Virus record (IMG/VR): IMGVR_UViG_3300020567_000066
Coordinates: 7,121-71,120 of that record
DNA: 64,000 nt
Strand: one strand, 5' to 3'
From: a virus
Lineage: Duplodnaviria > Caudoviricetes
Below the pieces are notes generated by a model, which was given only the letters and a program-made list of their open reading frames with translations, made no database searches and was not told where the DNA came from. Positions 1 to 64,000 of this stretch are shown here, piece after piece; position 1 is the first letter of the stretch; each line of letters opens with the position of its first letter. Position numbers and translations under genes: made by a program.

Positions 1-207
1 CTTCCTGATATAAGGAGAACCAGAAGGACTTCTCTTGTCATAGAAAGAATTGTAACAAATCCTCCCAGCAATCTCTACAATTGCTTCAGGAGAATCATCC
101 TTAAAGTAACGTCTCATTTCCATAAATAAATCAGATTTTATGTCGAATAGAAAACTGTCAATATACTTCCACTCTGGAACAGAGTGGGCAATAAGACAAA
201 CATCCAT
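1..207 (-). CDS. thyX: FAD-dependent thymidylate synthase ThyX, N-terminal part (runs off the window edge; not in the ORF track)
   Basis: Manual translation MDVCLIAHSVPEWKY...EAIVEIAGRICYNSFYDKRSPSGSPYIRK; the E.AGR.CY.S motif is typical of the ThyX N-terminus; SD AAAGGGGG before ATG 207. Confidence 0.72.
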   Translation of the reverse strand, partial: MDVCLIAHSVPEWKYIDSFLFDIKSDLFMEMRRYFKDDSPEAIVEIAGRICYNSFYDKRSPSGSPYIRK

Positions 208-218
208 ATTTGCCCCCT

Positions 219-473
219 TTAATTGATTACTTGAACATCATCAATGTCACTGTAGTGCTGTTGTTCCTCATGCTTAGTTTCAAATACAACATACGAAGGC
301 TCATTGCTTACTTCATTATTACCCAAAGACTTGTTAACTTGCTCAAGACAATATGCTATAACATAAGTCTCTGTTACTCTCTTCAACCCAGATTGAGATT
401 TCAAATGCTGAAGGATGTTGTTGAGATTCTCCAGCATTTCATCAGTGAAACGAAAGCACTTGACCTTAGGCAT
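219..473 (-). CDS. putative ribbon-helix-helix DNA-binding protein
   Basis: N-terminal alternating strand KVKCFRFTDEMLENL followed by two predicted helices. Confidence 0.45.
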   Translation of the reverse strand: MPKVKCFRFTDEMLENLNNILQHLKSQSGLKRVTETYVIAYCLEQVNKSLGNNEVSNEPSYVVFETKHEEQQHYSDIDDVQVIN

Positions 474-485
474 GATAGACCTCCT

Positions 486-890
486 TTAGTTATAGATACA
501 AAAAGAACCCCCTTTGAGTTCCTCACAAATAATCTTACAATACCCATCCTCAAAAGACAATATCCTAGCTTTTCCATCCTTGAAAGTTGCATCAAACAAT
601 CCATGTATCCCAACTCTTACAATATCACCATCAACAAAGATCATCATTTGACAGAAATATTCTTCACCATAGACGAAACAATAGGATTTGGCAAGAGCCA
701 TTATATCATTATAATTTATCACCAGGTTAGATGCAGAATCTCTATCAATGGTCCTCCCAAAAACATGAACACACTCTTTGTTTCCTGTCAATTCATGTAT
801 ACATTCAGCAACAATAGAGCCAATTGCCTCTTGAAACTCTTCAAGATTCCTAAACCCATAAAACATAACATATTCTTTTATTTCTGTCAT
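486..890 (-). CDS. hypothetical protein
   Basis: 134-aa ORF with SD GGAGG in a tightly packed minus-strand run. Confidence 0.7.
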   Translation of the reverse strand: MTEIKEYVMFYGFRNLEEFQEAIGSIVAECIHELTGNKECVHVFGRTIDRDSASNLVINYNDIMALAKSYCFVYGEEYFCQMMIFVDGDIVRVGIHGLFDATFKDGKARILSFEDGYCKIICEELKGGSFCIYN

Positions 891-1102
891 TTCTTTTTCT
901 CTCTTTTATTACATTCATCTAAACAATCCTGATATATACAACCAATAATAATTGTATATGTCAGGAACAGAAAAGAAACAGCAGACACAAATGTTGCCAC
1001 AAAAATGTCACCATGAAACAGAAAGTAGGCAGAAGTTACCAGGGTTGCAATGAAGCATAGCAATGCTATCAGAAAAGTAATTATAAGAGTCTTCATGGTC
1101 AC
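887..1102 (-). CDS. small membrane protein (two hydrophobic segments)
   Basis: LIITFLIALLCFIATLVTSAYFLF and IFVATFVSAVSFLFLTYTIIIG; 4-bp overlaps with both neighbours. Confidence 0.7.
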   Translation of the reverse strand: MTMKTLIITFLIALLCFIATLVTSAYFLFHGDIFVATFVSAVSFLFLTYTIIIGCIYQDCLDECNKREKKK

Positions 1103-1284
1103 ACCATTATCGAGTCATCGTCATCGTCATCACCATCCTGATCGCATGGTGAATCCTCAATGCTCTGAAAATGCCCATACGGATCGTATGGGACGAAGTC
1201 CATGCTCCTCAAAAATGTCTCCCATTCCTCATCAGACATGTTGGCCCAACCAGGGAAATCGTCAGGGTCATCGTAGGCTTGCAT
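1099..1284 (-). CDS. small, very acidic protein
   Basis: MQAYDDPDDFPGWANMSDEEWETF...DQDGDDDDDDSIMV; SD GGAGG before ATG 1284. Confidence 0.65.
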   Translation of the reverse strand: MQAYDDPDDFPGWANMSDEEWETFLRSMDFVPYDPYGHFQSIEDSPCDQDGDDDDDDSIMV

Positions 1285-1358
1285 ATTCACCTCCCACACC
1301 ATTTAGAGATACCGGCAATTATTAAACCCCTGAAGCAGCATAAATATAACACAAAATC

Positions 1359-1856
1359 TTATTTTCCAGCTTTGAAAGGATTGCCCTGTCTGCAATGTAT
1401 TATAATCCTGTCAGAAAAGCTATAGAGAATACTATCCAAAATAAACTCTACATTCTCCCTTTTCAAATTACCATTTCCTATTCCTGGAAATGGAATATGG
1501 ACAATTCCTTCATTCTGATCCAACCACTCATACAATCTCCAACAACTAAACTCTATCAATGATTCAGAAGAATCTTCAAAAGGATTGAGTTTAGTCTGAA
1601 ATGCTCCATATTTAATCCCATCACACTCCACAGAAACAAATCCATATTTGTAGAATCCTCTCTCATCATTTTCATGCTTTGTAATCTCTTTAGCAAATAG
1701 ACTAGGCAAAAGATTATCGTACTTTACCAATTCCAATGCAGAACCTTTACCCATTACCAATTCACCATTCTTTTTGATCATACCACAAGTAGTGGCACAG
1801 AAAACATGATTACTGAAATCCAGATAATCAAGGAAGCTTCCAATTACAATATTCAT
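1359..1856 (-). CDS. macro-domain (ADP-ribose binding/hydrolase) protein
   Basis: TTCGMIKKNGELVMGKGSA, AFQTK and HIPFPGIGNGNL match the phage macro-domain pattern (GxG; FPTK; PxPGxGxGGL). Confidence 0.72.
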   Translation of the reverse strand: MNIVIGSFLDYLDFSNHVFCATTCGMIKKNGELVMGKGSALELVKYDNLLPSLFAKEITKHENDERGFYKYGFVSVECDGIKYGAFQTKLNPFEDSSESLIEFSCWRLYEWLDQNEGIVHIPFPGIGNGNLKRENVEFILDSILYSFSDRIIIHCRQGNPFKAGK

Positions 1857-1860
1857 GGCA

Positions 1861-2532
1861 TCAACTCCACTCTGATACAGCATCTACAAGGCAAGATTTC
1901 AAATCTGAGTAAATAATTGAAGAGGAAACATTGCTAAGATCAATGGAGCAATTACTGTCTTTAGGAAAGAAAAGAAGTCTGTAACAATATTGGGATAACT
2001 CCTCATTGTTATTCTGATTCAGCAACACAATGTCTGCCTTCCTAAGACAGACATTTCTTCCTGTCAAGTAACAATATTCAAAGTGATTGTCATAGAAGAA
2101 TACATAATTTATTCCAATAGCATCAAGGAATGAGGAGATAATATACTTCTCCTTTGTTGTAAAAGAGATAACTGAACTACATTTGTTTTGAGCTTCTTCC
2201 TCAATGCTTTTATATTTCTTCAACAATGCTTCCTGCAATGCACAATTGATACACTCTTCCAAAGACTCATAAGAAATCAACTCTTCATTGTTATGAAACA
2301 CAACAAAGTGATTAGTGTTAGAATCTTCATCATATTCTTTAGAGAGATGAAAAACATAGGAATCAAATAGTTTGAAAGAGACGACAGATTTTACACTGTC
2401 ATCAACAACACTACACTTCATCTTACCTTTACTAATCCTGTTCCACTTGTCAAGTGTATCCTTGACAAAACCAATCTCTTCATCAGAAAGAGACAAAGGC
2501 AGATCATCAACCTCCTGAAAAATGTCAGACAT
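1861..2532 (-). CDS. hypothetical protein with two similar domains
   Basis: Both halves end alike (SYESLEECINCAL / IYSDLKSCLVDAV); SD GGAGG before ATG 2532. Confidence 0.65.
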   Translation of the reverse strand: MSDIFQEVDDLPLSLSDEEIGFVKDTLDKWNRISKGKMKCSVVDDSVKSVVSFKLFDSYVFHLSKEYDEDSNTNHFVVFHNNEELISYESLEECINCALQEALLKKYKSIEEEAQNKCSSVISFTTKEKYIISSFLDAIGINYVFFYDNHFEYCYLTGRNVCLRKADIVLLNQNNNEELSQYCYRLLFFPKDSNCSIDLSNVSSSIIYSDLKSCLVDAVSEWS

Positions 2533-2559
2533 AACAAACCTCCTCAAATTGAACAAAAG

Positions 2560-4440
2560 TCAATAGATAAGTTTAGGGTTCTTAGAAACCATCCTTGAAA
2601 CCGCTTTATGGTTATCGATAGACCCAACAACCAGACTTTCATCCACAGAGAAATCAACATACTCTAAACTACCATTATTTCTGTTTGCAGTGTTGAATAG
2701 ATTATCAGCAATGTTGTTCAAATCACTATAATCTATCTCAGAGAGCCAAGATTTTACACTCATTTGTCTAGGTATGCTAATTGTAATCTGTTTGATTCTC
2801 TTTCCAACATTTGTATTCAATATGTCATTGATCATATCATAATACGATGAACTAAAATCTTCAGATACAGAACTAGCATGAGGATAGAAAAGTATAGAAA
2901 GATATTCTAAATTACTCTTATCTCCACTTGAATCAAGCTTCCTCAAATTTTCAACAAATGCCTTCATTGATCTTCTATTCACATAACCAAGTTCTAATCT
3001 TGACAACTTAGGAAACAAACCAGACATGAAAAATGTGTTTACATCATTTCTACTGAGCAAAGGAACAATAAATCTAAAGTCACGCAAATTGGTAAGCCTA
3101 TGCCCAACTAGTCTAATAAATCTATCCAAATCTAACTTATAGTCTGGCAAAAAGGTTTCATCATTGTTTAGGGAAGGAATAGAGACACCAGAATCTTCAT
3201 AATCTTTTCTATCAATATAATCATCTATATTTACTTCTCCTGCATATTCATCATAACTTTCATAAGGACTTAAAGAGGGAGTTACAGAAGGATGTGTACG
3301 TAAATCTGTTATTACAGAATAATCAAATCTCTTCAAACGATCCCAAAAAGCATAATCTTCAAAATCAACAATAGGCTCACTAAAAGAAGGATCAAAACGA
3401 CCTCTTTTAACAACCAACCTAAGTGCCTCTATTGGTCTTTTTCCCTTTGCAATCCTATCATCTAATCTCCTAAATAACTCATGAAAAACATGGTTGACTA
3501 GAGCTGAATAGCTGATTCTTCTTCTATAGGGAAGATTTCTAAACATATTGTTAACGTGAAAATTGGCTTCCAATTTTCTCAAGTTATCAAATGGAAAATA
3601 ATCCAACAAATGAAAAACAGTCCTACCATCAGGATTATTATCCATATGATTAACTCTAGAATTGACATCATAGTACAAATGGCTCACACTACTAAAAGTA
3701 TTTTTGCCTTCAGGAAACACAAGAGCCTTTAATGTGCTCTCAACAAATGCCAAAGGTGTTTCCAATCTAGTATCAGGAGAATACAAATTTGATCTTAGAA
3801 CACCAATAGATGAAAGATTGTGGCCAAGATTATAATCATTTTTCGTTATTACACGAGTCTTACCCTTACGAGCTAAAGTAATAATTCCGTTTTCTGGTGG
3901 ATTGTTGTAATATACAATACCATGCCCGAATATATCTCTTGGGAATCTATAACCATCATAATCAACAGCATACGTTAGGAACTTACCAAAACCAAATCTA
4001 TCATAATCATAATTGCTATAAAGACCTTCCAACAAACCACCATAAAAAACAGGATTTGTAAGATAGCGACCTAATCCAACAATATAATTCTTTTTAGACA
4101 AATCAAAATGACTTCTATATGAACCAAGCACATCATCTAATAAATTGCCAATATAATTATTATTTCTAAATAACTGTCCAATAAAGTAATATTCTCTTGG
4201 TGTAAGATTATGTGATTCTGCTCCAGGAAATGATATTGGCATATTATTTGCCTGATACCTGACAAAAGAGGCATATTTTCCAGCATTATTTTCATCAAGA
4301 GCATCTGCCAAAATCATCCTTGGCAATGCATCTTCTGGGTTGCTTCTAGCCTTATCACCTAAAGACTTAGCAACTGTGTTGCTAAGAAAGATGTGAATCA
4401 ATGGTAATTGCAATTGGTCTAAAATATGTCTCCTAGACAT
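2560..4440 (-). CDS. TIGR02996 repeat-companion domain protein with LRR-like C-terminus
   Basis: NPEDALPRMILADALDENNAGKYASFVRYQ fits the TIGR02996 consensus (P.D..PRL..ADWL.E.G....AEFIR.Q); LRR-like segments FPKLSRLEL and SNLEYLSI. Confidence 0.7.
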   Translation of the reverse strand: MSRRHILDQLQLPLIHIFLSNTVAKSLGDKARSNPEDALPRMILADALDENNAGKYASFVRYQANNMPISFPGAESHNLTPREYYFIGQLFRNNNYIGNLLDDVLGSYRSHFDLSKKNYIVGLGRYLTNPVFYGGLLEGLYSNYDYDRFGFGKFLTYAVDYDGYRFPRDIFGHGIVYYNNPPENGIITLARKGKTRVITKNDYNLGHNLSSIGVLRSNLYSPDTRLETPLAFVESTLKALVFPEGKNTFSSVSHLYYDVNSRVNHMDNNPDGRTVFHLLDYFPFDNLRKLEANFHVNNMFRNLPYRRRISYSALVNHVFHELFRRLDDRIAKGKRPIEALRLVVKRGRFDPSFSEPIVDFEDYAFWDRLKRFDYSVITDLRTHPSVTPSLSPYESYDEYAGEVNIDDYIDRKDYEDSGVSIPSLNNDETFLPDYKLDLDRFIRLVGHRLTNLRDFRFIVPLLSRNDVNTFFMSGLFPKLSRLELGYVNRRSMKAFVENLRKLDSSGDKSNLEYLSILFYPHASSVSEDFSSSYYDMINDILNTNVGKRIKQITISIPRQMSVKSWLSEIDYSDLNNIADNLFNTANRNNGSLEYVDFSVDESLVVGSIDNHKAVSRMVSKNPKLIY

Positions 4441-4528
4441 ATCTATCTCCAATAGACAATATTTTCTCAAACAGTGTTAATATTACGCAACTTCAGTATG
4501 GTATCTGTTTCTTCTTTCATACAACACC

Positions 4529-4834
4529 TCATTTATTATTCACAAAAGAGATACTCTTGAGTATAGTGTCTCGAACTGGTTGCTTTATCCTTGTCTCAAA
4601 TATATCATCATATTTTAGTGGCATATTACAGAGTTCTTCTATGGTGTTTATGAATCTATCCTTATTATCATCATTAACAATTATGCTAAGTATGTCATTA
4701 TACACTAAGACACTATCACCAATAATGGTGTGTCTTAGTAATAAATCCTTGTCGCAGAAATAGAGTTTATACTTCAAATTGAACATCTCGACAATTTCTA
4801 CAATATCTTCAATATCCTTGTTGTTCATTTCCAA
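4529..4834 (-). CDS. hypothetical protein
   Basis: 101-aa ORF, SD GAGG. Confidence 0.65.
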   Translation of the reverse strand: MEMNNKDIEDIVEIVEMFNLKYKLYFCDKDLLLRHTIIGDSVLVYNDILSIIVNDDNKDRFINTIEELCNMPLKYDDIFETRIKQPVRDTILKSISFVNNK

Positions 4835-4846
4835 TCCCTCAATAAA

Positions 4847-5308
4847 TCAAGTATCAAGAAATGTAACAATGTGAAGACTGCACCACTTTCCATACATTCT
4901 TTTCAAATGATCATATAGCTTCTTACCAACATCGTCAAGATCATCATACTTTGCTCTAAAGTATCTCTTGTTTTTGCTATCCCATCCAGACCAACCTGTG
5001 GCTCCTAGAAAAATACTAGCAACTAATGGAATGCTAGTATGCTTTTTGATAATGTCCTCTTCATCCTGAGAATTGTATTTGGGGAAGAAGTATGTTGCTC
5101 TCTTTCCAGTGTCAGAACCAACATAGGCCTCACAAACAACATCATAGCATCCAGTCCAGCAACAAACTGGAATGCCATACTCATCTTCATTTGGAACAAC
5201 AAAGAGCTTTACAAACAATCCACCTTCTTTGGTGTCTCTATACTTCCTACTGTTCACTGGAAAGTGAACATAGCCAGACTGATAGGGAAGTCTACGAACA
5301 GTAATCAT
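4847..5308 (-). CDS. hypothetical protein
   Basis: ORF with SD GAGGTG before ATG 5308. Confidence 0.65.
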   Translation of the reverse strand: MITVRRLPYQSGYVHFPVNSRKYRDTKEGGLFVKLFVVPNEDEYGIPVCCWTGCYDVVCEAYVGSDTGKRATYFFPKYNSQDEEDIIKKHTSIPLVASIFLGATGWSGWDSKNKRYFRAKYDDLDDVGKKLYDHLKRMYGKWCSLHIVTFLDT

Positions 5309-5324
5309 ATCAATCACCTCTTTG

Positions 5325-5951
5325 TCATTTGAAAACAATTCCTGCCAAAGCAACAAATACCTTCAATTCCCCATCACTTGGTTCCTTCTCTAATCCATCT
5401 GTGAAGAAAAGAGCATACTTGCTATTAGGAACAACAAACATTGGCTTACCAACAGACTTAACAACCCTTTTGTTTCCAGTACCTAAATCATAAATATCAT
5501 ACATAAAATCAACAATGTGTTCCCAATATCCAAGATCAAACATCCTATCATTATCAAAGGCTATCATATGCTTATGAAAATTGATGTAAATATTGTGCAT
5601 ATTATCAAGTGGTAGATGATTTCCTTTTTCTATCTCCTTCAACCAATTGTGAATAACTTTGTTTTTATGCTCATTTATAACAGTCTTGCTATTATCAACA
5701 ACCCTACAAGCACCACCATATTCAATAACAGGATACCAAGATTCTTCATTAACAACAGAATAAACATTGTCCATTGTTGCTAAGACAAATACAGAATTAG
5801 ATAAATACAAAAAACTATAGTTGTTAGTGTAAACCCTATCATCACTAGCAAAGTCTTTTTTAGACCATCTAGCCTTCTTTCTAAGGCTTTTGTCTAATTT
5901 GAACAACTTCTTTGCAACATGACTCTTCACTGGTGACAAAATAGTGTCCAT
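5325..5951 (-). CDS. hypothetical protein
   Basis: 208-aa ORF, SD GGAGG. Confidence 0.65.
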   Translation of the reverse strand: MDTILSPVKSHVAKKLFKLDKSLRKKARWSKKDFASDDRVYTNNYSFLYLSNSVFVLATMDNVYSVVNEESWYPVIEYGGACRVVDNSKTVINEHKNKVIHNWLKEIEKGNHLPLDNMHNIYINFHKHMIAFDNDRMFDLGYWEHIVDFMYDIYDLGTGNKRVVKSVGKPMFVVPNSKYALFFTDGLEKEPSDGELKVFVALAGIVFK

Positions 5952-6210
5952 AACTCAATCCTCCTCTGTCAACATGGTTAACACACTATACTGTTCATCT
6001 ACTGGATTGTCATATTGACACTTCCTAAACCCAATTAGTTTAAGAATCTCCAGAACATGAGAAGTGCTCTCTCATTTCATCCACTCTAATAGTTACTGGG
6101 GAGAAGAAACATACACACCCTTCTTGGCAAGTTCTACAGAGCATCTAGTACACAATTAAGTCTTTGATTCACCAGAATCATTTCTATAATAAACCTTTCT
6201 ATCACCTAGT

Positions 6211-6239
6211 ATATTACCTCCTAGCGGGTGAGAAGTCAA
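6211..6239 (-). promoter_or_regulatory. sigma70-type promoter
   Basis: Minus strand TTGACT (6239-6234), 17 bp, TAATAT (6216-6211), with an A/T-tract UP-like element upstream. Confidence 0.55.
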
Positions 6240-6293
6240 CAGGAAAATTCCATTTTCATCATTTTTTCATATTTCCCCTCCCCCGCTGAACAG

Positions 6294-6986
6294 CTAGACA
6301 TCGGTGAAAATAACCGTGCTCTCATACTTGTACACCAAGTCAAATAGCTCCCCATAAGCTCCTAAATCAACCCTCTGCCGCCAAAATAGCACAGCCCTAT
6401 GAACCGGCAACTCCGCCCCCACAGCATGACGTACCCTAACCTTGACACACCCTCCCACCCTATCGTAAAGATACCGCTCAATACCTCCCCAAAAGCCAAC
6501 AAAGCCGCTCCCCTCAACCCTCAGTAAACCACCTACCGGCTTCAACCCCACCTCCTCACCGTCCACTACCCTGCCCTCGTCATAATACTCCACCCTGTCC
6601 AATAACTTCCGCCACACCAACACCCTGCCGTCATAAAGCGTATAATCAGGGATAACCTGAAAGCCTAGCCGCGGACTCCTACACTTCGTCAACTCCAGGC
6701 CCAAACAGTATAAGTCGATCTCGTTCCCCCTCCTAAACCGACAAGCTCTCATAACCGGACCAGTATCACTACGTAAATTGACCCCAAACACCGGAAACGA
6801 CCCGAATGCGGTCATGTACCCCTTGCTCCTATCCGAAAACGGCGGGATAGGCGGCCCCTTATACTTGGTCGAATAAACAAACGTCCAAAAACGATCCGGT
6901 ACCGCCCTCTCCAATAAACCCACCACCTCAAACGGCACCCCTCCAGCAACTCCCTCCGCCTCCCTCACCACCAAGAAACTGTTCAT
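6294..6986 (-). CDS. hypothetical protein (GC-rich island)
   Basis: 230-aa ORF, SD GGAGG, about 55% GC with many CG dinucleotides. Confidence 0.65.
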   Translation of the reverse strand: MNSFLVVREAEGVAGGVPFEVVGLLERAVPDRFWTFVYSTKYKGPPIPPFSDRSKGYMTAFGSFPVFGVNLRSDTGPVMRACRFRRGNEIDLYCLGLELTKCRSPRLGFQVIPDYTLYDGRVLVWRKLLDRVEYYDEGRVVDGEEVGLKPVGGLLRVEGSGFVGFWGGIERYLYDRVGGCVKVRVRHAVGAELPVHRAVLFWRQRVDLGAYGELFDLVYKYESTVIFTDV

Positions 6987-7039
6987 ACCACCACCTCCCT
7001 GTCCCAGGGAAAATTACAACTCAGTAAACCCTCCATCCG

Positions 7040-7069
7040 CTTCACCAAATCTTCACAAAATCTTCACAT
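7040..7069. repeat. three CTTCAC direct repeats at 11-bp period, operator-like
   Basis: cttcaccaaat-cttcacaaaat-cttcacat between the tRNA-Ile 3' end and the next gene. Confidence 0.5.
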
Positions 7070-7076
7070 TACCTAC

Positions 7077-7150
7077 TAGTCCGGCCGGGACTCGAACCCA
7101 GAACCTTCGGCTTATAAGGCCGACGCTCTCGCCTGTTGAGCTACCGGACC
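7077..7150 (-). tRNA. tRNA-Ile, anticodon UAU (no encoded CCA)
   Basis: Reverse complement GGTCCGGTAGCTCAACAGGCGAGAGCGTCGGC-CTTATAA-GCCGAAGGTTCTGGGTTCGAGTCCCGGCCGGACTA; full cloverleaf, GTTCGAG T-loop, discriminator A. Confidence 0.92.
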
Positions 7151-7152
7151 GA

Positions 7153-7926
7153 TTATCGTAAACCAAATACGACTTCGTGCACACCAGCCGGAACGGTTCC
7201 CACAACCTCACCGCTCTCATTCCCTATACGGATTGTCGTAGGATACGGGCTGTTGAGCAAAACGTATCTCATTTTACCATTACCAAGCGGTCGCCATTGA
7301 ATAAACTGCATGTAGTCGTTGACAAGGCAGTAAATGTTCCTCGCCTTCACCCATCTAGGTCGCCGCTTTGGGCTGTTCCAAGAGTTCATTGCCAACTCGT
7401 CAAACTCGCCAACCTTTATAATCCCAATGTCGCCGTCGCTTCCAATACGTTCGTAGTCAACAGAATAGGATCGTTGGTAGGTAATCTCCATGTCCGCACC
7501 ATAGGACCCACCCTCAGCATGCTTCACAAAAAATGCGCTGCGAAACTTGCCGCCGTTCTCATTCCATGCGATGAACCCTGTCCCAAATTGGTCAGCAAGC
7601 TTGCATAGCTCTCCATAGCTGAACCCCGGCTCTCCGCTCTTGCTTTCATACATCGCAACGAGCCGCACAAGACCGGTACCGTACAGGCTCAAGGCTCCCC
7701 TGCCAGAAATCAGAATGGTATCCTTACCGGATAGGAAGTGGGCCTTGGGATAATCGATTACCGTCATAGGCACATGCTCAAAGTCATAGCGCGTCCAGTA
7801 ATGCTCGTAGTACAAGCCATTTACCGTTATGGCTCTGTAGTAGCAGTAATAAGGGCCGCTCCCTCCCACGATCACAGCCGGTTTCCAGGTTGGCAGCTTG
7901 TAGTTTACTGTCAGAACGTTACCCAT
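7153..7926 (-). CDS. hypothetical protein (GC-rich island)
   Basis: 257-aa ORF, SD AGGAG; stop lies 2 bp before the tRNA-Ile. Confidence 0.65.
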   Translation of the reverse strand: MGNVLTVNYKLPTWKPAVIVGGSGPYYCYYRAITVNGLYYEHYWTRYDFEHVPMTVIDYPKAHFLSGKDTILISGRGALSLYGTGLVRLVAMYESKSGEPGFSYGELCKLADQFGTGFIAWNENGGKFRSAFFVKHAEGGSYGADMEITYQRSYSVDYERIGSDGDIGIIKVGEFDELAMNSWNSPKRRPRWVKARNIYCLVNDYMQFIQWRPLGNGKMRYVLLNSPYPTTIRIGNESGEVVGTVPAGVHEVVFGLR

Positions 7927-7995
7927 AGCTAGCTCCTAGGCATGCGTTGCTCTTTTACCTTTGGGATTTCTTCCCAAGATGCCTTGCATAAATGG

Positions 7996-8274
7996 TCATC
8001 CTTGGCAATTCTCCACAATAATCTTTACTTCTTCTTCATCCCAATAGTCTTTCCATCTTTGAAGCATTGTTTGAAGTTGTTCTTTAGTAACCTCAAACAA
8101 CACCTCATGTTTCTCCAGGCTAAAGCTCACTATACCAAGATCATCAAAGTAATCATAGAAATACCCATCGTGAAACATCGCTACTCTCATGCCCTGTTCA
8201 CCATCACGATGAACAAGGTAAAAATTACCAGGAGTAAGATTTACCCTATTCATATTCTCTCCTTTCATATTCAA
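7996..8274 (-). CDS. hypothetical protein
   Basis: 92-aa ORF overlapping the upstream gene by 4 bp. Confidence 0.6.
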   Translation of the reverse strand: MNMKGENMNRVNLTPGNFYLVHRDGEQGMRVAMFHDGYFYDYFDDLGIVSFSLEKHEVLFEVTKEQLQTMLQRWKDYWDEEEVKIIVENCQG

Positions 8275-8909
8275 ATCCTGTAATGCTTTTTAATCTCTTC
8301 AATCTTCTTCTCATGATAGGCAATCAATTCTTCTCCAGTGGGAGGCTCCCAAACATGTTCTCCCTCTTCCACCTTGATTCTACGACCTTCTGGTTCATCA
8401 GAGTAGACAAAGTCTAGAATCCTATTCATTTGCTGTATCTTTGCTTCATATTTTTCCTTCAGCTTCCTGTTTTCTTCCTCTAGTTGACGCATCCCAAGTT
8501 CAACAGTATTTTTGGCAACATAACTGTCAGGATGCCCAACATAAACTTCGTACCATTCAATCCTTGCCCCTTCAGGCAATTCAGTAGCACCTTCTGGTAA
8601 ACGTGGACCAATGTACTGACCAACAAAGATTCTGTCAAGATATTCTGCTTTTACAGATACACGATTGCACTCAACATCATAATCCAAAATCTTGCTGTAC
8701 AATTTAGCTGTGTTTTCATGTCCAACACAACTAACTACCTCAAAATCAAGCCCAATCCATTTAATGTAGTTGGCAGGATCATTGATCTTTTTAACCAGAA
8801 GGACAGCATCACCAGGAATCATACTGAGTGAGAAAGCATTGGAAATATAAACCTTGGAACGGACAACCTTCAGTGGAATGCCAAGGCAGTACTCTTGTGA
8901 GTTACTCAT
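8271..8909 (-). CDS. acrIII-1: AcrIII-1 family (DUF1874/STIV B116-like) cA4 ring nuclease anti-CRISPR with C-terminal coiled-coil extension
   Basis: KVYISNAFSLSMI...SCVGHENT...CNRVSVKAEYLDRIFVGQYIGPRLPEG reproduces the recalled SIRV1 gp29 pattern (KVYLANAFSINM, SIGH, KNRVEIKLE, QRLEEG); SD GGAGG before ATG 8909. Confidence 0.85.
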   Translation of the reverse strand: MSNSQEYCLGIPLKVVRSKVYISNAFSLSMIPGDAVLLVKKINDPANYIKWIGLDFEVVSCVGHENTAKLYSKILDYDVECNRVSVKAEYLDRIFVGQYIGPRLPEGATELPEGARIEWYEVYVGHPDSYVAKNTVELGMRQLEEENRKLKEKYEAKIQQMNRILDFVYSDEPEGRRIKVEEGEHVWEPPTGEELIAYHEKKIEEIKKHYRI

Positions 8910-8946
8910 AGTGACATCCTCCCTTAGGTAAACAAAAGAACCAAAC

Positions 8947-9321
8947 TCAGTTATCCACACAGTTTGAACTATTGCCACAATCTTGCATAACAATCTTCAG
9001 ATAACTGGCGAGAGAGAAGTCAATCACACAATTACAGAGAAACCTAAAAACATTTGGAATATTACCTGTTTTGTAAATCTCTCTTACTTTTGAATCAGAA
9101 GTAATGTAAAAGAGTCTATAAATAATTGGATTGCTTCCCTCCTTTACAAGCATCAAATCCTTCCCAAGCACACTAACCTTGTAGACCAGCCTATTAATAT
9201 CCTTTTCCTCACAGTAATACACAGATAGCAAACCATCAAGATTGGTAGCAATGATGGAAATCAGCCTCTCTTCTTCAGCATCAAACTTGACAAGATTCAG
9301 AGTGTCATTCTGTGGCATCAT
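8947..9321 (-). CDS. hypothetical protein, likely paralog of the 1861-2532 domains
   Basis: VKFDAEEERLISII ~ ISFTTKEKYIISSF; IYRLFY ~ CYRLLF. Confidence 0.55.
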   Translation of the reverse strand: MMPQNDTLNLVKFDAEEERLISIIATNLDGLLSVYYCEEKDINRLVYKVSVLGKDLMLVKEGSNPIIYRLFYITSDSKVREIYKTGNIPNVFRFLCNCVIDFSLASYLKIVMQDCGNSSNCVDN

Positions 9322-9470
9322 AACTAACTCCTGTTCACTCCCGCATTCTCTTGCGTTGCCTACGTCAGCAACGTCACCATTAATAACCTATGGCAACCAA
9401 CCGATATAACGGGAAAATAGAAAAATGAAATGATTTTTCATAAGTCTTTGGAGAAGATGGTGATAAAGAA

Positions 9471-9544
9471 TGCTCCTGGTAGGACTCGAACCTACAACCA
9501 GTTGCTTAGAAGGCAACTGCTCTATCCATTTGAGCTACAGGAGC
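9471..9544 (-). tRNA. tRNA-Arg, anticodon UCU (no encoded CCA)
   Basis: Reverse complement GCTCCTGTAGCTCAAATGGATAGAGCAGTTGC-CTTCTAA-GCAACTGGTTGTAGGTTCGAGTCCTACCAGGAGCA; full cloverleaf. Confidence 0.95.
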
Positions 9545-9551
9545 AGAACTG

Positions 9552-9875
9552 TCAAATCTTGTTGAGTATCTTGATCAGTCCATTGTCATTGAATACAAGA
9601 TATAGAGCATCATTTCTTTCCACACTAGGATATGATACAATAACCTCCTTCTCAGAATTGCCATCAGGAAGAGTTTTGTTGTTTACCTTCACATTAGAAG
9701 GAATATATTTTGTTGCTCTGTAAACAGTTACAATTGAATCAACAACCTTGTCACATAGTTCCAAAGAAATGTTTGATTCATTCAGTTCCTTTACCAACTT
9801 TGCCATTGTGGTACTGAGATAGAGATAGGTGCTCAGCAAATTAACAATCTTCTTCAGGAATTCTTCACTTGTCAT
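9552..9875 (-). CDS. hypothetical protein
   Basis: 107-aa ORF, SD AAGGAG. Confidence 0.65.
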   Translation of the reverse strand: MTSEEFLKKIVNLLSTYLYLSTTMAKLVKELNESNISLELCDKVVDSIVTVYRATKYIPSNVKVNNKTLPDGNSEKEVIVSYPSVERNDALYLVFNDNGLIKILNKI

Positions 9876-9905
9876 AGGTCATTCTCCTTGTTCAAGAGGA
9901 CAGAA

Positions 9906-10490
9906 TCAAACCATTCCCTTGATTATAGAGTCAATGTAAAAGACTCCCCTTTCATTATCTTTTGGTGAAGGAAAAAGACACATAAATGCAGACTCATTCT
10001 TACAAAGATCATAAGACTTTAGCTTTCCAAAAGTAGAGCAAAATGCATTGATTCCTGTCTCTATTGGCAAATAGATGTCATAAATATCCCCCTTTATGAT
10101 TACATCATCCAATTGTGTTGGCACAATAAACCCTATAAATGGCCTAAAGTAATCATTTAGGTCAATTGTTGTCTTATAGATGAAGACAAGTTGCTTCACA
10201 AAGACAATCTCCCCATACTCCCTCTGATCATCAGAAGTCAGTACAGCAAATGGTAGACGAATCTTGTTTGTATTCTGCAAATATTCCATAAGAGTCATAT
10301 TCTCTTTATACTCTTTATCCTGTCTCATGTAGATTTCCTTGAAAAGGATCATAGTGTTATCTGGTCTAAACTCAACAGGGAAGACACAAAGAGAGACAGA
10401 ATTACCTTTGATTGGCAATCCCTTTCTGTTGAAGTAATCAACAATACCAACCTCTTTCTCAACACTATCCAATACCTTGTGTTTATTCAT
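9906..10490 (-). CDS. hypothetical protein
   Basis: 194-aa ORF coupled to the primase-helicase by a 4-bp overlap. Confidence 0.65.
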   Translation of the reverse strand: MNKHKVLDSVEKEVGIVDYFNRKGLPIKGNSVSLCVFPVEFRPDNTMILFKEIYMRQDKEYKENMTLMEYLQNTNKIRLPFAVLTSDDQREYGEIVFVKQLVFIYKTTIDLNDYFRPFIGFIVPTQLDDVIIKGDIYDIYLPIETGINAFCSTFGKLKSYDLCKNESAFMCLFPSPKDNERGVFYIDSIIKGMV

Positions 10491-12196
10491 ATTTCTTCTA
10501 CCTCCTCAGATTCATGAATAAACTGTTCTATCTGCTCATCAGAAATAACATTGTCTGATTCTACAAGTTCTTCACCTATAGAATCAGTAATGTACATATC
10601 ATAAGTGTCAAATAAGAATATCTTATTGTCTGAAGGATAATTTGTTTTTATTACAGAAAGATAAGATTGATTCTCTTCATTCTTGTCTACTCTCAAAACT
10701 ACTCTTGATATACCTGTAAAACCAATACTTCCTAATCCCTGTTGAACTTGATTACCATAACTACTGCCATTCCCATTACCATTCCCATTCCCCTTAGTCT
10801 TTCTCAAGTGTCTAACAACAATTGTGGTCATACCCCTACTTCTACACAAACCAACAAAGAATCCAAGTATCTTTCTGATTTCAACATCTGAATACATTAT
10901 ATTAGAGTCTCTCAAGTAAGATGAGATTGGATCAATAATTACAACACGTACATCATGTCTTTCAATCACTCCTTTTATCTTGTTTATATCATTAGGAAAT
11001 ACTGGAAAGTCATTGTAATACAAAAACTTATTAGGATCAGCTTTCATCTGCTTGATTCTGGTCTTTATGGAGGAGACTGTATCCTCATGAGAGATGATCA
11101 ATACTTTTCCATTATCATACCCAGTAACACCAAGACAATTGTCTAGAGAACATATAAACTTATTTCCAGAAACAAAAGCATAAGACAAGGCTAAGGAAAT
11201 GAAACTCTTTCCACAACCAGGATTTCCTTCAATTAATATCAACTCATTCCTTGGTATCATATTTTCTACAAGCCATATATTACCATCTAGTTCCTTGAAA
11301 TCAGAAATACTCAATACTTCATCTTTGTATAACCAACTGAAGAAGGATTCTAGTGAAACAGAAATATTATTGTCATAAATATGAACAAGAAGATCATCAA
11401 TCTTTTCCTTTTGTATTCCAGTTTTCTTAACCTTCTCCCAGTCAAAGTAATAAATATTCTTTATCTCTGTATAATTCACCAATTCTTTGAGTTCTGTTAA
11501 CACATCAACATCAGAGTCGTAGACTAGAAAGACAATATCTTCTGGTTTGAATAAATTACTCTTATAGCAACTTATTACATCCTTTTCAAGAGTCAATTTA
11601 GATTGACTACCAATAACATTACCAATAATATTCATTCTATCAAACAAAATAGATGTAACAATAGACTTTAAATATCCTTCAATGAAATAAAAAACATTAC
11701 TACCATCACTTCTTACTAATGATGGTAAAGCTGGAGAAAGATTATAATACCTTCCATTTGGACTATCTATTAGTCTCAACTGATAATGATTTGAACCATC
11801 TTGTGAATTAATGGGAATGATAAGACAGTAAGACTGTTGATTATTCTTATCAAATATTCCTGGTTTTATACCATACTTCTTAGCTTCACTCTCTGTTATT
11901 CCCCTTCTAGATAACTCATTCAAGTGTTGAGAGTGAAAGACATAAGCTAATGTTAATGTACCTTTATCATAATTCTTTTCCTTATTCATCCATTTCCTCC
12001 TATCAGGAAAACTAATATCTTCTCCTACCAAATGAGAAATCTTCTCCTCAATCACCTCCTTGTATTCTAATACTTCTGACATAGAACACCCAGCAAAACA
12101 TTTACATTTGACAATCTTCCCATCAGAAACACCAACAGACAAAGAAGGATGAACATCATGGTGAGCAGGACATCTAATGGTGTAATACCTGATCAT
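10487..12196 (-). CDS. primase-helicase: Zn-binding domain, TOPRIM and RepA/AAA_25-type helicase
   Basis: CPAHHDVHPSLSV..CKCFAGC; IEGYLKS and VYDSD; Walker A EGNPGCGKS; Walker B VVIIDPIS; VRHLRK. Confidence 0.85.
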   Translation of the reverse strand: MIRYYTIRCPAHHDVHPSLSVGVSDGKIVKCKCFAGCSMSEVLEYKEVIEEKISHLVGEDISFPDRRKWMNKEKNYDKGTLTLAYVFHSQHLNELSRRGITESEAKKYGIKPGIFDKNNQQSYCLIIPINSQDGSNHYQLRLIDSPNGRYYNLSPALPSLVRSDGSNVFYFIEGYLKSIVTSILFDRMNIIGNVIGSQSKLTLEKDVISCYKSNLFKPEDIVFLVYDSDVDVLTELKELVNYTEIKNIYYFDWEKVKKTGIQKEKIDDLLVHIYDNNISVSLESFFSWLYKDEVLSISDFKELDGNIWLVENMIPRNELILIEGNPGCGKSFISLALSYAFVSGNKFICSLDNCLGVTGYDNGKVLIISHEDTVSSIKTRIKQMKADPNKFLYYNDFPVFPNDINKIKGVIERHDVRVVIIDPISSYLRDSNIMYSDVEIRKILGFFVGLCRSRGMTTIVVRHLRKTKGNGNGNGNGSSYGNQVQQGLGSIGFTGISRVVLRVDKNEENQSYLSVIKTNYPSDNKIFLFDTYDMYITDSIGEELVESDNVISDEQIEQFIHESEEVEEI

Positions 12197-12291
12197 ATAT
12201 ACTCACCACCAGGTTAGGCAGTAATGCTGCCATATTAACCCCTTTCCCAGCAAAAAGGATAACAGAAAAATGGAAATTACCTCTTCCAATT

Positions 12292-12325
12292 CCCCATTCC
12301 CAATTCCCCCATCACCCAATAACCC
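12292..12325 (-). other. G-quadruplex motif on the minus strand
   Basis: Five C-tracts of 3 or more on the plus strand, i.e. GGG-TTATT-GGG-TGAT-GGGGG-AATT-GGG-AAT-GGGG on the minus strand. Confidence 0.55.
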
Positions 12326-12340
12326 AGGATACCCATAATT

Positions 12341-12420
12341 TTTGATTATTTCGCTTATAATCGATTTTCCTACCAAAAGTATATCATTACCCTCCCCAAC
12401 CCAAAATAATCGATTATACG
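12341..12420. repeat. left paired-arm element TATAATCGATT-41 bp-AATCGATTATA
   Basis: Arms at 12356-12366 and 12408-12418, preceded by TTTGATTATTT; second copy at 14321-14403. Confidence 0.8.
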
Positions 12421-12507
12421 CAATCCTATGAGGAAATAAAGGCATTCTCATGGGATTGAGGAAGGAAGAGTGCACCATTAACCATTCGCCATTCGCTGCT
12501 TTCCACC

Positions 12508-12556
12508 GCTCGCTGCTCGCTGCTCACCGCTCACTGCTCACTGCTCGCTGCTCGCC
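12508..12556. repeat. tandem heptamer GCTC(G/A)C(T/C), seven copies
   Basis: gctcgct gctcgct gctcacc gctcact gctcact gctcgct gctcgcc. Confidence 0.85.
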
Positions 12557-12659
12557 ATCAACCATCTCAATTCCCCATTTCACCAGAAAAATAGAAATCT
12601 TGTTAGATTTTACCCCTTTCAGGGGTTAATATAGGGTGAGAGAGAAGGGAAGTAGAAGG

Positions 12660-14280
12660 TAAGAGAGTAATTAATGGGTTAATTAACATAGAATTAATTT
12701 CACTGAATTAATTACATTGAATTAATTCACCTAATTAATCATACACTATTAAGTGTGTTAATAACTTAATTGTATGTGATTAAGTCAATGTAATTAAATG
12801 AAATATTATTCACCATAATTAAAGTCACTGTAATTAATGTAGTGTAAATGTAATGTAATATTATCATATGGTGTTAATACACTAATATACAGTGTAATGT
12901 AATTGAATTGTTAATGTATGGGAAAAAGTATATGCTTATTCTATACTAGTGTATGATATAGTTCATTTAATTGGGTTAATTACATTGACTTTAATTCATA
13001 TGATTTAATTTCACCTAATGAAGTTTTAATTCAATGTATATGAGATATATTCTCTAATCTAGTGAAATATACTCTTAATAGACTTATTCTATTTGGTGAA
13101 TAATATTCACATTAATTTGCACTAACATTAAGAGTATTCTAATATATTATTTATACTGTACACTTTAAGTCTATGTACTATTAACATAGTGTTAATATTG
13201 TGTTAATATTATGTGAGGAAAAGAATATATTCTCTTTACATTAGGTGAATTAATCTAATGTAATTGAAAAGAAATATATTTCTTCTATTCAATTAAATTC
13301 AATTGATATTAATTCATATGATTCTAATGTCAATGTAATTAATTGCACCATAATATGGTGTTAACACACTATATATTCTAGTGTAATGTAATTAAACTAA
13401 TTTATGGTGAGAGAAGATATACTCTTAATTACATTGACTTAATTTATGTGATTTAATTCACCTAGTTTAATTCACCTAATTGAATAGAATTAACACTATT
13501 CTTTCACCCACAATATTAACCCAATTAATAGAAGATATATTGCACTCTAATTAAGTGTTCTATTCAATGTAATTAATTCAATTAGATGAATATCATATAC
13601 ATTAGGTGATTAATACACTTAATAGTCTATTCACATTAATTTCATGTAATTAATTCACCAACTATATGATTCACCTAATAGAGAGTATATTACACTTACA
13701 TTAGATGTATTAATTCACCATAATTAAGTGTATTAATCATATGAAATAAAATAATGTTATACTCCTAAAGTATATGTTAACACTCAATTAAATAATCTAG
13801 TGTATTACATTAAGTGTATGAGAGAAGAATATGATTAACACTATTACTACTCACCTAGTGTTAATAGACTAATGTCTTCTCACATTAATCTCTTCTCATT
13901 AATCTTCTCCCATTAATTTCACCTAATAGAGTATATTAGATTAATCTAGTGTATAGACTATACTAAGTGTATTAGTCTATTAACCCCTAATTAGGGTGAT
14001 AATATTCACCTAATGAATTAACACCTAGTGTAATTAAGGTGCATTAACACTTAGTGTAATTAACACTTAATTACAGTGAAATTAATAGAGTATTAAACTA
14101 AGTGTATTAATCTACTAGGTGAATTAATCTACTAGAGTATATAATACACTTAATTATGGTGCAATTTAATTACATTGAAGAAGATATATACTCTAAAGTA
14201 TATGAAAGAACATATACTCTTAATCATATGAAAAGAATATATATTCCTAAAGTATATGAAAAGTATATGAATAATACAAC
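12660..14280. repeat. AT-rich mosaic of dispersed short repeats and palindromes
   Basis: TTCACCTAAT 6 forward + 1 reverse; TAATTACATTGA 4 forward + 3 reverse; no CG seen; sampled 60-bp lines 15-22% GC. Confidence 0.8.
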
Positions 14281-14320
14281 ATTCCTTGGAAACATTAGAT
14301 TCAGTTGTTACCCTCTATTT

Positions 14321-14403
14321 TTTGATTATTTGCTCTATAATCGATTTTGTGGTCTTGGGAGTATCTTTCATCATTTTGGATAGAGATAATCGATTATAAG
14401 CGA
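14321..14403. repeat. right paired-arm element TATAATCGATT-41 bp-AATCGATTATA
   Basis: Arms at 14336-14346 and 14388-14398, same spacing as the left element, offset 1980 bp. Confidence 0.8.
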
Positions 14404-14461
14404 TTTTAGAAGGAAATAAGGGTGTTATTGGGTGATGAGTGGTGAAGGGTGAGTGGTTATT

Positions 14462-14489
14462 GGGGAGAAGGGTGAGTGGGGAATTGGGG
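14462..14489 (+). other. G-quadruplex motif on the plus strand
   Basis: GGGG-AGAA-GGG-TGAGT-GGGG-AATT-GGGG. Confidence 0.55.
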
Positions 14490-14643
14490 AGTGGTGAGTG
14501 GGCAGTAGTGATTAGCTGTTAATATGCCCTTCTTCTCCTCTTGGTCATAAAAATCTTCCAAAATTCTGTTATCCAATCTTTTCCCCAGGTGTTTAATAAT
14601 GCGACCATAGAATAGTTATGGCAATTACTCACTCGAAAGGAGA

Positions 14644-15240
14644 ATGATCATGCCTTCTGTTTACAAAATCCCAAGGAAGAACAATAATCAAAGTTCTTCT
14701 ACTACTCAGGAGAATAATTCTCCTAAGCAATCTAATGATCAATCTAAGAGAAAGTTTTATCCAAAGAAATATCAGAGTAATAGACAAGAGAATAATAGTG
14801 TCAGAAACTCTATTGTTCTTCTAGGAACATATAAAGTATCTTCTGATGGTAATGTTTATATCTCAAAGAATGGGAAAGGATATATAGTTCTTCTCATTTA
14901 TGGGAAGTATAATAATAGAATAAACATTAGTTATTTCTTTAATCAGAAACAATTAGATAAGATTTTCTATAACATCAGGAATAATTGGAAAATAAATCTT
15001 GATGAAGTAGAAGGTAGTAATGATTTAGAGAAACTTAAGAATTATGTGAAAAGTAAAATGTCTATTGATATTAGTAGTAATAGTGAAGAAGAAATACTCT
15101 TAAGATCTTTATCTTCTCTTCTTACTATTCCAAGATATTGTGATATAATGATCAAGGAAGATAATAAAGGAAAATTCTTATACTTTTGTCATATCAAGGA
15201 AAAGAAATCTTTTTCCTTCAATAAGGGTAATAAGAAGTAA
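14644..15240 (+). CDS. hypothetical protein, paralog of 15260-15757; possibly ssDNA-binding (DUF669-like)
   Basis: N/Q/S/K-rich N-terminus, then DGNVYISKNGKGYIVLLIYGKYN; SD AAAGGAG. Confidence 0.45.
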   Translation: MIMPSVYKIPRKNNNQSSSTTQENNSPKQSNDQSKRKFYPKKYQSNRQENNSVRNSIVLLGTYKVSSDGNVYISKNGKGYIVLLIYGKYNNRINISYFFNQKQLDKIFYNIRNNWKINLDEVEGSNDLEKLKNYVKSKMSIDISSNSEEEILLRSLSSLLTIPRYCDIMIKEDNKGKFLYFCHIKEKKSFSFNKGNKK

Positions 15241-15259
15241 TTTATTAGGAGAATAAACA

Positions 15260-15757
15260 ATGGAAAATGAAAAATACAATAAAAAGAATTGGTTACATAG
15301 AGAAAGATTAGATGAAGAAGATACTCTTTATGCTGGAAAAGCAAAAATATATTGTGATGGAAACATATATAAGTCTAATCATGGAGTAAAGTATTTAAGA
15401 CTATCAATTGAAGGGAATTACAATAAGAAGTATAAGATAAACTATTATTTCCATAATTCTTCTTCTCAAGTGAAGAATATACTAGACAATGCAAGTAAAC
15501 TCTGGTTTAAAGATGTTGACAATAAAAGCAATTTCAATGTCAATGATCTAGTTGGTATAGTAAAGAGAGAAAATAATGATTTAGATATTTCTGATCCAAA
15601 GAGTGATAAGATTGAAGATATTGCTAATTGTTTAGCAGATGTTCTTTCTGTAATTCTTTCTAAACCTAAAGTAGCTCAAATTATTATTACAAGGAAACAA
15701 GATATTTATAAAGTCTATTTCTGTAAGGTGAGGAAAGATAGGAAAAGAAATAAGTAG
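15260..15757 (+). CDS. hypothetical protein, paralog of 14644-15240
   Basis: DGNIYKSNHGVKYLRLSIEGNYN...VYFC aligns by eye with the upstream gene. Confidence 0.55.
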   Translation: MENEKYNKKNWLHRERLDEEDTLYAGKAKIYCDGNIYKSNHGVKYLRLSIEGNYNKKYKINYYFHNSSSQVKNILDNASKLWFKDVDNKSNFNVNDLVGIVKRENNDLDISDPKSDKIEDIANCLADVLSVILSKPKVAQIIITRKQDIYKVYFCKVRKDRKRNK

Positions 15758-15769
15758 TGGAGGTTAGAT

Positions 15770-16762
15770 ATGAATCCAATACTTGTTAAAGATGTTTGTA
15801 ATGTTATCAATGTTCCTCTTCCTTCTAGTTTTTGGAAGGAACAGATTTTACCATTTGTTCCTGATATTTCTATTGATCTCTCTACTGTGATTGAGAAGGA
15901 AAATAATCATTACAGTGAAGTGTCTGAAGTGTTGAATTTCCTTCTAGAGACATTTGACATTAGTATAAACTACATTCATATCATCTACTCAATCTACTCT
16001 TCTATGTGTTCTATTGCCTATCTTCTGAAGGATGATAATATTATCAAGATAGCAGCCAATCAATTCAACTTTATTCACAAGTATTATGAGAAGAGTGAGT
16101 CACTGTATGTTGACATATTACATGGATTGGACTTCATTCAAGATGGATTCTCTAATGAGAAGTTTGAGACTGTTGTTACTCCACCTCACATGAGCAAATT
16201 GTTTAGTAAAATGCTCTATGTGTTTGTGAATATATTTTTCCTAGTAAACTATAGACATTCACAGTATGATTATTACTTCCTGAGTAACTTCAGAGACAGT
16301 ATCAAGGAATTGGGTAATCTAAGTTTTGATGTCTTGGGTAAAGAGATTATTGAGTCTTATAAGAATGCTGATTCTCTGGATGAAACATTGTCTGTAGTTG
16401 AAGAGGTAAAGAAGATTTTCAACCTTCTTCTAAATGATAATGTCACTTTCCTAATCAAAAAGAAGGGTGGTGACTCTGAGGTTATCAACAATGTTGTTCT
16501 GAAAATCAATCCTTTTGTGGAGATTGAAAAGATAAAGCTATTCAGGAACAACCTTACAAAGATGAGACCCTTGAGAGATATGTGCAACCATCTGGTAATC
16601 TATTATCTCTCCTGTGTCAATTGCTTGAAAAAGCCTCAAAATGTTCTTAAATCTGTTGAGGAACTGCATAATTTTGTTATCCAGGACATGGGCAAAGTGG
16701 TTAATGAGGTGATGTCCCTCAATAGGATATTCAAGTCCAAGCTGGTTGATATGCTTGTATAG
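15770..16762 (+). CDS. hypothetical helical protein
   Basis: 330-aa ORF, SD GGAGG. Confidence 0.7.
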   Translation: MNPILVKDVCNVINVPLPSSFWKEQILPFVPDISIDLSTVIEKENNHYSEVSEVLNFLLETFDISINYIHIIYSIYSSMCSIAYLLKDDNIIKIAANQFNFIHKYYEKSESLYVDILHGLDFIQDGFSNEKFETVVTPPHMSKLFSKMLYVFVNIFFLVNYRHSQYDYYFLSNFRDSIKELGNLSFDVLGKEIIESYKNADSLDETLSVVEEVKKIFNLLLNDNVTFLIKKKGGDSEVINNVVLKINPFVEIEKIKLFRNNLTKMRPLRDMCNHLVIYYLSCVNCLKKPQNVLKSVEELHNFVIQDMGKVVNEVMSLNRIFKSKLVDMLV

Positions 16763-16777
16763 TTGGAGGTATTAGAT

Positions 16778-17596
16778 ATGGACATTTTACTTGAGAAGTT
16801 TTGTGAGAAGAAGTATCCAATCCCTTCAGATTTTGTTAAGGGATGGTTTGAACTTGTTGCACAGGTTGATTTATTTTATGATCTGTGCAATTTGAAAGAT
16901 GATGAAATTAAAGAGTTTCAAGATGAAAATAGTGTATTGGAGTTCTTATCAAAAGCTTATCTCTCCATCAACTCCATATGCTTCTCTATTCTTTCTGCTA
17001 ATGATCTTTATGAAGAATTGTCCTATATTTCTTCCAACCTCTGTGAGGATGAAAATGATATTGTCAGATTGTTTTTTGACCTGAAGAAATTGTATGATAA
17101 AATGGTAGATAATTATGAAAGAAATTATCGTTATCCTCACAACTACTGGTTTACCTTTGAACCTAATTTTCATAGGTTTATGATGGAGAAGATTGAAGAA
17201 TTGTTTAGTGTTATTCTTAGTTCTGGTGATTTGAAATCTGGTAAACTCTATGATTCTTATAGAGAGTATGTGAAAGAATTACTTGACAGAAATATAGCTG
17301 AAATATTTCGTATGAGAACAAATCTTGATTATGATGTGATAATTTATCGTAAAGATTATCAGGACAACATAGATTTTGTCTACACAAAGTCTGATGATAA
17401 TGAAAGCATTCATAAGCCAGACATTTATGTTGGTGTTTTGGCTAAGTTCAAATATCCAATTGTGGGAAGGAATACAGTTTTGCACAAGTGTATGATGTGC
17501 TCTGAGTATTACTTTAAGAAAGCTGTTGGCCATCATTATGCTTTGTTGACTGGTCAACCTAATAACTTCCTTTTTGTCAATCCTGAGGCACCATAA
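16778..17596 (+). CDS. hypothetical helical protein
   Basis: SD GGAGGT before ATG 16778. Confidence 0.7.
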   Translation: MDILLEKFCEKKYPIPSDFVKGWFELVAQVDLFYDLCNLKDDEIKEFQDENSVLEFLSKAYLSINSICFSILSANDLYEELSYISSNLCEDENDIVRLFFDLKKLYDKMVDNYERNYRYPHNYWFTFEPNFHRFMMEKIEELFSVILSSGDLKSGKLYDSYREYVKELLDRNIAEIFRMRTNLDYDVIIYRKDYQDNIDFVYTKSDDNESIHKPDIYVGVLAKFKYPIVGRNTVLHKCMMCSEYYFKKAVGHHYALLTGQPNNFLFVNPEAP

Positions 17597-17607
17597 CGGA
17601 GGATTTT

Positions 17608-18237
17608 ATGCAACAAGGTAGTCAAGAGTGGCTTGAGTTCAGGATGGGCAGAATAGGCTCATCTGACATTCCTTCTATACTCAATCTTTACCCCTTTTGT
17701 TCCCGCTCTATGCTTTTATGTCAGAAAGCAGGATTGGTAAAGCCAAAGAAGAAGAACAAGTATATGATTCAGGGTAGTGCTTTTGAATGTATTGCAAGAC
17801 AAAAGGTATCCAAGATACTTGGAGAGTATGAGCCATATGTGTTTACTGGACACAAAGACTATAGTTTTCTCATGGCTTCTGTTGATGGTGTTTCTAAGGA
17901 TAAGAGTAGTTTCATTGAAATAAAATGTCCCTCTGAATCATCCCACCTAATGTTTAAGGAATCAGTGCCAATCTACTATCGTCTTCAGATGTCACACATA
18001 ATGTTTGTTAGTGGAATAAAGAAGGGTTATTTTGTCTCTCTGTTTCAAGATGATGTTTACATCAAAGAGTTTGGTGAAGAATTATCCTCTTTCTTCCCAG
18101 ACATTCTTTCTTCATCTACGGACTTTTACAATGAGCTTGTGGAACTAAAAGACTTTATGAGCAAAAATGAGAGTAAATTGAAAGAGATTATTGAAATCAT
18201 CAAAAGCAAAGAGCACAAGGAGCTTGTTGATGTATAA
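17608..18237 (+). CDS. YqaJ-like (lambda exonuclease family) recombination nuclease
   Basis: QGSQEWLEFRMGRIGSSD, ASVDG, IEIKCP, YRLQMSHIM. Confidence 0.9.
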   Translation: MQQGSQEWLEFRMGRIGSSDIPSILNLYPFCSRSMLLCQKAGLVKPKKKNKYMIQGSAFECIARQKVSKILGEYEPYVFTGHKDYSFLMASVDGVSKDKSSFIEIKCPSESSHLMFKESVPIYYRLQMSHIMFVSGIKKGYFVSLFQDDVYIKEFGEELSSFFPDILSSSTDFYNELVELKDFMSKNESKLKEIIEIIKSKEHKELVDV

Positions 18238-18655
18238 CAGAATAAGAGGTGTAATTAACTTGGAAAGCTTGAATATTGTTGATTTTCGTAATATGCTTAT
18301 TTATGTCTATGACTTCACTTATGAAGTGAACAATAATTTTGTTACTGACAAAGCTTTTTTGATTTCCTATAAGGATGTTGCAATAGATACTCGTTGTAGC
18401 TCAATTATAAGGTCTTTACAGAAGCTAAAGGAAAATAGAAGTGTTATTATTCAATGCTTTGTAGTTGATTGCAAGGATTATTTATTTGCTCATGAGTTTT
18501 ATTTTGACAATATGCCAAGATATTATATTGTCAGCTTACTTCTCACTAAGGAGCAGAGAAATGAATTATCAAAAAGTGGAATCAGAATTGACACAATCAA
18601 AAGGCTTAAAGAAGAATACTGTAAAGATACGAATCCTGAGTATGCTATCAAGTAA
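18230..18655 (+). CDS. hypothetical protein
   Basis: SD AAGGAG before ATG 18230. Confidence 0.65.
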   Translation: MYNRIRGVINLESLNIVDFRNMLIYVYDFTYEVNNNFVTDKAFLISYKDVAIDTRCSSIIRSLQKLKENRSVIIQCFVVDCKDYLFAHEFYFDNMPRYYIVSLLLTKEQRNELSKSGIRIDTIKRLKEEYCKDTNPEYAIK

Positions 18656-19022
18656 GTTTAAGGGATTTTTTCCAGATTCCAATATTAGTAGGAGATTATA
18701 CATTGGAGAGTCTTCTGGTGAGAAATTGTATGTTGTTTATATTCCCTTTGGATTTAATTGTCAATTTGGAACAGATTATATTGGATTGACAGTTAATTGC
18801 ATTAGGACTGAGATTGATGGCTTCCTTGTTGCTGATCATATTGACAGAATTGATGATGATGCTGATCCACCAGTCAAGAGTTGTGGGTATATTATTGAAA
18901 AGAAGGATAATGGGGTTTATATTATTGACAATACTGGTCACACAATATTTGAAGAATGTGACAAGGAGCTTCTGGACACAATAAAGGATGAAGATATTCC
19001 CTTGTATGTTGAGTTTGAATAA
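18642..19022 (+). CDS. hypothetical protein (start uncertain)
   Basis: C-terminal part of track ORF 18465-19022; ATG 18642 overlaps the upstream stop region. Confidence 0.55.
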   Translation: MLSSKFKGFFPDSNISRRLYIGESSGEKLYVVYIPFGFNCQFGTDYIGLTVNCIRTEIDGFLVADHIDRIDDDADPPVKSCGYIIEKKDNGVYIIDNTGHTIFEECDKELLDTIKDEDIPLYVEFE

Positions 19023-19034
19023 GGAGGCACCATC

Positions 19035-19976
19035 ATGACCAAGACTAAGAGTTCTGTGTTTGAGTTCAAGAGCTGGAGTGACTTCTTTGAGAAGAAGAAG
19101 TTTACTCCTCCATCCAAACTACTTGACATTGTTTTATCTGGATGTAAGTTAGTTGATGTTCATTTCCACTTCAATGATGTAAAGGCTTTTGAGAAGTCTT
19201 ACATCAATTCTAATGATTTTGAAAATAAGATTCTTGACCTGTCTAATTTCTATTATTGCATTGAGAGAGTAGCAAGCACTATAAATAAACTATCTATGTT
19301 GCTGTTTAGTTTTGAGAGTTCAGTGATTAGTTTTATCAATAGCAAATATATGGATGTTAGAGACTTGATTATGTTCAAATTACATGTCAATGATTTTTAT
19401 GATGAGCTTTATGAGGAAAAGGTTGTCAATCGTTTCAAGTATTCTGTAGCTCCAGATCGTGCTTATTCCAACATAGAAGACTTGTTCAATTACACACTTT
19501 ATCATCTTGAGAAGATTATCTATAAGAAGTCAAATGATGTCTTTTGTAGTGGGAAAATAAAAAACTCTTTCCTTTGTGAGAAGGTGTCGTTGGAAGATAT
19601 AGCATCTGTGTCAAAGGCAGTAAAGGCATTGATTGATAGGAGTGAGATTATTGTTTATGTTTATGGTGTAAATTACAATTGGGCTAAAGGTACATTTGTT
19701 GATTGCTTTGATCAAAAAGTCTATTCCAAGCCTGAGAAGTATTTCAAAAATGCTAATGTGAACAAAAGGAATCCCATTGATTTCAGTGATGGCTTTATCT
19801 TTGTGTATAAGCCTTTGTATCGTCAGGTTGATAACAGTAATTCCAGACTACTAAAGGATGATCTTGCTGCTCTCTCAATTATTGGAGACTTTGACAAATA
19901 TGTTTTTACACTTGAGACAATTGTTTCTCTTTGCAGAGAATATGTATCCTCTTTGAATAAAATGATCAAAAGATAA
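19035..19976 (+). CDS. hypothetical helical protein
   Basis: 313-aa ORF, SD AAGGAGG. Confidence 0.7.
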   Translation: MTKTKSSVFEFKSWSDFFEKKKFTPPSKLLDIVLSGCKLVDVHFHFNDVKAFEKSYINSNDFENKILDLSNFYYCIERVASTINKLSMLLFSFESSVISFINSKYMDVRDLIMFKLHVNDFYDELYEEKVVNRFKYSVAPDRAYSNIEDLFNYTLYHLEKIIYKKSNDVFCSGKIKNSFLCEKVSLEDIASVSKAVKALIDRSEIIVYVYGVNYNWAKGTFVDCFDQKVYSKPEKYFKNANVNKRNPIDFSDGFIFVYKPLYRQVDNSNSRLLKDDLAALSIIGDFDKYVFTLETIVSLCREYVSSLNKMIKR

Positions 19977-19998
19977 GTGATTTTGTATTGGAGGAATT

Positions 19999-21135
19999 GT
20001 GTTAATGAGGAGGAAAAGTAATATTGAAGACACTATTGGAGAAAGTCCTGGTTATTTGTCTAGTCAAATCATTACTTACCTTGGAAACAAGAGGAGTATT
20101 TTGCATTATATAAATGATGCTGTTTGTAAGGTAAAGGAGAAACTAGGAAAGGAAAAGCTAAATATGCTTGATGCCTTTTCTGGTTCTGGAATTGTTTCTC
20201 GCCTGTTTAAGTCTCATGCTTCTTTCCTTATTAGCAATGATATTGAAGATTATTCTGTAGTTGTCAACAAATGTTACTTGAGCAATAGAAGTGAAGTTGA
20301 TATGAAGGAACTGAGTGATATTGTTGATGATCTCAATAAAAAGGTTGACTCTGTTGATTTACCAATTGGTTTTATTGAAGAACTTTATTCTCCTAAGGAT
20401 GAAAACAACATCACTCTAGATGATAGAGTTTTCTACACAAAGAAAAATGCACGTCGATTAGATAACTATCGCAGATTGATAGACACTCTACCGAAGAAGT
20501 TTCATCATCTCTTATTAGCTCCTCTTCTCAGTGAGGCTTCTATTCACGTTAATACTTCTGGCAGCTTCCATAGCTTCTATAAGAATCGCCATACAGGAAT
20601 TGGTCAGTTTGGTGGAACTAAATCTCATTGTTTGTCACGCATTATGGGAGAAATTACTCTCAAAGTTCCAGTTTTGAGTAACTTTGAGTGTGAATATCTT
20701 GTTACTCAAGAGGATGCAAATTCTCTTTGTAAAAAGATTTCAAATCTTGATCTTGCTTATTTTGATCCACCTTATAATTATATTCCATATGGTTCAAGAT
20801 ATTTCATGCTTAATTTATTGGTCAGTTATAATCGTCCAGAACAGATTAGTAAGGTGAGTGGTGTTCCAAATAATTGGAATCATTCTGATTACATCATAAA
20901 ATCTAAACATGTTTCTGTCTTTAAGGACATTATTCATAGTATTGATTCAAAATTCATTTTAGTTTCTTACAGCAATGAGGGTTTCACTCCAGTTGAACAG
21001 ATGAAGTCTATTCTTGGTGAGGTTGGACATGTTGAGACAATAGAAATACCGTACACTGTGTATAAAGCTTCCAGGAGTATTTGTGATCGTCCTATTCGTG
21101 TCATTGAATACTTGTTCCTTGTTATGAAAAAGTAG
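19999..21135 (+). CDS. adenine-specific DNA methyltransferase (D12 class; M.NlaIII/M.FokI-like)
   Basis: TYLGNKRSIL, motif I DAFSGSGIVS, motif IV YFDPPYN, LVSYSNEG. Confidence 0.88.
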   Translation: MLMRRKSNIEDTIGESPGYLSSQIITYLGNKRSILHYINDAVCKVKEKLGKEKLNMLDAFSGSGIVSRLFKSHASFLISNDIEDYSVVVNKCYLSNRSEVDMKELSDIVDDLNKKVDSVDLPIGFIEELYSPKDENNITLDDRVFYTKKNARRLDNYRRLIDTLPKKFHHLLLAPLLSEASIHVNTSGSFHSFYKNRHTGIGQFGGTKSHCLSRIMGEITLKVPVLSNFECEYLVTQEDANSLCKKISNLDLAYFDPPYNYIPYGSRYFMLNLLVSYNRPEQISKVSGVPNNWNHSDYIIKSKHVSVFKDIIHSIDSKFILVSYSNEGFTPVEQMKSILGEVGHVETIEIPYTVYKASRSICDRPIRVIEYLFLVMKK

Positions 21136-21171
21136 GTTCATGTGTTTTAATTGATAGACAAGGAGAAAAAT

Positions 21172-23829
21172 ATGAAAAAAGTATGTCTTCATGGTCACAG
21201 CATCTATTCCAAGGATGGAATTGCATATCCTGATGAGATATTCAAAATTATGGATATTGCTGCTATTACTGATCATGGAACTCTTGGGTCACATTATTAT
21301 GTTCCAGAAGATGGAAAGAAAATAATTCGTGGCATTGAGATGTACATCGATATGCCAGTTGAATATCAACCAATCTTTAAGAAGGCAAGAGAAAAGAGAG
21401 GAAAAGCACATCATCTCACCATACTTGCTGATGGTGAGCAGGGATGGTTATCTCTTGTAAGGCTTAGTGCAGAATGCTGGAATGGCTTTTACCATTTTCC
21501 AAGAGTTACTTTTGAAAAGTTTATGGATATGGATTTACCAGGAATTATTGTATTGTCTGGGTGTCCTGCTAGTGTAATTTACAAGCTTTGGGAATCAAAT
21601 AATCTTAAGCTTGCAGTTGATGTCTTTTTGAGATTGAAGGAGAAGTTTAGAGGAAGATTTTATGCTGAGGTTATGCCAAGCATGGATATACAGTATGTTG
21701 AATTTATTGCCGATGTTGCTAAGAATTACAATGTCCAAGTGGTTATGACTCAGGATGCCCATTACACTAGTGATTTATTCAATGCTTGGGTTGTCTACAA
21801 AGCATTAGATGAAGAGGCTAAATATGATTTGTCTTATGAAATGAGCATACCAGATAATCTATTGAGCTATTACAGAAATAGCATATCTCTTGCTGAGGAC
21901 ATTAATGAATATACTCTAAAGTTTTCTTACAAGGATTATGATGTCAATAACGATATTTATTATCTTCGTAAGATAGCTATTGATCGTGCAGATAAGTATA
22001 ATTTTGATATTGATTATTCAATTTTGGATAAGGAGATTGAAGTAATAAAAGACATTGGCATGTCCTGGTATATGACTATCATTTATGACATATTCCAAAT
22101 AGCCAACAATCTTTCTGGTGGCCATGTTACTTTACGTGGTAGTGCCTCGTCTTCCTATCTCCTTTATCTCCTTGGAATGACAAGATTCAATCCTTTGAAG
22201 CATGGTTTGATGTTTGAGAGGTTTATGTCAAGAGATAGGAAAGAATTACCAGATGTTGATATTGATGTTCCTGCATCTAAAAGGGATGAGATTATAAAGG
22301 AAATTGAGTCAATGGGAAACTTTGTTGTAATACACACATCAACAGAAGTAAATTATGAAGAGAGAAGTGCAAAGAATCGTTATGATAAGTTCATAAAAAG
22401 TGTTGGTGGCAATAAGGTTTATGATAACAGTGTTATTGACATAATGAAGGGAAGAATGATGAGTTATGGAACACATGCATCTGGATTAACATTAATTCCA
22501 AAGTCTTTGAGCCAATATGTTCCAACCAGAATTGATAATAATGACAATGTTTGCATAGAGTATTCTTATGAAAACTGTGGTTTTCTGAAGGTTGATATAC
22601 TTGGACAAGATATTATGGATGTTATAAAAGATTGTTCTAGTGGTTGTAGTGTTGAAATGTCTCTACCATTTGATCAGAGTGTGTTTTATGACACAGTAGA
22701 GGATTGTACTGGAGTATTTCAGCTTACTGGAAAAATGAGAAGATATTGGCGTTGTTATGCTTTGAAGAAGAAGCCAGACTATTTTGATGTTGAGGACTAC
22801 TCTTATGTTTCGGCAGTTTATCGACCTGCCATTCTAGAGTCTGGATATTTTGAAAAGATATTTGAGTTTGACAATAGCTTTATTCCAGAATCTGTTAGAA
22901 AACTATTGAATAATGGCAGCATTGTCTATCAGGAAGATTTGCTAAGATTGTTGGCAAACTATATTCCATTGGAAAACTCATACAGTGTAATGAAGAAATT
23001 GGCTAAGAAAGACATTGATGGTGCTAATAAGATTCTCGATAGTCTCAATGCTAAGATTCCAACATTTGTATTAAACTTCATTCAATCTTTTGGCTCATAT
23101 GGATTCAATAAGAGTCACTCAGTTTCTTATGCTTATAGAACCTATCAAAGTGCTTGGTGCAGAAAGTATGTTTGGTGGAAGTATTACCCTGCAATTATTG
23201 ATCGTGAGAATGGAATTGATAGAGCTTGGTATGTGATGAATTTCTGTCGTAGACATGGAAATGTTTTGCCACCAGATTTGAAGTCTTTGAAAACTAGAGT
23301 TGATCAGAATGGCAATCTTGTCCTTGGTGCTAGTCTGATAAAGGGGTTTGGTGTTGCAGAACCAATGTCTGATGATATGAGTGTTGACAAATATGTTGCA
23401 AGGCTTAATAAAAAGAAAAGAGATATATTGTTTGAGAGCACAATTTATTATTATTTGTCTGGTGATTTAGATAAGTTTAATGTAAAGATTGCATCATCAT
23501 TTTTATCCTGCCCAATAGTCTCAAGAGATGAAATGATTCTCAACAATTCTTTATTCAAATCAATTTGTGACAGTATACTGTATAATGTAAGCAGTGTGAA
23601 AGAGTACATTTTATGGTGTTCAGAACCAGATGAGTATGGAAAGTGTCTTTGCACTGATGGTACCGATGTTATATTCTTATATAATGTCAAACCTGGTCTT
23701 GGAAAGTATAAAATCAATATTACACCACTGAAGAGCAAAGGAATCTTGCTAACTAATCAGAGAATTGTGGGGGACAACATATGGCAAAAACGACAAGGAA
23801 GTACAAATCAAGCAATATACGAAACATAG
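21172..23829 (+). CDS. dnaE: DNA polymerase III alpha subunit (PHP plus family C polymerase)
   Basis: LHGHSIYS..DG, AITDHG, RGSASSS, FERFMSRDRKELPDVDID, HASG, LKVDILG, GVFQ, IVYQE, YGFNKSHS. Confidence 0.93.
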   Translation: MKKVCLHGHSIYSKDGIAYPDEIFKIMDIAAITDHGTLGSHYYVPEDGKKIIRGIEMYIDMPVEYQPIFKKAREKRGKAHHLTILADGEQGWLSLVRLSAECWNGFYHFPRVTFEKFMDMDLPGIIVLSGCPASVIYKLWESNNLKLAVDVFLRLKEKFRGRFYAEVMPSMDIQYVEFIADVAKNYNVQVVMTQDAHYTSDLFNAWVVYKALDEEAKYDLSYEMSIPDNLLSYYRNSISLAEDINEYTLKFSYKDYDVNNDIYYLRKIAIDRADKYNFDIDYSILDKEIEVIKDIGMSWYMTIIYDIFQIANNLSGGHVTLRGSASSSYLLYLLGMTRFNPLKHGLMFERFMSRDRKELPDVDIDVPASKRDEIIKEIESMGNFVVIHTSTEVNYEERSAKNRYDKFIKSVGGNKVYDNSVIDIMKGRMMSYGTHASGLTLIPKSLSQYVPTRIDNNDNVCIEYSYENCGFLKVDILGQDIMDVIKDCSSGCSVEMSLPFDQSVFYDTVEDCTGVFQLTGKMRRYWRCYALKKKPDYFDVEDYSYVSAVYRPAILESGYFEKIFEFDNSFIPESVRKLLNNGSIVYQEDLLRLLANYIPLENSYSVMKKLAKKDIDGANKILDSLNAKIPTFVLNFIQSFGSYGFNKSHSVSYAYRTYQSAWCRKYVWWKYYPAIIDRENGIDRAWYVMNFCRRHGNVLPPDLKSLKTRVDQNGNLVLGASLIKGFGVAEPMSDDMSVDKYVARLNKKKRDILFESTIYYYLSGDLDKFNVKIASSFLSCPIVSRDEMILNNSLFKSICDSILYNVSSVKEYILWCSEPDEYGKCLCTDGTDVIFLYNVKPGLGKYKINITPLKSKGILLTNQRIVGDNIWQKRQGSTNQAIYET

Positions 23830-24209
23830 GAATTATTCATGTTGATGAAGTGTTAAATGAGTATATTCCCTTGTATAATACCAGAATAAATGTTAACGAT
23901 ATTGGCATTCTATTGAAAAACCCTGTTCCTATGTGCTGCATGCAATTTGATGATGATTATTCACCATTTGTGTTTAGGATCAAGGGGAGGCTGTATGACA
24001 CAAAAACCCATTGGGTGAGATTGGGGAGTAGGCCAGTAATACCATTTTCCTTCATCTGGATACCAATCCCAATTGTTGCTTGCAACAAAAACAGTGATAT
24101 GGGGGCATTTGATGTCTATTTTGTTCCCTCGTATGTGAATGAGCCAACGACATCGCAAATACTGGTTGTTGGGTATATCGATAACCATAAAAACGTTATC
24201 TATGCATAA
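23781..24209 (+). CDS. hypothetical protein
   Basis: 142-aa ORF overlapping the dnaE end. Confidence 0.6.
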   Translation: MAKTTRKYKSSNIRNIGIIHVDEVLNEYIPLYNTRINVNDIGILLKNPVPMCCMQFDDDYSPFVFRIKGRLYDTKTHWVRLGSRPVIPFSFIWIPIPIVACNKNSDMGAFDVYFVPSYVNEPTTSQILVVGYIDNHKNVIYA

Positions 24210-24301
24210 AACAAAAAAATTGTGTTATGGATTCTTTTGGAAAAAGGTTATTATTAATGGGGTGACACTCCCATAATGTGCTTTATCAAGGAGTGATCGT
24301 T

Positions 24302-24946
24302 ATGTTTCTCTCTGGAAAACACTTGAAGGATAGTGGAGCTATACTGAATGGTGTTGATAGAACAAGATATGGAGTAGATCAGAAAACATCATTTGGTTAT
24401 TCCTATGCTGGATATGATCTTAGACTTGGCCCAAAGATCATAGTAGATGAAACCTATGAAGTGGAATCTAGACAAATTGGTTACACAGTTGATGGAGTGT
24501 ACCAGATTCACAATATTCTTGTTGTTCGTCCAAGCTATGCTGTTGATTTTATTTATCATCAGTATGTTATTCCTGATAGCAAGAATTATGATAATGATAG
24601 GTTTTATAGGATGATCAACATGGATGATGGTGACAGTATGTTGGCAATTGCTCCATTAACAACAATTCTCGTGGAAACAGTAGAAGAATTCTCTGTTCCT
24701 AATGATTTGGTTGGTATTGTGCTTGGTAAGAGCACATATGCCAGACATGGCTTACTGATCAATGCAACACCACTTGAGCCAGGATGGAGAGGAATCTTGA
24801 CTCTTGAGGTGACCAATTTATCTCGTTATAAGACAATTTGCTTGAAGAGGGGGCATGGTATTGCCCAAGTCCTTTTTGCCAAGATTACTTCTCCAGAATA
24901 TTATGATGGGAATTATCAGGATCAAGTTGGTGTTCGTGTATCCTAG
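24302..24946 (+). CDS. dcd: dCTP deaminase
   Basis: YAGYDLRL, GKSTYARHGL, LEPGWRGILTLEVTN, IAQVLF; SD AAGGAG. Confidence 0.92.
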   Translation: MFLSGKHLKDSGAILNGVDRTRYGVDQKTSFGYSYAGYDLRLGPKIIVDETYEVESRQIGYTVDGVYQIHNILVVRPSYAVDFIYHQYVIPDSKNYDNDRFYRMINMDDGDSMLAIAPLTTILVETVEEFSVPNDLVGIVLGKSTYARHGLLINATPLEPGWRGILTLEVTNLSRYKTICLKRGHGIAQVLFAKITSPEYYDGNYQDQVGVRVS

Positions 24947-24961
24947 TGTGAGGTTATAAGC

Positions 24962-25801
24962 ATGAAAATGTATAAGGTTCGTGATGTTCAGAAGTTGTTG
25001 TCAGGTGTAGAGCTTGTCAATGACATATTCAGTCCATCTATTAATTTCTTCTTTGGTATGCATGGCACTGGGAAGAGCACCAATGCGAAGCAGATTGTTG
25101 AATATGTTGAGAAGCATTTTCCACAATTTCATGTTGTTGTCAATGAATTGTCTTTTGATTACAACAAAAGAAACATATTTGGTGATAGCTATTTTAGCAG
25201 CAAGTGGATTGTAGATTTCCTCAATTACACAAATAAAGACAAGGTTTGCAACAATATACTTCAAAATGTTTTGTATGTCCTTGGCTCTTATGAAACGTTT
25301 TATAGTCTTGGAGTTAGTTTACTTTATGATTTTATCATGAAGGAAGACAGTAATGATGTGATTGTCTTTACGAGATCATATGATTATATATGTTATTTAC
25401 TTGCAAGGATAATTTTCCTTATCAGGAAGAACAGGATAGGTTATAATCTTAATGTAAGGAAGATTATCAGGGAGATGTTTTATAACTCTCCAATTACCAG
25501 GTATATTTATGATTGCTCTTATAACAAGAGAATAAACTTTATCATCAAAACTACAGATCAAAATTATGCACTAACCAATGAAATCATTGAAAGATTGATG
25601 AATAGCTTCTCTGCACTAGAGGATATGGAGGATGTTATAGAGTATCATAACATTTGCAATAGTTTATTCAGAATGTTGAGTAAAATGATATACAGACATT
25701 TTATGTTTTGTCTTGATGTTTTTGTAAATGTGTTTGATGGATATGATTTTGATCCATCATGGGTTGTTGGTAAGAAATTGGAGAGAGAAGATGTCGGATA
25801 A
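24962..25801 (+). CDS. P-loop nucleotide (thymidylate-like) kinase
   Basis: N-terminal FFGMHGTGKST P-loop and FTRSY (DR-like motif); directly follows dcd. Confidence 0.5.
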   Translation: MKMYKVRDVQKLLSGVELVNDIFSPSINFFFGMHGTGKSTNAKQIVEYVEKHFPQFHVVVNELSFDYNKRNIFGDSYFSSKWIVDFLNYTNKDKVCNNILQNVLYVLGSYETFYSLGVSLLYDFIMKEDSNDVIVFTRSYDYICYLLARIIFLIRKNRIGYNLNVRKIIREMFYNSPITRYIYDCSYNKRINFIIKTTDQNYALTNEIIERLMNSFSALEDMEDVIEYHNICNSLFRMLSKMIYRHFMFCLDVFVNVFDGYDFDPSWVVGKKLEREDVG

Positions 25802-26003
25802 AATACTTAGAAGCTATAAGTTCTCAGAGGAATCACTGAAAAAATTGAAGAAATGTTCAGAACTATTAACTTGGAAAATGAGAAGAACAATATACTTGAA
25901 TCAAGCTATTGAAATTGCTATTGATAAACTGTATGAATGGATAAGAAAGGAAATTTTACTTGATCCAAGTGTTGATAAACCCAATTTAGATTTTGAGAGA
26001 TAG
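25791..26003 (+). CDS. ribbon-helix-helix-like protein
   Basis: RSYKFSEESLKKLKKC...LNQAIEIAIDKL. Confidence 0.5.
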   Translation: MSDKILRSYKFSEESLKKLKKCSELLTWKMRRTIYLNQAIEIAIDKLYEWIRKEILLDPSVDKPNLDFER

Positions 26004-26191
26004 ATACTGGATATGTCCTGTTTGCAAGACAGAGCATGATAGAGATGTGAATGCATCTAAAAATTTATTAAAGTATGGGATTGCTCACCTTACGAGCAGT
26101 AGGGCAGGAACTGTCCAAACTAAAGCCTGTGGAGAGGCTAAAAGCCTCGTAGAAGCAGGAAGCCTCTCAATTTATTGAGAGGTAAGTTCAC
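25993..26191 (+). mobile_element. tnpB: IS200/IS605-family TnpB C-terminal remnant with right end (omegaRNA 3' region)
   Basis: RDRYWICPVCKTEHDRDVNASKNLL (Zn ribbon plus RuvC-III), tail RAGTVQTKACGE, hairpin CCTCTCAAT/ATTGAGAGG (26163-26182), terminal GTTCAC. Confidence 0.85.
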
Positions 26192-26212
26192 ATGAAGAAT
26201 AGGAGGTGTTCT

Positions 26213-26995
26213 ATGATTTTTTCTTCTGTCAATGGAAAGTATAACATTATTATCGACTTTGCAGCTTATCTTAGTAGAAGCAAGTATAGGAAACTCTATG
26301 AGTTTACTATGAACCTTGATGAAGAAAACAAAAACAGGCTTGTTGCTAACGTCAATGAGCTTAGAGAGCATTACAACAATGCCAAAGAACCACTTGTTGT
26401 TGTGTCTTTTGAGAAATTTGATGTGTCAGAAAAGAATGGTTGCAGATATAACTGCTGTATGAGAGTTGCTTTGCTACAAATGGAGGATAAAAAGCCAGTA
26501 TTAGGGTTCCAATTTGTTTGTTTTGGAAGAATTTATCCTGTTTATATTCTTGAAAGATATGTCTATACCCTTCGTTCTAAGATGAGATTTCATGGCATTA
26601 TGTTGACTTCTTTTGCCATGATTACAAAGCCATACGTTTATAGATTCTTAGACAACTTGGCCAATGTATATCCTGGCAACAATTATATCTATAATAATTT
26701 TAGAAGATACCTTGACATGGAAGAAGCTAGCGTAAAGTATCGTACTGGTAAGAAATTGGAGAGTATTTATGATAATAAACAACTTACACAAGGAAGAGTT
26801 GAATATATTTACAAAAGTGCTTTTGCAGGATTAGAAAGGTATCATGAAGTAGACAAGATAAATTGGGATTATGTTGCTACTGATCAAAGGATATTAACAT
26901 TTGGCTTTACTAAGAAAGAAGATCATAATAACGAAAATCATTCTGAACAACAAAACTATGAAATAAAACAGGAGGAGAAAACCAATGTTCCGTAA
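26213..26995 (+). CDS. hypothetical protein
   Basis: SD AGGAGGT before ATG 26213. Confidence 0.7.
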   Translation: MIFSSVNGKYNIIIDFAAYLSRSKYRKLYEFTMNLDEENKNRLVANVNELREHYNNAKEPLVVVSFEKFDVSEKNGCRYNCCMRVALLQMEDKKPVLGFQFVCFGRIYPVYILERYVYTLRSKMRFHGIMLTSFAMITKPYVYRFLDNLANVYPGNNYIYNNFRRYLDMEEASVKYRTGKKLESIYDNKQLTQGRVEYIYKSAFAGLERYHEVDKINWDYVATDQRILTFGFTKKEDHNNENHSEQQNYEIKQEEKTNVP

Positions 26996-28061
26996 AATTA
27001 TTTTCTCTGTTCTTTTCTTTCATTTGATATTTTTCAATCCAACATCATATGCAGAAGAAGCCATTACTAAGGTTCCAGAATATAAAGATAAGAAGGTTCA
27101 AATTTATCATCACTTCCCAATTCTTCACAACAAGGCTGGTTATGATGGTCTTGGGTTGTGTGTCTTCACTTCTATTGAAAATACAGCAATTCCTCAGGCC
27201 ATTTATCCTCTTTATGGTCTTCGTGATTGGATGACTAGGAAACAAGGTGGTGGTTGGCCTGAGAAGGTAGATCGTATACTCAGAGAATATAAAGCTAATG
27301 TCAAGTATGTGCATTTTGAAGGTTCTTCTGTGGATAAATATGAGAAGGTATTTCGAGATGCTCTTGATGTTGGCTTTGTTCCCTGTATCACCTGGGGAAC
27401 AGATGTCAGTCATTATGGTGGCAGACAGATTGCCCATATGATTAATGTTGTTTACTGGGATGATGATTATGTCTGTGTTGTTGACAATAACTTTCCTAGA
27501 GAATATCTTTGGGTTGATACTCCTACAGCCAAGAAGTATATGAGCTTGGGTGGTTTTTGGGGAATGATATTCTATGATCAACCCGCTATTCTACTTCACA
27601 GGGTAAGACCAAAATATGAAGACAATTTTACTTTCGTTGATACTCATAAAAATAATTTTGGTCTTGACAGATTAAAACTAAAGCTTGATGACCATGTCAG
27701 AGGAGGAAAATGGGGAGATGATGTAGAACTTCTGAGAACTATCAATGAGCTTAAGAACAAGATTGTGATTGTTTGCATTGGTAAGACAAATCTTAAGAAT
27801 GATCCAGATTTCAAAGATTTTGTAGTTCACCACAGAGACAAGATGGAAGATTGGATGAGAGATTTTGTTGGTGAAGGATTATACTTCATACAAGGGAATC
27901 AAGTTTTTGGTCCATTTCCTGACAAAGATTCTCTCCTCAACAAACTTAAACCAAAACCTAAATCACCTGTAATTGTGTTTGATAAGGAATTAATTCTCAT
28001 TATTGTGAATATAATTATAATAATACTATTCATATATTTTATATTTTTCAGACAAAAATAA
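26985..28061 (+). CDS. secreted, C-terminally membrane-anchored papain-like (C39-type) cysteine peptidase
   Basis: Signal peptide ending TSYA/EE; Cys in GLCVFTS, His in AHMINV, Asp in VDNN; C-terminal TM LILIIVNIIIIILFIYFIFF. Confidence 0.6.
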   Translation: MFRKIIFSVLFFHLIFFNPTSYAEEAITKVPEYKDKKVQIYHHFPILHNKAGYDGLGLCVFTSIENTAIPQAIYPLYGLRDWMTRKQGGGWPEKVDRILREYKANVKYVHFEGSSVDKYEKVFRDALDVGFVPCITWGTDVSHYGGRQIAHMINVVYWDDDYVCVVDNNFPREYLWVDTPTAKKYMSLGGFWGMIFYDQPAILLHRVRPKYEDNFTFVDTHKNNFGLDRLKLKLDDHVRGGKWGDDVELLRTINELKNKIVIVCIGKTNLKNDPDFKDFVVHHRDKMEDWMRDFVGEGLYFIQGNQVFGPFPDKDSLLNKLKPKPKSPVIVFDKELILIIVNIIIIILFIYFIFFRQK

Positions 28062-28066
28062 AATGA

Positions 28067-28879
28067 ATGGAGAATGTCATGGATGACGATGCAAAAAGAC
28101 TGAGGTACAACAAATCTGCTATAGGATGTTTGTTCATTTTGATATTCTTTTTTGTTATTGCCAAATTACTTGGGAGTTACTGTGACTCCCTTACAGAAGA
28201 CAAACCCAGCAAATCAAATCACAATAACGTTTACAGAAGTCCATATCTGATTCTCAAAAGTCACACAGGTGTTGGTTCTGGATTTGTAGCCAAATACAAA
28301 GATTTTGCTTTTGTAATGACTGCTGCCCATGTGGTTGAAGATGGCAGTGGTCTTTTTGTTTATGATTCTAAGAATCAGTTTCTTGGTGCTATCAAACCAT
28401 TACACATAGATAAAGATAGAGATTTGGCTATTTGTGTAGCAACATATAAGGTTTATAAAAATAATGAAAAGTGGAACTTTATGGAGTTCCAGGATTATTC
28501 TCTTGAAGAATTGGAGCATATTGTTGGAGAGGATGTATTCTTTCATGGTTTGACTAATGTTGGCTGGTGGTTTACTGATAGACCCTTCCTTCCCTTTACA
28601 GAAAGAACCAATCTTGCCAGAGTTACAAGGACCAAAATAAAACTGAATCCTGAGCACAGTAATGCCAAAGAATGTACCATATTGACAGCAAAAGGCTCTG
28701 GTTATTATGGTTGTAGTGGAGGTCCATTATTATATAAAGGAAAGGTAATTGGTGTTTGTTCTATGATGGAACAATTTCCTAATCAGTATCCAAAGGCTGG
28801 AACACTTTTTATATATCCATTTGACACATTGAAAGAGTTTTTTGAATCTGAGGATATGATCAATGCCTCTAAATGGTAA
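28067..28879 (+). CDS. membrane-anchored trypsin-like (S1) serine protease
   Basis: N-terminal TM; GSGF, TAAHVV (His), DLA (Asp), GCSGGPL (Ser). Confidence 0.88.
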   Translation: MENVMDDDAKRLRYNKSAIGCLFILIFFFVIAKLLGSYCDSLTEDKPSKSNHNNVYRSPYLILKSHTGVGSGFVAKYKDFAFVMTAAHVVEDGSGLFVYDSKNQFLGAIKPLHIDKDRDLAICVATYKVYKNNEKWNFMEFQDYSLEELEHIVGEDVFFHGLTNVGWWFTDRPFLPFTERTNLARVTRTKIKLNPEHSNAKECTILTAKGSGYYGCSGGPLLYKGKVIGVCSMMEQFPNQYPKAGTLFIYPFDTLKEFFESEDMINASKW

Positions 28880-28907
28880 AATATGGTACACTTTGGAGGG
28901 TGATAGC

Positions 28908-29096
28908 ATGGATGCTGATAAATTCATTCAAGGATTGCAAACACTTCTCAAGGTTGCTTCTGTATTAAGCAAGTTTACACCCAATAAGGCTGATGATACT
29001 GTGGTTGTTGTTCTGGAAAATATTCTGGAAGTGCTGAAGCAGAACAAGGATTTGGTTAACTTTATTCTTGATCTTTTTGGCAAGAAGAACAATTAA
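28908..29096 (+). CDS. small holin-like protein
   Basis: 62 aa, amphipathic, ASVLSKFTPNKADD motif of small phage membrane proteins, basic C-terminus; SD GGAGG. Confidence 0.35.
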   Translation: MDADKFIQGLQTLLKVASVLSKFTPNKADDTVVVVLENILEVLKQNKDLVNFILDLFGKKNN

Positions 29097-30523
29097 CCAA
29101 AAAGTCTCTTTTCATTATTGAATGAAGAACCAAAAGGATTATATTTTTCCCTTATAATATACTGTTGCTCTATATTACCAACAGTTATGATCTCATATCT
29201 TGGAGTTTCTGATAATCCCTCTATAGCATAACATAAAGACATTATTCTATCCTTGTTTTTTGTATTCTTATTGAATGATACAAGACCACTTTCTTCTCCA
29301 ACAAATATGTTTTCCATTTCATATGAAAGAGATTTTCCCTTACATAATCCTGTTACAATTGGAAAGTATATTCTTTCTGTCATAATAAGAGACACCAACT
29401 GGTTTAATACTCTTTTGTTGTATTCTGATGATGGTTTGACTATTCTTACCTTCTTTCCCTCTTTTGATAGCTTTTCTATTATGAATAGAGTTTGATATGG
29501 ATCAATAGTAATAACACAGTTTGGAAATCTTGCTATAAGATCATATAGTTTGTTCTCAAAATCTCTTGATTGTAAGCTGGAGTATGCTTCTATACAATCA
29601 ACAATTACATTTTCACCTTGATCAATATGAACAACTGACATTGCTGTTAATGATTTTGAATATCCAAAGTCTACACCTATTGAATACCAGCGATTAGATG
29701 ATCCATACTTGTTCTCTGGATATTTACACAACTTTAGATACTCACTGACAATTCTAGATGAAGACCTGGTTACCCATTCATTGTAGAATACTCTTCTTAT
29801 TTCCTTATCATCCATACCTTTTGATGCTAGAGCAATATCTTCATCATTCATCCATGTATTTGGTCTTCCCGGCTCATCATAAACATACCACTCTTTGGTA
29901 TTCTTAAGCTCACTAATAAGGTTGTATTGCCATGTATCTTTATATCCTGCGTTAGATATGATAATACAACAGCTCTTTGGGTTTTTGGGTATTGAGGAAA
30001 ACATTGCATCAAAGAATCTCTTGCTTCTATCTGATTCCCAGTGTGTCAATTCATCGAATATAATAAGGCTTGGTCTTTTACCCCAAGCAGATGCAGCATC
30101 TGAGGACATGATTTTGACATATCCATTATCACCAATAACTTTTGAATTAGATTTTGATCTGTAAATCTTTACTCTCTTTTGTAACTCTGGATTGAGGATG
30201 AGTATTTCTGTTATTGCCTCTTGTATGAGTTTTGCTTGATCCTGGTCTACTGCACAGGCAAATCCATGAATAATGCTGTCCTTTCTATCTAGAATTGACC
30301 ATAATACAGCTCTTGCTATTGAAGATGTTTTATCACATCCTCTTGGTCTTATGAAACATGCATGTCTGTAGGGATACTCAAAGTTATTTGTTGTTGCTCT
30401 CATTAGTATACCATTGAGTATGGCAGAATCATGTTTCTGCCAGTCTTTTGCAACTTCCTTAAACAGTTGAGGCTCTGGAGTTGGAATATAGATGTTGTTG
30501 ACAAAGTCAATGTATGATTTCAT
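29093..30523 (-). CDS. terL: terminase large subunit
   Basis: Walker A-like RPRGCDKT, Walker B IIFDELTHW, IISNAG, nuclease SIGVDFGY and DRIMSLCYA. Confidence 0.88.
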   Translation of the reverse strand: MKSYIDFVNNIYIPTPEPQLFKEVAKDWQKHDSAILNGILMRATTNNFEYPYRHACFIRPRGCDKTSSIARAVLWSILDRKDSIIHGFACAVDQDQAKLIQEAITEILILNPELQKRVKIYRSKSNSKVIGDNGYVKIMSSDAASAWGKRPSLIIFDELTHWESDRSKRFFDAMFSSIPKNPKSCCIIISNAGYKDTWQYNLISELKNTKEWYVYDEPGRPNTWMNDEDIALASKGMDDKEIRRVFYNEWVTRSSSRIVSEYLKLCKYPENKYGSSNRWYSIGVDFGYSKSLTAMSVVHIDQGENVIVDCIEAYSSLQSRDFENKLYDLIARFPNCVITIDPYQTLFIIEKLSKEGKKVRIVKPSSEYNKRVLNQLVSLIMTERIYFPIVTGLCKGKSLSYEMENIFVGEESGLVSFNKNTKNKDRIMSLCYAIEGLSETPRYEIITVGNIEQQYIIREKYNPFGSSFNNEKRLFG

Positions 30524-30726
30524 AGTGTATCAATAAGCCCCTTGTCTTCTTTTTCTTCAAGTCTTCTGAGAACATCAACTGCTTTGAGAAGTCTGTCGAT
30601 AACTCTTAGTTTAAGGTTTCTCTTGTAGTCAATTTTGCTTGCATCTTCTTCTAGTGACTCTTCAATCTCTATTTTTTCAATTAATTCCTTCAGGTCTGAA
30701 ATAATTTTGTTGACTTCTTCTTGCAT
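30520..30726 (-). CDS. small helical protein, terminase small subunit candidate
   Basis: Directly upstream of terL with 4-bp overlap; SD GGAGG. Confidence 0.35.
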   Translation of the reverse strand: MQEEVNKIISDLKELIEKIEIEESLEEDASKIDYKRNLKLRVIDRLLKAVDVLRRLEEKEDKGLIDTL

Positions 30727-31447
30727 GGATGATTTCCTCCAGATCAGAAAGCATTTTAGGTTTATTGTATGATCTTGGTACACTAATTATAGTCTTTGTG
30801 TTTTGTGCGATATTCTTGATGTTGTTTTGTGTTTTGTTTTCTATTTCGATATTGAAGAGACTATTCAGTATACTTGCAACGTCTTTATTTCCTTTTCTTT
30901 CTACTATTGCCTCATATAAATCTTGTGGTTGAATGATTTTGATCTCATTATACTTGTCTAGAATCTTGAGTATTCTCCTTTTAATCTCCTGACAACAGTC
31001 CTCTGTAATTGGTTTTTTCTTTTCTACTTTGAATTGACATCCACAACTTCTGTCTCTTTCATAAAGATTTTCTTTTAGCCCCTGGAAAAAGGACATGAGA
31101 ATTATTGTATTGGATAAGTCTTTTTGAAAGCTGTTTATGATTTGCTGGTTATCATGGTATAACAAAAATATTACCTTATTTAGCTCAAGATATGATCTTA
31201 TACTTTGACCCAGATTCATGTCTATAATATGATGTATGGTGTGTTTGAATACATGAAATAAAGGATGTTTTTCATAAATTGGAGGTATATAATGTCCCGA
31301 TACGTTGGAATTATTAGACATACAAACATCTCCTTCATGAAATCCATAAAGAGCATGATAGACCTGGTTATCAAGTATATCAGGAATACTATTGACTACA
31401 AGTTTAATTATCTTCCTGACATTCGCTACAACCTTACAGAAATCCAC
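30677..31447 (-). CDS. hypothetical protein (true start probably downstream of 31290)
   Basis: Long ORF whose annotated 5' end overlaps the divergent gene at 31292. Confidence 0.5.
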   Translation of the reverse strand: MDFCKVVANVRKIIKLVVNSIPDILDNQVYHALYGFHEGDVCMSNNSNVSGHYIPPIYEKHPLFHVFKHTIHHIIDMNLGQSIRSYLELNKVIFLLYHDNQQIINSFQKDLSNTIILMSFFQGLKENLYERDRSCGCQFKVEKKKPITEDCCQEIKRRILKILDKYNEIKIIQPQDLYEAIVERKGNKDVASILNSLFNIEIENKTQNNIKNIAQNTKTIISVPRSYNKPKMLSDLEEIIHARRSQQNYFRPEGIN

Positions 31448-31774
31448 AATAATTATATGTCAATTATGCTTGAAATTGTTGGAAAATATTCAGATTTGGT
31501 TGTCTGTATGTTTTCCAGGATTACTGACATACCAATGGTGATGCTTGGTACTGGAAAGAAGATTTATAGAAGATATTGTGATGAGGTTATAAGAAGATAC
31601 AAGATTTTTCACCTTCCAGTAATCAAGAGAGCACCTTCTGGAGGAGTAACTATTTGGGTCCTAAGATATAAGGGAGGGCAATTCTTACCACAACGTATTT
31701 TTGGTCATGGCAAGGATATAGAGGAGAATAAGAATAATGAACAAAAGCAACCAAGAGAACAATATTCTTTTTGA
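31292..31774 (+). CDS. hypothetical protein
   Basis: SD GGAGGT before ATG 31292. Confidence 0.65.
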   Translation: MSRYVGIIRHTNISFMKSIKSMIDLVIKYIRNTIDYKFNYLPDIRYNLTEIHNNYMSIMLEIVGKYSDLVVCMFSRITDIPMVMLGTGKKIYRRYCDEVIRRYKIFHLPVIKRAPSGGVTIWVLRYKGGQFLPQRIFGHGKDIEENKNNEQKQPREQYSF

Positions 31775-32294
31775 TGTCAAGAAGCTAATTATTGAAGAAT
31801 CAATAAAGCATTTTCAAAATGATGGTTTTCTGTTTCTAAAAAGCTGTAGTAAAGAGATTAGTTCAGATGAGTATATAAAATGCACAAAGTCTTTCTTTAC
31901 CAACTTGCAGATGCTCAATTCAATCGCATCTTGTGTAATACACATTATAAACTCTGAAATTGTAGGTCCAAGTTATTATTGTATTGAAAGTCTTCATGAT
32001 TTTATAGAGTCTCTTTCCAAACACAATGTTTATATTCTTGAGGAACAGAATAAGAAAACTGGTTGTTTTGCCATAATCCATATAAAGGACAATATTGTTG
32101 TCAATGATGGCAAATATGTTCTTTCTGAACTTCTTGGGTCAATAGTTTATTACCACACTCGACTCATTAATGCACTAAACTATTATGATAGAACAAAAAA
32201 TATTGATGAGGTGATTAAGATTATTAGGACATTTTTTGTCAATAGTGAGAATATAAATAGGGTGAATAGCTCTGTTAAAGCTGGAGCACATTGA
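31737..32294 (+). CDS. hypothetical protein
   Basis: 185-aa ORF ending 1 bp before the protease gene. Confidence 0.65.
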   Translation: MNKSNQENNILFDVKKLIIEESIKHFQNDGFLFLKSCSKEISSDEYIKCTKSFFTNLQMLNSIASCVIHIINSEIVGPSYYCIESLHDFIESLSKHNVYILEEQNKKTGCFAIIHIKDNIVVNDGKYVLSELLGSIVYYHTRLINALNYYDRTKNIDEVIKIIRTFFVNSENINRVNSSVKAGAH

Positions 32295-32295
32295 T

Positions 32296-33612
32296 ATGGA
32301 AAAGGTAAGAAGTCTTGTGAGAAAATTAGAGCTTGGTGATGATGGATATTTTGTTGTCAGAAGCATTCCTGTTCTTGATGAGCACAAAAATGGTGATGTT
32401 ATTGTAGATAGAAATAGACTTGAGAAGATAATGCAAGTTATGAATAGTAGACCACCTGCTGCCATTATTATTGGTCACACTAAAGATGGATCAGAGGAGG
32501 AGATGCCAGTTGTTGGTTATGCAGATAATTGGAAAATTGAAGATGGACATCTGTGTTGTGATTTTCATGTTTATGATAAGGAGGTAATTAAGAAGTATCC
32601 AAGGAGATCAGTTGAGCTATGGGTTGAATATAATATTATTGATCCTATAGCTTTATTAGGATCAAGCGCTCCTCAAAGGCCATTACCACATTTAATTATT
32701 CGTGACGATACATTTGATGATGAGTTATTGATTGATACAAGTGACAATAAGGCTACTGTTGTATTACCAACATCATATAAGTATAGCAGAAAAGAAGGAA
32801 AGTGTATTTGTTACAGCATAGAAAATATAATAAAATACAGGAGAAGCAAAGATATGGCTGACAAGAAGAACAAAAAGTACAAAGAGAAAGAAAAGGAAAA
32901 CGAAGATTTTATAAAGTTTGAAGACACTGTAGATGAACTTGAGGATACCTCTGAGAAAGAGGAAAAGGAAAAAGAACCTAAAGAGAATAAAACTACTGGT
33001 GATTCACAAGTTGACAAGATTGTTGAAGCTGTATTGTCTGCCCTGTATGAAACACCTGAGTGGCAGCTTCTTTCTCAAATTACTGATGAATACTTTGCTC
33101 TACAAGAGGAAATGCAGAATCAAGGTGCGCAAATGGGTGGTGGTGCTGAAGGTGAGGCCGCAGAAGGACAAGGAGGTCCGCCACCCACTTCTCCTGAACA
33201 GGCTCCTCCTGGTGGTGTTATGAAACAAGACTTGTCTTCTGGTCAAACTTTTGTTCCCAAAGCAAGATTTGATCTCTCACATCTGGAGAATGAAGTGAAG
33301 AAGCTTTCTATTGAGAACAAGCTTATTAAGAGAAAGTATGAATTGAGCAAACTTGTGGCTGAGGGCTATCCTATTGATGTTGATGAAGAAGCAGAGATGA
33401 CACTTGATTTGCCTGATGAAAAGTTCAATAAATATTTGTATTCTCTCAGATTGAGAGGTAAGAAACCTGCTGAATATTGGATTCCTGTAAGAGATTCTAT
33501 TGAAGACAAACCCATTGATAAGGAAACGATGCAGAAGATTATAAGATATTCTATGGAAAATAATGTTACATATGATGAAGCTAAGGCTAAGATTCTTGGA
33601 AAGCTCAAATAA
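32296..33612 (+). CDS. Mu gpI-like prohead protease with C-terminal scaffold
   Basis: IIIGHT, VVGYADNW, YPRRSVEL, PIALLGSSAP; acidic and coiled-coil C-terminal half; upstream of the capsid genes. Confidence 0.75.
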   Translation: MEKVRSLVRKLELGDDGYFVVRSIPVLDEHKNGDVIVDRNRLEKIMQVMNSRPPAAIIIGHTKDGSEEEMPVVGYADNWKIEDGHLCCDFHVYDKEVIKKYPRRSVELWVEYNIIDPIALLGSSAPQRPLPHLIIRDDTFDDELLIDTSDNKATVVLPTSYKYSRKEGKCICYSIENIIKYRRSKDMADKKNKKYKEKEKENEDFIKFEDTVDELEDTSEKEEKEKEPKENKTTGDSQVDKIVEAVLSALYETPEWQLLSQITDEYFALQEEMQNQGAQMGGGAEGEAAEGQGGPPPTSPEQAPPGGVMKQDLSSGQTFVPKARFDLSHLENEVKKLSIENKLIKRKYELSKLVAEGYPIDVDEEAEMTLDLPDEKFNKYLYSLRLRGKKPAEYWIPVRDSIEDKPIDKETMQKIIRYSMENNVTYDEAKAKILGKLK

Positions 33613-33642
33613 ACTAATATCGAATAAGGAGGATGAATAAAT

Positions 33643-34053
33643 ATGTTTCAATCACCTTCTTTTGTAGCTGGTGGAAATATCAGTCCTGGCCGTGTTGTAT
33701 TTATTAGTGGTGACTTCACTGTGAGCCAGGTTACTGCTGATGCTGCCAATGCTAATGCTAGAAAAGTCGTTGGTATTGCGACGACAGGATTTAGACGGCC
33801 TCAGGGTTTTGCTGATTATCAATATGCTGCAATAGCTGGCGAACCTATTCGTGTATATGGAACTGGTGAGGTTTGCCTTGCTGAGGCTGGTGAAGACCTT
33901 GCGGCTGGAGACAGACTTGCTTTCAATGCTAATGGTCAAGTTGTTAAGGTGACCAGCGTAACTGGTGCTCTTGTCTCTGTTGGTATTGCCTTGGCTGGAG
34001 CAAATGCTGGTGAATATGCAAGAGTGTATGTAGATGTTGATGTTATTGCCTGA
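33643..34053 (+). CDS. capsid decoration/cement protein
   Basis: A/G/V-rich: AGGNISPGRVV, AGEDLAAGD, ANGQVV, VGIALAGANAGE; between protease and capsid genes. Confidence 0.75.
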   Translation: MFQSPSFVAGGNISPGRVVFISGDFTVSQVTADAANANARKVVGIATTGFRRPQGFADYQYAAIAGEPIRVYGTGEVCLAEAGEDLAAGDRLAFNANGQVVKVTSVTGALVSVGIALAGANAGEYARVYVDVDVIA

Positions 34054-34092
34054 TACTAACTAAAAGAAAGGAATCTATATAGGAGGTAAGGA

Positions 34093-35247
34093 ATGCCTGC
34101 TTCTTTTAATGCACATCAAACATTTGTACCTAATTTTGATGCTTCTGGGAAGCTAGTTGTTGCATTCTCTCGCAACATAAAAGACTTCCCCATCAATAAG
34201 TGGATAACTTTGACTCCTGTCAAGCAGATTGCAGGGTACTATCTCAGAATTGTGCCCGAAAATGCTGCTAGAATTGTCAATGCCAAGGTTGAGGATTCTA
34301 TCTGGCCTGATGGTCAGCCTGCTCCTATTGGCCAATTCAACACAGAAGTGTTGGATTGGAAACAGTTTGTCTGCTTCCGTTATGTGTCTCCCTATGCCAT
34401 TGGCAAGTTAGCTGTTGACTCTGCTGACTTTGATGTTATGACTTTACATCAAAGACAGGCAGCTCAGCAAAGAATGACTGGTAGAGCGCAACTGGTCTTC
34501 AAGAAACTGGTTCCTGGAAGCCAGGCAGAAGCTCAGAGCATGTGGTTAAATCACTGGGCTTATGGTCCTAATACAGCTAATCTAAGCCTTGGATTGAAAG
34601 AGGGTAATGGTACGCCTGCTGGTGGTACTAATCCTGGTAATGCGTATAATGGTGATGCTTTCCAGCCAAACTTCAAGAAGATTCTTCAAACGATTGCTGT
34701 GAAGATTAACCAAGATACTTTTGGTGTTGTGTCTACTAAGAATCTTTGTGTAGTTGTGAATCCTAATACTGCTGTTAGGTTATCTCAATCTGCTGAAGTC
34801 CATGCCTATCTGAAAGAGTCTCCTTATGCTCTTGCCCAGATTCGTGGTGATGAAAAGAACCAGAATGCTATCTGGGGCTTACCTGAAAGACTGTATGGAT
34901 TTGAAATTGTCGTAGATGATACTGTTATGGTTGGTGATAATCCTCTGGTTCAGACTGACCCCAATAAGTCTCCTTTCGAGTATATGCAGACTAAGAGCTA
35001 TGTGCTTCCTGATAATGCCTTGCTGGTTGTGGCTAAACCTAATAGCCTTGTGTCTCCTATTGGTCCTAACTTTTCTACTGCGACAATCTTTGCTTATGAG
35101 GAAATGGTTGTTGAAGAAAAGTATGATGAAGACAATAGACTCTATAGAGGTCGTGTAATTGATACAATCGGTGTGGAATTGACTGCTCCTGTCAGTGGAT
35201 ACTTTGTAAAGGATATTAGTTATACTAATACAACCTTTACCTGGTAA
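34093..35247 (+). CDS. major capsid protein (HK97 fold inferred)
   Basis: 384 aa after scaffold and cement genes; strong SD; followed by a terminator; Mu gpT-like context. Confidence 0.8.
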   Translation: MPASFNAHQTFVPNFDASGKLVVAFSRNIKDFPINKWITLTPVKQIAGYYLRIVPENAARIVNAKVEDSIWPDGQPAPIGQFNTEVLDWKQFVCFRYVSPYAIGKLAVDSADFDVMTLHQRQAAQQRMTGRAQLVFKKLVPGSQAEAQSMWLNHWAYGPNTANLSLGLKEGNGTPAGGTNPGNAYNGDAFQPNFKKILQTIAVKINQDTFGVVSTKNLCVVVNPNTAVRLSQSAEVHAYLKESPYALAQIRGDEKNQNAIWGLPERLYGFEIVVDDTVMVGDNPLVQTDPNKSPFEYMQTKSYVLPDNALLVVAKPNSLVSPIGPNFSTATIFAYEEMVVEEKYDEDNRLYRGRVIDTIGVELTAPVSGYFVKDISYTNTTFTW

Positions 35248-35268
35248 TGGATTATAGTAATCACTGAG

Positions 35269-35311
35269 TCCTGCCTTCAAGAGTTCTATGCTTTTGGAGG
35301 CAGGATTTTTT
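35269..35311 (+). terminator. intrinsic terminator after the major capsid gene
   Basis: TCCTGCCTTCAA ... TTGGAGGCAGGA stem followed by TTTTTT. Confidence 0.8.
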
Positions 35312-35324
35312 GTTGGGGAATAAT

Positions 35325-35837
35325 ATGGCAGACATTACTTCTACAAGTACTGGTTATTGTACACCACAAGAAATGTTAATTCGTTATGATAGAAGATTGA
35401 TTGGCATGTTGGTTTCTGATAGTGGAACTCCTGTAACAACTGGATTAGAGACTGATCCTGTCTTATTAACAATGCTTAGACAGGCATCTGGTGAAGTTGA
35501 GAGTGCTTGTTTGAGAGGAAGAAGGTATAGTAAAGAAGATTTAGATGATATATATCAGAGTGATACTGCTGCTAAAGATTTTCTTGTGTGGCTTGTTGCT
35601 TCTATTGCCTTATACAGACTGTGGCAAAGAAGAGGTGATCCTTCTATCAATATTGGAGACTTCAACCAAGCTTTAGCTTATTTGGAAATGTTGGAACAGG
35701 GAAAGAGGATATTTCCAACCTCTGAACATGCTAGAGCTGGTACACATACAGAGTTTTTGAGTGTGCAACAAATACCATTTAATGATCTCAGAATCAAATA
35801 CAATAGGCTTCTTGGAGATGCTGGTCTTGTGGAGTAA
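35325..35837 (+). CDS. head-tail adaptor, Mu gp36/DUF1320-like
   Basis: YCTPQEMLIRY, LRQASGEVES..RY, IALYRLWQRR, ALAYLEML..GK. Confidence 0.8.
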   Translation: MADITSTSTGYCTPQEMLIRYDRRLIGMLVSDSGTPVTTGLETDPVLLTMLRQASGEVESACLRGRRYSKEDLDDIYQSDTAAKDFLVWLVASIALYRLWQRRGDPSINIGDFNQALAYLEMLEQGKRIFPTSEHARAGTHTEFLSVQQIPFNDLRIKYNRLLGDAGLVE

Positions 35838-35840
35838 AAT

Positions 35841-36437
35841 ATGAGCACATTTAATACATTAGGTCCTGCTGAAATACATGTTACATACTTCAATGGAATA
35901 AATATATTTCTTGGATGGGCTGAGAGGTCTCCTGATATTAATTATCAAGTAACTTCTCAACCTACTGCTAATGCCACAAGTGGTGTTAGACTTGGTGGTC
36001 ATTATTGCTATCAGGGTACTGAAGCTCTTGTAGAGTGTGTGTTTACCAGGTTTGATTTGAATAATATGAAAAACTATATTAGACCATTTATTTCCAGCAC
36101 ATTGCACAACAATGCAAGAGTTGATTGGCTTCCTGTTGGTGCTGTATTTACTCCAGAAGTAAGTAATTTGCCTGCTGTAATGAACTTTGGTAGTTCTGCT
36201 GTTAGATTTGATGCAAGAACATTATTGACTATAACCTATCCATATGTTGGTAGAAGTATAACCTTTCTTTCAGCTATACCAGAGGGAATAAGAGTTATTG
36301 ATATTGCCTCTGTACCAGTGAAAGTAGCTATTCGATGGCATGCTGTGAGAATAATTGGCAATCTGCAACTTGGCTTCCCATCTCATTGGGGTTTGTATCA
36401 GGTTACTACTGGTACTACTAGTCAGGATGTGTTGTAA
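35841..36437 (+). CDS. tail-tube-like protein 1
   Basis: GPAEIHV...FLGWAERSPDI...G..A.VEC.FTRFD; beta-rich; position after the adaptor. Confidence 0.5.
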   Translation: MSTFNTLGPAEIHVTYFNGINIFLGWAERSPDINYQVTSQPTANATSGVRLGGHYCYQGTEALVECVFTRFDLNNMKNYIRPFISSTLHNNARVDWLPVGAVFTPEVSNLPAVMNFGSSAVRFDARTLLTITYPYVGRSITFLSAIPEGIRVIDIASVPVKVAIRWHAVRIIGNLQLGFPSHWGLYQVTTGTTSQDVL

Positions 36438-36439
36438 TT

Positions 36440-37033
36440 ATGATTGACCCAATTGTACCAACAATATTTCCAAGTAGACATTCTGCAACACCGATTTACT
36501 TCATATCCAATTGGAATAGGTTTGTTTTTATGCTTGGTTTTGCAGAAGATAATCCAGTTATTACAGTAAAGGAAAGGGAAGCTACATTTAAAACTGCTTT
36601 TGGTCCAGATCATGGAAGATTCTTTGCTGGTTCAAAAGGTTTTCTAGAAGTAACATTGACAAGAGTCAATTTATTCTCTGTGAGAATGTTTATTGCTTCA
36701 CAGTTGCATGATAGGTCTTATTATCAGTATTCTGTTGGCAGAAGTGATATGAGAAGACCGTTTTATAATGTGTTTTTCAACAATGGCTTTTCTGGTGCAT
36801 CTATTTCAACTCCTTTCACAACATTTATTGTTGGTAGACATGTTCTACACAATTGCAAGGTAGAGGAGTTTTCTGTTATTGGTTCTGGTATTGTTCCATA
36901 CAGAATTAGGATTGTTGCAAGTGCAAGTCCTGTATTTGAACTTGGAACATTTTCTCATACTCTTGTTCAGGATGTGTATCAAATGAATCCTATGTTTCCT
37001 ATCTTTAACATAATTGATCCACTTCTGATATGA
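36440..37033 (+). CDS. tail-tube-like protein 2 (paralog)
   Basis: MLGFAEDNPVI...FFAGSKGFLEVTLTRVN aligns with 35841-36437. Confidence 0.45.
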   Translation: MIDPIVPTIFPSRHSATPIYFISNWNRFVFMLGFAEDNPVITVKEREATFKTAFGPDHGRFFAGSKGFLEVTLTRVNLFSVRMFIASQLHDRSYYQYSVGRSDMRRPFYNVFFNNGFSGASISTPFTTFIVGRHVLHNCKVEEFSVIGSGIVPYRIRIVASASPVFELGTFSHTLVQDVYQMNPMFPIFNIIDPLLI

Positions 37034-38056
37034 TTATGGCCAGAATACTTTTTCAATGATTGGACAGATTACAATTTTCTGAGACATTCTAAAAATCTCT
37101 TCTGCTTGAACAGGATCACTCTCTATAAACACTTTACAACAAGATTGAACAAAGTGTTTCACTTTGTGATCAATTATTGCTTTTATATCTAGTGGACTGT
37201 AATTATCTGGAAGCATATATAGTTTGCTATACTTTATTCCTAATTGTCTTAGCATATCTTCTGTTACTTTTCTTTCACACTCTCTTCTTCCAGTACATAT
37301 TTCAATTGCATGCTTTCCTCTTGGTGCAATGTATGGAAATCTTCCATAAGGAATATTATGCTTTCTAGTAAATGGCTCATCAACAATAATTATTCCATCA
37401 AGATCAAACATTATGCCACAGTTTACTAATCCTCTTGATATTGTTCCATCAACAATTGGGCTGTTGGCAAGATTCCACTCCAGGAAGTGAACAACATCTA
37501 GTATCTGGTAACAGAAGTCAATAAACCTTGTTCCTGGAGTTGAGGAATATATTGCACAATAATCTGCTTGTATTCCTTTACTATGAAGAAGTGGCTTCAA
37601 TCCACTAATTGTTCCACCACTACCAACTGTATCATCAACTACAAGAAGTTTACCATAATTACTTCTATGTAAGAAGAATCCTCTATAATTGAAATTGTTT
37701 AGTTCTCTGAGTTGATTATCTCTTCTGTCAAAGACAAACAGTGGGATATTAGTAATCGTTGAAATAATTGATGCTGGCATTAACCCTGATCTTGGAATAC
37801 CAATAATACCAGCATAATTTCTTGATGCAGCATATGTGGCTAATGCAACAGAATCTTGAGCTAATTTTCTGATACTTACCCATTCACCAATCATTCTATT
37901 TGGATTTAGAACAGTGCAAGATTCACTTTGATATGAGTTTTGATTTTTTTGATTGAGTTGTTGAATTGTGTCTTTTGATTGTTCTAAGATTTTCTCAATG
38001 AGCTTGACTTTATCTATGTCTTTTAGTAGGCTTTCTAATGCAGTGCTCATAAGCAA
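37034..38056 (-). CDS. type I phosphoribosyltransferase fused to a HAD-like domain
   Basis: GIPRSGL, PRPP loop LVVDDTVGSGGT; HAD motif MFDLDG, CTGR, VFIESD. Confidence 0.8.
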   Translation of the reverse strand: MLMSTALESLLKDIDKVKLIEKILEQSKDTIQQLNQKNQNSYQSESCTVLNPNRMIGEWVSIRKLAQDSVALATYAASRNYAGIIGIPRSGLMPASIISTITNIPLFVFDRRDNQLRELNNFNYRGFFLHRSNYGKLLVVDDTVGSGGTISGLKPLLHSKGIQADYCAIYSSTPGTRFIDFCYQILDVVHFLEWNLANSPIVDGTISRGLVNCGIMFDLDGIIIVDEPFTRKHNIPYGRFPYIAPRGKHAIEICTGRRECERKVTEDMLRQLGIKYSKLYMLPDNYSPLDIKAIIDHKVKHFVQSCCKVFIESDPVQAEEIFRMSQKIVICPIIEKVFWP

Positions 38057-39831
38057 GGATTCTCTATTCTTGCTTCAAATCTTGCATCTTCTATATTTCC
38101 GCTCGCTATTATTATAGTAGAGTCACTGCCCTTTTTCATTAGAAATGTTTTGATAATAGAGTGATAATTTAGAGTCAGTATTACACCTTGACCATTCTGT
38201 AGATTGACATTGACAGCAAGCTGTTCTCCTCTAGACATCAATACTGATGCCCAAACTTGTGTGTCAACTCTTTGAATATTTCCAGCAAAGTCTAGTCTTC
38301 CATTGTGATCATAAACTGTTATAAGTGTTGCTAGATTTGTTTTGTTAGAGTTTGTGCAATAAACTCCTACTTCACTTCCCATTGTTGATTGTCCTCCATA
38401 TATACTTGTTGATTTTTGTCTCTCTTCTTTTTCTTTTCTGCTTATAGTTTTTGTGGCAAAATTGAGTCTTGTTGAGAATGCAGATAGTTTGTCTTTTAGA
38501 TAAACATCATATATGTTTTTTCTTTCAATGTTGTCTATGTCAATAAGATTATCCGAAAACATTTCTGTGACTGTAACAAATAGTGGTTGTTTGAAGACTG
38601 GATTCAACAAATCATCTGCAATGATTATTTTGTTATTGTTTGCAATTAGGAATTTGTTTCTGTTTCTTTCTGATCCTATAAACTTATAGGAGTTATTTGA
38701 TTGCACCATTTTTCCATATTCTAATCTTTCATCATGAATTTGATCTTTTGCTATTGCTTCTATGTTACCAAAGTTATCAACTACAAACATTGGAGATAAA
38801 TAACTTCCTGGAGAGTTGTTGTATTTAGATGCTACAAAAATATTTGCTGAGTAAGATGAATCAAATTCATTTATAAAAGCAACACTTTTGGAAACATTGT
38901 TGATGTCCAATTTATATGTTTCATCAACAATTTCTGTTGAGTTTATAAAACTGGCCTCTTTATTCCAGTATGAAGGAAAACCTTCTGAAAGATTATCATA
39001 CTGAGAAAATGCTGATCTTCTATAATCAACACTGTTTCTTCCAGTTGATTCTATGATTTCGTATATTGGAACCATGATATGTGGACTTAGAGTAGTTTGA
39101 TTGTTTTCTGGTAAATATCCTATGATTAATGGTATTGGAGAAAATGTTTGAAGTGTTCCATTAGACAATCTTCTTGATATTGATACAAAGGTTGGAACAG
39201 TAATATACTCTAATCCAGACATTGGAATAAACTTATATTCCTGTTCATTTTCATATGATACAAACAATATAGATGGTCTTTGCGCTGTTAGGTTGAAGTC
39301 TGTGTTGTATAGAACACTCTGTTCTTTTATGTTTAGTTTTGAGACATGTGATAGTGGAGAATCTTGACTGACAAAGCTTGCCATTGTTGGTAAATACTTT
39401 TCTATTCCCCAATGAAGGTTTCTAACATTGTCATTTGCTCTTCTTATTTCTTCTGATTTGTTGTATTCTTCAATCCATTGGTTTAGTTCATCTCCCCTTC
39501 TGTTAGAGACAAGATTTCCATTCTCAAAAGATACATCTGTTTTCTTGATTACAAATGGTTCTACATTTGTTTTTCCTAATCTTTTTGCATCATCAATAAT
39601 TCTAAGGATATGTCCCTGTTTTTCTTTGTCATTGGTGAGTATATTGACAAAAATAGAATCATCTAATTTTATTGGTGCAAGGAAATATGTTTTATTCTTA
39701 TAGTTTAGTTTTGTTTTGAGATTGCTAATTATTTGTTCAGCTATATTCCTTTCGTTTGATCTTGATCGTTTAAATGGTTTATCACTATCAAGTCTTACTT
39801 GTCTTCTCAGTAGTCTAAATGAAGCCCTCAT
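38047..39831 (-). CDS. hypothetical protein downstream of the portal (minor head/ejection protein candidate)
   Basis: 594-aa ORF; function inferred from position only. Confidence 0.5.
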   Translation of the reverse strand: MRASFRLLRRQVRLDSDKPFKRSRSNERNIAEQIISNLKTKLNYKNKTYFLAPIKLDDSIFVNILTNDKEKQGHILRIIDDAKRLGKTNVEPFVIKKTDVSFENGNLVSNRRGDELNQWIEEYNKSEEIRRANDNVRNLHWGIEKYLPTMASFVSQDSPLSHVSKLNIKEQSVLYNTDFNLTAQRPSILFVSYENEQEYKFIPMSGLEYITVPTFVSISRRLSNGTLQTFSPIPLIIGYLPENNQTTLSPHIMVPIYEIIESTGRNSVDYRRSAFSQYDNLSEGFPSYWNKEASFINSTEIVDETYKLDINNVSKSVAFINEFDSSYSANIFVASKYNNSPGSYLSPMFVVDNFGNIEAIAKDQIHDERLEYGKMVQSNNSYKFIGSERNRNKFLIANNNKIIIADDLLNPVFKQPLFVTVTEMFSDNLIDIDNIERKNIYDVYLKDKLSAFSTRLNFATKTISRKEKEERQKSTSIYGGQSTMGSEVGVYCTNSNKTNLATLITVYDHNGRLDFAGNIQRVDTQVWASVLMSRGEQLAVNVNLQNGQGVILTLNYHSIIKTFLMKKGSDSTIIIASGNIEDARFEARIENPCL

Positions 39832-39840
39832 ATTTGTTCC

Positions 39841-41355
39841 TTACCTCAATTGCTGCATTGGAACCTGCTGTTGTTCTAATTGTTGTTCTTCTTCTGTTTG
39901 CTCCTGTTGTCCCTGCATTGCCTGTTCTTGCATTGCAATTTGCTGTAGCAATGCTTGCATATCTGGTGTTAGTCCTTTAGACTGATTACCAGATGCTGAA
40001 GTGTATTCATCTTCTCTTGGCTTTATCAAGCCAGCAATATCACGAATCTGATTCTCATCAACTGCAATACCCATTTGAACCAGAGCAGAAGCAAATTGCA
40101 ACATTTGATTGGCATTTGATGGAGAGATAATAAACTTAAATGAAGGGTAGTATTCTTCTGGAAGTGTTGGCATTGTGTATCTACACATTGGATGAACAAT
40201 TTCTTTTGTAATTGTCTCAGAGATATTCTCTGCATCATACTTTATAACTCTTGTCATTGATTCATAATGAAGCTGGTAATTTGCCACAGAAGCCATTCCA
40301 CCTCTTACAATGAGTGGTTGCCCCAATATACAAGCTTGTATTACTGAGTCAAAGTATTCATTTACCATTGCCTCAAATAAGGATATTCCTGCTCCAGATG
40401 GTGGTATATGCATAATTCCAGGACCACCTTGTCCACCATCTCTTCTTCTTGGGAAGAGAAGTATATGTTGATTTTGTTGAGTTTTTACTGCTGTTTTAAC
40501 TTCTTCCATTGATGTTGGGTTTCCTTCCTCATAGAAGAATACTGTTAGACCATTGCTTCCAGTTAGTTGCAAATAGTCAATCATATAAGACAAGATTGTA
40601 GCCTTGAGATGCCATAACCAATATAATCTTGATCTTAGACCAACACCATGCACTACACCAGCTAATTCTCCATCAAAGAAGTCAGCATCTTCCTGTTCAT
40701 ACTTGGAAATAGCAAATTGAAGCCTATCTTGTGGGTCTTCTAACCAATAAACCATTCCCAAGTCTGTCTGTGATATTCTTGGATGTTCTGCTGGAAAGGC
40801 AGAATAGTTTATCATTATTCCAGGTGTTCCATCCCACTTGAATCTTATTTTATCTCCATTGACAGGAAGCCAGTGATGTATAGACAAAACTTTCATTCCA
40901 TTTCTTGATACAGTTTTCCACCCTATCTGTACTGCTGACTTTCCATACCAAATACACTCATCTAAAGCTAATATCATATTATTGAATCTTGGAAAGTCCT
41001 TGATTGCATTAGATATTGCTTTGAGGAAATTGTTATACTTTTCTATCAAGTTGGCAGGAATATCTTGAGCAGGCTCTAATTTCCAGGGCAATTGACTGAG
41101 AGCAATTTGTCTCATTCTAAGAGAGTAGTATACAATAGGGTCTCTTCTCATTGCCAAAGCATTAACCCTATTGTTTCTTAGTGCCTCATCAAATGTATAG
41201 CGATATGTTCTAGTGCCTAGGTTTACTAACTGTGAAAATGTTACATAGTGTGGAAGTGTGTGCAGAGTGGTAGGAATCTTATTGTCAATTTCCTTGACAT
41301 TTGGTGTTCTTAAACCATGTTCAAGTGGTTCTGGTGATATAGAATTATTGATCAT
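39841..41355 (-). CDS. portal protein, Mu gp29/DUF935 family
   Basis: MRRDPIVYYSLRMRQIAL..LPW, ECIWYGKSAVQIGW, GVGLRSRLYW, ACILGQPL, YDAENISET. Confidence 0.88.
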   Translation of the reverse strand: MINNSISPEPLEHGLRTPNVKEIDNKIPTTLHTLPHYVTFSQLVNLGTRTYRYTFDEALRNNRVNALAMRRDPIVYYSLRMRQIALSQLPWKLEPAQDIPANLIEKYNNFLKAISNAIKDFPRFNNMILALDECIWYGKSAVQIGWKTVSRNGMKVLSIHHWLPVNGDKIRFKWDGTPGIMINYSAFPAEHPRISQTDLGMVYWLEDPQDRLQFAISKYEQEDADFFDGELAGVVHGVGLRSRLYWLWHLKATILSYMIDYLQLTGSNGLTVFFYEEGNPTSMEEVKTAVKTQQNQHILLFPRRRDGGQGGPGIMHIPPSGAGISLFEAMVNEYFDSVIQACILGQPLIVRGGMASVANYQLHYESMTRVIKYDAENISETITKEIVHPMCRYTMPTLPEEYYPSFKFIISPSNANQMLQFASALVQMGIAVDENQIRDIAGLIKPREDEYTSASGNQSKGLTPDMQALLQQIAMQEQAMQGQQEQTEEEQQLEQQQVPMQQLR

Positions 41356-41683
41356 TTTGTTCTCCAACAAGTAGTGCAGCTATTATTGGTTCTATTGTTC
41401 TATATGCCTTGAATACCTTTTTTACACAACTATTAAGCTCTGCTCTTGCCTCTGTTAGTAGTTTGTCTACTTCCTCTTTCATCTCTCCACTGATCATGTT
41501 CAGTGCATCTTTCACTTTACTTTCTGGAAAATGTCTTGCTTTGTTGGTTGTTATCCATTTTGCAAATCTTATTGCAGTTTCTTCATCAACAGATGAATCA
41601 TCAACAAAACATTCAAGTAGTATCATCATAATTTTGGTGTTTTTTAGTATGTTTTTCAGATATTCCTCGTATTTATCAATCAT
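41345..41683 (-). CDS. hypothetical helical protein
   Basis: 112-aa ORF overlapping the portal start. Confidence 0.65.
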   Translation of the reverse strand: MIDKYEEYLKNILKNTKIMMILLECFVDDSSVDEETAIRFAKWITTNKARHFPESKVKDALNMISGEMKEEVDKLLTEARAELNSCVKKVFKAYRTIEPIIAALLVGEQNDQ

Positions 41684-42669
41684 ATTTCCTGGTACTCCAT
41701 TTCAATTCTTTTGGTAAAAGGATTAGCAAACCAAACACCCAGAAGATTTTCATCATTCTGGTTGCATGCACAATCAAAGTGTTTTAGTTCAAACATTGAT
41801 CTTTCTATTTCTGGAAGAACTTTTATGCTGCTTTTTCCTCTGAACATCATTGTCACTACTCTTCCCATGTCTTCTACTAGACATCTTCCCTTGATTCTTA
41901 CACTTGCATTGTTCATTCTTACTGTTATAACACAGTTCTTATTTTGAAACTTTCCTTTGGGTATACAGTCTGGGTATAGTCTATAGTGAAGTATTTGGTA
42001 TCCTCCATGATTATTATAATTTAGTATATGCTCTGGCATATATGATGGATATTGGTCAATAGTTTCTTTTGTGGTTATCCCAAACTCTGGCTTTTGATTT
42101 GATAGGAAACATGGTGAGGCTACAAACTTTCCAGATATTATTACATCAATTCTGTTTCTAAGCTCACTGTATCTGGCAAGTGAAGAGCAAAAATAAACTT
42201 TCCACTTGGTTATATCCTCAATCTTGAGTGCTTTTCTGTCTATATTTTCAATCTTGAATGCAAAGAAATTTGTGTTGTAAAATGCATTTTTGTTGATCAT
42301 AATCATTACATTTCCCAAATCTGATCTGAAGAAATTGCATTCATTGTCGTCAATATTTATTTTCTCAATTTGTTTCTTAGACAGAACAATGTAATTGTCT
42401 GGGTATATATTTCCAGATTCTGCATCAATTTGGATATTCTTTATTTTGTATATATTTATGTCAGATATGTTGTAAATAACTGGTGTAATATATATGTTTT
42501 TGTTATATTCAATAATCCATTTTGGTTTATCGTTGATGTAACTATAATAAATTGTGAGATTACTTTGTTTTCCCTTTGCTATTGGTTTTATATTTAGTTT
42601 ATTGACATCAATATTCTTGCTTTGAACTGTATCAAGAATTGTCTTGATGTAATCAGAAGGGATGTACAT
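41680..42669 (-). CDS. hypothetical protein
   Basis: 329-aa ORF, SD GGGAGGGG. Confidence 0.7.
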   Translation of the reverse strand: MYIPSDYIKTILDTVQSKNIDVNKLNIKPIAKGKQSNLTIYYSYINDKPKWIIEYNKNIYITPVIYNISDINIYKIKNIQIDAESGNIYPDNYIVLSKKQIEKINIDDNECNFFRSDLGNVMIMINKNAFYNTNFFAFKIENIDRKALKIEDITKWKVYFCSSLARYSELRNRIDVIISGKFVASPCFLSNQKPEFGITTKETIDQYPSYMPEHILNYNNHGGYQILHYRLYPDCIPKGKFQNKNCVITVRMNNASVRIKGRCLVEDMGRVVTMMFRGKSSIKVLPEIERSMFELKHFDCACNQNDENLLGVWFANPFTKRIEMEYQEI

Positions 42670-42717
42670 GATTACCCCTCCCCTTTATTAGAATTATAGG
42701 AAAATAATGGAGGAAAC

Positions 42718-44238
42718 ATGTCGCTATCCAATCCAAACTTCTTTCTGGAAATTGATTCTCCTTGTGTTGCTTTTTGGATTGCTATAAAGTCTGATGACTT
42801 CTTCTCCATTTTTGCCAATGCTTTGCTTCAGAGTTATACTTCTGGATTGAATACAGGTGAGTTTATAACAGAAACAACTAGACTTACTCAACTTGATTCT
42901 GAAATTAAGAGGATTCAAGGGGAGATAGAGAATCTGATGAATGAAAAAAAGGCACTGGAGAAGCAGTATTCTGAGGCAATACAATATAGAAGAACAATTC
43001 AACAGTATTATGATTCTGCATTTTATTATGTGGAGGGGTTGAAGAAGGAAGAAACTAAGATTTGGGAACAAATACAGAATGTAAATTGGAACATCACCAT
43101 TAACCAAAAACAATTACAAAATTACCAGAATCAATTTAATCAAATTGAAAGACAGTTGTTTGGAGATCGTGCATCTGGTTTACCATATTCTCCTTCTGGT
43201 ACATCAGCACCTGGCATCATAGAAACAAATCCTGGACCCAATTTATCTATTCCCGTGTACTCACAATTTGGTATTCCTCCAGGAAAGCCTCCTGGTTTGT
43301 ACAATGCTGATTATAACTTTGTAAACTTTGTGAAAAGTGCTATTTTCAGTTCAAGATATATATCAAGGAGTGGTTTTATAGGATTTTGTACAGAAGGAAT
43401 AAATGTTCAAATACATAATGGAATGAATGTTGAACATAAATATGGAATTGCTGATTATGAGTTTCCAACAATGAATAGGTTCTATAACAAGGGAAACAAA
43501 ATAATGGTAGAGTTTCATTGTAATATAGTTTCTTATAATGGTGTTTCTCAGTTTGTAGACCTGGTACAGAATAATGGTTTTCCTGTTCCAAGAAGATATA
43601 TGCCATATTATTCTGGTTCATCTATATTTGGTACTGGAGAATATCCTGCTGTCAAGTCAAATCTTGCTAGTGTTGTAGAGCCTATTGCAATGAAGACTAC
43701 ATCAACAGAATTAGATTACTTACCAAACTTTGGTGGAAATAGAAGGTTTGTTGTTGTGTTGTGTTTTAGTCTAATAAACAGAAGGTATAGTGGTGATAAT
43801 ATAAACAAATCTTGGGATGTTGTTCCAAAGTCTATTCCACCTCTTGACATTGATATAGCTCTCATTGATGTAAAGCCAGCTAATCCTATGAATTTCAAAG
43901 CAGGAGATTTTGAGCCAACATCTTTAGAGTGGATGATGTATACTGATGGAATAAATCTAGAACAATCTAGGATTGGTGTCCTGAGACAAAATAATAACAC
44001 AGTGATTGTTAATAATAAACATTTTGAGGTCAGAGAAAAGTTTAGGCCAAATATTGCTATCAAAGAGTTCAATGAACCAAACAAACATCAATATTCTGTT
44101 GTCTCTTCTAGCAACACTGAAGATCATCACATACTAAAACTAACATCAGGCAATACTCCACTTTACTTCCTTCTTAGAAACAAAACACCATTTTCTCTCT
44201 ATGGGTTTGTTGGCCAAAGACTAGCAAGCATGATATAA
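42718..44238 (+). CDS. tail-tube-like protein 3 with a coiled-coil insertion
   Basis: FIGFCTEGINV...YNKGNKIMVEFH resembles the two tube paralogs; heptad-rich segment at about aa 50-145. Confidence 0.45.
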   Translation: MSLSNPNFFLEIDSPCVAFWIAIKSDDFFSIFANALLQSYTSGLNTGEFITETTRLTQLDSEIKRIQGEIENLMNEKKALEKQYSEAIQYRRTIQQYYDSAFYYVEGLKKEETKIWEQIQNVNWNITINQKQLQNYQNQFNQIERQLFGDRASGLPYSPSGTSAPGIIETNPGPNLSIPVYSQFGIPPGKPPGLYNADYNFVNFVKSAIFSSRYISRSGFIGFCTEGINVQIHNGMNVEHKYGIADYEFPTMNRFYNKGNKIMVEFHCNIVSYNGVSQFVDLVQNNGFPVPRRYMPYYSGSSIFGTGEYPAVKSNLASVVEPIAMKTTSTELDYLPNFGGNRRFVVVLCFSLINRRYSGDNINKSWDVVPKSIPPLDIDIALIDVKPANPMNFKAGDFEPTSLEWMMYTDGINLEQSRIGVLRQNNNTVIVNNKHFEVREKFRPNIAIKEFNEPNKHQYSVVSSSNTEDHHILKLTSGNTPLYFLLRNKTPFSLYGFVGQRLASMI

Positions 44239-44253
44239 CAGGAGGAAAACAAT

Positions 44254-44556
44254 ATGAATAAATTTGAACTGTTCTATGAAAGAAATGGAAAGAAATATGA
44301 TCCTTTGGTATTGTGGTCAGGTCTTCTTCAATTGAGTAATGGAAATATTGAATTGTGGATAAAGAAGTGCATGGAGTTGAAGATGAAGCATGATAAAAAA
44401 GAGTGCACAAATGAAGAGTATGTTGACTTAAACAATCTCATAAAGAATATTGGAGAGATTGGAAAGGAAATATTCGCTGATGATGAAGAGAAGACGTTAT
44501 TTGTGTACTATAAGGATGTACTTGATTTTGTTTCCTGGTTGTCAAAAAAAGATTAG
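44254..44556 (+). CDS. tail assembly chaperone (gpG-like)
   Basis: 100-aa gene ending TCA-AAA-AAA-GAT-TAG, with the -1 frame open downstream. Confidence 0.65.
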   Translation: MNKFELFYERNGKKYDPLVLWSGLLQLSNGNIELWIKKCMELKMKHDKKECTNEEYVDLNNLIKNIGEIGKEIFADDEEKTLFVYYKDVLDFVSWLSKKD

Positions 44557-44807
44557 AGGGCAGAGCATTGGCCATTATGTCAGTGTTCTGCCCACACTTG
44601 GTTAATGAGGAGAATATGTGGCAATGTCTTATAAACATAGATGTTATGTTTCTTATATATGCTGCAAGAGAGAAACTATGCAATATAATTAATTTGAACA
44701 GTATTTCTAAAGTTGTAGAAAAAATCAATCCAAAATTAGCAAGTATACTTGTTGAAGCAGGAGAAAAAGTAAATGGAAGAAGAAAACATAATAACAGCAA
44801 TCAATGA
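44544..44807 (+). CDS. -1 frameshift extension of the tail assembly chaperone (gpT-like; track ORF 44568-44807)
   Basis: A-AAA-AAA heptamer at 44544-44550 leads without a stop into RLEGRALAIMSVF... Confidence 0.6.
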   Translation, partial: KKRLEGRALAIMSVFCPHLVNEENMWQCLINIDVMFLIYAAREKLCNIINLNSISKVVEKINPKLASILVEAGEKVNGRRKHNNSNQ

Positions 44808-45309
44808 ATCTTTATTCCACAATTTTGATTTTATAGAACCAATTGATTATCAGGATTCTGGTATTCAAGATGGTCTTTTGGAGGATGTTGACATAGTTAG
44901 ACCCTGGCTTTCTCATAGTCAAAGTGAAATGACATTTGTGAGTGAAATTATGACAAAAGATTTTATTACTGAAGTAAATATTACTCCTGTTGAGTTTTCT
45001 GATATTGTGGAGGATGTAGAGTTTTCAGAAGGAGGTCTTGGTCCAATGAATATTGAGGATGTTGGTTTTACTGATAGCAACATCCAATATCCTGAAAGTG
45101 AGATTAATGTTGATTATGCTTCTTCATCAGACAATTTTGTAAAAGATGTTGAGTATAGTGATGTTGTTATCCCAAACAAAATTGTTGAAGATGTTGATTT
45201 TCATAGACCAAATCATTCATTCCAGGAATCTGTATACAGAATTATGGGAAACTATTCTTATGTAGAATCAAGGATAACAAGAAAGAGAAACTTCAAGACT
45301 AATTATTGA
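44773..45309 (+). CDS. acidic protein with repeated (E/K)DV(E/D/G)(F/Y) motifs
   Basis: EDVDI, EDVEF, EDVGF, KDVEY, EDVDF. Confidence 0.65.
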   Translation: MEEENIITAINESLFHNFDFIEPIDYQDSGIQDGLLEDVDIVRPWLSHSQSEMTFVSEIMTKDFITEVNITPVEFSDIVEDVEFSEGGLGPMNIEDVGFTDSNIQYPESEINVDYASSSDNFVKDVEYSDVVIPNKIVEDVDFHRPNHSFQESVYRIMGNYSYVESRITRKRNFKTNY

Positions 45310-45318
45310 GGAAACAAC

Positions 45319-48123
45319 ATGATAGGAACAAGAACATATAAACATGTTATATCTTCAGAAGTTTACAACATAGCTGGTGCTGTTGGTATTGGTAATGTTT
45401 TAATTGAATGCAGTAAGTTGACTATGAAGAGAAAACCGATGTACAGTAAAGATGTGTTTACAAGTTTATACACTCATACAGATATAGAGATTGAAGGTGA
45501 GTGTCAAACAATTATGGGTTGGAATGATGATTATACTGGAGTTGACTCTGGCATTTTGCTAAAAGCAATATTGATGGGGACACACTTCAAAGAAGCAATA
45601 AGTTGGGAGAATAAAGTAATTGAAAAATCACAACAACAAATAGCACTATCGCAATACAATGTAGCAGATATTGATAAAATTACCAATCCATTCAATAGAA
45701 TTAAAATTCCAGAAACCACAGAAGCAAAACAATACTATCACAATAAGGAGTTTGAGAATATACCATTCTTAGAAAAGATGATATATGAGGTTATTAAAGA
45801 AAATGCTTCTGGTGGTGCGTATAGATTGTTTAATGTTCCTGTTTGTGTCTATTTTGGGAAAATTACTGATGAGAAAGAAGGCTTTGTGTTTGAAACTCTT
45901 GGTTTTCTTACACCTGTTGAAATACAAGTTTCTATAACATCGTCAGAGAACAATAAGCTTTTAATTCAATTTAAGATTGAGTTCTCATACAGAGAAAGAG
46001 CAAAAACACTGAGTAAATCATTGGACCCAAATAATAAGGATGTTTCAGATTATGTCTACAGATATACAGTTAGATATGATGTTAACTCTATGTGGACAAA
46101 AGCAGGCATTTACACAATTATTTACATCACAGTAAGACAATTGTTTAGGAACGCTGGAACTCTAACTGATTCAACTCTTGTTGGTGCTTCTCATTTTATA
46201 CCCAATCTTGGGCTTTATCTTGGGTATATTGAGTCTATAGAGACATTGCAACATGAAGATGGTATGGGATTTAAAGTAGTTGTAAGAATAAAGCATGAGA
46301 ACTTTGTTCTTTGTCATCCAATTGACAAAAGTGTTGCATATGTAAATGTAATTGAAAACTCTCAGTTTGTTCCTCCACAAGGATCATATGCCTTTGGTTC
46401 AGCAAGGTATAATGCCAAGATAATCACTCAAGGCATAGAACAGGCTGGAGCACACATATCCACCGTCCAAAATATCACAAACACAGCACTACAAACTTTC
46501 TTTGCAGATTATACAAAACCAGAAGAGTTGGTAAGAAAGACAATTTATGAAAGCTATCCATTAGCTTCTGCAATGGTGGAGTCACAAAAAGTTCATGATA
46601 TGATGAGAATTGAAAGAGCAGATGCAGTATTTTCTGGTGCTCCATCAATTACAACAAAGCTTATAAGATCACTGAAAATATCTGTAAAAGGATTACCAAA
46701 CTCACATCCTGCTGTTTTAGCAGCATATGCTGCAAATATCATAGACTACTACATGTTTCACTGGATAAGAATGTATCTTAAAGCAGTTAGCCCATTAATC
46801 AATGGAAATAATTTCTTCAACCTTATGTTTTATGTGTTTGGTAATTTCAACAGAGCCTTTGCCAATAATGATATATTTTTAGCTCATGAAATCAAAAGGA
46901 TGGGAAATGTTGGTAATGTGTTTCAACTTATAAAGACAATTGCTGATTTTGCTGAAAAGAATCCATACTTTACCCTTTGGATTGGTTCACCAGAAGTTAG
47001 AGCACTTGGTAGGAATATTGGTGATTTCCAGAAAAAGAAATACTTCCTTACATTTTTGAGACAAAACTTTTCTGGTCTTATTTTGAATTTAATAAATCAA
47101 GCAAAAGATAAATTTAAACAAGCAGAAGGAATACTTGGTAATATTTCTGGTGCTGCTCTTGGTTTAATTCAAAAGGTTATTGGCTGGATACAAAACAGTG
47201 CTGGTGAATTTAGCTGGTATATTCCAGATTATCTTTTCTCATCTCTGATGCAAAATTATTACAACATCAATGTAAAACATGTGGATGAAAATAGCTTCTT
47301 CAATTCTGGAATTACTTATAGACTATTTCTTGCAATGTATATGCTCAATGGTATCAAAGAAATAACTTATAGCACATCATACAATGTCAATGAGAATACC
47401 TATGAAATTGACTTTGCCTGTACATTTGATGATTGGGATAATGGTGCATTTTCCTACTATACTTCACCAATCCTATCACATTCATTGTTCTTCAATAATT
47501 GCTATCCATATTCTGCTATTCCTTATGCAAAGGATAATTATTATATATTCAGAACATCTGGTTTCAATGATAAATATCCTTTTGACATTGATGATACTTT
47601 GAAACATTTCTTAGGGCAAAACTTCAGTTGGCCGATCTATAGCAGCTCACTACTTATAACAACTCCAGTTGTTCCACATTATAATGTTTATGAAGTGGAT
47701 TCTGATGGTAAAATGCTAACTGGTGGATATGCATACACTGGAGGTGCTAATAACATATTCAATAGCTCAAAACAAAAATCACCACCTAGATTTCCAGGAT
47801 TCAACATAATCCTTGATCCAGATAAAAAGAAATATAGGGTTTATAAAGTATTTTCAGGTGATGGTAGCTTAATGCAATATGAAATCAATGTACAAGAAGA
47901 TTATAGTTTTTATGATCATCAAATTCCTTATAACTCTTTGCAGGAAATAGTTGACATTATTGGTCCTTGTTCATATACATTCACAACATTTGAAAATGGT
48001 CCTTATAATAAGTTAGCAAGATTTAGAGATTTCTATGATGAGAAACGTGAACAAACAGTTAGCGGAATGAATATACTTGTTTCTCCCATTGTCTCATTCT
48101 TAAAATATTACTCTGGAAAATAA
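45319..48123 (+). CDS. large tail protein (tape-measure/baseplate candidate)
   Basis: 934 aa; central helical A/G/L-rich stretch (NLINQAKDKFKQAEGILGNISGAALGLIQKVIGWIQ) flanked by beta-rich regions. Confidence 0.4.
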   Translation: MIGTRTYKHVISSEVYNIAGAVGIGNVLIECSKLTMKRKPMYSKDVFTSLYTHTDIEIEGECQTIMGWNDDYTGVDSGILLKAILMGTHFKEAISWENKVIEKSQQQIALSQYNVADIDKITNPFNRIKIPETTEAKQYYHNKEFENIPFLEKMIYEVIKENASGGAYRLFNVPVCVYFGKITDEKEGFVFETLGFLTPVEIQVSITSSENNKLLIQFKIEFSYRERAKTLSKSLDPNNKDVSDYVYRYTVRYDVNSMWTKAGIYTIIYITVRQLFRNAGTLTDSTLVGASHFIPNLGLYLGYIESIETLQHEDGMGFKVVVRIKHENFVLCHPIDKSVAYVNVIENSQFVPPQGSYAFGSARYNAKIITQGIEQAGAHISTVQNITNTALQTFFADYTKPEELVRKTIYESYPLASAMVESQKVHDMMRIERADAVFSGAPSITTKLIRSLKISVKGLPNSHPAVLAAYAANIIDYYMFHWIRMYLKAVSPLINGNNFFNLMFYVFGNFNRAFANNDIFLAHEIKRMGNVGNVFQLIKTIADFAEKNPYFTLWIGSPEVRALGRNIGDFQKKKYFLTFLRQNFSGLILNLINQAKDKFKQAEGILGNISGAALGLIQKVIGWIQNSAGEFSWYIPDYLFSSLMQNYYNINVKHVDENSFFNSGITYRLFLAMYMLNGIKEITYSTSYNVNENTYEIDFACTFDDWDNGAFSYYTSPILSHSLFFNNCYPYSAIPYAKDNYYIFRTSGFNDKYPFDIDDTLKHFLGQNFSWPIYSSSLLITTPVVPHYNVYEVDSDGKMLTGGYAYTGGANNIFNSSKQKSPPRFPGFNIILDPDKKKYRVYKVFSGDGSLMQYEINVQEDYSFYDHQIPYNSLQEIVDIIGPCSYTFTTFENGPYNKLARFRDFYDEKREQTVSGMNILVSPIVSFLKYYSGK

Positions 48124-48124
48124 T

Positions 48125-48817
48125 ATGGAAGAATTAAAACAATACATATATGAGACTTGTAGAACAATGGTGGAATATGCTCTAATTGACAGGGGCAAAA
48201 ACTATAATATTTACTACGCTCCTGTAAAGAATTACTTCATTGTTAATACTTTTGCTGGAAATGTAAAAATAACAAATGGAACAGTTACTGGGAAAATTGT
48301 TGTTCAGTCTTCAAATACTGGTTCTCAGTATCCTTTCATATTGCCTCTTGTCTTTAGTAATGGTGTTGAATATATGGAAGATGAATCATTTGACAATAAT
48401 ACAACAACTGTTGTCAGTGGTTCATATCAGAGCAATGCCAACATGTTTCCCAAACTACAAACTTCTAGCTTTAGACATTCATTCCTTGTGACAAGACCTC
48501 TTTCATCTTTTAGTTTTGAAGGATTCTTAATTGACTGGTATGCATTGGCAAGAGGAACAGATTTATTACTGCAAGAAAGAACTGAAACATTTTCTCTATC
48601 TCAAGCTAATCAGGATTTTATAGAAGAAGCCACAAGTGTTGCCTTTGACAAGATTATAAATGCTATGGAAATGAAACATAAAGCCATAATAGGACCACCA
48701 ATACTTACCTACATTATAAATCAGAACTATTATGATAAGTATAAACAGTTAGCAGCCAATTTTGATGAGTTCTTTAGGAGTCAATTTGGATATATGAATA
48801 CCTACAACATCCTATAA
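48125..48817 (+). CDS. putative tail protein
   Basis: 230-aa ORF in the tail operon. Confidence 0.5.
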   Translation: MEELKQYIYETCRTMVEYALIDRGKNYNIYYAPVKNYFIVNTFAGNVKITNGTVTGKIVVQSSNTGSQYPFILPLVFSNGVEYMEDESFDNNTTTVVSGSYQSNANMFPKLQTSSFRHSFLVTRPLSSFSFEGFLIDWYALARGTDLLLQERTETFSLSQANQDFIEEATSVAFDKIINAMEMKHKAIIGPPILTYIINQNYYDKYKQLAANFDEFFRSQFGYMNTYNIL

Positions 48818-48836
48818 TAATTTAGGAGATTGACAA

Positions 48837-50255
48837 ATGGCTATGGATATTAACCTGTTATTTGATCGTCTGAGAAAGATAAAGCTATCTATGAAGAAGT
48901 TTAATGACTTCTTCAACAGGAAAACTAACAATCCAGCAAGTAATACTGATTGGTTTAATCTTGGTGCAATTGCTAACAGTATTTCCACATCGTATGTAGA
49001 TAATTTTGAACTTATTGAAAATCTTGGCTCATTCATTAATAAGTTCAAAGATGACAACAATTCTCTTGTCTTTAATACTCTGGTTGATATTGCAAGAAAA
49101 ACTCTTATTGAAATGACATCTTCTGCTTTCAAGATTGTCAATCCAAATCTTGGTGAGGCATTAGAGTTTCTTGTTGATTATATGGTTACCAACTCTCCAA
49201 GCTATTATGTTAGTAGTGGATTCACAGATATAAATACACAATTTTTGTCACAAAACAACAAGGCAAATAATAATCTCAACATAAACGATGTTTTCATTAG
49301 AAGATATGTTGGTGACTCTGGTTATTGGTTCAGAAATGGACAAACAGTCCCTAGGCTTACTGTTTATCCAGAATCATTTGACTTTATCTGTACAAGACCA
49401 GGAACCAGGTCTACATCCGCAGAGTATCTGATAAAAGGCAATGCTTCTGTTCCCAAATATGATTGCAACTTTCCAACTGGTTCAGAGATAGACACTACTC
49501 TTTATCCTTCTGGTTCTGGTGTCTCTTTGACCTTAAATACCATTCTTCCCAATGACACAAACAGAAACATTATTAGAAATGCTAGTTTTGATAATTGGAC
49601 AAATGGATTACCCAATGATTGGGTTGTTGCTTCTGGTGGTGCAGATGTAGATTTTTCAATGGAGACTGGGACAAACAATGTCTATTGGGGTGATGTGTCG
49701 TTGAAACTCAATGCTAATGGTGGGACTGTTGTGTTCTACCAGGATATAACAAATGTTGTTGTTCCAAATCAACTATATCTTATTGGTTTCTTAGTAAGAA
49801 AAGATGCCAATGCTTCTGGATCAAGCACTGTCTCCTTTGATGTGGTCAATGAGAGTGATATGAGAATACAGGATAGTGGTGATCCTCCTCTTGAGGAAAT
49901 CTCTTATCAGAACATGAGAAATGATTTTGCCTTTGACTTTTATGGCAGAATCATTAGATTCCCAAGAATTGGGTTTAGAGTAGCAAGGGCAAGACTTATA
50001 TTCCAATCTAGAGCAGCGTTCAATATCTATTGTGATGGTGTCTTTCTTGTTCCTGTGCAACCACTTTACAACGGTGGACCTGCTTTTGCTCTTATCCAAA
50101 AGTCTTTACCACCCAAATTCAATGATAAGTTCTCTATCAATATTACCAATGAAACAAAAACATGGAATTGGTTCTTTGAAAGAGTGTTTAACTCTGTTTC
50201 AGATTATGGTATTTATTTACCAATACAAGGCAACACACTTATAGCTTATGACTAA
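48837..50255 (+). CDS. tail protein with a carbohydrate-binding-like (CBM4/9-type) domain
   Basis: NIIRNASFDNWTNGLPNDW...SLKL...FYQDI...YLIGFLVRK...YCDGVFL pattern. Confidence 0.5.
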   Translation: MAMDINLLFDRLRKIKLSMKKFNDFFNRKTNNPASNTDWFNLGAIANSISTSYVDNFELIENLGSFINKFKDDNNSLVFNTLVDIARKTLIEMTSSAFKIVNPNLGEALEFLVDYMVTNSPSYYVSSGFTDINTQFLSQNNKANNNLNINDVFIRRYVGDSGYWFRNGQTVPRLTVYPESFDFICTRPGTRSTSAEYLIKGNASVPKYDCNFPTGSEIDTTLYPSGSGVSLTLNTILPNDTNRNIIRNASFDNWTNGLPNDWVVASGGADVDFSMETGTNNVYWGDVSLKLNANGGTVVFYQDITNVVVPNQLYLIGFLVRKDANASGSSTVSFDVVNESDMRIQDSGDPPLEEISYQNMRNDFAFDFYGRIIRFPRIGFRVARARLIFQSRAAFNIYCDGVFLVPVQPLYNGGPAFALIQKSLPPKFNDKFSINITNETKTWNWFFERVFNSVSDYGIYLPIQGNTLIAYD

Positions 50256-50257
50256 TT

Positions 50258-50878
50258 ATGCCTAATTTTTCTGATGGTAATTCAATACCTGCTGCTCTTT
50301 ATGACATTATACCAAGATTGAGGACTAGACTATCAGAAACAACTGGTATCAGTCCTCATGCTATTTATTTGTCTGTTTATCCAGAAAGACTAAAGGCTCC
50401 AGAAACAACAGCATTCATAATAAATATTGATCAAATATCACCAATTGGTACAACATATACTGCTGGTGGTCCATATGGACAACTATATCTTCTAAGGGGT
50501 AATGTAACAGTCAGAACAGAGAAGGTTCTTGATGTCGTTGGTGGAGATATTTATGGTCTTTATGATATTGCCATTGGACACTATGAAATGGTTGAAAAAG
50601 TATTTGCCTCAATCCATTACTTTTGGCCTTTCATAAGAATGAGTTCCCCAAATGGTGACCTTAATGTTCCAATCACTGCATGTCCATTTCATGCTGAAAA
50701 GATTTCTGATACAGAAAGACCTGGAAAAACTGACAAGCTTTATCTCATCAATGCTATAAGTTTTTGGGTTCAGTATAACCCAAGAATGTTTGATCTGTTT
50801 GACCAAACCACACTCAATGCATTTCTAGAGAAGCCTGATGTTGTGATACATTGGGCAAAAGCAACTCTTCCTCTATAA
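50258..50878 (+). CDS. putative tail completion/structural protein
   Basis: 206-aa ORF in the tail operon. Confidence 0.45.
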   Translation: MPNFSDGNSIPAALYDIIPRLRTRLSETTGISPHAIYLSVYPERLKAPETTAFIINIDQISPIGTTYTAGGPYGQLYLLRGNVTVRTEKVLDVVGGDIYGLYDIAIGHYEMVEKVFASIHYFWPFIRMSSPNGDLNVPITACPFHAEKISDTERPGKTDKLYLINAISFWVQYNPRMFDLFDQTTLNAFLEKPDVVIHWAKATLPL

Positions 50879-50916
50879 TAATTTGAAGACATTTTAAACA
50901 AAGGAAGGGGAATCAT

Positions 50917-53900
50917 ATGATAACCATTTTTGGATTTCCTGTTATTAATATTGGACCCAATACACCATCAAATATGCATAATTGGGTTCTAACGAATAAA
51001 AACATTGGAAAGGTTATAAAAGATTTGCTTACAGACTCTGGTGGTCAACTTTTATCATATGTTACCAGTGGTCACCTTATAAGCAATACATTGTCTTTGT
51101 TTCCAGATATTGGTATAAATGAATTGTATTGGCCAACTGGTGCATCAAGATTTGGTTGTTGTTATCTATTGGTTCAGGAAAAGGTTGCTTCTGCTATATT
51201 TGATCTTTCAGATGTTGTTGACTTAGAAGAACGTGGTGATTCAGGTAGCTCTGAAGAAGATGACGAAGATAGTAATCCAGAAGGACAAAAGAAAATCAAG
51301 TGTCCATCTTTTACCTGTCCATTGTTTTCTAGCTATACAGAAAGTTGCAATAAGAAAAACAAGCAAAATAGAAGCTATTTCTCTGGTGAGAATGCTGTAA
51401 CTGCTTTCCCATTGTTGCAGAATCTAAACAACATTTCTCTTCCCTTGGTTAGAAGGTTGAAGCCAGTTATCATTGGTTTTATGATGAATGATAAAGTAGA
51501 AACTATGCTTTATGGTGGTTTTGTGAAAGTTTACATGTATCCACTTCTCTATATACCAATTGGACAGTTTGAACAAATGCCATTGCCAGACTTTGAAGGT
51601 TGCGGCATCCTTGTTTGTGTTGATCAAAGATTCTTGTGGAATTATATGATTGTGAAGGATGAGTATATAGAAAGGGATTCTGAAAAGGATTATTTCAACT
51701 GGTATAACGTTGTCAACAATGTCCTAAGTGATCACCTTCATGATTGGCAATATTTACAGGATTATGCATCAACAATTTATGATAGGGTTTGGTGTGATTA
51801 TGTTAACAACAAATCTGAGCAAGACTATGAGATGACATTTACCAACTCAATAGAAGGATCAATATCATTCTTTGACTCATTTGGTAAGAGTAAAGAAGAG
51901 GAAAATAGTTCTTCTGTTAGTGTTCCATCAATTCCTGGAAGTAATAATCTTGGAGGTTCTGGTGGAATAAGCTATAATCAAGACAATAATCAGAATATCA
52001 GCTTTGAAGATAATAATAGCCAATGGTCTGAGTATGTTGATAGTAGGAATAGAGAAGAAGACAATACAGAAGAAAGTGATGATGATTATCAGTGTTTTTA
52101 TGATGATAGAGACTTTCTTGGACCATCATTCAATATCAAGTCTTTTGGTGCAAACTACTCTCTTGCACAATTTCTTTCCATTGTTGAACAATCTCTTCTA
52201 AAGAGACTTGTATTCAACTTTAACTGGAGAATATCATTCAGGAATGGAATAACAGCAAGAACATTGTGGCTTGAATCAATTCTCACTTATGTTCCAACAG
52301 TAATATATCAGAATGATAAAAGAATTGCTGAGCTAACTGTAGACAAGAGTAAACATAATTATAAAGAGCTTCCTCTGTTTCAAGGCGGTATTGCAATTTA
52401 TGAGAATAGGTTCAAATACTATTCCAATGAGATGATTCAATCTATAAAGGACAAGTCTTTACACTTAGACCCAGGTTCTTCTATTGTTCTGCCAGAAAAA
52501 ATAACCATTTATGGTGATGAATACTTTACTTATGGTGACAACTTAAGAAAGGATATTCCAGGTGGTTGGGATAATCTTGTTCCATTTGGTGGTGTTCACT
52601 ATACTCAAGACATTATTGATTACAGAAGTGGAACACTCAAGTTTCCAGATGATTTGCCAATGGTGAATGAGTATGGCCAGTTTTCTATACCAACAGTAAA
52701 AAGATTTATATCTGGACCTAAAGGAAAACTAGAACTTAGACTTTACACAACAGCTACCAAAAGAATACACATCAAAAATGGATCAAAAAGAGAATTAAAT
52801 AAGAATAAAATCGAGTGCTTCTGCAAAAATGTTGTAAGGAATGCCCTTTATTGGTTTATTGTACCATCAACATTTCAATTTGCAGGATATTATGAATGGC
52901 CATTCTCTGGATTTGAGGATTATATTACCATTGATACAAAGACAGGAATTACAAGTGTAATTACCAAGTCTCATCAACTATTGTTTCCTGGAAGTAGTAG
53001 CTCTGGATTTGGAATCATATATGGTGGTGAATCTTCTCCAACAGAGGAATTGAAGATAAGACATGCCTTATTGAGTAATTTTCATAAAGACACACCAGAA
53101 GAACCACCTGCAAAGAATGCTATCATTGTTGGAAGGAATAAAAACACTGATCTAGGAACCAACAATAAGCTTCCTCATGAATCTGATGTATATTGGCACA
53201 AGTTATTACCACATGAACATGCAGAAAACCTATTTGCTATAGGAAATTATGGTGTTGATCATGGTTTTACAGGATTACCAGATGAATCACCAGACAAATA
53301 CATAGCTTTTATTCCAGTGTCAAATAAGGAAGATTGTACTGTTGAGTGGTGGTATTCAGTTATGAAGGCAACAAAGTATGATCCTTCACCACATCTTGGA
53401 TTCTATAAGTTTGATCAATCACTGTGTGCTAGAGGTTGGGATGATGTTCCCAATAGAAACCCATCTGCCAATCAGGGAACAATATCACTGTTGAATGATA
53501 ACACATTATATGATGAGCTTGGTTTTTATCAACCTTTCAAATGCTATGGTTTTCATCCCACACTTACTAAAGCTTGGATTGATGTTCCTATTGTGAAAGA
53601 TGGATTTGGTACTCATAAGCTGTTAGATAGTCTATTCCACCTATATGGTAGTGGAGAAAGTCCTACATCTAATGAGATTATTGTAGTAGAGCTTGTAAAT
53701 AGACCAGAAGCATTCAATTTACCACTACCAGTGTTTAGAAAGTTTAATATGATGAACTCACAAACAGCTCTTCTAACTGCTGTTCTTGATAACAACACTA
53801 TTTTCTCTCAACCTTTGTTCAACACTCTGAAGTTTGTTCTTGATAATAAGTTTTCTGACCTAAGTGTAAAGATGGAAAACCTAATACTTTCTCTCAAAGG

Positions 53901-56900
53901 AGATGAAGATAATCTTGGACCCAGAAAGTTCTATGCCAATAAAGAATATAAAGGATTCTATGATCTTGATGAAGAAACTCACAGTTTTGATGATGGTGGT
54001 GGAAATCCAGACTCTAATCCTTGTAGTGTTGAATCTTATTACCAGGAGTATTGTAATGAAACTCCATCTTTACCATGCAATCAAATGGCATTAATGTATA
54101 AGCTCTATGCCAAAGAAACAGAAGACTTGCATAATTCTTGTGATTGTACTCTCTTAACATCTTGTGCTATTATTCTTGCTTTAGACTTTAGTGACAGCAA
54201 TTCTGGTCAATGTGTATATAAGACAGCTCACAATGGTTCAAGTTTCCTTGGTTCTCCTAATCCTTGTGGTGAAGAGAATGGAAACTATACAGCGGAAATG
54301 AGAGTAGTTGGAGACAACATTGTTGTATCTGTGTATAGAGGTGTTCAATATCTTGGTCAGCTAACCTATACTGGTGACATCACATTAGGAACAATACCTT
54401 TATCTGGAACATTACTAGACAGTAATTGCAATACTTCAGAATGGGTATTGCAAAAACATAGATGTTTATCTCCCAATAGCAACAATTATGTTCCATGTGA
54501 TGGATGTGCACAACAACAATCCAGATGGTGCTTGGAAATTGAAGAGGGCAATCCATCTTATGTGGCTGATAATGAAGGAGAGAACAATGATTGCTTCAAT
54601 GCTTATGAAATGTATGCAGTGGATTTTCAACCAACTTCTAATGTTCTATGTGCAGATGCAAATAACATTGAACACGGAGTTAATATTCATAACTACTGTG
54701 ATTTTTCAATACTTCAATGTAATACTGCCACAACTGGAAAATCTGTTGTAATCTATAGAGTTCCAGAGACATGTGTATGGACAAGTAGATTCTTATACAG
54801 AGATGAAAATAAGAATAAGGAATACTTATATGGTGTTGTTTATATCTGCAACTGTCCTCACTACTTCATTGCTTTTGGTAGTAATGAGACATTTCTCCTT
54901 GCTCTTGTAAGAGGAGGAGCAAATAAGAACACTGCTCTTAATTTCAACATTGTTGCTTTCTGGTTTGGAGAGCACAATGGTGCACAGAGTTTTTCTCTTG
55001 AGTTGGTTCAAGTATTTGATGAGGCTTATAGTATGATTTTGCCTCCTTTTGTTGAATTGACTGCTATCAAAGGAATCAAAATTAATGACAATTCCTATGA
55101 TCCAACTTCACCATACAAGTTTGCTGATCTTGTTGATGAAGTAGAAGTTACTCTTACAGGAGAAGATGGAATCTCAGTATTCTCAGAAACAATTATGCAT
55201 TATCGACCTTCAATTTTCCCAATGCCTGTATTCATGACCTATCAGATTAGTGATGTATTTACCAAAGGAACTCAGGCTTATTTGAGTATGGAGTATGGTA
55301 AGAAGATTCCTTGCCCCAATGATCCATGTCCTGATCGTGGTAATGATCCTTGTGATCCAAGAATACTAATTCCTTGTGAAACAAAGCCAGAGGATTATGA
55401 TGGTAATCCCTGTCTTCCAAATGATACAAGAAGCTCTCCTTATCGTACTAAAGATACTGGTTTTGCTTATTTCCCCAATATCTATGCTAAGGCAGATTGG
55501 ATTTATGATGTTCTTTGGACACCATGTGAATTGATGGAATACTATGGTGTTGATTTATTCAACTGTAACAGCAATGAAAGAGGTTGCTGTGTTTACAGGA
55601 GAACATATTTACCTCTTCTGGAAGCAGAGTCTAATCATGAAATTAGAGGGGTTATAAGCTATAGAAGAGGATTTTACAATGTTGATGATGAAACATATAG
55701 GAGATTAACAGGACATTCATTCAAAGATACTCTTTTTTATAAGGTGATGCATGAAGTATTTGATATTGATCTCAACCAAAGCAACTTAAAGCCTGCTGTA
55801 TTCAACCATGACAAAGTATTTGCTATATCTGAGTCTGTTTATCCTTGTTATAATAACGATTCTCTTACATCAAATCAAGTTGGTGAGTATTATCTTGTCA
55901 GCAACTCTAAGAAGATTGATGTATATGCTGAAACACCAATTGGAAGAACTATTGGACCTGATTATGAAGGTCCAGAAGGGAATAGACAAATTGATTTTCA
56001 AATGACTAATTTTGATAATCCATTCTTTATTAATCAAGTTAATTGTCCTCCTGGTGACATTGATTTTTACAATATACCAGCATATCCCTCTGCAATTGTA
56101 AAGAAGTGTAATGATGGAACATTGAAACTATTTATGGTAAAATATCCAGTTTATTCTTCTGATATTGGTGGCAATTACAATGTGTTTCCTAAGAGTGATT
56201 TTAGTTTTACAGGAAGTGGAGAAGAGTTGAAGGGAATTATGTCTTGTGTTTGTTCTAATACATTCATTGTTACTGACTTCTCTGCTGGATGGAATGGAGA
56301 TAGAAGTGAGTGTATTAGTGTGTTGGATGGAAACAATAACCTAAATCTTGGTTGGACTTTATCTGGCAATAGTTATGAAGTGTCTGAAAAGATACAAATT
56401 ATAAAATCTTTAGTTTCTAGAGGGCATTATGTTGATTGGACTCCATTCCAATATGATGATTTATCACAGATGATTAGCTCTTTAGACTTTATTACAGCTC
56501 AAGATTTGAGAGGTCCAGCAGTTAATGTGGTGAGAAAGATGTTGGATATTTATGGAAGAAATATACGAATAATATTGACTTTCCTGAGAAGAGTATTCAA
56601 TACAGCATTTTTACCAGAAATTACTGACTGTGCCTTTGTTCCAGAGAACAGTTTGCCAGAGTCTATAGGCTTTTCTGGTGTTGATGTTAATACTCTTGCT
56701 CGTCTAATGGTGAGTGGCAATTGTAACCCATTCTGTTCTAAGGGAACATCAGATATGAATGTTTTCTGTAGTGATCCAACCTCAGAAGATGTGGTAATGA
56801 TCAATGCTGCTGTAAGATTAGCAACATATTTCCACATTTATATGCCAGTAAACAGATATGAGACTTATCCATCCTTTGATATTGTCAGTTATGGACTAAT

Positions 56901-56970
56901 GAGTCATGGAAGTCTTAGAGTCAAGATTCACAATGATTGGCCTTTGAGAGAGCAAGGAGGACAACAGTAA
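50917..56970 (+). CDS. giant Cys-rich tail/baseplate or fibre protein
   Basis: 2017 aa; acidic S/N linkers; many Cys in the C-terminal half (PCPNDPCPDRGNDPCDP...NPCLPND). Confidence 0.55.
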   Translation: MITIFGFPVINIGPNTPSNMHNWVLTNKNIGKVIKDLLTDSGGQLLSYVTSGHLISNTLSLFPDIGINELYWPTGASRFGCCYLLVQEKVASAIFDLSDVVDLEERGDSGSSEEDDEDSNPEGQKKIKCPSFTCPLFSSYTESCNKKNKQNRSYFSGENAVTAFPLLQNLNNISLPLVRRLKPVIIGFMMNDKVETMLYGGFVKVYMYPLLYIPIGQFEQMPLPDFEGCGILVCVDQRFLWNYMIVKDEYIERDSEKDYFNWYNVVNNVLSDHLHDWQYLQDYASTIYDRVWCDYVNNKSEQDYEMTFTNSIEGSISFFDSFGKSKEEENSSSVSVPSIPGSNNLGGSGGISYNQDNNQNISFEDNNSQWSEYVDSRNREEDNTEESDDDYQCFYDDRDFLGPSFNIKSFGANYSLAQFLSIVEQSLLKRLVFNFNWRISFRNGITARTLWLESILTYVPTVIYQNDKRIAELTVDKSKHNYKELPLFQGGIAIYENRFKYYSNEMIQSIKDKSLHLDPGSSIVLPEKITIYGDEYFTYGDNLRKDIPGGWDNLVPFGGVHYTQDIIDYRSGTLKFPDDLPMVNEYGQFSIPTVKRFISGPKGKLELRLYTTATKRIHIKNGSKRELNKNKIECFCKNVVRNALYWFIVPSTFQFAGYYEWPFSGFEDYITIDTKTGITSVITKSHQLLFPGSSSSGFGIIYGGESSPTEELKIRHALLSNFHKDTPEEPPAKNAIIVGRNKNTDLGTNNKLPHESDVYWHKLLPHEHAENLFAIGNYGVDHGFTGLPDESPDKYIAFIPVSNKEDCTVEWWYSVMKATKYDPSPHLGFYKFDQSLCARGWDDVPNRNPSANQGTISLLNDNTLYDELGFYQPFKCYGFHPTLTKAWIDVPIVKDGFGTHKLLDSLFHLYGSGESPTSNEIIVVELVNRPEAFNLPLPVFRKFNMMNSQTALLTAVLDNNTIFSQPLFNTLKFVLDNKFSDLSVKMENLILSLKGDEDNLGPRKFYANKEYKGFYDLDEETHSFDDGGGNPDSNPCSVESYYQEYCNETPSLPCNQMALMYKLYAKETEDLHNSCDCTLLTSCAIILALDFSDSNSGQCVYKTAHNGSSFLGSPNPCGEENGNYTAEMRVVGDNIVVSVYRGVQYLGQLTYTGDITLGTIPLSGTLLDSNCNTSEWVLQKHRCLSPNSNNYVPCDGCAQQQSRWCLEIEEGNPSYVADNEGENNDCFNAYEMYAVDFQPTSNVLCADANNIEHGVNIHNYCDFSILQCNTATTGKSVVIYRVPETCVWTSRFLYRDENKNKEYLYGVVYICNCPHYFIAFGSNETFLLALVRGGANKNTALNFNIVAFWFGEHNGAQSFSLELVQVFDEAYSMILPPFVELTAIKGIKINDNSYDPTSPYKFADLVDEVEVTLTGEDGISVFSETIMHYRPSIFPMPVFMTYQISDVFTKGTQAYLSMEYGKKIPCPNDPCPDRGNDPCDPRILIPCETKPEDYDGNPCLPNDTRSSPYRTKDTGFAYFPNIYAKADWIYDVLWTPCELMEYYGVDLFNCNSNERGCCVYRRTYLPLLEAESNHEIRGVISYRRGFYNVDDETYRRLTGHSFKDTLFYKVMHEVFDIDLNQSNLKPAVFNHDKVFAISESVYPCYNNDSLTSNQVGEYYLVSNSKKIDVYAETPIGRTIGPDYEGPEGNRQIDFQMTNFDNPFFINQVNCPPGDIDFYNIPAYPSAIVKKCNDGTLKLFMVKYPVYSSDIGGNYNVFPKSDFSFTGSGEELKGIMSCVCSNTFIVTDFSAGWNGDRSECISVLDGNNNLNLGWTLSGNSYEVSEKIQIIKSLVSRGHYVDWTPFQYDDLSQMISSLDFITAQDLRGPAVNVVRKMLDIYGRNIRIILTFLRRVFNTAFLPEITDCAFVPENSLPESIGFSGVDVNTLARLMVSGNCNPFCSKGTSDMNVFCSDPTSEDVVMINAAVRLATYFHIYMPVNRYETYPSFDIVSYGLMSHGSLRVKIHNDWPLREQGGQQ

Positions 56971-58361
56971 TGCCTTTTCAGGAGAAGCACAAACTATTGG
57001 ATGGTGATGTACACTATGATACACAGGAATATACCATATTGGAATATGGTGCTATTGTTATTGGATTGAGTGATTCCTTATGGGGAACTCTTCCTCCTCC
57101 AGGAATTAGTCTTTATCCTAATGCCTTGTATTATGAGGAGAAATCAAAATCTGTTATCTGGCAACCATATTTGATAAGATGGGGTACTGAGCAATACAAG
57201 TTATATGATGCCAGGAGTATATTTGTTGGTTCAATTGTGTATGATAACCAATTGGGAAAGATTCATCTTGAAAATGATCAGGATGAACCAGGACCACTAA
57301 AGTATTATGGTACAAGTGTTGATGGTGAAAAGGGTTGGTGGGATATAGAAATAGAGACTGGACTAGAGCCTGAGAACCACAATCTTTCTTCTAATCAATG
57401 GCATATTGATGTCAATGGTTCATTTCCTCCTCAAACAGGAAGAGCAATAACATCTTTTGGTAGTTTATGGACTTATGTTCAAGGTGATTATGATAGTGTT
57501 GGCTGTCCTTCTTATCTAGGTTTCTCTACAATCAATAATCAGGTAGAGTTTTTAGAATTGAGAGGAGAGAAACATATAGAGAAGAACAATACTTGTCAAT
57601 TCCAATTGGTTGGTGATCCTTATCAAGTGAAAGCATATACCAATATCTTTGGTTTTGATTGTAATGCCCTTATGTATTATGGCACACTAAAAGGTAGAGA
57701 TGATGGTTGGCATAGTTTACCAATGTATTTGTGTGATGATGGATCAGTAGAGAACTGGTGTAATACAAGTGTTGATAGTGGACAACCAAGTGTTTATAAC
57801 AATCTTAATTATCCAGAGAATCCTGTCTATGTAGACAACCAGGGAGTAGAAGATCATTGTTTGAATCCTAATGACAACATATATAACCTTTGTGATACTA
57901 TCAAGGGATGGGGATTTGGTGAACTTGGTGCTGATCCTGGTTGTGATATGGTTCTAGATTGTCCTTATGTTGATTACAAGGGACATATTCTAGAAACTAC
58001 ACTGGAATCTATTAGAAGAAAGTATGATAGACTTGTCTTATTTGCTGATAGAATTGGCTTTGATCTCATACCAGCAGAAACTATGGATGTTCCATTTGGT
58101 AGAGTTCGTTATCAGATTTCTGGTAGATTGAACTCTTTAGCTTCATTATTGGTTAAAGCAAATCTTATATATCAAGAAGTAGTTGTTCAACCTTCTCCTT
58201 CTGGATATTTAGTAGCTCCAGGACAATTTTATGATTATGCAAGACCAATAGTATTTTCTCAGACTATGTATGAACCATTTGTTGTTATACACCATGTAAA
58301 ATATAATAAAGCCAGTGTAGAGAATGTACGAATAAAAGACTTTGGAATATCGAAATATTGA
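56970..58361 (+). CDS. tail fibre-like protein
   Basis: TAATG-coupled start with SD AAGGAGG; module LENDQDEPGPLKYYGTSVDGEKGW. Confidence 0.55.
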   Translation: MPFQEKHKLLDGDVHYDTQEYTILEYGAIVIGLSDSLWGTLPPPGISLYPNALYYEEKSKSVIWQPYLIRWGTEQYKLYDARSIFVGSIVYDNQLGKIHLENDQDEPGPLKYYGTSVDGEKGWWDIEIETGLEPENHNLSSNQWHIDVNGSFPPQTGRAITSFGSLWTYVQGDYDSVGCPSYLGFSTINNQVEFLELRGEKHIEKNNTCQFQLVGDPYQVKAYTNIFGFDCNALMYYGTLKGRDDGWHSLPMYLCDDGSVENWCNTSVDSGQPSVYNNLNYPENPVYVDNQGVEDHCLNPNDNIYNLCDTIKGWGFGELGADPGCDMVLDCPYVDYKGHILETTLESIRRKYDRLVLFADRIGFDLIPAETMDVPFGRVRYQISGRLNSLASLLVKANLIYQEVVVQPSPSGYLVAPGQFYDYARPIVFSQTMYEPFVVIHHVKYNKASVENVRIKDFGISKY

Positions 58362-58369
58362 GGTGAGCT

Positions 58370-60757
58370 ATGCCACAAGCAGCACCAAATAAACTGTTCA
58401 AAGACAATGACATAGACTTTGGTAATCTTATATTTCGTTCTATTCATAGCGATACCTTTACCAAAAGTAGTGCTTTTAGTGTTTTATCTGTTATTAGAAG
58501 TAGAGAATCACCATATGCTTCTAAGAAAGGATTTGTATTCTATACAAGATACCAGCATGTTAATAATATCCTTGTATCAGTGGGAGAAAGAGTAGTAGCA
58601 GGACAACAGATTGCTTCTATTGCTCCTTATGCAGCTAGTGAACCACATCTTCACTTTGTTATTTCAGACTCTGATGGACCATACAATTGGCAGGGACAAG
58701 AGTTACCAATTGGTGGTGTTGCTTTGTTTGTTGATGATTGGTTTGGGTTTCCTACAGATGGATCAAGAGTTGGTAAACCTGCTCATAGAAATGCTAACTT
58801 TCCTGAAGAGATTATTTCCTTTATTAGACAAAGATTCTACTTACCAGTAGAAGGTTCTGATTGGAAGATTATACTTTCTTCTCCATTTCACACTCTTTAT
58901 GACTATTACGCAATTGACATAGAAAGGGCAAGCACCACTTCTCTTGGTGAACCAGTTTATGTGGCTTTTGGAGATGATAGAATTGAGAGTATTGTTGACT
59001 CTATAACACCAAACTGGGAAGCCTACAGTGTTCTTGTAAGGCACAGAATTAAACCAGAAGATGAAAAGGATGACGATAAATACTACTTCTGGGGTCCTGG
59101 AGGTTTTGTTGGTGTTATTCAACCAGATGCCAGTGAGTTATCTAATCTACCTTCAGATCAAGCTTTTGTATTGTCTCAATCTGCTGCTACTGGTAATAAA
59201 AGCAACTTGACACCAGAAGACTCAGAATATCCTATCACACCCTATTGCATATATACACAAAGCAACATTTATGGTAAAGGATTATTCAATAGAAAAATTG
59301 GTTGGTATCAACCAAGATTTGCTCTATTCAATGGAGAGATAGTACCAGATGAAGATAGAAGAGAGGAATCTGTAGAGAATCTTGGTTTACTGGAGGACAA
59401 AGTTTCTGGTTCTATTGTTGTGAGGCAAATTCCTTTACATGAATCCTGGTTCCAATTTACAGCAAAATATGGGTTGAAGTATCCAATTATTGTTGCTACT
59501 CTTGAGAATGATGTTTTACTTCCCAAACCAGGACAAATCTACTGTACTGATCCTAATGGTATAAAAGGATGGCACAATCCACAAGATTTCTTCAATGTTT
59601 ATGTACATCCAATTATTCCTACTGGATTGGGAGAAGAGTGTAGCAATGATTTAGAAGCAGAAGCTCCATGTTACAACATGCATACAGATGTTCAAGAGAA
59701 TCCAGACTCTCCAGTACCAGCAATTGTAGCAGGATTGGGAAACAAGTGGACTTATATTGGTCCAACAAAGCAATATCAATTGTTTAGTAATGAATCTGAG
59801 TGGGTTAATATACAGACTTATGGTAGTTTGACTACAGAAGAAAAGGATGGAAAAGTAACTCTTGTTAATGATGAAGATTCTGATGATACATTTTATGGTG
59901 GGAGAGAGAATAAACCCAAATGGGTAGAAATCCATGATTTGACTGGAGAAGAAGAGTCAGAAGAAGAAGGTGAAAAAAGTAGTGGTGAATCAGGAGGTGA
60001 AGGAGGGAGTAATCCAGACAATATAGGTACAACTCCAGGACAGAATCCTAGTCAAAAGTATAAACCTGGATTCAATGAGTTTGGTAATACAGTATGCAAA
60101 CCTGTTGTCAATGTAAAAGACAGAGGAAAGTTTAGAGTTGTTGCTTATCGTTATTATCCTATTGGTTTCTTTGGTATTTCACCACCATACATATACTATA
60201 ATGGTTGCACTGCTAAAGGAAGAGTATATGCAGATTATGATTTCCTATCAGAGTTTATTAGTACAGACTTTCAAGCATACAATGCAGAGCTAGATTGTGT
60301 AAGAAGCTCAGATTACTATAGCTATTGCAAGATAGCCAAGAGGAATTGGTTAGCTTCTTATCCACAATCATTTTCTATAAAAGCTCTAGTAAAAGGTGCT
60401 TCCTATAATCTGGTTCCACAGAATTATAACAATAGAGCAGTAATTGGGCACATAGTAACACTTGGTAACAGAACATGCAAAGACCTAACAATTGGTTCTG
60501 GATACTTGTGTTTTAAGAGAGTTTCTGGTTCTTGTAATATCAATGTTATATTGACAATGAAAGCATCTAATGGAAAGATTGTTGTATATGAATTACAGCC
60601 AGAACCTATTAGTAATCCTCAGTATGATTATCAGCTTATTATTAGACCAAAGATGTTTCACTTTATGGAAATATCTGTTGTACCAGAAGGTTGTGATGTA
60701 AGAGTAGAAGGAAAGTTCTTCATATATACATTGACAAGAGAGGAATTAGGGCCATGA
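58370..60757 (+). CDS. tail protein with an N-terminal, circularly permuted M23 peptidase-like domain
   Basis: YQHVNNILVSVGERVVAGQQIA...PHLHF precedes PFHTLYDYYAID...GEPVYVA; fibre modules follow. Confidence 0.6.
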   Translation: MPQAAPNKLFKDNDIDFGNLIFRSIHSDTFTKSSAFSVLSVIRSRESPYASKKGFVFYTRYQHVNNILVSVGERVVAGQQIASIAPYAASEPHLHFVISDSDGPYNWQGQELPIGGVALFVDDWFGFPTDGSRVGKPAHRNANFPEEIISFIRQRFYLPVEGSDWKIILSSPFHTLYDYYAIDIERASTTSLGEPVYVAFGDDRIESIVDSITPNWEAYSVLVRHRIKPEDEKDDDKYYFWGPGGFVGVIQPDASELSNLPSDQAFVLSQSAATGNKSNLTPEDSEYPITPYCIYTQSNIYGKGLFNRKIGWYQPRFALFNGEIVPDEDRREESVENLGLLEDKVSGSIVVRQIPLHESWFQFTAKYGLKYPIIVATLENDVLLPKPGQIYCTDPNGIKGWHNPQDFFNVYVHPIIPTGLGEECSNDLEAEAPCYNMHTDVQENPDSPVPAIVAGLGNKWTYIGPTKQYQLFSNESEWVNIQTYGSLTTEEKDGKVTLVNDEDSDDTFYGGRENKPKWVEIHDLTGEEESEEEGEKSSGESGGEGGSNPDNIGTTPGQNPSQKYKPGFNEFGNTVCKPVVNVKDRGKFRVVAYRYYPIGFFGISPPYIYYNGCTAKGRVYADYDFLSEFISTDFQAYNAELDCVRSSDYYSYCKIAKRNWLASYPQSFSIKALVKGASYNLVPQNYNNRAVIGHIVTLGNRTCKDLTIGSGYLCFKRVSGSCNINVILTMKASNGKIVVYELQPEPISNPQYDYQLIIRPKMFHFMEISVVPEGCDVRVEGKFFIYTLTREELGP

Positions 60758-63336
60758 CAGTACCACAAAACAATAGATACCAGCAAACACCAAGAAGTAT
60801 GGTAAGAGCTGGTATTAGTACATATTTCCCTGATGATGCAAAACCATATGAACTCTTATTTGCAGAGGATGAAGGATGTTTGTATATCTATGTTCCAAAG
60901 TATGGATTTCAGAAGATAGGGTGTTTTGATATACAAGCTGCACTAGAGGAACAGAGAGAAAGACCAGTTCCTTCTTCACAACCATCATCTCAACCATCTT
61001 CACAACCAGAACCTGGTTCTCAACCACCAGAACAACCACCACCTGAATCTTATTGTGCAGTAATGGAAGATGGTACTGGAAGAATTGATGTTGATTGTAA
61101 GCTTACTGGATATATTAGGTTTGGCAATATAAATGATGCTACAGCATTTGAATTTGTTATCTGTTTGACTTATAACCCTGATTTTGGTTATTGGTATGGT
61201 CAGTATGATGTTAGCAGATTAATGAGTGGTTATATAGTTCCTGGATGCAATAATTGGCAATTCTATTTTTATACAGATGGAAGAATGAGAATTGTGTTTG
61301 GTAATAATTCTAGTATTGTTAAGAACAACTTTTATAGCTTTGGTACAAGAGAATTGTGGACTTATAATTTTCGTTATTTCTCTGATGAGCTTTATAGTGC
61401 TAATTTTCTTAGCAATTGTATGGTAAGAGAAAAAGCATTTTTTGATAATGGAGTTTTTCAGGATTGGGGCATAGACGCAAGAATTGAAAATACAACAACT
61501 GGTTGTGATGATTATGAATCTTCAGAAGATTATTATAATTGTGATGCTATACCAGAGGTTCATATTAATGAGATTAATTTTCGTTGTAAAATACTTGATC
61601 AATATGGTATGCCAATTTGTAATCTTGTTCCTGTTGATGCCACTTCTCCTGATGGAGTGAAGAGTTTTACTGGCAAACTATCAACACATCTTCTCTTTTA
61701 TCCCTATTGGACATATCAACATTACTGCTATGATACAAACACATCAAATACAAGATTTTATGAGACATATTCTATATATACACAGAACATTGAGTGTGTC
61801 AATAACTATCTGAATGAGTTGTATGCAAGGAAACAATTGTCTGTAGAAGACTATAGATTTGATCTTTGTAACCCTATTGTTCTTTATTGGAGAGAAGATT
61901 ATGGATATTGGATAAGTAAACCATTTTATAGGTTTTCTATTCTTTCCAATAGAAAGCAAGATATTTATGTCATAGTTACTGGTATTTTTGTTATGAGGAG
62001 AAATCTTCAGGTTTATATAATACCAATCAATTGGTCTATTATTCCAGACAATCAGAGTATTAAGAATGATCCTTTTCTTCCTCTTGATAATTCCTGTGAT
62101 ATTTTGGATAAGCAATTCATAGATGATTATATAACTAGGCTAATAAGATATTATGCATATCGTTACACAGATCATTTTGTAGTCAATAATTCCAATCTAG
62201 TTATTGACATGAATATGTATAGAAGAGTTGGTCCAGAGTATCCAATTGGATATTACAATCATTTTGGTTTTATAGTTGATCCTTGTAATCTTTCTACACC
62301 AAATATACCTCATGATATAAGCCACAACATACCTCATGATTTACCAGATGTAATTCCATTTGATTTTCTTCCTCATGATATTGATCTGTATTACAGTCAT
62401 CATAATATACAACCATGTGAAATACTTCTAAGTGTTTATATTACTAAAACAGTCGATCAGGAGGGCACATATAAACATTCAAGAGACAATGTAGTTATGA
62501 GTTGGGACTCTAGTACAAAGGAATGGGTGTATAGTGATTACACACAGAAAGCATATAATACACAGTGCAACTATTATGAGATAAGAGCAAAAGGTACTTA
62601 TAATAATGGAGTAGTTGATATAACCATCAAGATTACATTTGATGGAAGAACTATAGAACAAACATTTTCCAAGATGCTTAATGAAGCATTCTTTATTGTC
62701 TGGGATTTCACATATCCAGATTTGTTTCCTAGTGATTGTAATACAGGAAATTATTTCTTAGTTGCTGGAAGAATAACACTGAGTGATCAAGGAAAATGCA
62801 TATATATTGATCCTACTTCATCAAATCAGGGTGGTTCATCAGGTAATAATCCTTGTAAATCTGGATGTAGAGATGAGATGGATGAAGATGAAGACTATAA
62901 CACTGATCCATCTAGAGTATGTGCAAGAATGACTGATGGTACTGACAGATATGATGGTGATTGTGCAGTAATGGCCAAATATAATGTCTGGTATATAGAT
63001 GGAACAAGAGGAGAACCATATAAGAGGAAGTTGTTGTGGAATCCAACAGCAAGAACTTGGGCAAGAGACTTTGCAATTCAAGAGATTCCTTGTGGTTCAT
63101 CATCTGGTGGTTTGATTGCTTCTAGTAAAAGAATGATCTTCTCCACTTCTGGTGTTATAAGGATTCGATGGAAGAGTGATTTGGTCACTACTCATACACC
63201 ACAAAAAACTGTTGGTAGTGGAAACACATGGAGATATTACTACTTTATTGAAGTTCCAATAGGGTGTTTATCTGGAAGAAATACTTCAGGATTATCGGCA
63301 AGATATATGGAAGTGCTTGTATATAACAATGTGTAA
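60754..63336 (+). CDS. receptor-binding/tail fibre protein with internal repeats
   Basis: P/S/Q linker (PSSQPSSQPSSQPEPGSQPPEQPPP); repeated CA.M.DGT.R.D.DC domain at both ends; IPHD repeats. Confidence 0.55.
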   Translation: MTVPQNNRYQQTPRSMVRAGISTYFPDDAKPYELLFAEDEGCLYIYVPKYGFQKIGCFDIQAALEEQRERPVPSSQPSSQPSSQPEPGSQPPEQPPPESYCAVMEDGTGRIDVDCKLTGYIRFGNINDATAFEFVICLTYNPDFGYWYGQYDVSRLMSGYIVPGCNNWQFYFYTDGRMRIVFGNNSSIVKNNFYSFGTRELWTYNFRYFSDELYSANFLSNCMVREKAFFDNGVFQDWGIDARIENTTTGCDDYESSEDYYNCDAIPEVHINEINFRCKILDQYGMPICNLVPVDATSPDGVKSFTGKLSTHLLFYPYWTYQHYCYDTNTSNTRFYETYSIYTQNIECVNNYLNELYARKQLSVEDYRFDLCNPIVLYWREDYGYWISKPFYRFSILSNRKQDIYVIVTGIFVMRRNLQVYIIPINWSIIPDNQSIKNDPFLPLDNSCDILDKQFIDDYITRLIRYYAYRYTDHFVVNNSNLVIDMNMYRRVGPEYPIGYYNHFGFIVDPCNLSTPNIPHDISHNIPHDLPDVIPFDFLPHDIDLYYSHHNIQPCEILLSVYITKTVDQEGTYKHSRDNVVMSWDSSTKEWVYSDYTQKAYNTQCNYYEIRAKGTYNNGVVDITIKITFDGRTIEQTFSKMLNEAFFIVWDFTYPDLFPSDCNTGNYFLVAGRITLSDQGKCIYIDPTSSNQGGSSGNNPCKSGCRDEMDEDEDYNTDPSRVCARMTDGTDRYDGDCAVMAKYNVWYIDGTRGEPYKRKLLWNPTARTWARDFAIQEIPCGSSSGGLIASSKRMIFSTSGVIRIRWKSDLVTTHTPQKTVGSGNTWRYYYFIEVPIGCLSGRNTSGLSARYMEVLVYNNV

Positions 63337-63343
63337 TAATGAA

Positions 63344-63433
63344 ATGAATTGGATACATGATGAAACAGAAGCAGAGATTGATGAGATAGAAGAGATTGTT
63401 GACACTCTTCTACATGATTGGGATTTTGATTAA
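63344..63433 (+). CDS. possible 29-aa acidic peptide
   Basis: MNWIHDETEAEIDEIEEIVDTLLHDWDFD; no strong SD. Confidence 0.25.
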   Translation: MNWIHDETEAEIDEIEEIVDTLLHDWDFD

Positions 63434-63484
63434 TGATTTATGGTGTATCGTGAAAGGTGTATGAAGCATCGTGAGAGGTATATG

Positions 63485-63520
63485 AAAAAGGACGACGCTA
63501 CACACCACACATAGCGTCGT
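63485..63520 (-). terminator. intrinsic terminator for minus-strand transcription
   Basis: 9-bp stem ACGACGCTA/TAGCGTCGT (63492-63520) followed on the minus strand by CCTTTTT. Confidence 0.6.
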
Positions 63521-63594
63521 TGTCTATACTCCGCCAGCCTATGCTGGACTGCTGCTCTGACATCCTTCTCAGGCAGCTGTTCCCAGGCAGCTGT

Positions 63595-63867
63595 TCATCG
63601 ACTGCCCTCACCAGTGCCCTCACCAGGATCATCCTTCGCCAACAGGCTCAGCAACTCCCACGGCTCTCCGAAATGAGCCTTGCCTGAGCTGTCCAGGACT
63701 TTCCACAGCCCGTTTCGCTGGTTATATGTAAGCAGCCCCCTATAGCCATCAGTACCCCAGACATGCCAGCTGCTGCTGTCTGAACGCTCGACAGTCAAGC
63801 CGAGCAACGCTGCCATCTGGATTACTTTATTGTGCCTCTCTTGCCTCGTCTTACCAGTCAGACGCAT
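63595..63867 (-). CDS. hypothetical protein (GC-rich segment)
   Basis: 90-aa ORF, SD GGAGG, high GC. Confidence 0.65.
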   Translation of the reverse strand: MRLTGKTRQERHNKVIQMAALLGLTVERSDSSSWHVWGTDGYRGLLTYNQRNGLWKVLDSSGKAHFGEPWELLSLLAKDDPGEGTGEGSR

Positions 63868-63947
63868 AGTAGTGCCTCCGGATTAGGTTAAAAGGAAGGG
63901 AGGCCATCCATGGCCAATATGTTACTGCTACTGCCGTCATTCAGTCG

Positions 63948-64000
63948 TCAAATTGTTGGTTTCTGCAGCGCAATCAACTGCTGGTACTTCAGGTTGTTAC
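63948..64000 (-). CDS. 3' end of a gene entering from beyond the window
   Basis: ...NNLKYQQLIALQKPTI-stop. Confidence 0.3.
   Translation of the reverse strand, partial: NNLKYQQLIALQKPTI

Follow-up and report, generated by a model that had tools for sequence, protein, structure and literature searches.

Extreme CpG depletion across the genome of a tailed-phage lineage from samples mostly labelled as hot springs

No consensus exists on what causes the CpG depletion seen in prokaryotes and their viruses. In thermophilic bacteria, CpG is lower than GC content predicts, and phages tend toward the CpG content of their hosts (Forni et al., 2024, PMC11282364). Other described systems include the avoidance of restriction sites by phages (Rusinov et al., 2018, PMC6286503) and methylation-driven decay, as in vertebrates, Mycoplasma penetrans (M.MpeI), and Spiroplasma (M.SssI). 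The median observed/expected (O/E) CpG ratio of phages is about 1.0 (PMC11409064), while the phage studied here lies far below it, with an O/E of 0.20 and of 0.09 in its tail genes.

The analysed DNA (the window) is a stretch of 64,000 bp, which corresponds to bases 7121–71120 of a 71,120-bp tailed-phage genome (IMG/VR record; 34.8% GC). Strains 99.3–99.8% identical to the phage occur in at least 16 public studies, and most of the runs that contain it (n = 20 in 16 studies) are labelled as hot springs or microbial mat, while a few carry other habitat labels. The samples concerned include SRR6986817, DRR082460, the SRR277300xx series, and JGI 3300044959. The high-temperature habitat that goes with thermophile-associated CpG depletion was thus found, as far as habitat labels tell. 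The phage carries a sigma-70-type factor, DnaE, an M23 peptidase, and Shine–Dalgarno motifs, thus its host was taken to be bacterial, and for the first three of these reasons the "Ca. Nitrosocaldaceae archaeon" label that one strain contig bears was regarded as a binning error. Binning placed one strain contig in a hot-spring MAG of low GC, which indicates that the habitat also harbours organisms whose k-mer signature is similar.

The whole genome contains 432 CpGs against 2147 expected, that is, about 80% of them have been lost. The features on which the extent of the loss was followed are given below.

1–64000, whole window: 389 CpGs against 1941 expected (O/E 0.20); GpC 0.85, TpG 1.31, CpA 1.26
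14156–19022, + strand, genes adjoining the divergent control region on its right: the most purged block, with 0 junction CpGs against 49.5 expected
42718–63336, + strand, tail module: CpG O/E 0.089, codon-junction O/E 0.093 (more than 90% lost)
50917–56970, + strand, virion/tail-module ORF of 2017 aa: 15 CpGs against 182 (0.08); many nonsynonymous strain variants
52813–54292, CG-free run of 1480 bp enclosing the segment 53041–54240
56702–58106, CG-free run of 1405 bp enclosing the segment 57001–58080
56937–58361, + strand, ORF of 474 aa, which in the strain contigs starts at 56970 and has 463 aa: CpG O/E 0.07; no family match
58370–60757, M23-peptidase protein within the tail module

For the 2017-aa ORF, searches of Pfam, PHROGs, PDB sequences, and Atlas identified no family. 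The first-pass annotation had reported by eye that CG is missing from 53041–54240 and 57001–58080, where about 30 per kb would be expected, and that GC dinucleotides are common there. Counting confirmed all of this: both segments contain no CG (37.4 and 33.3 expected from base composition), the computed expectation was 31 per kb, and the enclosing 53041–58080 region has 8 CGs against 157 (O/E 0.051) but 116 GpCs against 157 (0.74). A CG-free run of 1200 bp has a probability of about 6e-17 under base composition but about 0.04 at the tail module's own rate of 2.6 CG per kb, thus the two segments are not separate features. Longer CG-free runs lie elsewhere in the window, at 12554–14341 (1788 bp) and 14635–17128 (2494 bp), the latter being the longest and falling into the most purged block. 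The real feature is a depletion of CpG over the whole genome. All modules except an accessory island are depleted to a graded extent (0.00–0.21), intergenic DNA is also CpG-poor (48 vs. 128), and the tail modules of ten strains from other samples showed likewise 0.07–0.09. The depletion is real and represents an extreme form of a compositional bias that is already known. A promoter/terminator scan (102 vs. 84 ± 9) was uninformative.

The remaining CGs are clustered, as 147 of the 389 in the window fall within 5.1 kb (8% of its length): 97 in the island at 6230–7930, 23 at the right end (63337–64000), 10 at 1050–1325, and 17 in the origin region. The earlier view that CG survives in islands was thus upheld; of the tRNAs also named there, the tRNA-Arg gene accounts for just one. 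The regions and genes with more CpG are as follows.

2560–4470, − strand, LRR/TIGR02996-like protein: CpG O/E 0.30; in runs X10 and X20, the gene is deleted or replaced
6230–7930, − strand, accessory island of 50–53% GC: O/E about 1.0; ORFans at 6294–6986 and 7153–7926 flank a tRNA-Ile(UAU) gene
19999–21135, + strand, D12-class N6-adenine DNA methyltransferase: CpG O/E 0.37; absent from strain L116
63337–64000, GC-rich right end (45–56% GC): 23 CGs; includes a 90-aa ORF (63595–63867, − strand)

The first island ORF shows about 5% divergence between strains versus 0.5% in the flanks, and the second is replaced in run X10. The CpG-normal genes are strain-variable accessory genes. The proposal that CG density dates gene acquisition held only in part: the CpG-normal and the CpG-richer genes (0.30 and 0.37) are indeed strain-variable, but the cement (0.45) and the major head protein (0.26), which are core capsid genes, also exceed the genome average, thus CG density is not a clean clock. 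Nevertheless, it is of practical use in annotation for marking genes that this genome gained recently.

At the codon level, synonymous shuffling that preserved both the proteins and the codon usage gave 775 ± 21 codon-junction CpGs compared with the 99 observed (O/E 0.128, z about −32), while GpC at the same positions was 0.81–0.88. The avoidance therefore persists after codon correction, for which the first-pass annotation had named a ratio near 1 as the refuting outcome. The C/(C+T) ratio at third positions was 0.027 before G and 0.17–0.38 otherwise (odds ratio 0.06), showing that the avoidance is carried by codon choice: a C-ending codon almost never precedes a G-starting one. NCG codons are almost unused, and arginine is encoded by AGA/AGG, AGA being the CG-free substitute for CGN. 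The phage encodes two tRNAs of its own.

7077–7150, − strand, tRNA-Ile with anticodon UAU, reading AUA (610 of 1802 Ile codons)
9470–9545, − strand, tRNA-Arg with anticodon UCU, reading AGA (623 of 996 Arg codons); a single CG

The depletion is not shared by related genomes from the same environment, although sharing is what the thermophile-associated pattern would predict. Related phages from the very same samples (relatives L003, L005, and L006 from those of strains L104, L115, and L100, respectively), which have TerL proteins 31–47% identical, the same gene order, and 42–48% GC, keep a CpG O/E of 0.68–0.95. This indicates that the purge is specific to this lineage and that temperature alone is not sufficient. 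More distant comparisons pointed to no particular host. TerL and DnaE were only 22–28% identical to proteins in 50,697 phage records, belonging to phages of many different hosts, and at the DNA level the flagged region matched none of these records. The portal protein had no relative among viral contigs, and the LRR protein had no match among genome contigs. The nearest cellular ThyX homologues (35–41% identity) lie on contigs with a CpG O/E of 0.85–1.87, and these homologues and look-alikes of the LRR protein belong to phyla that are rich in GC and normal in CpG (Planctomycetota, Gemmatimonadota, and Myxococcota). At such identity, the ThyX homologues do not identify the host; moreover, the genome scan was partly circular, as the query alignment included planctomycete sequences. 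Phage DNA gave only tRNA-like matches in five planctomycete/Gemmatimonas genomes, and window positions 44001–64000 had a single 35-bp match (89%) in 401 Planctomycetota genomes, which lies outside any repeat array and was therefore attributed to chance.

Considering these results, we suggest that the CpG dinucleotide itself may be selected against across the whole core genome of this phage lineage. The pressure would be weak and quantitative rather than all-or-none: new CpGs would arise at an approximately random rate but fail to accumulate, while recently gained accessory genes would keep normal CpG. As to its source, we tentatively favour, at somewhat short of even confidence, an adaptation of the phage to a thermophilic bacterium low in GC and poor in CpG, the dinucleotide signature of which the phage genome would mirror. 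The force could then be the still-debated one that acts in such hosts, for example, selection on how DNA behaves mechanically at high temperature. This host mirroring is tentatively preferred over the alternative that the phage evades some CG-reading factor of its host. The composition of the phage proteome, which is not strongly thermophilic (IVYWREL 0.40), counts against the mirroring, and so do the relatives that keep their CpG in the same samples, the affinities of ThyX and the LRR protein to GC-rich, CpG-normal phyla, and the tRNA genes. Phage tRNAs for AUA and AGA are expected where these codons are poorly read by the host, which is the case in GC-richer hosts; thus, the tRNA-Ile(UAU) and tRNA-Arg(UCU) pair, read as phage tRNA compensation, argues against the mirroring of a low-GC host.

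The explanation that survives next best, though we regard it as unlikely, is that the phage alone evades a host factor reading CG (a nuclease, a defence system, or many CG restriction systems acting jointly), the host itself being CpG-normal. The restriction of the purge to one lineage, with relatives in the same samples keeping their CpG, is in accordance with this possibility, and the SNP flux described below fits selection. A defence arms race is also visible in the genome: GATATC occurs 0 times against 24.8 expected and GAATTC 2 times against 18.5, AGATCT is purged as well, and the phage encodes an AcrIII-1-like ring nuclease besides two DNA methyltransferases (the D12 N6-adenine enzyme and an N6/N4 one, the latter at 5701–6588 of the whole genome). 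Weak gene affinities, like the tRNA pair, are hints that the host may be richer in GC. In its fuller form, in which a phage of a GC-richer, CpG-normal bacterium purges CpG itself since plain CG is recognised by a host factor as the DNA enters or replicates, and the phage's own tRNA-Ile(UAU) and tRNA-Arg(UCU) pay for the CG-free, A-ending codons, the proposal appears rather improbable to us. The words that carry CG do not look like targets of particular enzymes. All 16 NCGN words are depleted 3–11 fold (O/E 0.09–0.33), and once the dinucleotide is accounted for, none of the CG palindromes is further depleted (CCGG 1.73, CGCG 1.21, GCGC 1.04, TCGA 0.79, ACGT 0.75). Thus, specific restriction sites are not the cause, and the CG-targeting restriction put forward in the first-pass annotation was not supported; depletion limited to specific words, the signature of restriction-site avoidance, was detected only for words without CG. 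Furthermore, a CG cutter would still have targets, as the genome retains 432 CGs and tolerates an island of 1.7 kb that contains 97 of them, and the depletion is graded across modules instead of being all-or-none. To our knowledge, no enzyme restricts plain unmethylated CG.

Mutational decay, by which a host CG-specific C5-methyltransferase of the M.SssI/M.MpeI type and rapid, heat-driven deamination of 5mC would convert CpG to TpG/CpA, is less probable still and seems improbable on the whole. The surplus of TpG and CpA (about 2290) is large enough to account for the missing CpG (about 1715), but it is not discriminating because it is also expected under selection. M. penetrans, which has a CpG methyltransferase, offers a precedent (PMC11282364). 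In the phage itself, a six-frame search for a C5-methyltransferase recovered the controls but, at E ≤ 1, nothing matching PF00145. Among 521 polarised strain SNPs, with polarity taken from minor alleles and null expectations conditioned on the type of change and its coding effect, there were 30 CpG gains (null 36.8) and 11 losses (null 6.4; P = 0.06). Decay at equilibrium predicts equal gains and losses, but gains prevailed (P = 0.004). The majority of the CpG-changing SNPs were singletons (29 of 41), and the variants present in at least two strains, 9 gains versus 3 losses, did not differ significantly. CpG sites in the tail module were over-variable (7 variable sites vs. 2.5 expected, P = 0.01), as decay would have it, but the replication/head region had 4 losses against 3.9 expected. 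The accessory island with its O/E of 1.0 showed no visible excess of CpG variants (3 of 21 among the variants listed vs. 10% of positions in CpG). Since gains outnumber losses and CpG sites are not clearly hypermutable, the SNP pattern leans towards weak selection against CpG rather than decay of methylated C, and the 5mC deamination offered in the first-pass annotation was not supported in its stated form. In thermophiles, 5mC is generally avoided. The G>A changes were enriched in the GA context (TGA 29 vs. 13.7); however, an APOBEC/DddA-like deaminase was rejected, because the purine/pyrimidine transition asymmetry was absent at third codon positions (16 vs. 21) and lay at first positions (E>K, D>N).

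Finally, it is hardly credible that the deficit simply follows from low GC, codon usage, or amino-acid composition and that CpG as such is under no pressure: CpG O/E does generally fall with GC content (PMC11282364), and AT-rich genomes commonly use AGR for arginine and codons ending in A/T, but the synonymous shuffles, the GpC level at the same positions, and the dependence of C-ending codons on the next base already refute it.

The lineage offers a clean natural contrast, in which a purged genome (0.2, with 0.09 in tail genes) is set against syntenic, near-normal relatives from the same samples, and CpG-normal accessory genes are embedded in the purged genome. If the phage copies the signature of its host, the idea of temperature and DNA mechanics would gain support, while a host factor reading CG, if true, would represent a new, undescribed principle of CG-directed defence.

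Compared with the known systems, the phage resembles those avoiding restriction sites (PMC6286503) in that short words (GATATC, GAATTC, AGATCT) have been purged, but unlike in those, the CpG deficit extends to all NCGN words, whether they are palindromes or not, and hundreds of sites are left. Low CpG and high TpG/CpA are shared with the methylation-driven decay of vertebrates, M. penetrans (M.MpeI), and Spiroplasma (M.SssI), from which it differs by lacking a C5-methyltransferase and by strain SNPs with neither strong CpG hypermutability nor a balanced gain and loss. With the CpG depletion of thermophiles and low-GC genomes (PMC11282364 and the Mol Ecol 2024 paper cited there), it has in common a genome-wide, context-independent deficit, the TpG/CpA excess, the hot-spring habitat, and no tie to restriction-modification sites, while it departs from that pattern (PMC11282364) in that its co-occurring relatives are not depleted.

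The two stretches of the window in which the first-pass annotation had seen no CG, 53041–54240 and 57001–58080, are indeed free of it (0 vs 37 and 0 vs 33 expected), and the enclosing region 53041–58080 carries 8 CGs against 157 expected, with GpC at 0.74 of expectation. These stretches are part of a larger, genome-wide feature: CG was counted 389 times in the window (1941 expected) and 432 times in the genome (2147 expected; observed/expected ratio, O/E, 0.20), TpG and CpA stand at 1.31 and 1.26, and CG-free runs of 1.4–2.5 kb occur at several sites. The genome is that of a tailed phage with 34.8% GC, represented by a 71,120-bp virus record of ~99% completeness (CheckV), of which the window covers bases 7121–71120. 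Its recognisable features are listed below; family matches were sought for the 2017-aa and 474-aa ORFs overlapping 53041–58080 and none was found.

Recognisable features of the phage (window coordinates unless marked genome)
10487–12196, primase-helicase
19999–21135, D12 N6-adenine methyltransferase
21151–23829, DnaE-type polymerase
29093–30523, minus strand, large terminase (TerL)
33643–35247, cement protein and major head protein
39841–41370, minus strand, portal
50917–56970, 2017-aa ORF of the tail module, last two thirds inside 53041–58080
474-aa ORF of the tail module, mostly inside 53041–58080
795-aa tail protein with M23 peptidase domain
genome 5701–7327 (locus L008), N6/N4 methyltransferase adjoining ThyX
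YqaJ exonuclease, dCTP deaminase, ThyX and ribonucleotide reductase
sigma-70-type factor
AcrIII-1-like protein
two tRNAs, Ile(UAU) and Arg(UCU)

For codon control, synonymous codons were shuffled 300 times among all genes, keeping the protein sequences and overall codon usage. The genome contains 99 CpGs spanning two adjacent codons (junction CpGs), compared with 775±21 in the shuffles (minimum 714), and GpC at the same positions reaches 0.81–0.88 of expectation. Among pyrimidine-ending codons, the C-ending share is 2.7% before a G-starting codon, compared with 38% where the next base is A, 17% where it is C, and 30% where it is T (odds ratio 0.06 for choosing a C-ending codon before G vs the other bases). 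NCG codons make up 1–2% of their four-fold families, and arginine is encoded by AGA/AGG in 822 of 940 cases. The avoidance withstands the refuting check set in the first-pass annotation, as O/E is clearly not near 1 after codon correction, which confirms the observation as no codon artefact; a composition artefact is excluded, and the data show that CpG has been removed at the DNA level by context-dependent codon and word choice.

Junction O/E is 0.00 in the genes to the right of the divergent control region (0 vs 49.5), 0.08 in those left of it, 0.09 in the tail module, 0.15 in the head module, 0.17 in the replication genes, 0.21 in the nucleotide-metabolism genes, and 0.87 in the GC-rich island at 6294–7926. 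This accessory island (6230–7930, 50–53% GC, normal CpG) consists of two ORFans flanking tRNA-Ile(UAU), and apart from one strain variant (95% identical) no homologues of its two ORFs were found. ORF1 diverges by ~5% between strains vs 0.5% in the flanks, and ORF2 has other sequence in its place in sequencing run X10. The LRR/TIGR02996-like gene at 2560–4470 (O/E 0.30) is deleted in run X20 and replaced by 432 other letters in X10, and the D12 methyltransferase gene (O/E 0.37) is missing from strain contig L116. Thus, the proposal that CG density dates gene acquisition stands insofar as high CpG marks these strain-variable accessory genes, but it is not a pure clock, since core genes also exceed the genome average, with O/E of 0.45 for cement and 0.26 for head. 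The N6/N4 methyltransferase and ThyX pair was also found on an unrelated 53.5-kb contig, L009 (44% GC), whose CpG O/E is 0.97, so this methyltransferase does not go with CpG loss. Strains also differ at 25791–26212, where strain contig L115 has a 61-aa ORF (contig positions 8088–8273) with a weak Cas12f1-like TNB (TnpB zinc-ribbon) match.

The removal of CpG is kept across strains worldwide, for which weak selection is the simplest explanation. As its cause we tentatively favour, at somewhat less than an even chance, adaptation to a putative CpG-poor thermophilic bacterial host, whose dinucleotide signature the phage would mirror. Thermophilic bacteria are CpG-poor beyond the prediction from GC content, phages tend to resemble their hosts in CpG content, and higher DNA bendability has been proposed as the advantage (PMC11282364). 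The sigma factor, DnaE, the M23 peptidase, and the GGAGG-type ribosome sites, which are frequent (at 36 of 70 crudely called gene starts vs 10% background), point to a bacterial host, and the proteome IVYWREL value of 0.40 suggests moderate, not extreme, thermophily. Tail-module DNA was detected in 20 runs from 16 studies, mostly labelled hot springs or microbial mat. A few of the runs are labelled non-thermal (landfill, drinking water, marine, freshwater), a single run of ~30x depth has an organism label, and habitat breadth, enrichment culture, or carry-over are candidate sources. One strain contig, L105 (JAWADQ010000014.1, 23.6 kb), has been deposited within a MAG that bears the label Candidatus Nitrosocaldaceae archaeon (GCA_038896215.1); given the bacterial-type genes this is probably a binning error, which shows that compositionally similar organisms live in the same habitat.

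Alternatively, the phage may evade a putative CG-reading factor in a CpG-normal host, which we regard as unlikely, at about half the weight of signature mirroring. The nearest cellular homologues of ThyX (35–41% identity) and the proteins that resemble the LRR protein belong to Planctomycetota, Gemmatimonadota, and Myxococcota, and the contigs of those ThyX homologues have CpG O/E of 0.85–1.87 and 38–73% GC, with a single one below 50%; the host leads, weak as they are, conflict with each other. The codons read by the phage tRNAs are precisely the A-ending ones standing in for CG-containing or rare codons, and a phage's own tRNAs are more expected where the host reads codons poorly. 

TerL has only ten relatives among 5.8 billion proteins. 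On contigs with 31–47% identical TerL the genes follow one common order, DnaE, trypsin-like protease, YqaJ, TerL; these contigs have 42–48% GC with CpG O/E of 0.68, 0.82, and 0.95. Since the phage and such a relative occur together in three samples (DRR082460, SRR27730049, and JGI 3300044959), the purge is lineage-specific and not a simple result of hot-spring life.

Methylation-driven decay of CpG, among the causes proposed in the first-pass annotation, is improbable. No C5-methyltransferase was found in the six frames of the phage by a search that does recover such enzymes from control genomes. Strain contigs from other samples (99.3–99.8% identical to the window; ten over 40258–60878 and ten over parts of 14962–35801) were compared, taking the minor allele as derived, so that polarity is inferred, with a null in which the same change types were placed randomly within the same coding-effect class. 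CpG-creating variants numbered 20 in the tail module (null 23.7±4.4) and 10 in the replication/head region (null 13.1), and CpG-destroying ones 7 (null 2.5±1.5, P=0.01) and 4 (null 3.9), respectively. Pooled, 30 gains exceeded 11 losses (binomial P=0.004, polarity from minor alleles), the losses being 1.7x expectation (P=0.06); 29 of the 41 sites are singletons, errors of low-coverage contigs would count as gains, and variants in at least two strains gave 9 gains vs 3 losses, which is not significant. A deficit due to hypermutable CpG would predict gains equal to losses and CpG sites many times more variable. Weak selection, under which CpGs would arise about randomly and later be removed, fits the data better, although a genome out of equilibrium may give the same pattern. 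The strains, from at least 16 studies, differ from the window by ~0.3–0.4% at synonymous sites. Their differences in the tail module (42718–60757, L100–L109) are mostly amino-acid changing, with pN/pS of 1.9–3.0 in every pairwise comparison (pS ~0.003, pN ~0.008), 48%, 30%, and 22% of SNPs at codon positions 1, 2, and 3, and changes skewed in direction, E>K (29) exceeding K>E (3) and D>N (22) exceeding N>D (8); this pattern suggests diversifying selection acting on proteins of the virion and tail. In the replication/head region pN/pS is ~1.

CG-targeting restriction, proposed alongside, is not borne out: all 16 NCGN words are depleted (O/E 0.09–0.33), and once trinucleotide content is accounted for the CG palindromes show no further depletion (CCGG 1.73, CGCG 1.21, GCGC 1.04, TCGA 0.79, ACGT 0.75). 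A CG-specific cutter would keep plenty of targets, as 432 CGs remain, 97 of them packed in one 1.7-kb island. Across the whole genome, palindromes without CG are avoided: AAATTT occurs 10 times (~23 expected) and GTAC, TTAA, and GATC stand at 0.58–0.65 of Markov expectation. Site avoidance at non-CG words, namely GATATC (0 vs ~25), GAATTC (2 vs ~18), and AGATCT (1 vs ~8, whole genome), resembles the restriction-site avoidance in phages surveyed by Rusinov et al. (PMC6286503). Among 4969 natural phage genomes the CpG ratio is ~1.00 overall and 0.82 has been termed low (PMC11409064), which places this phage far in the tail of the distribution. We regard it as a well-documented example of CpG purging, not as a novel type of element.
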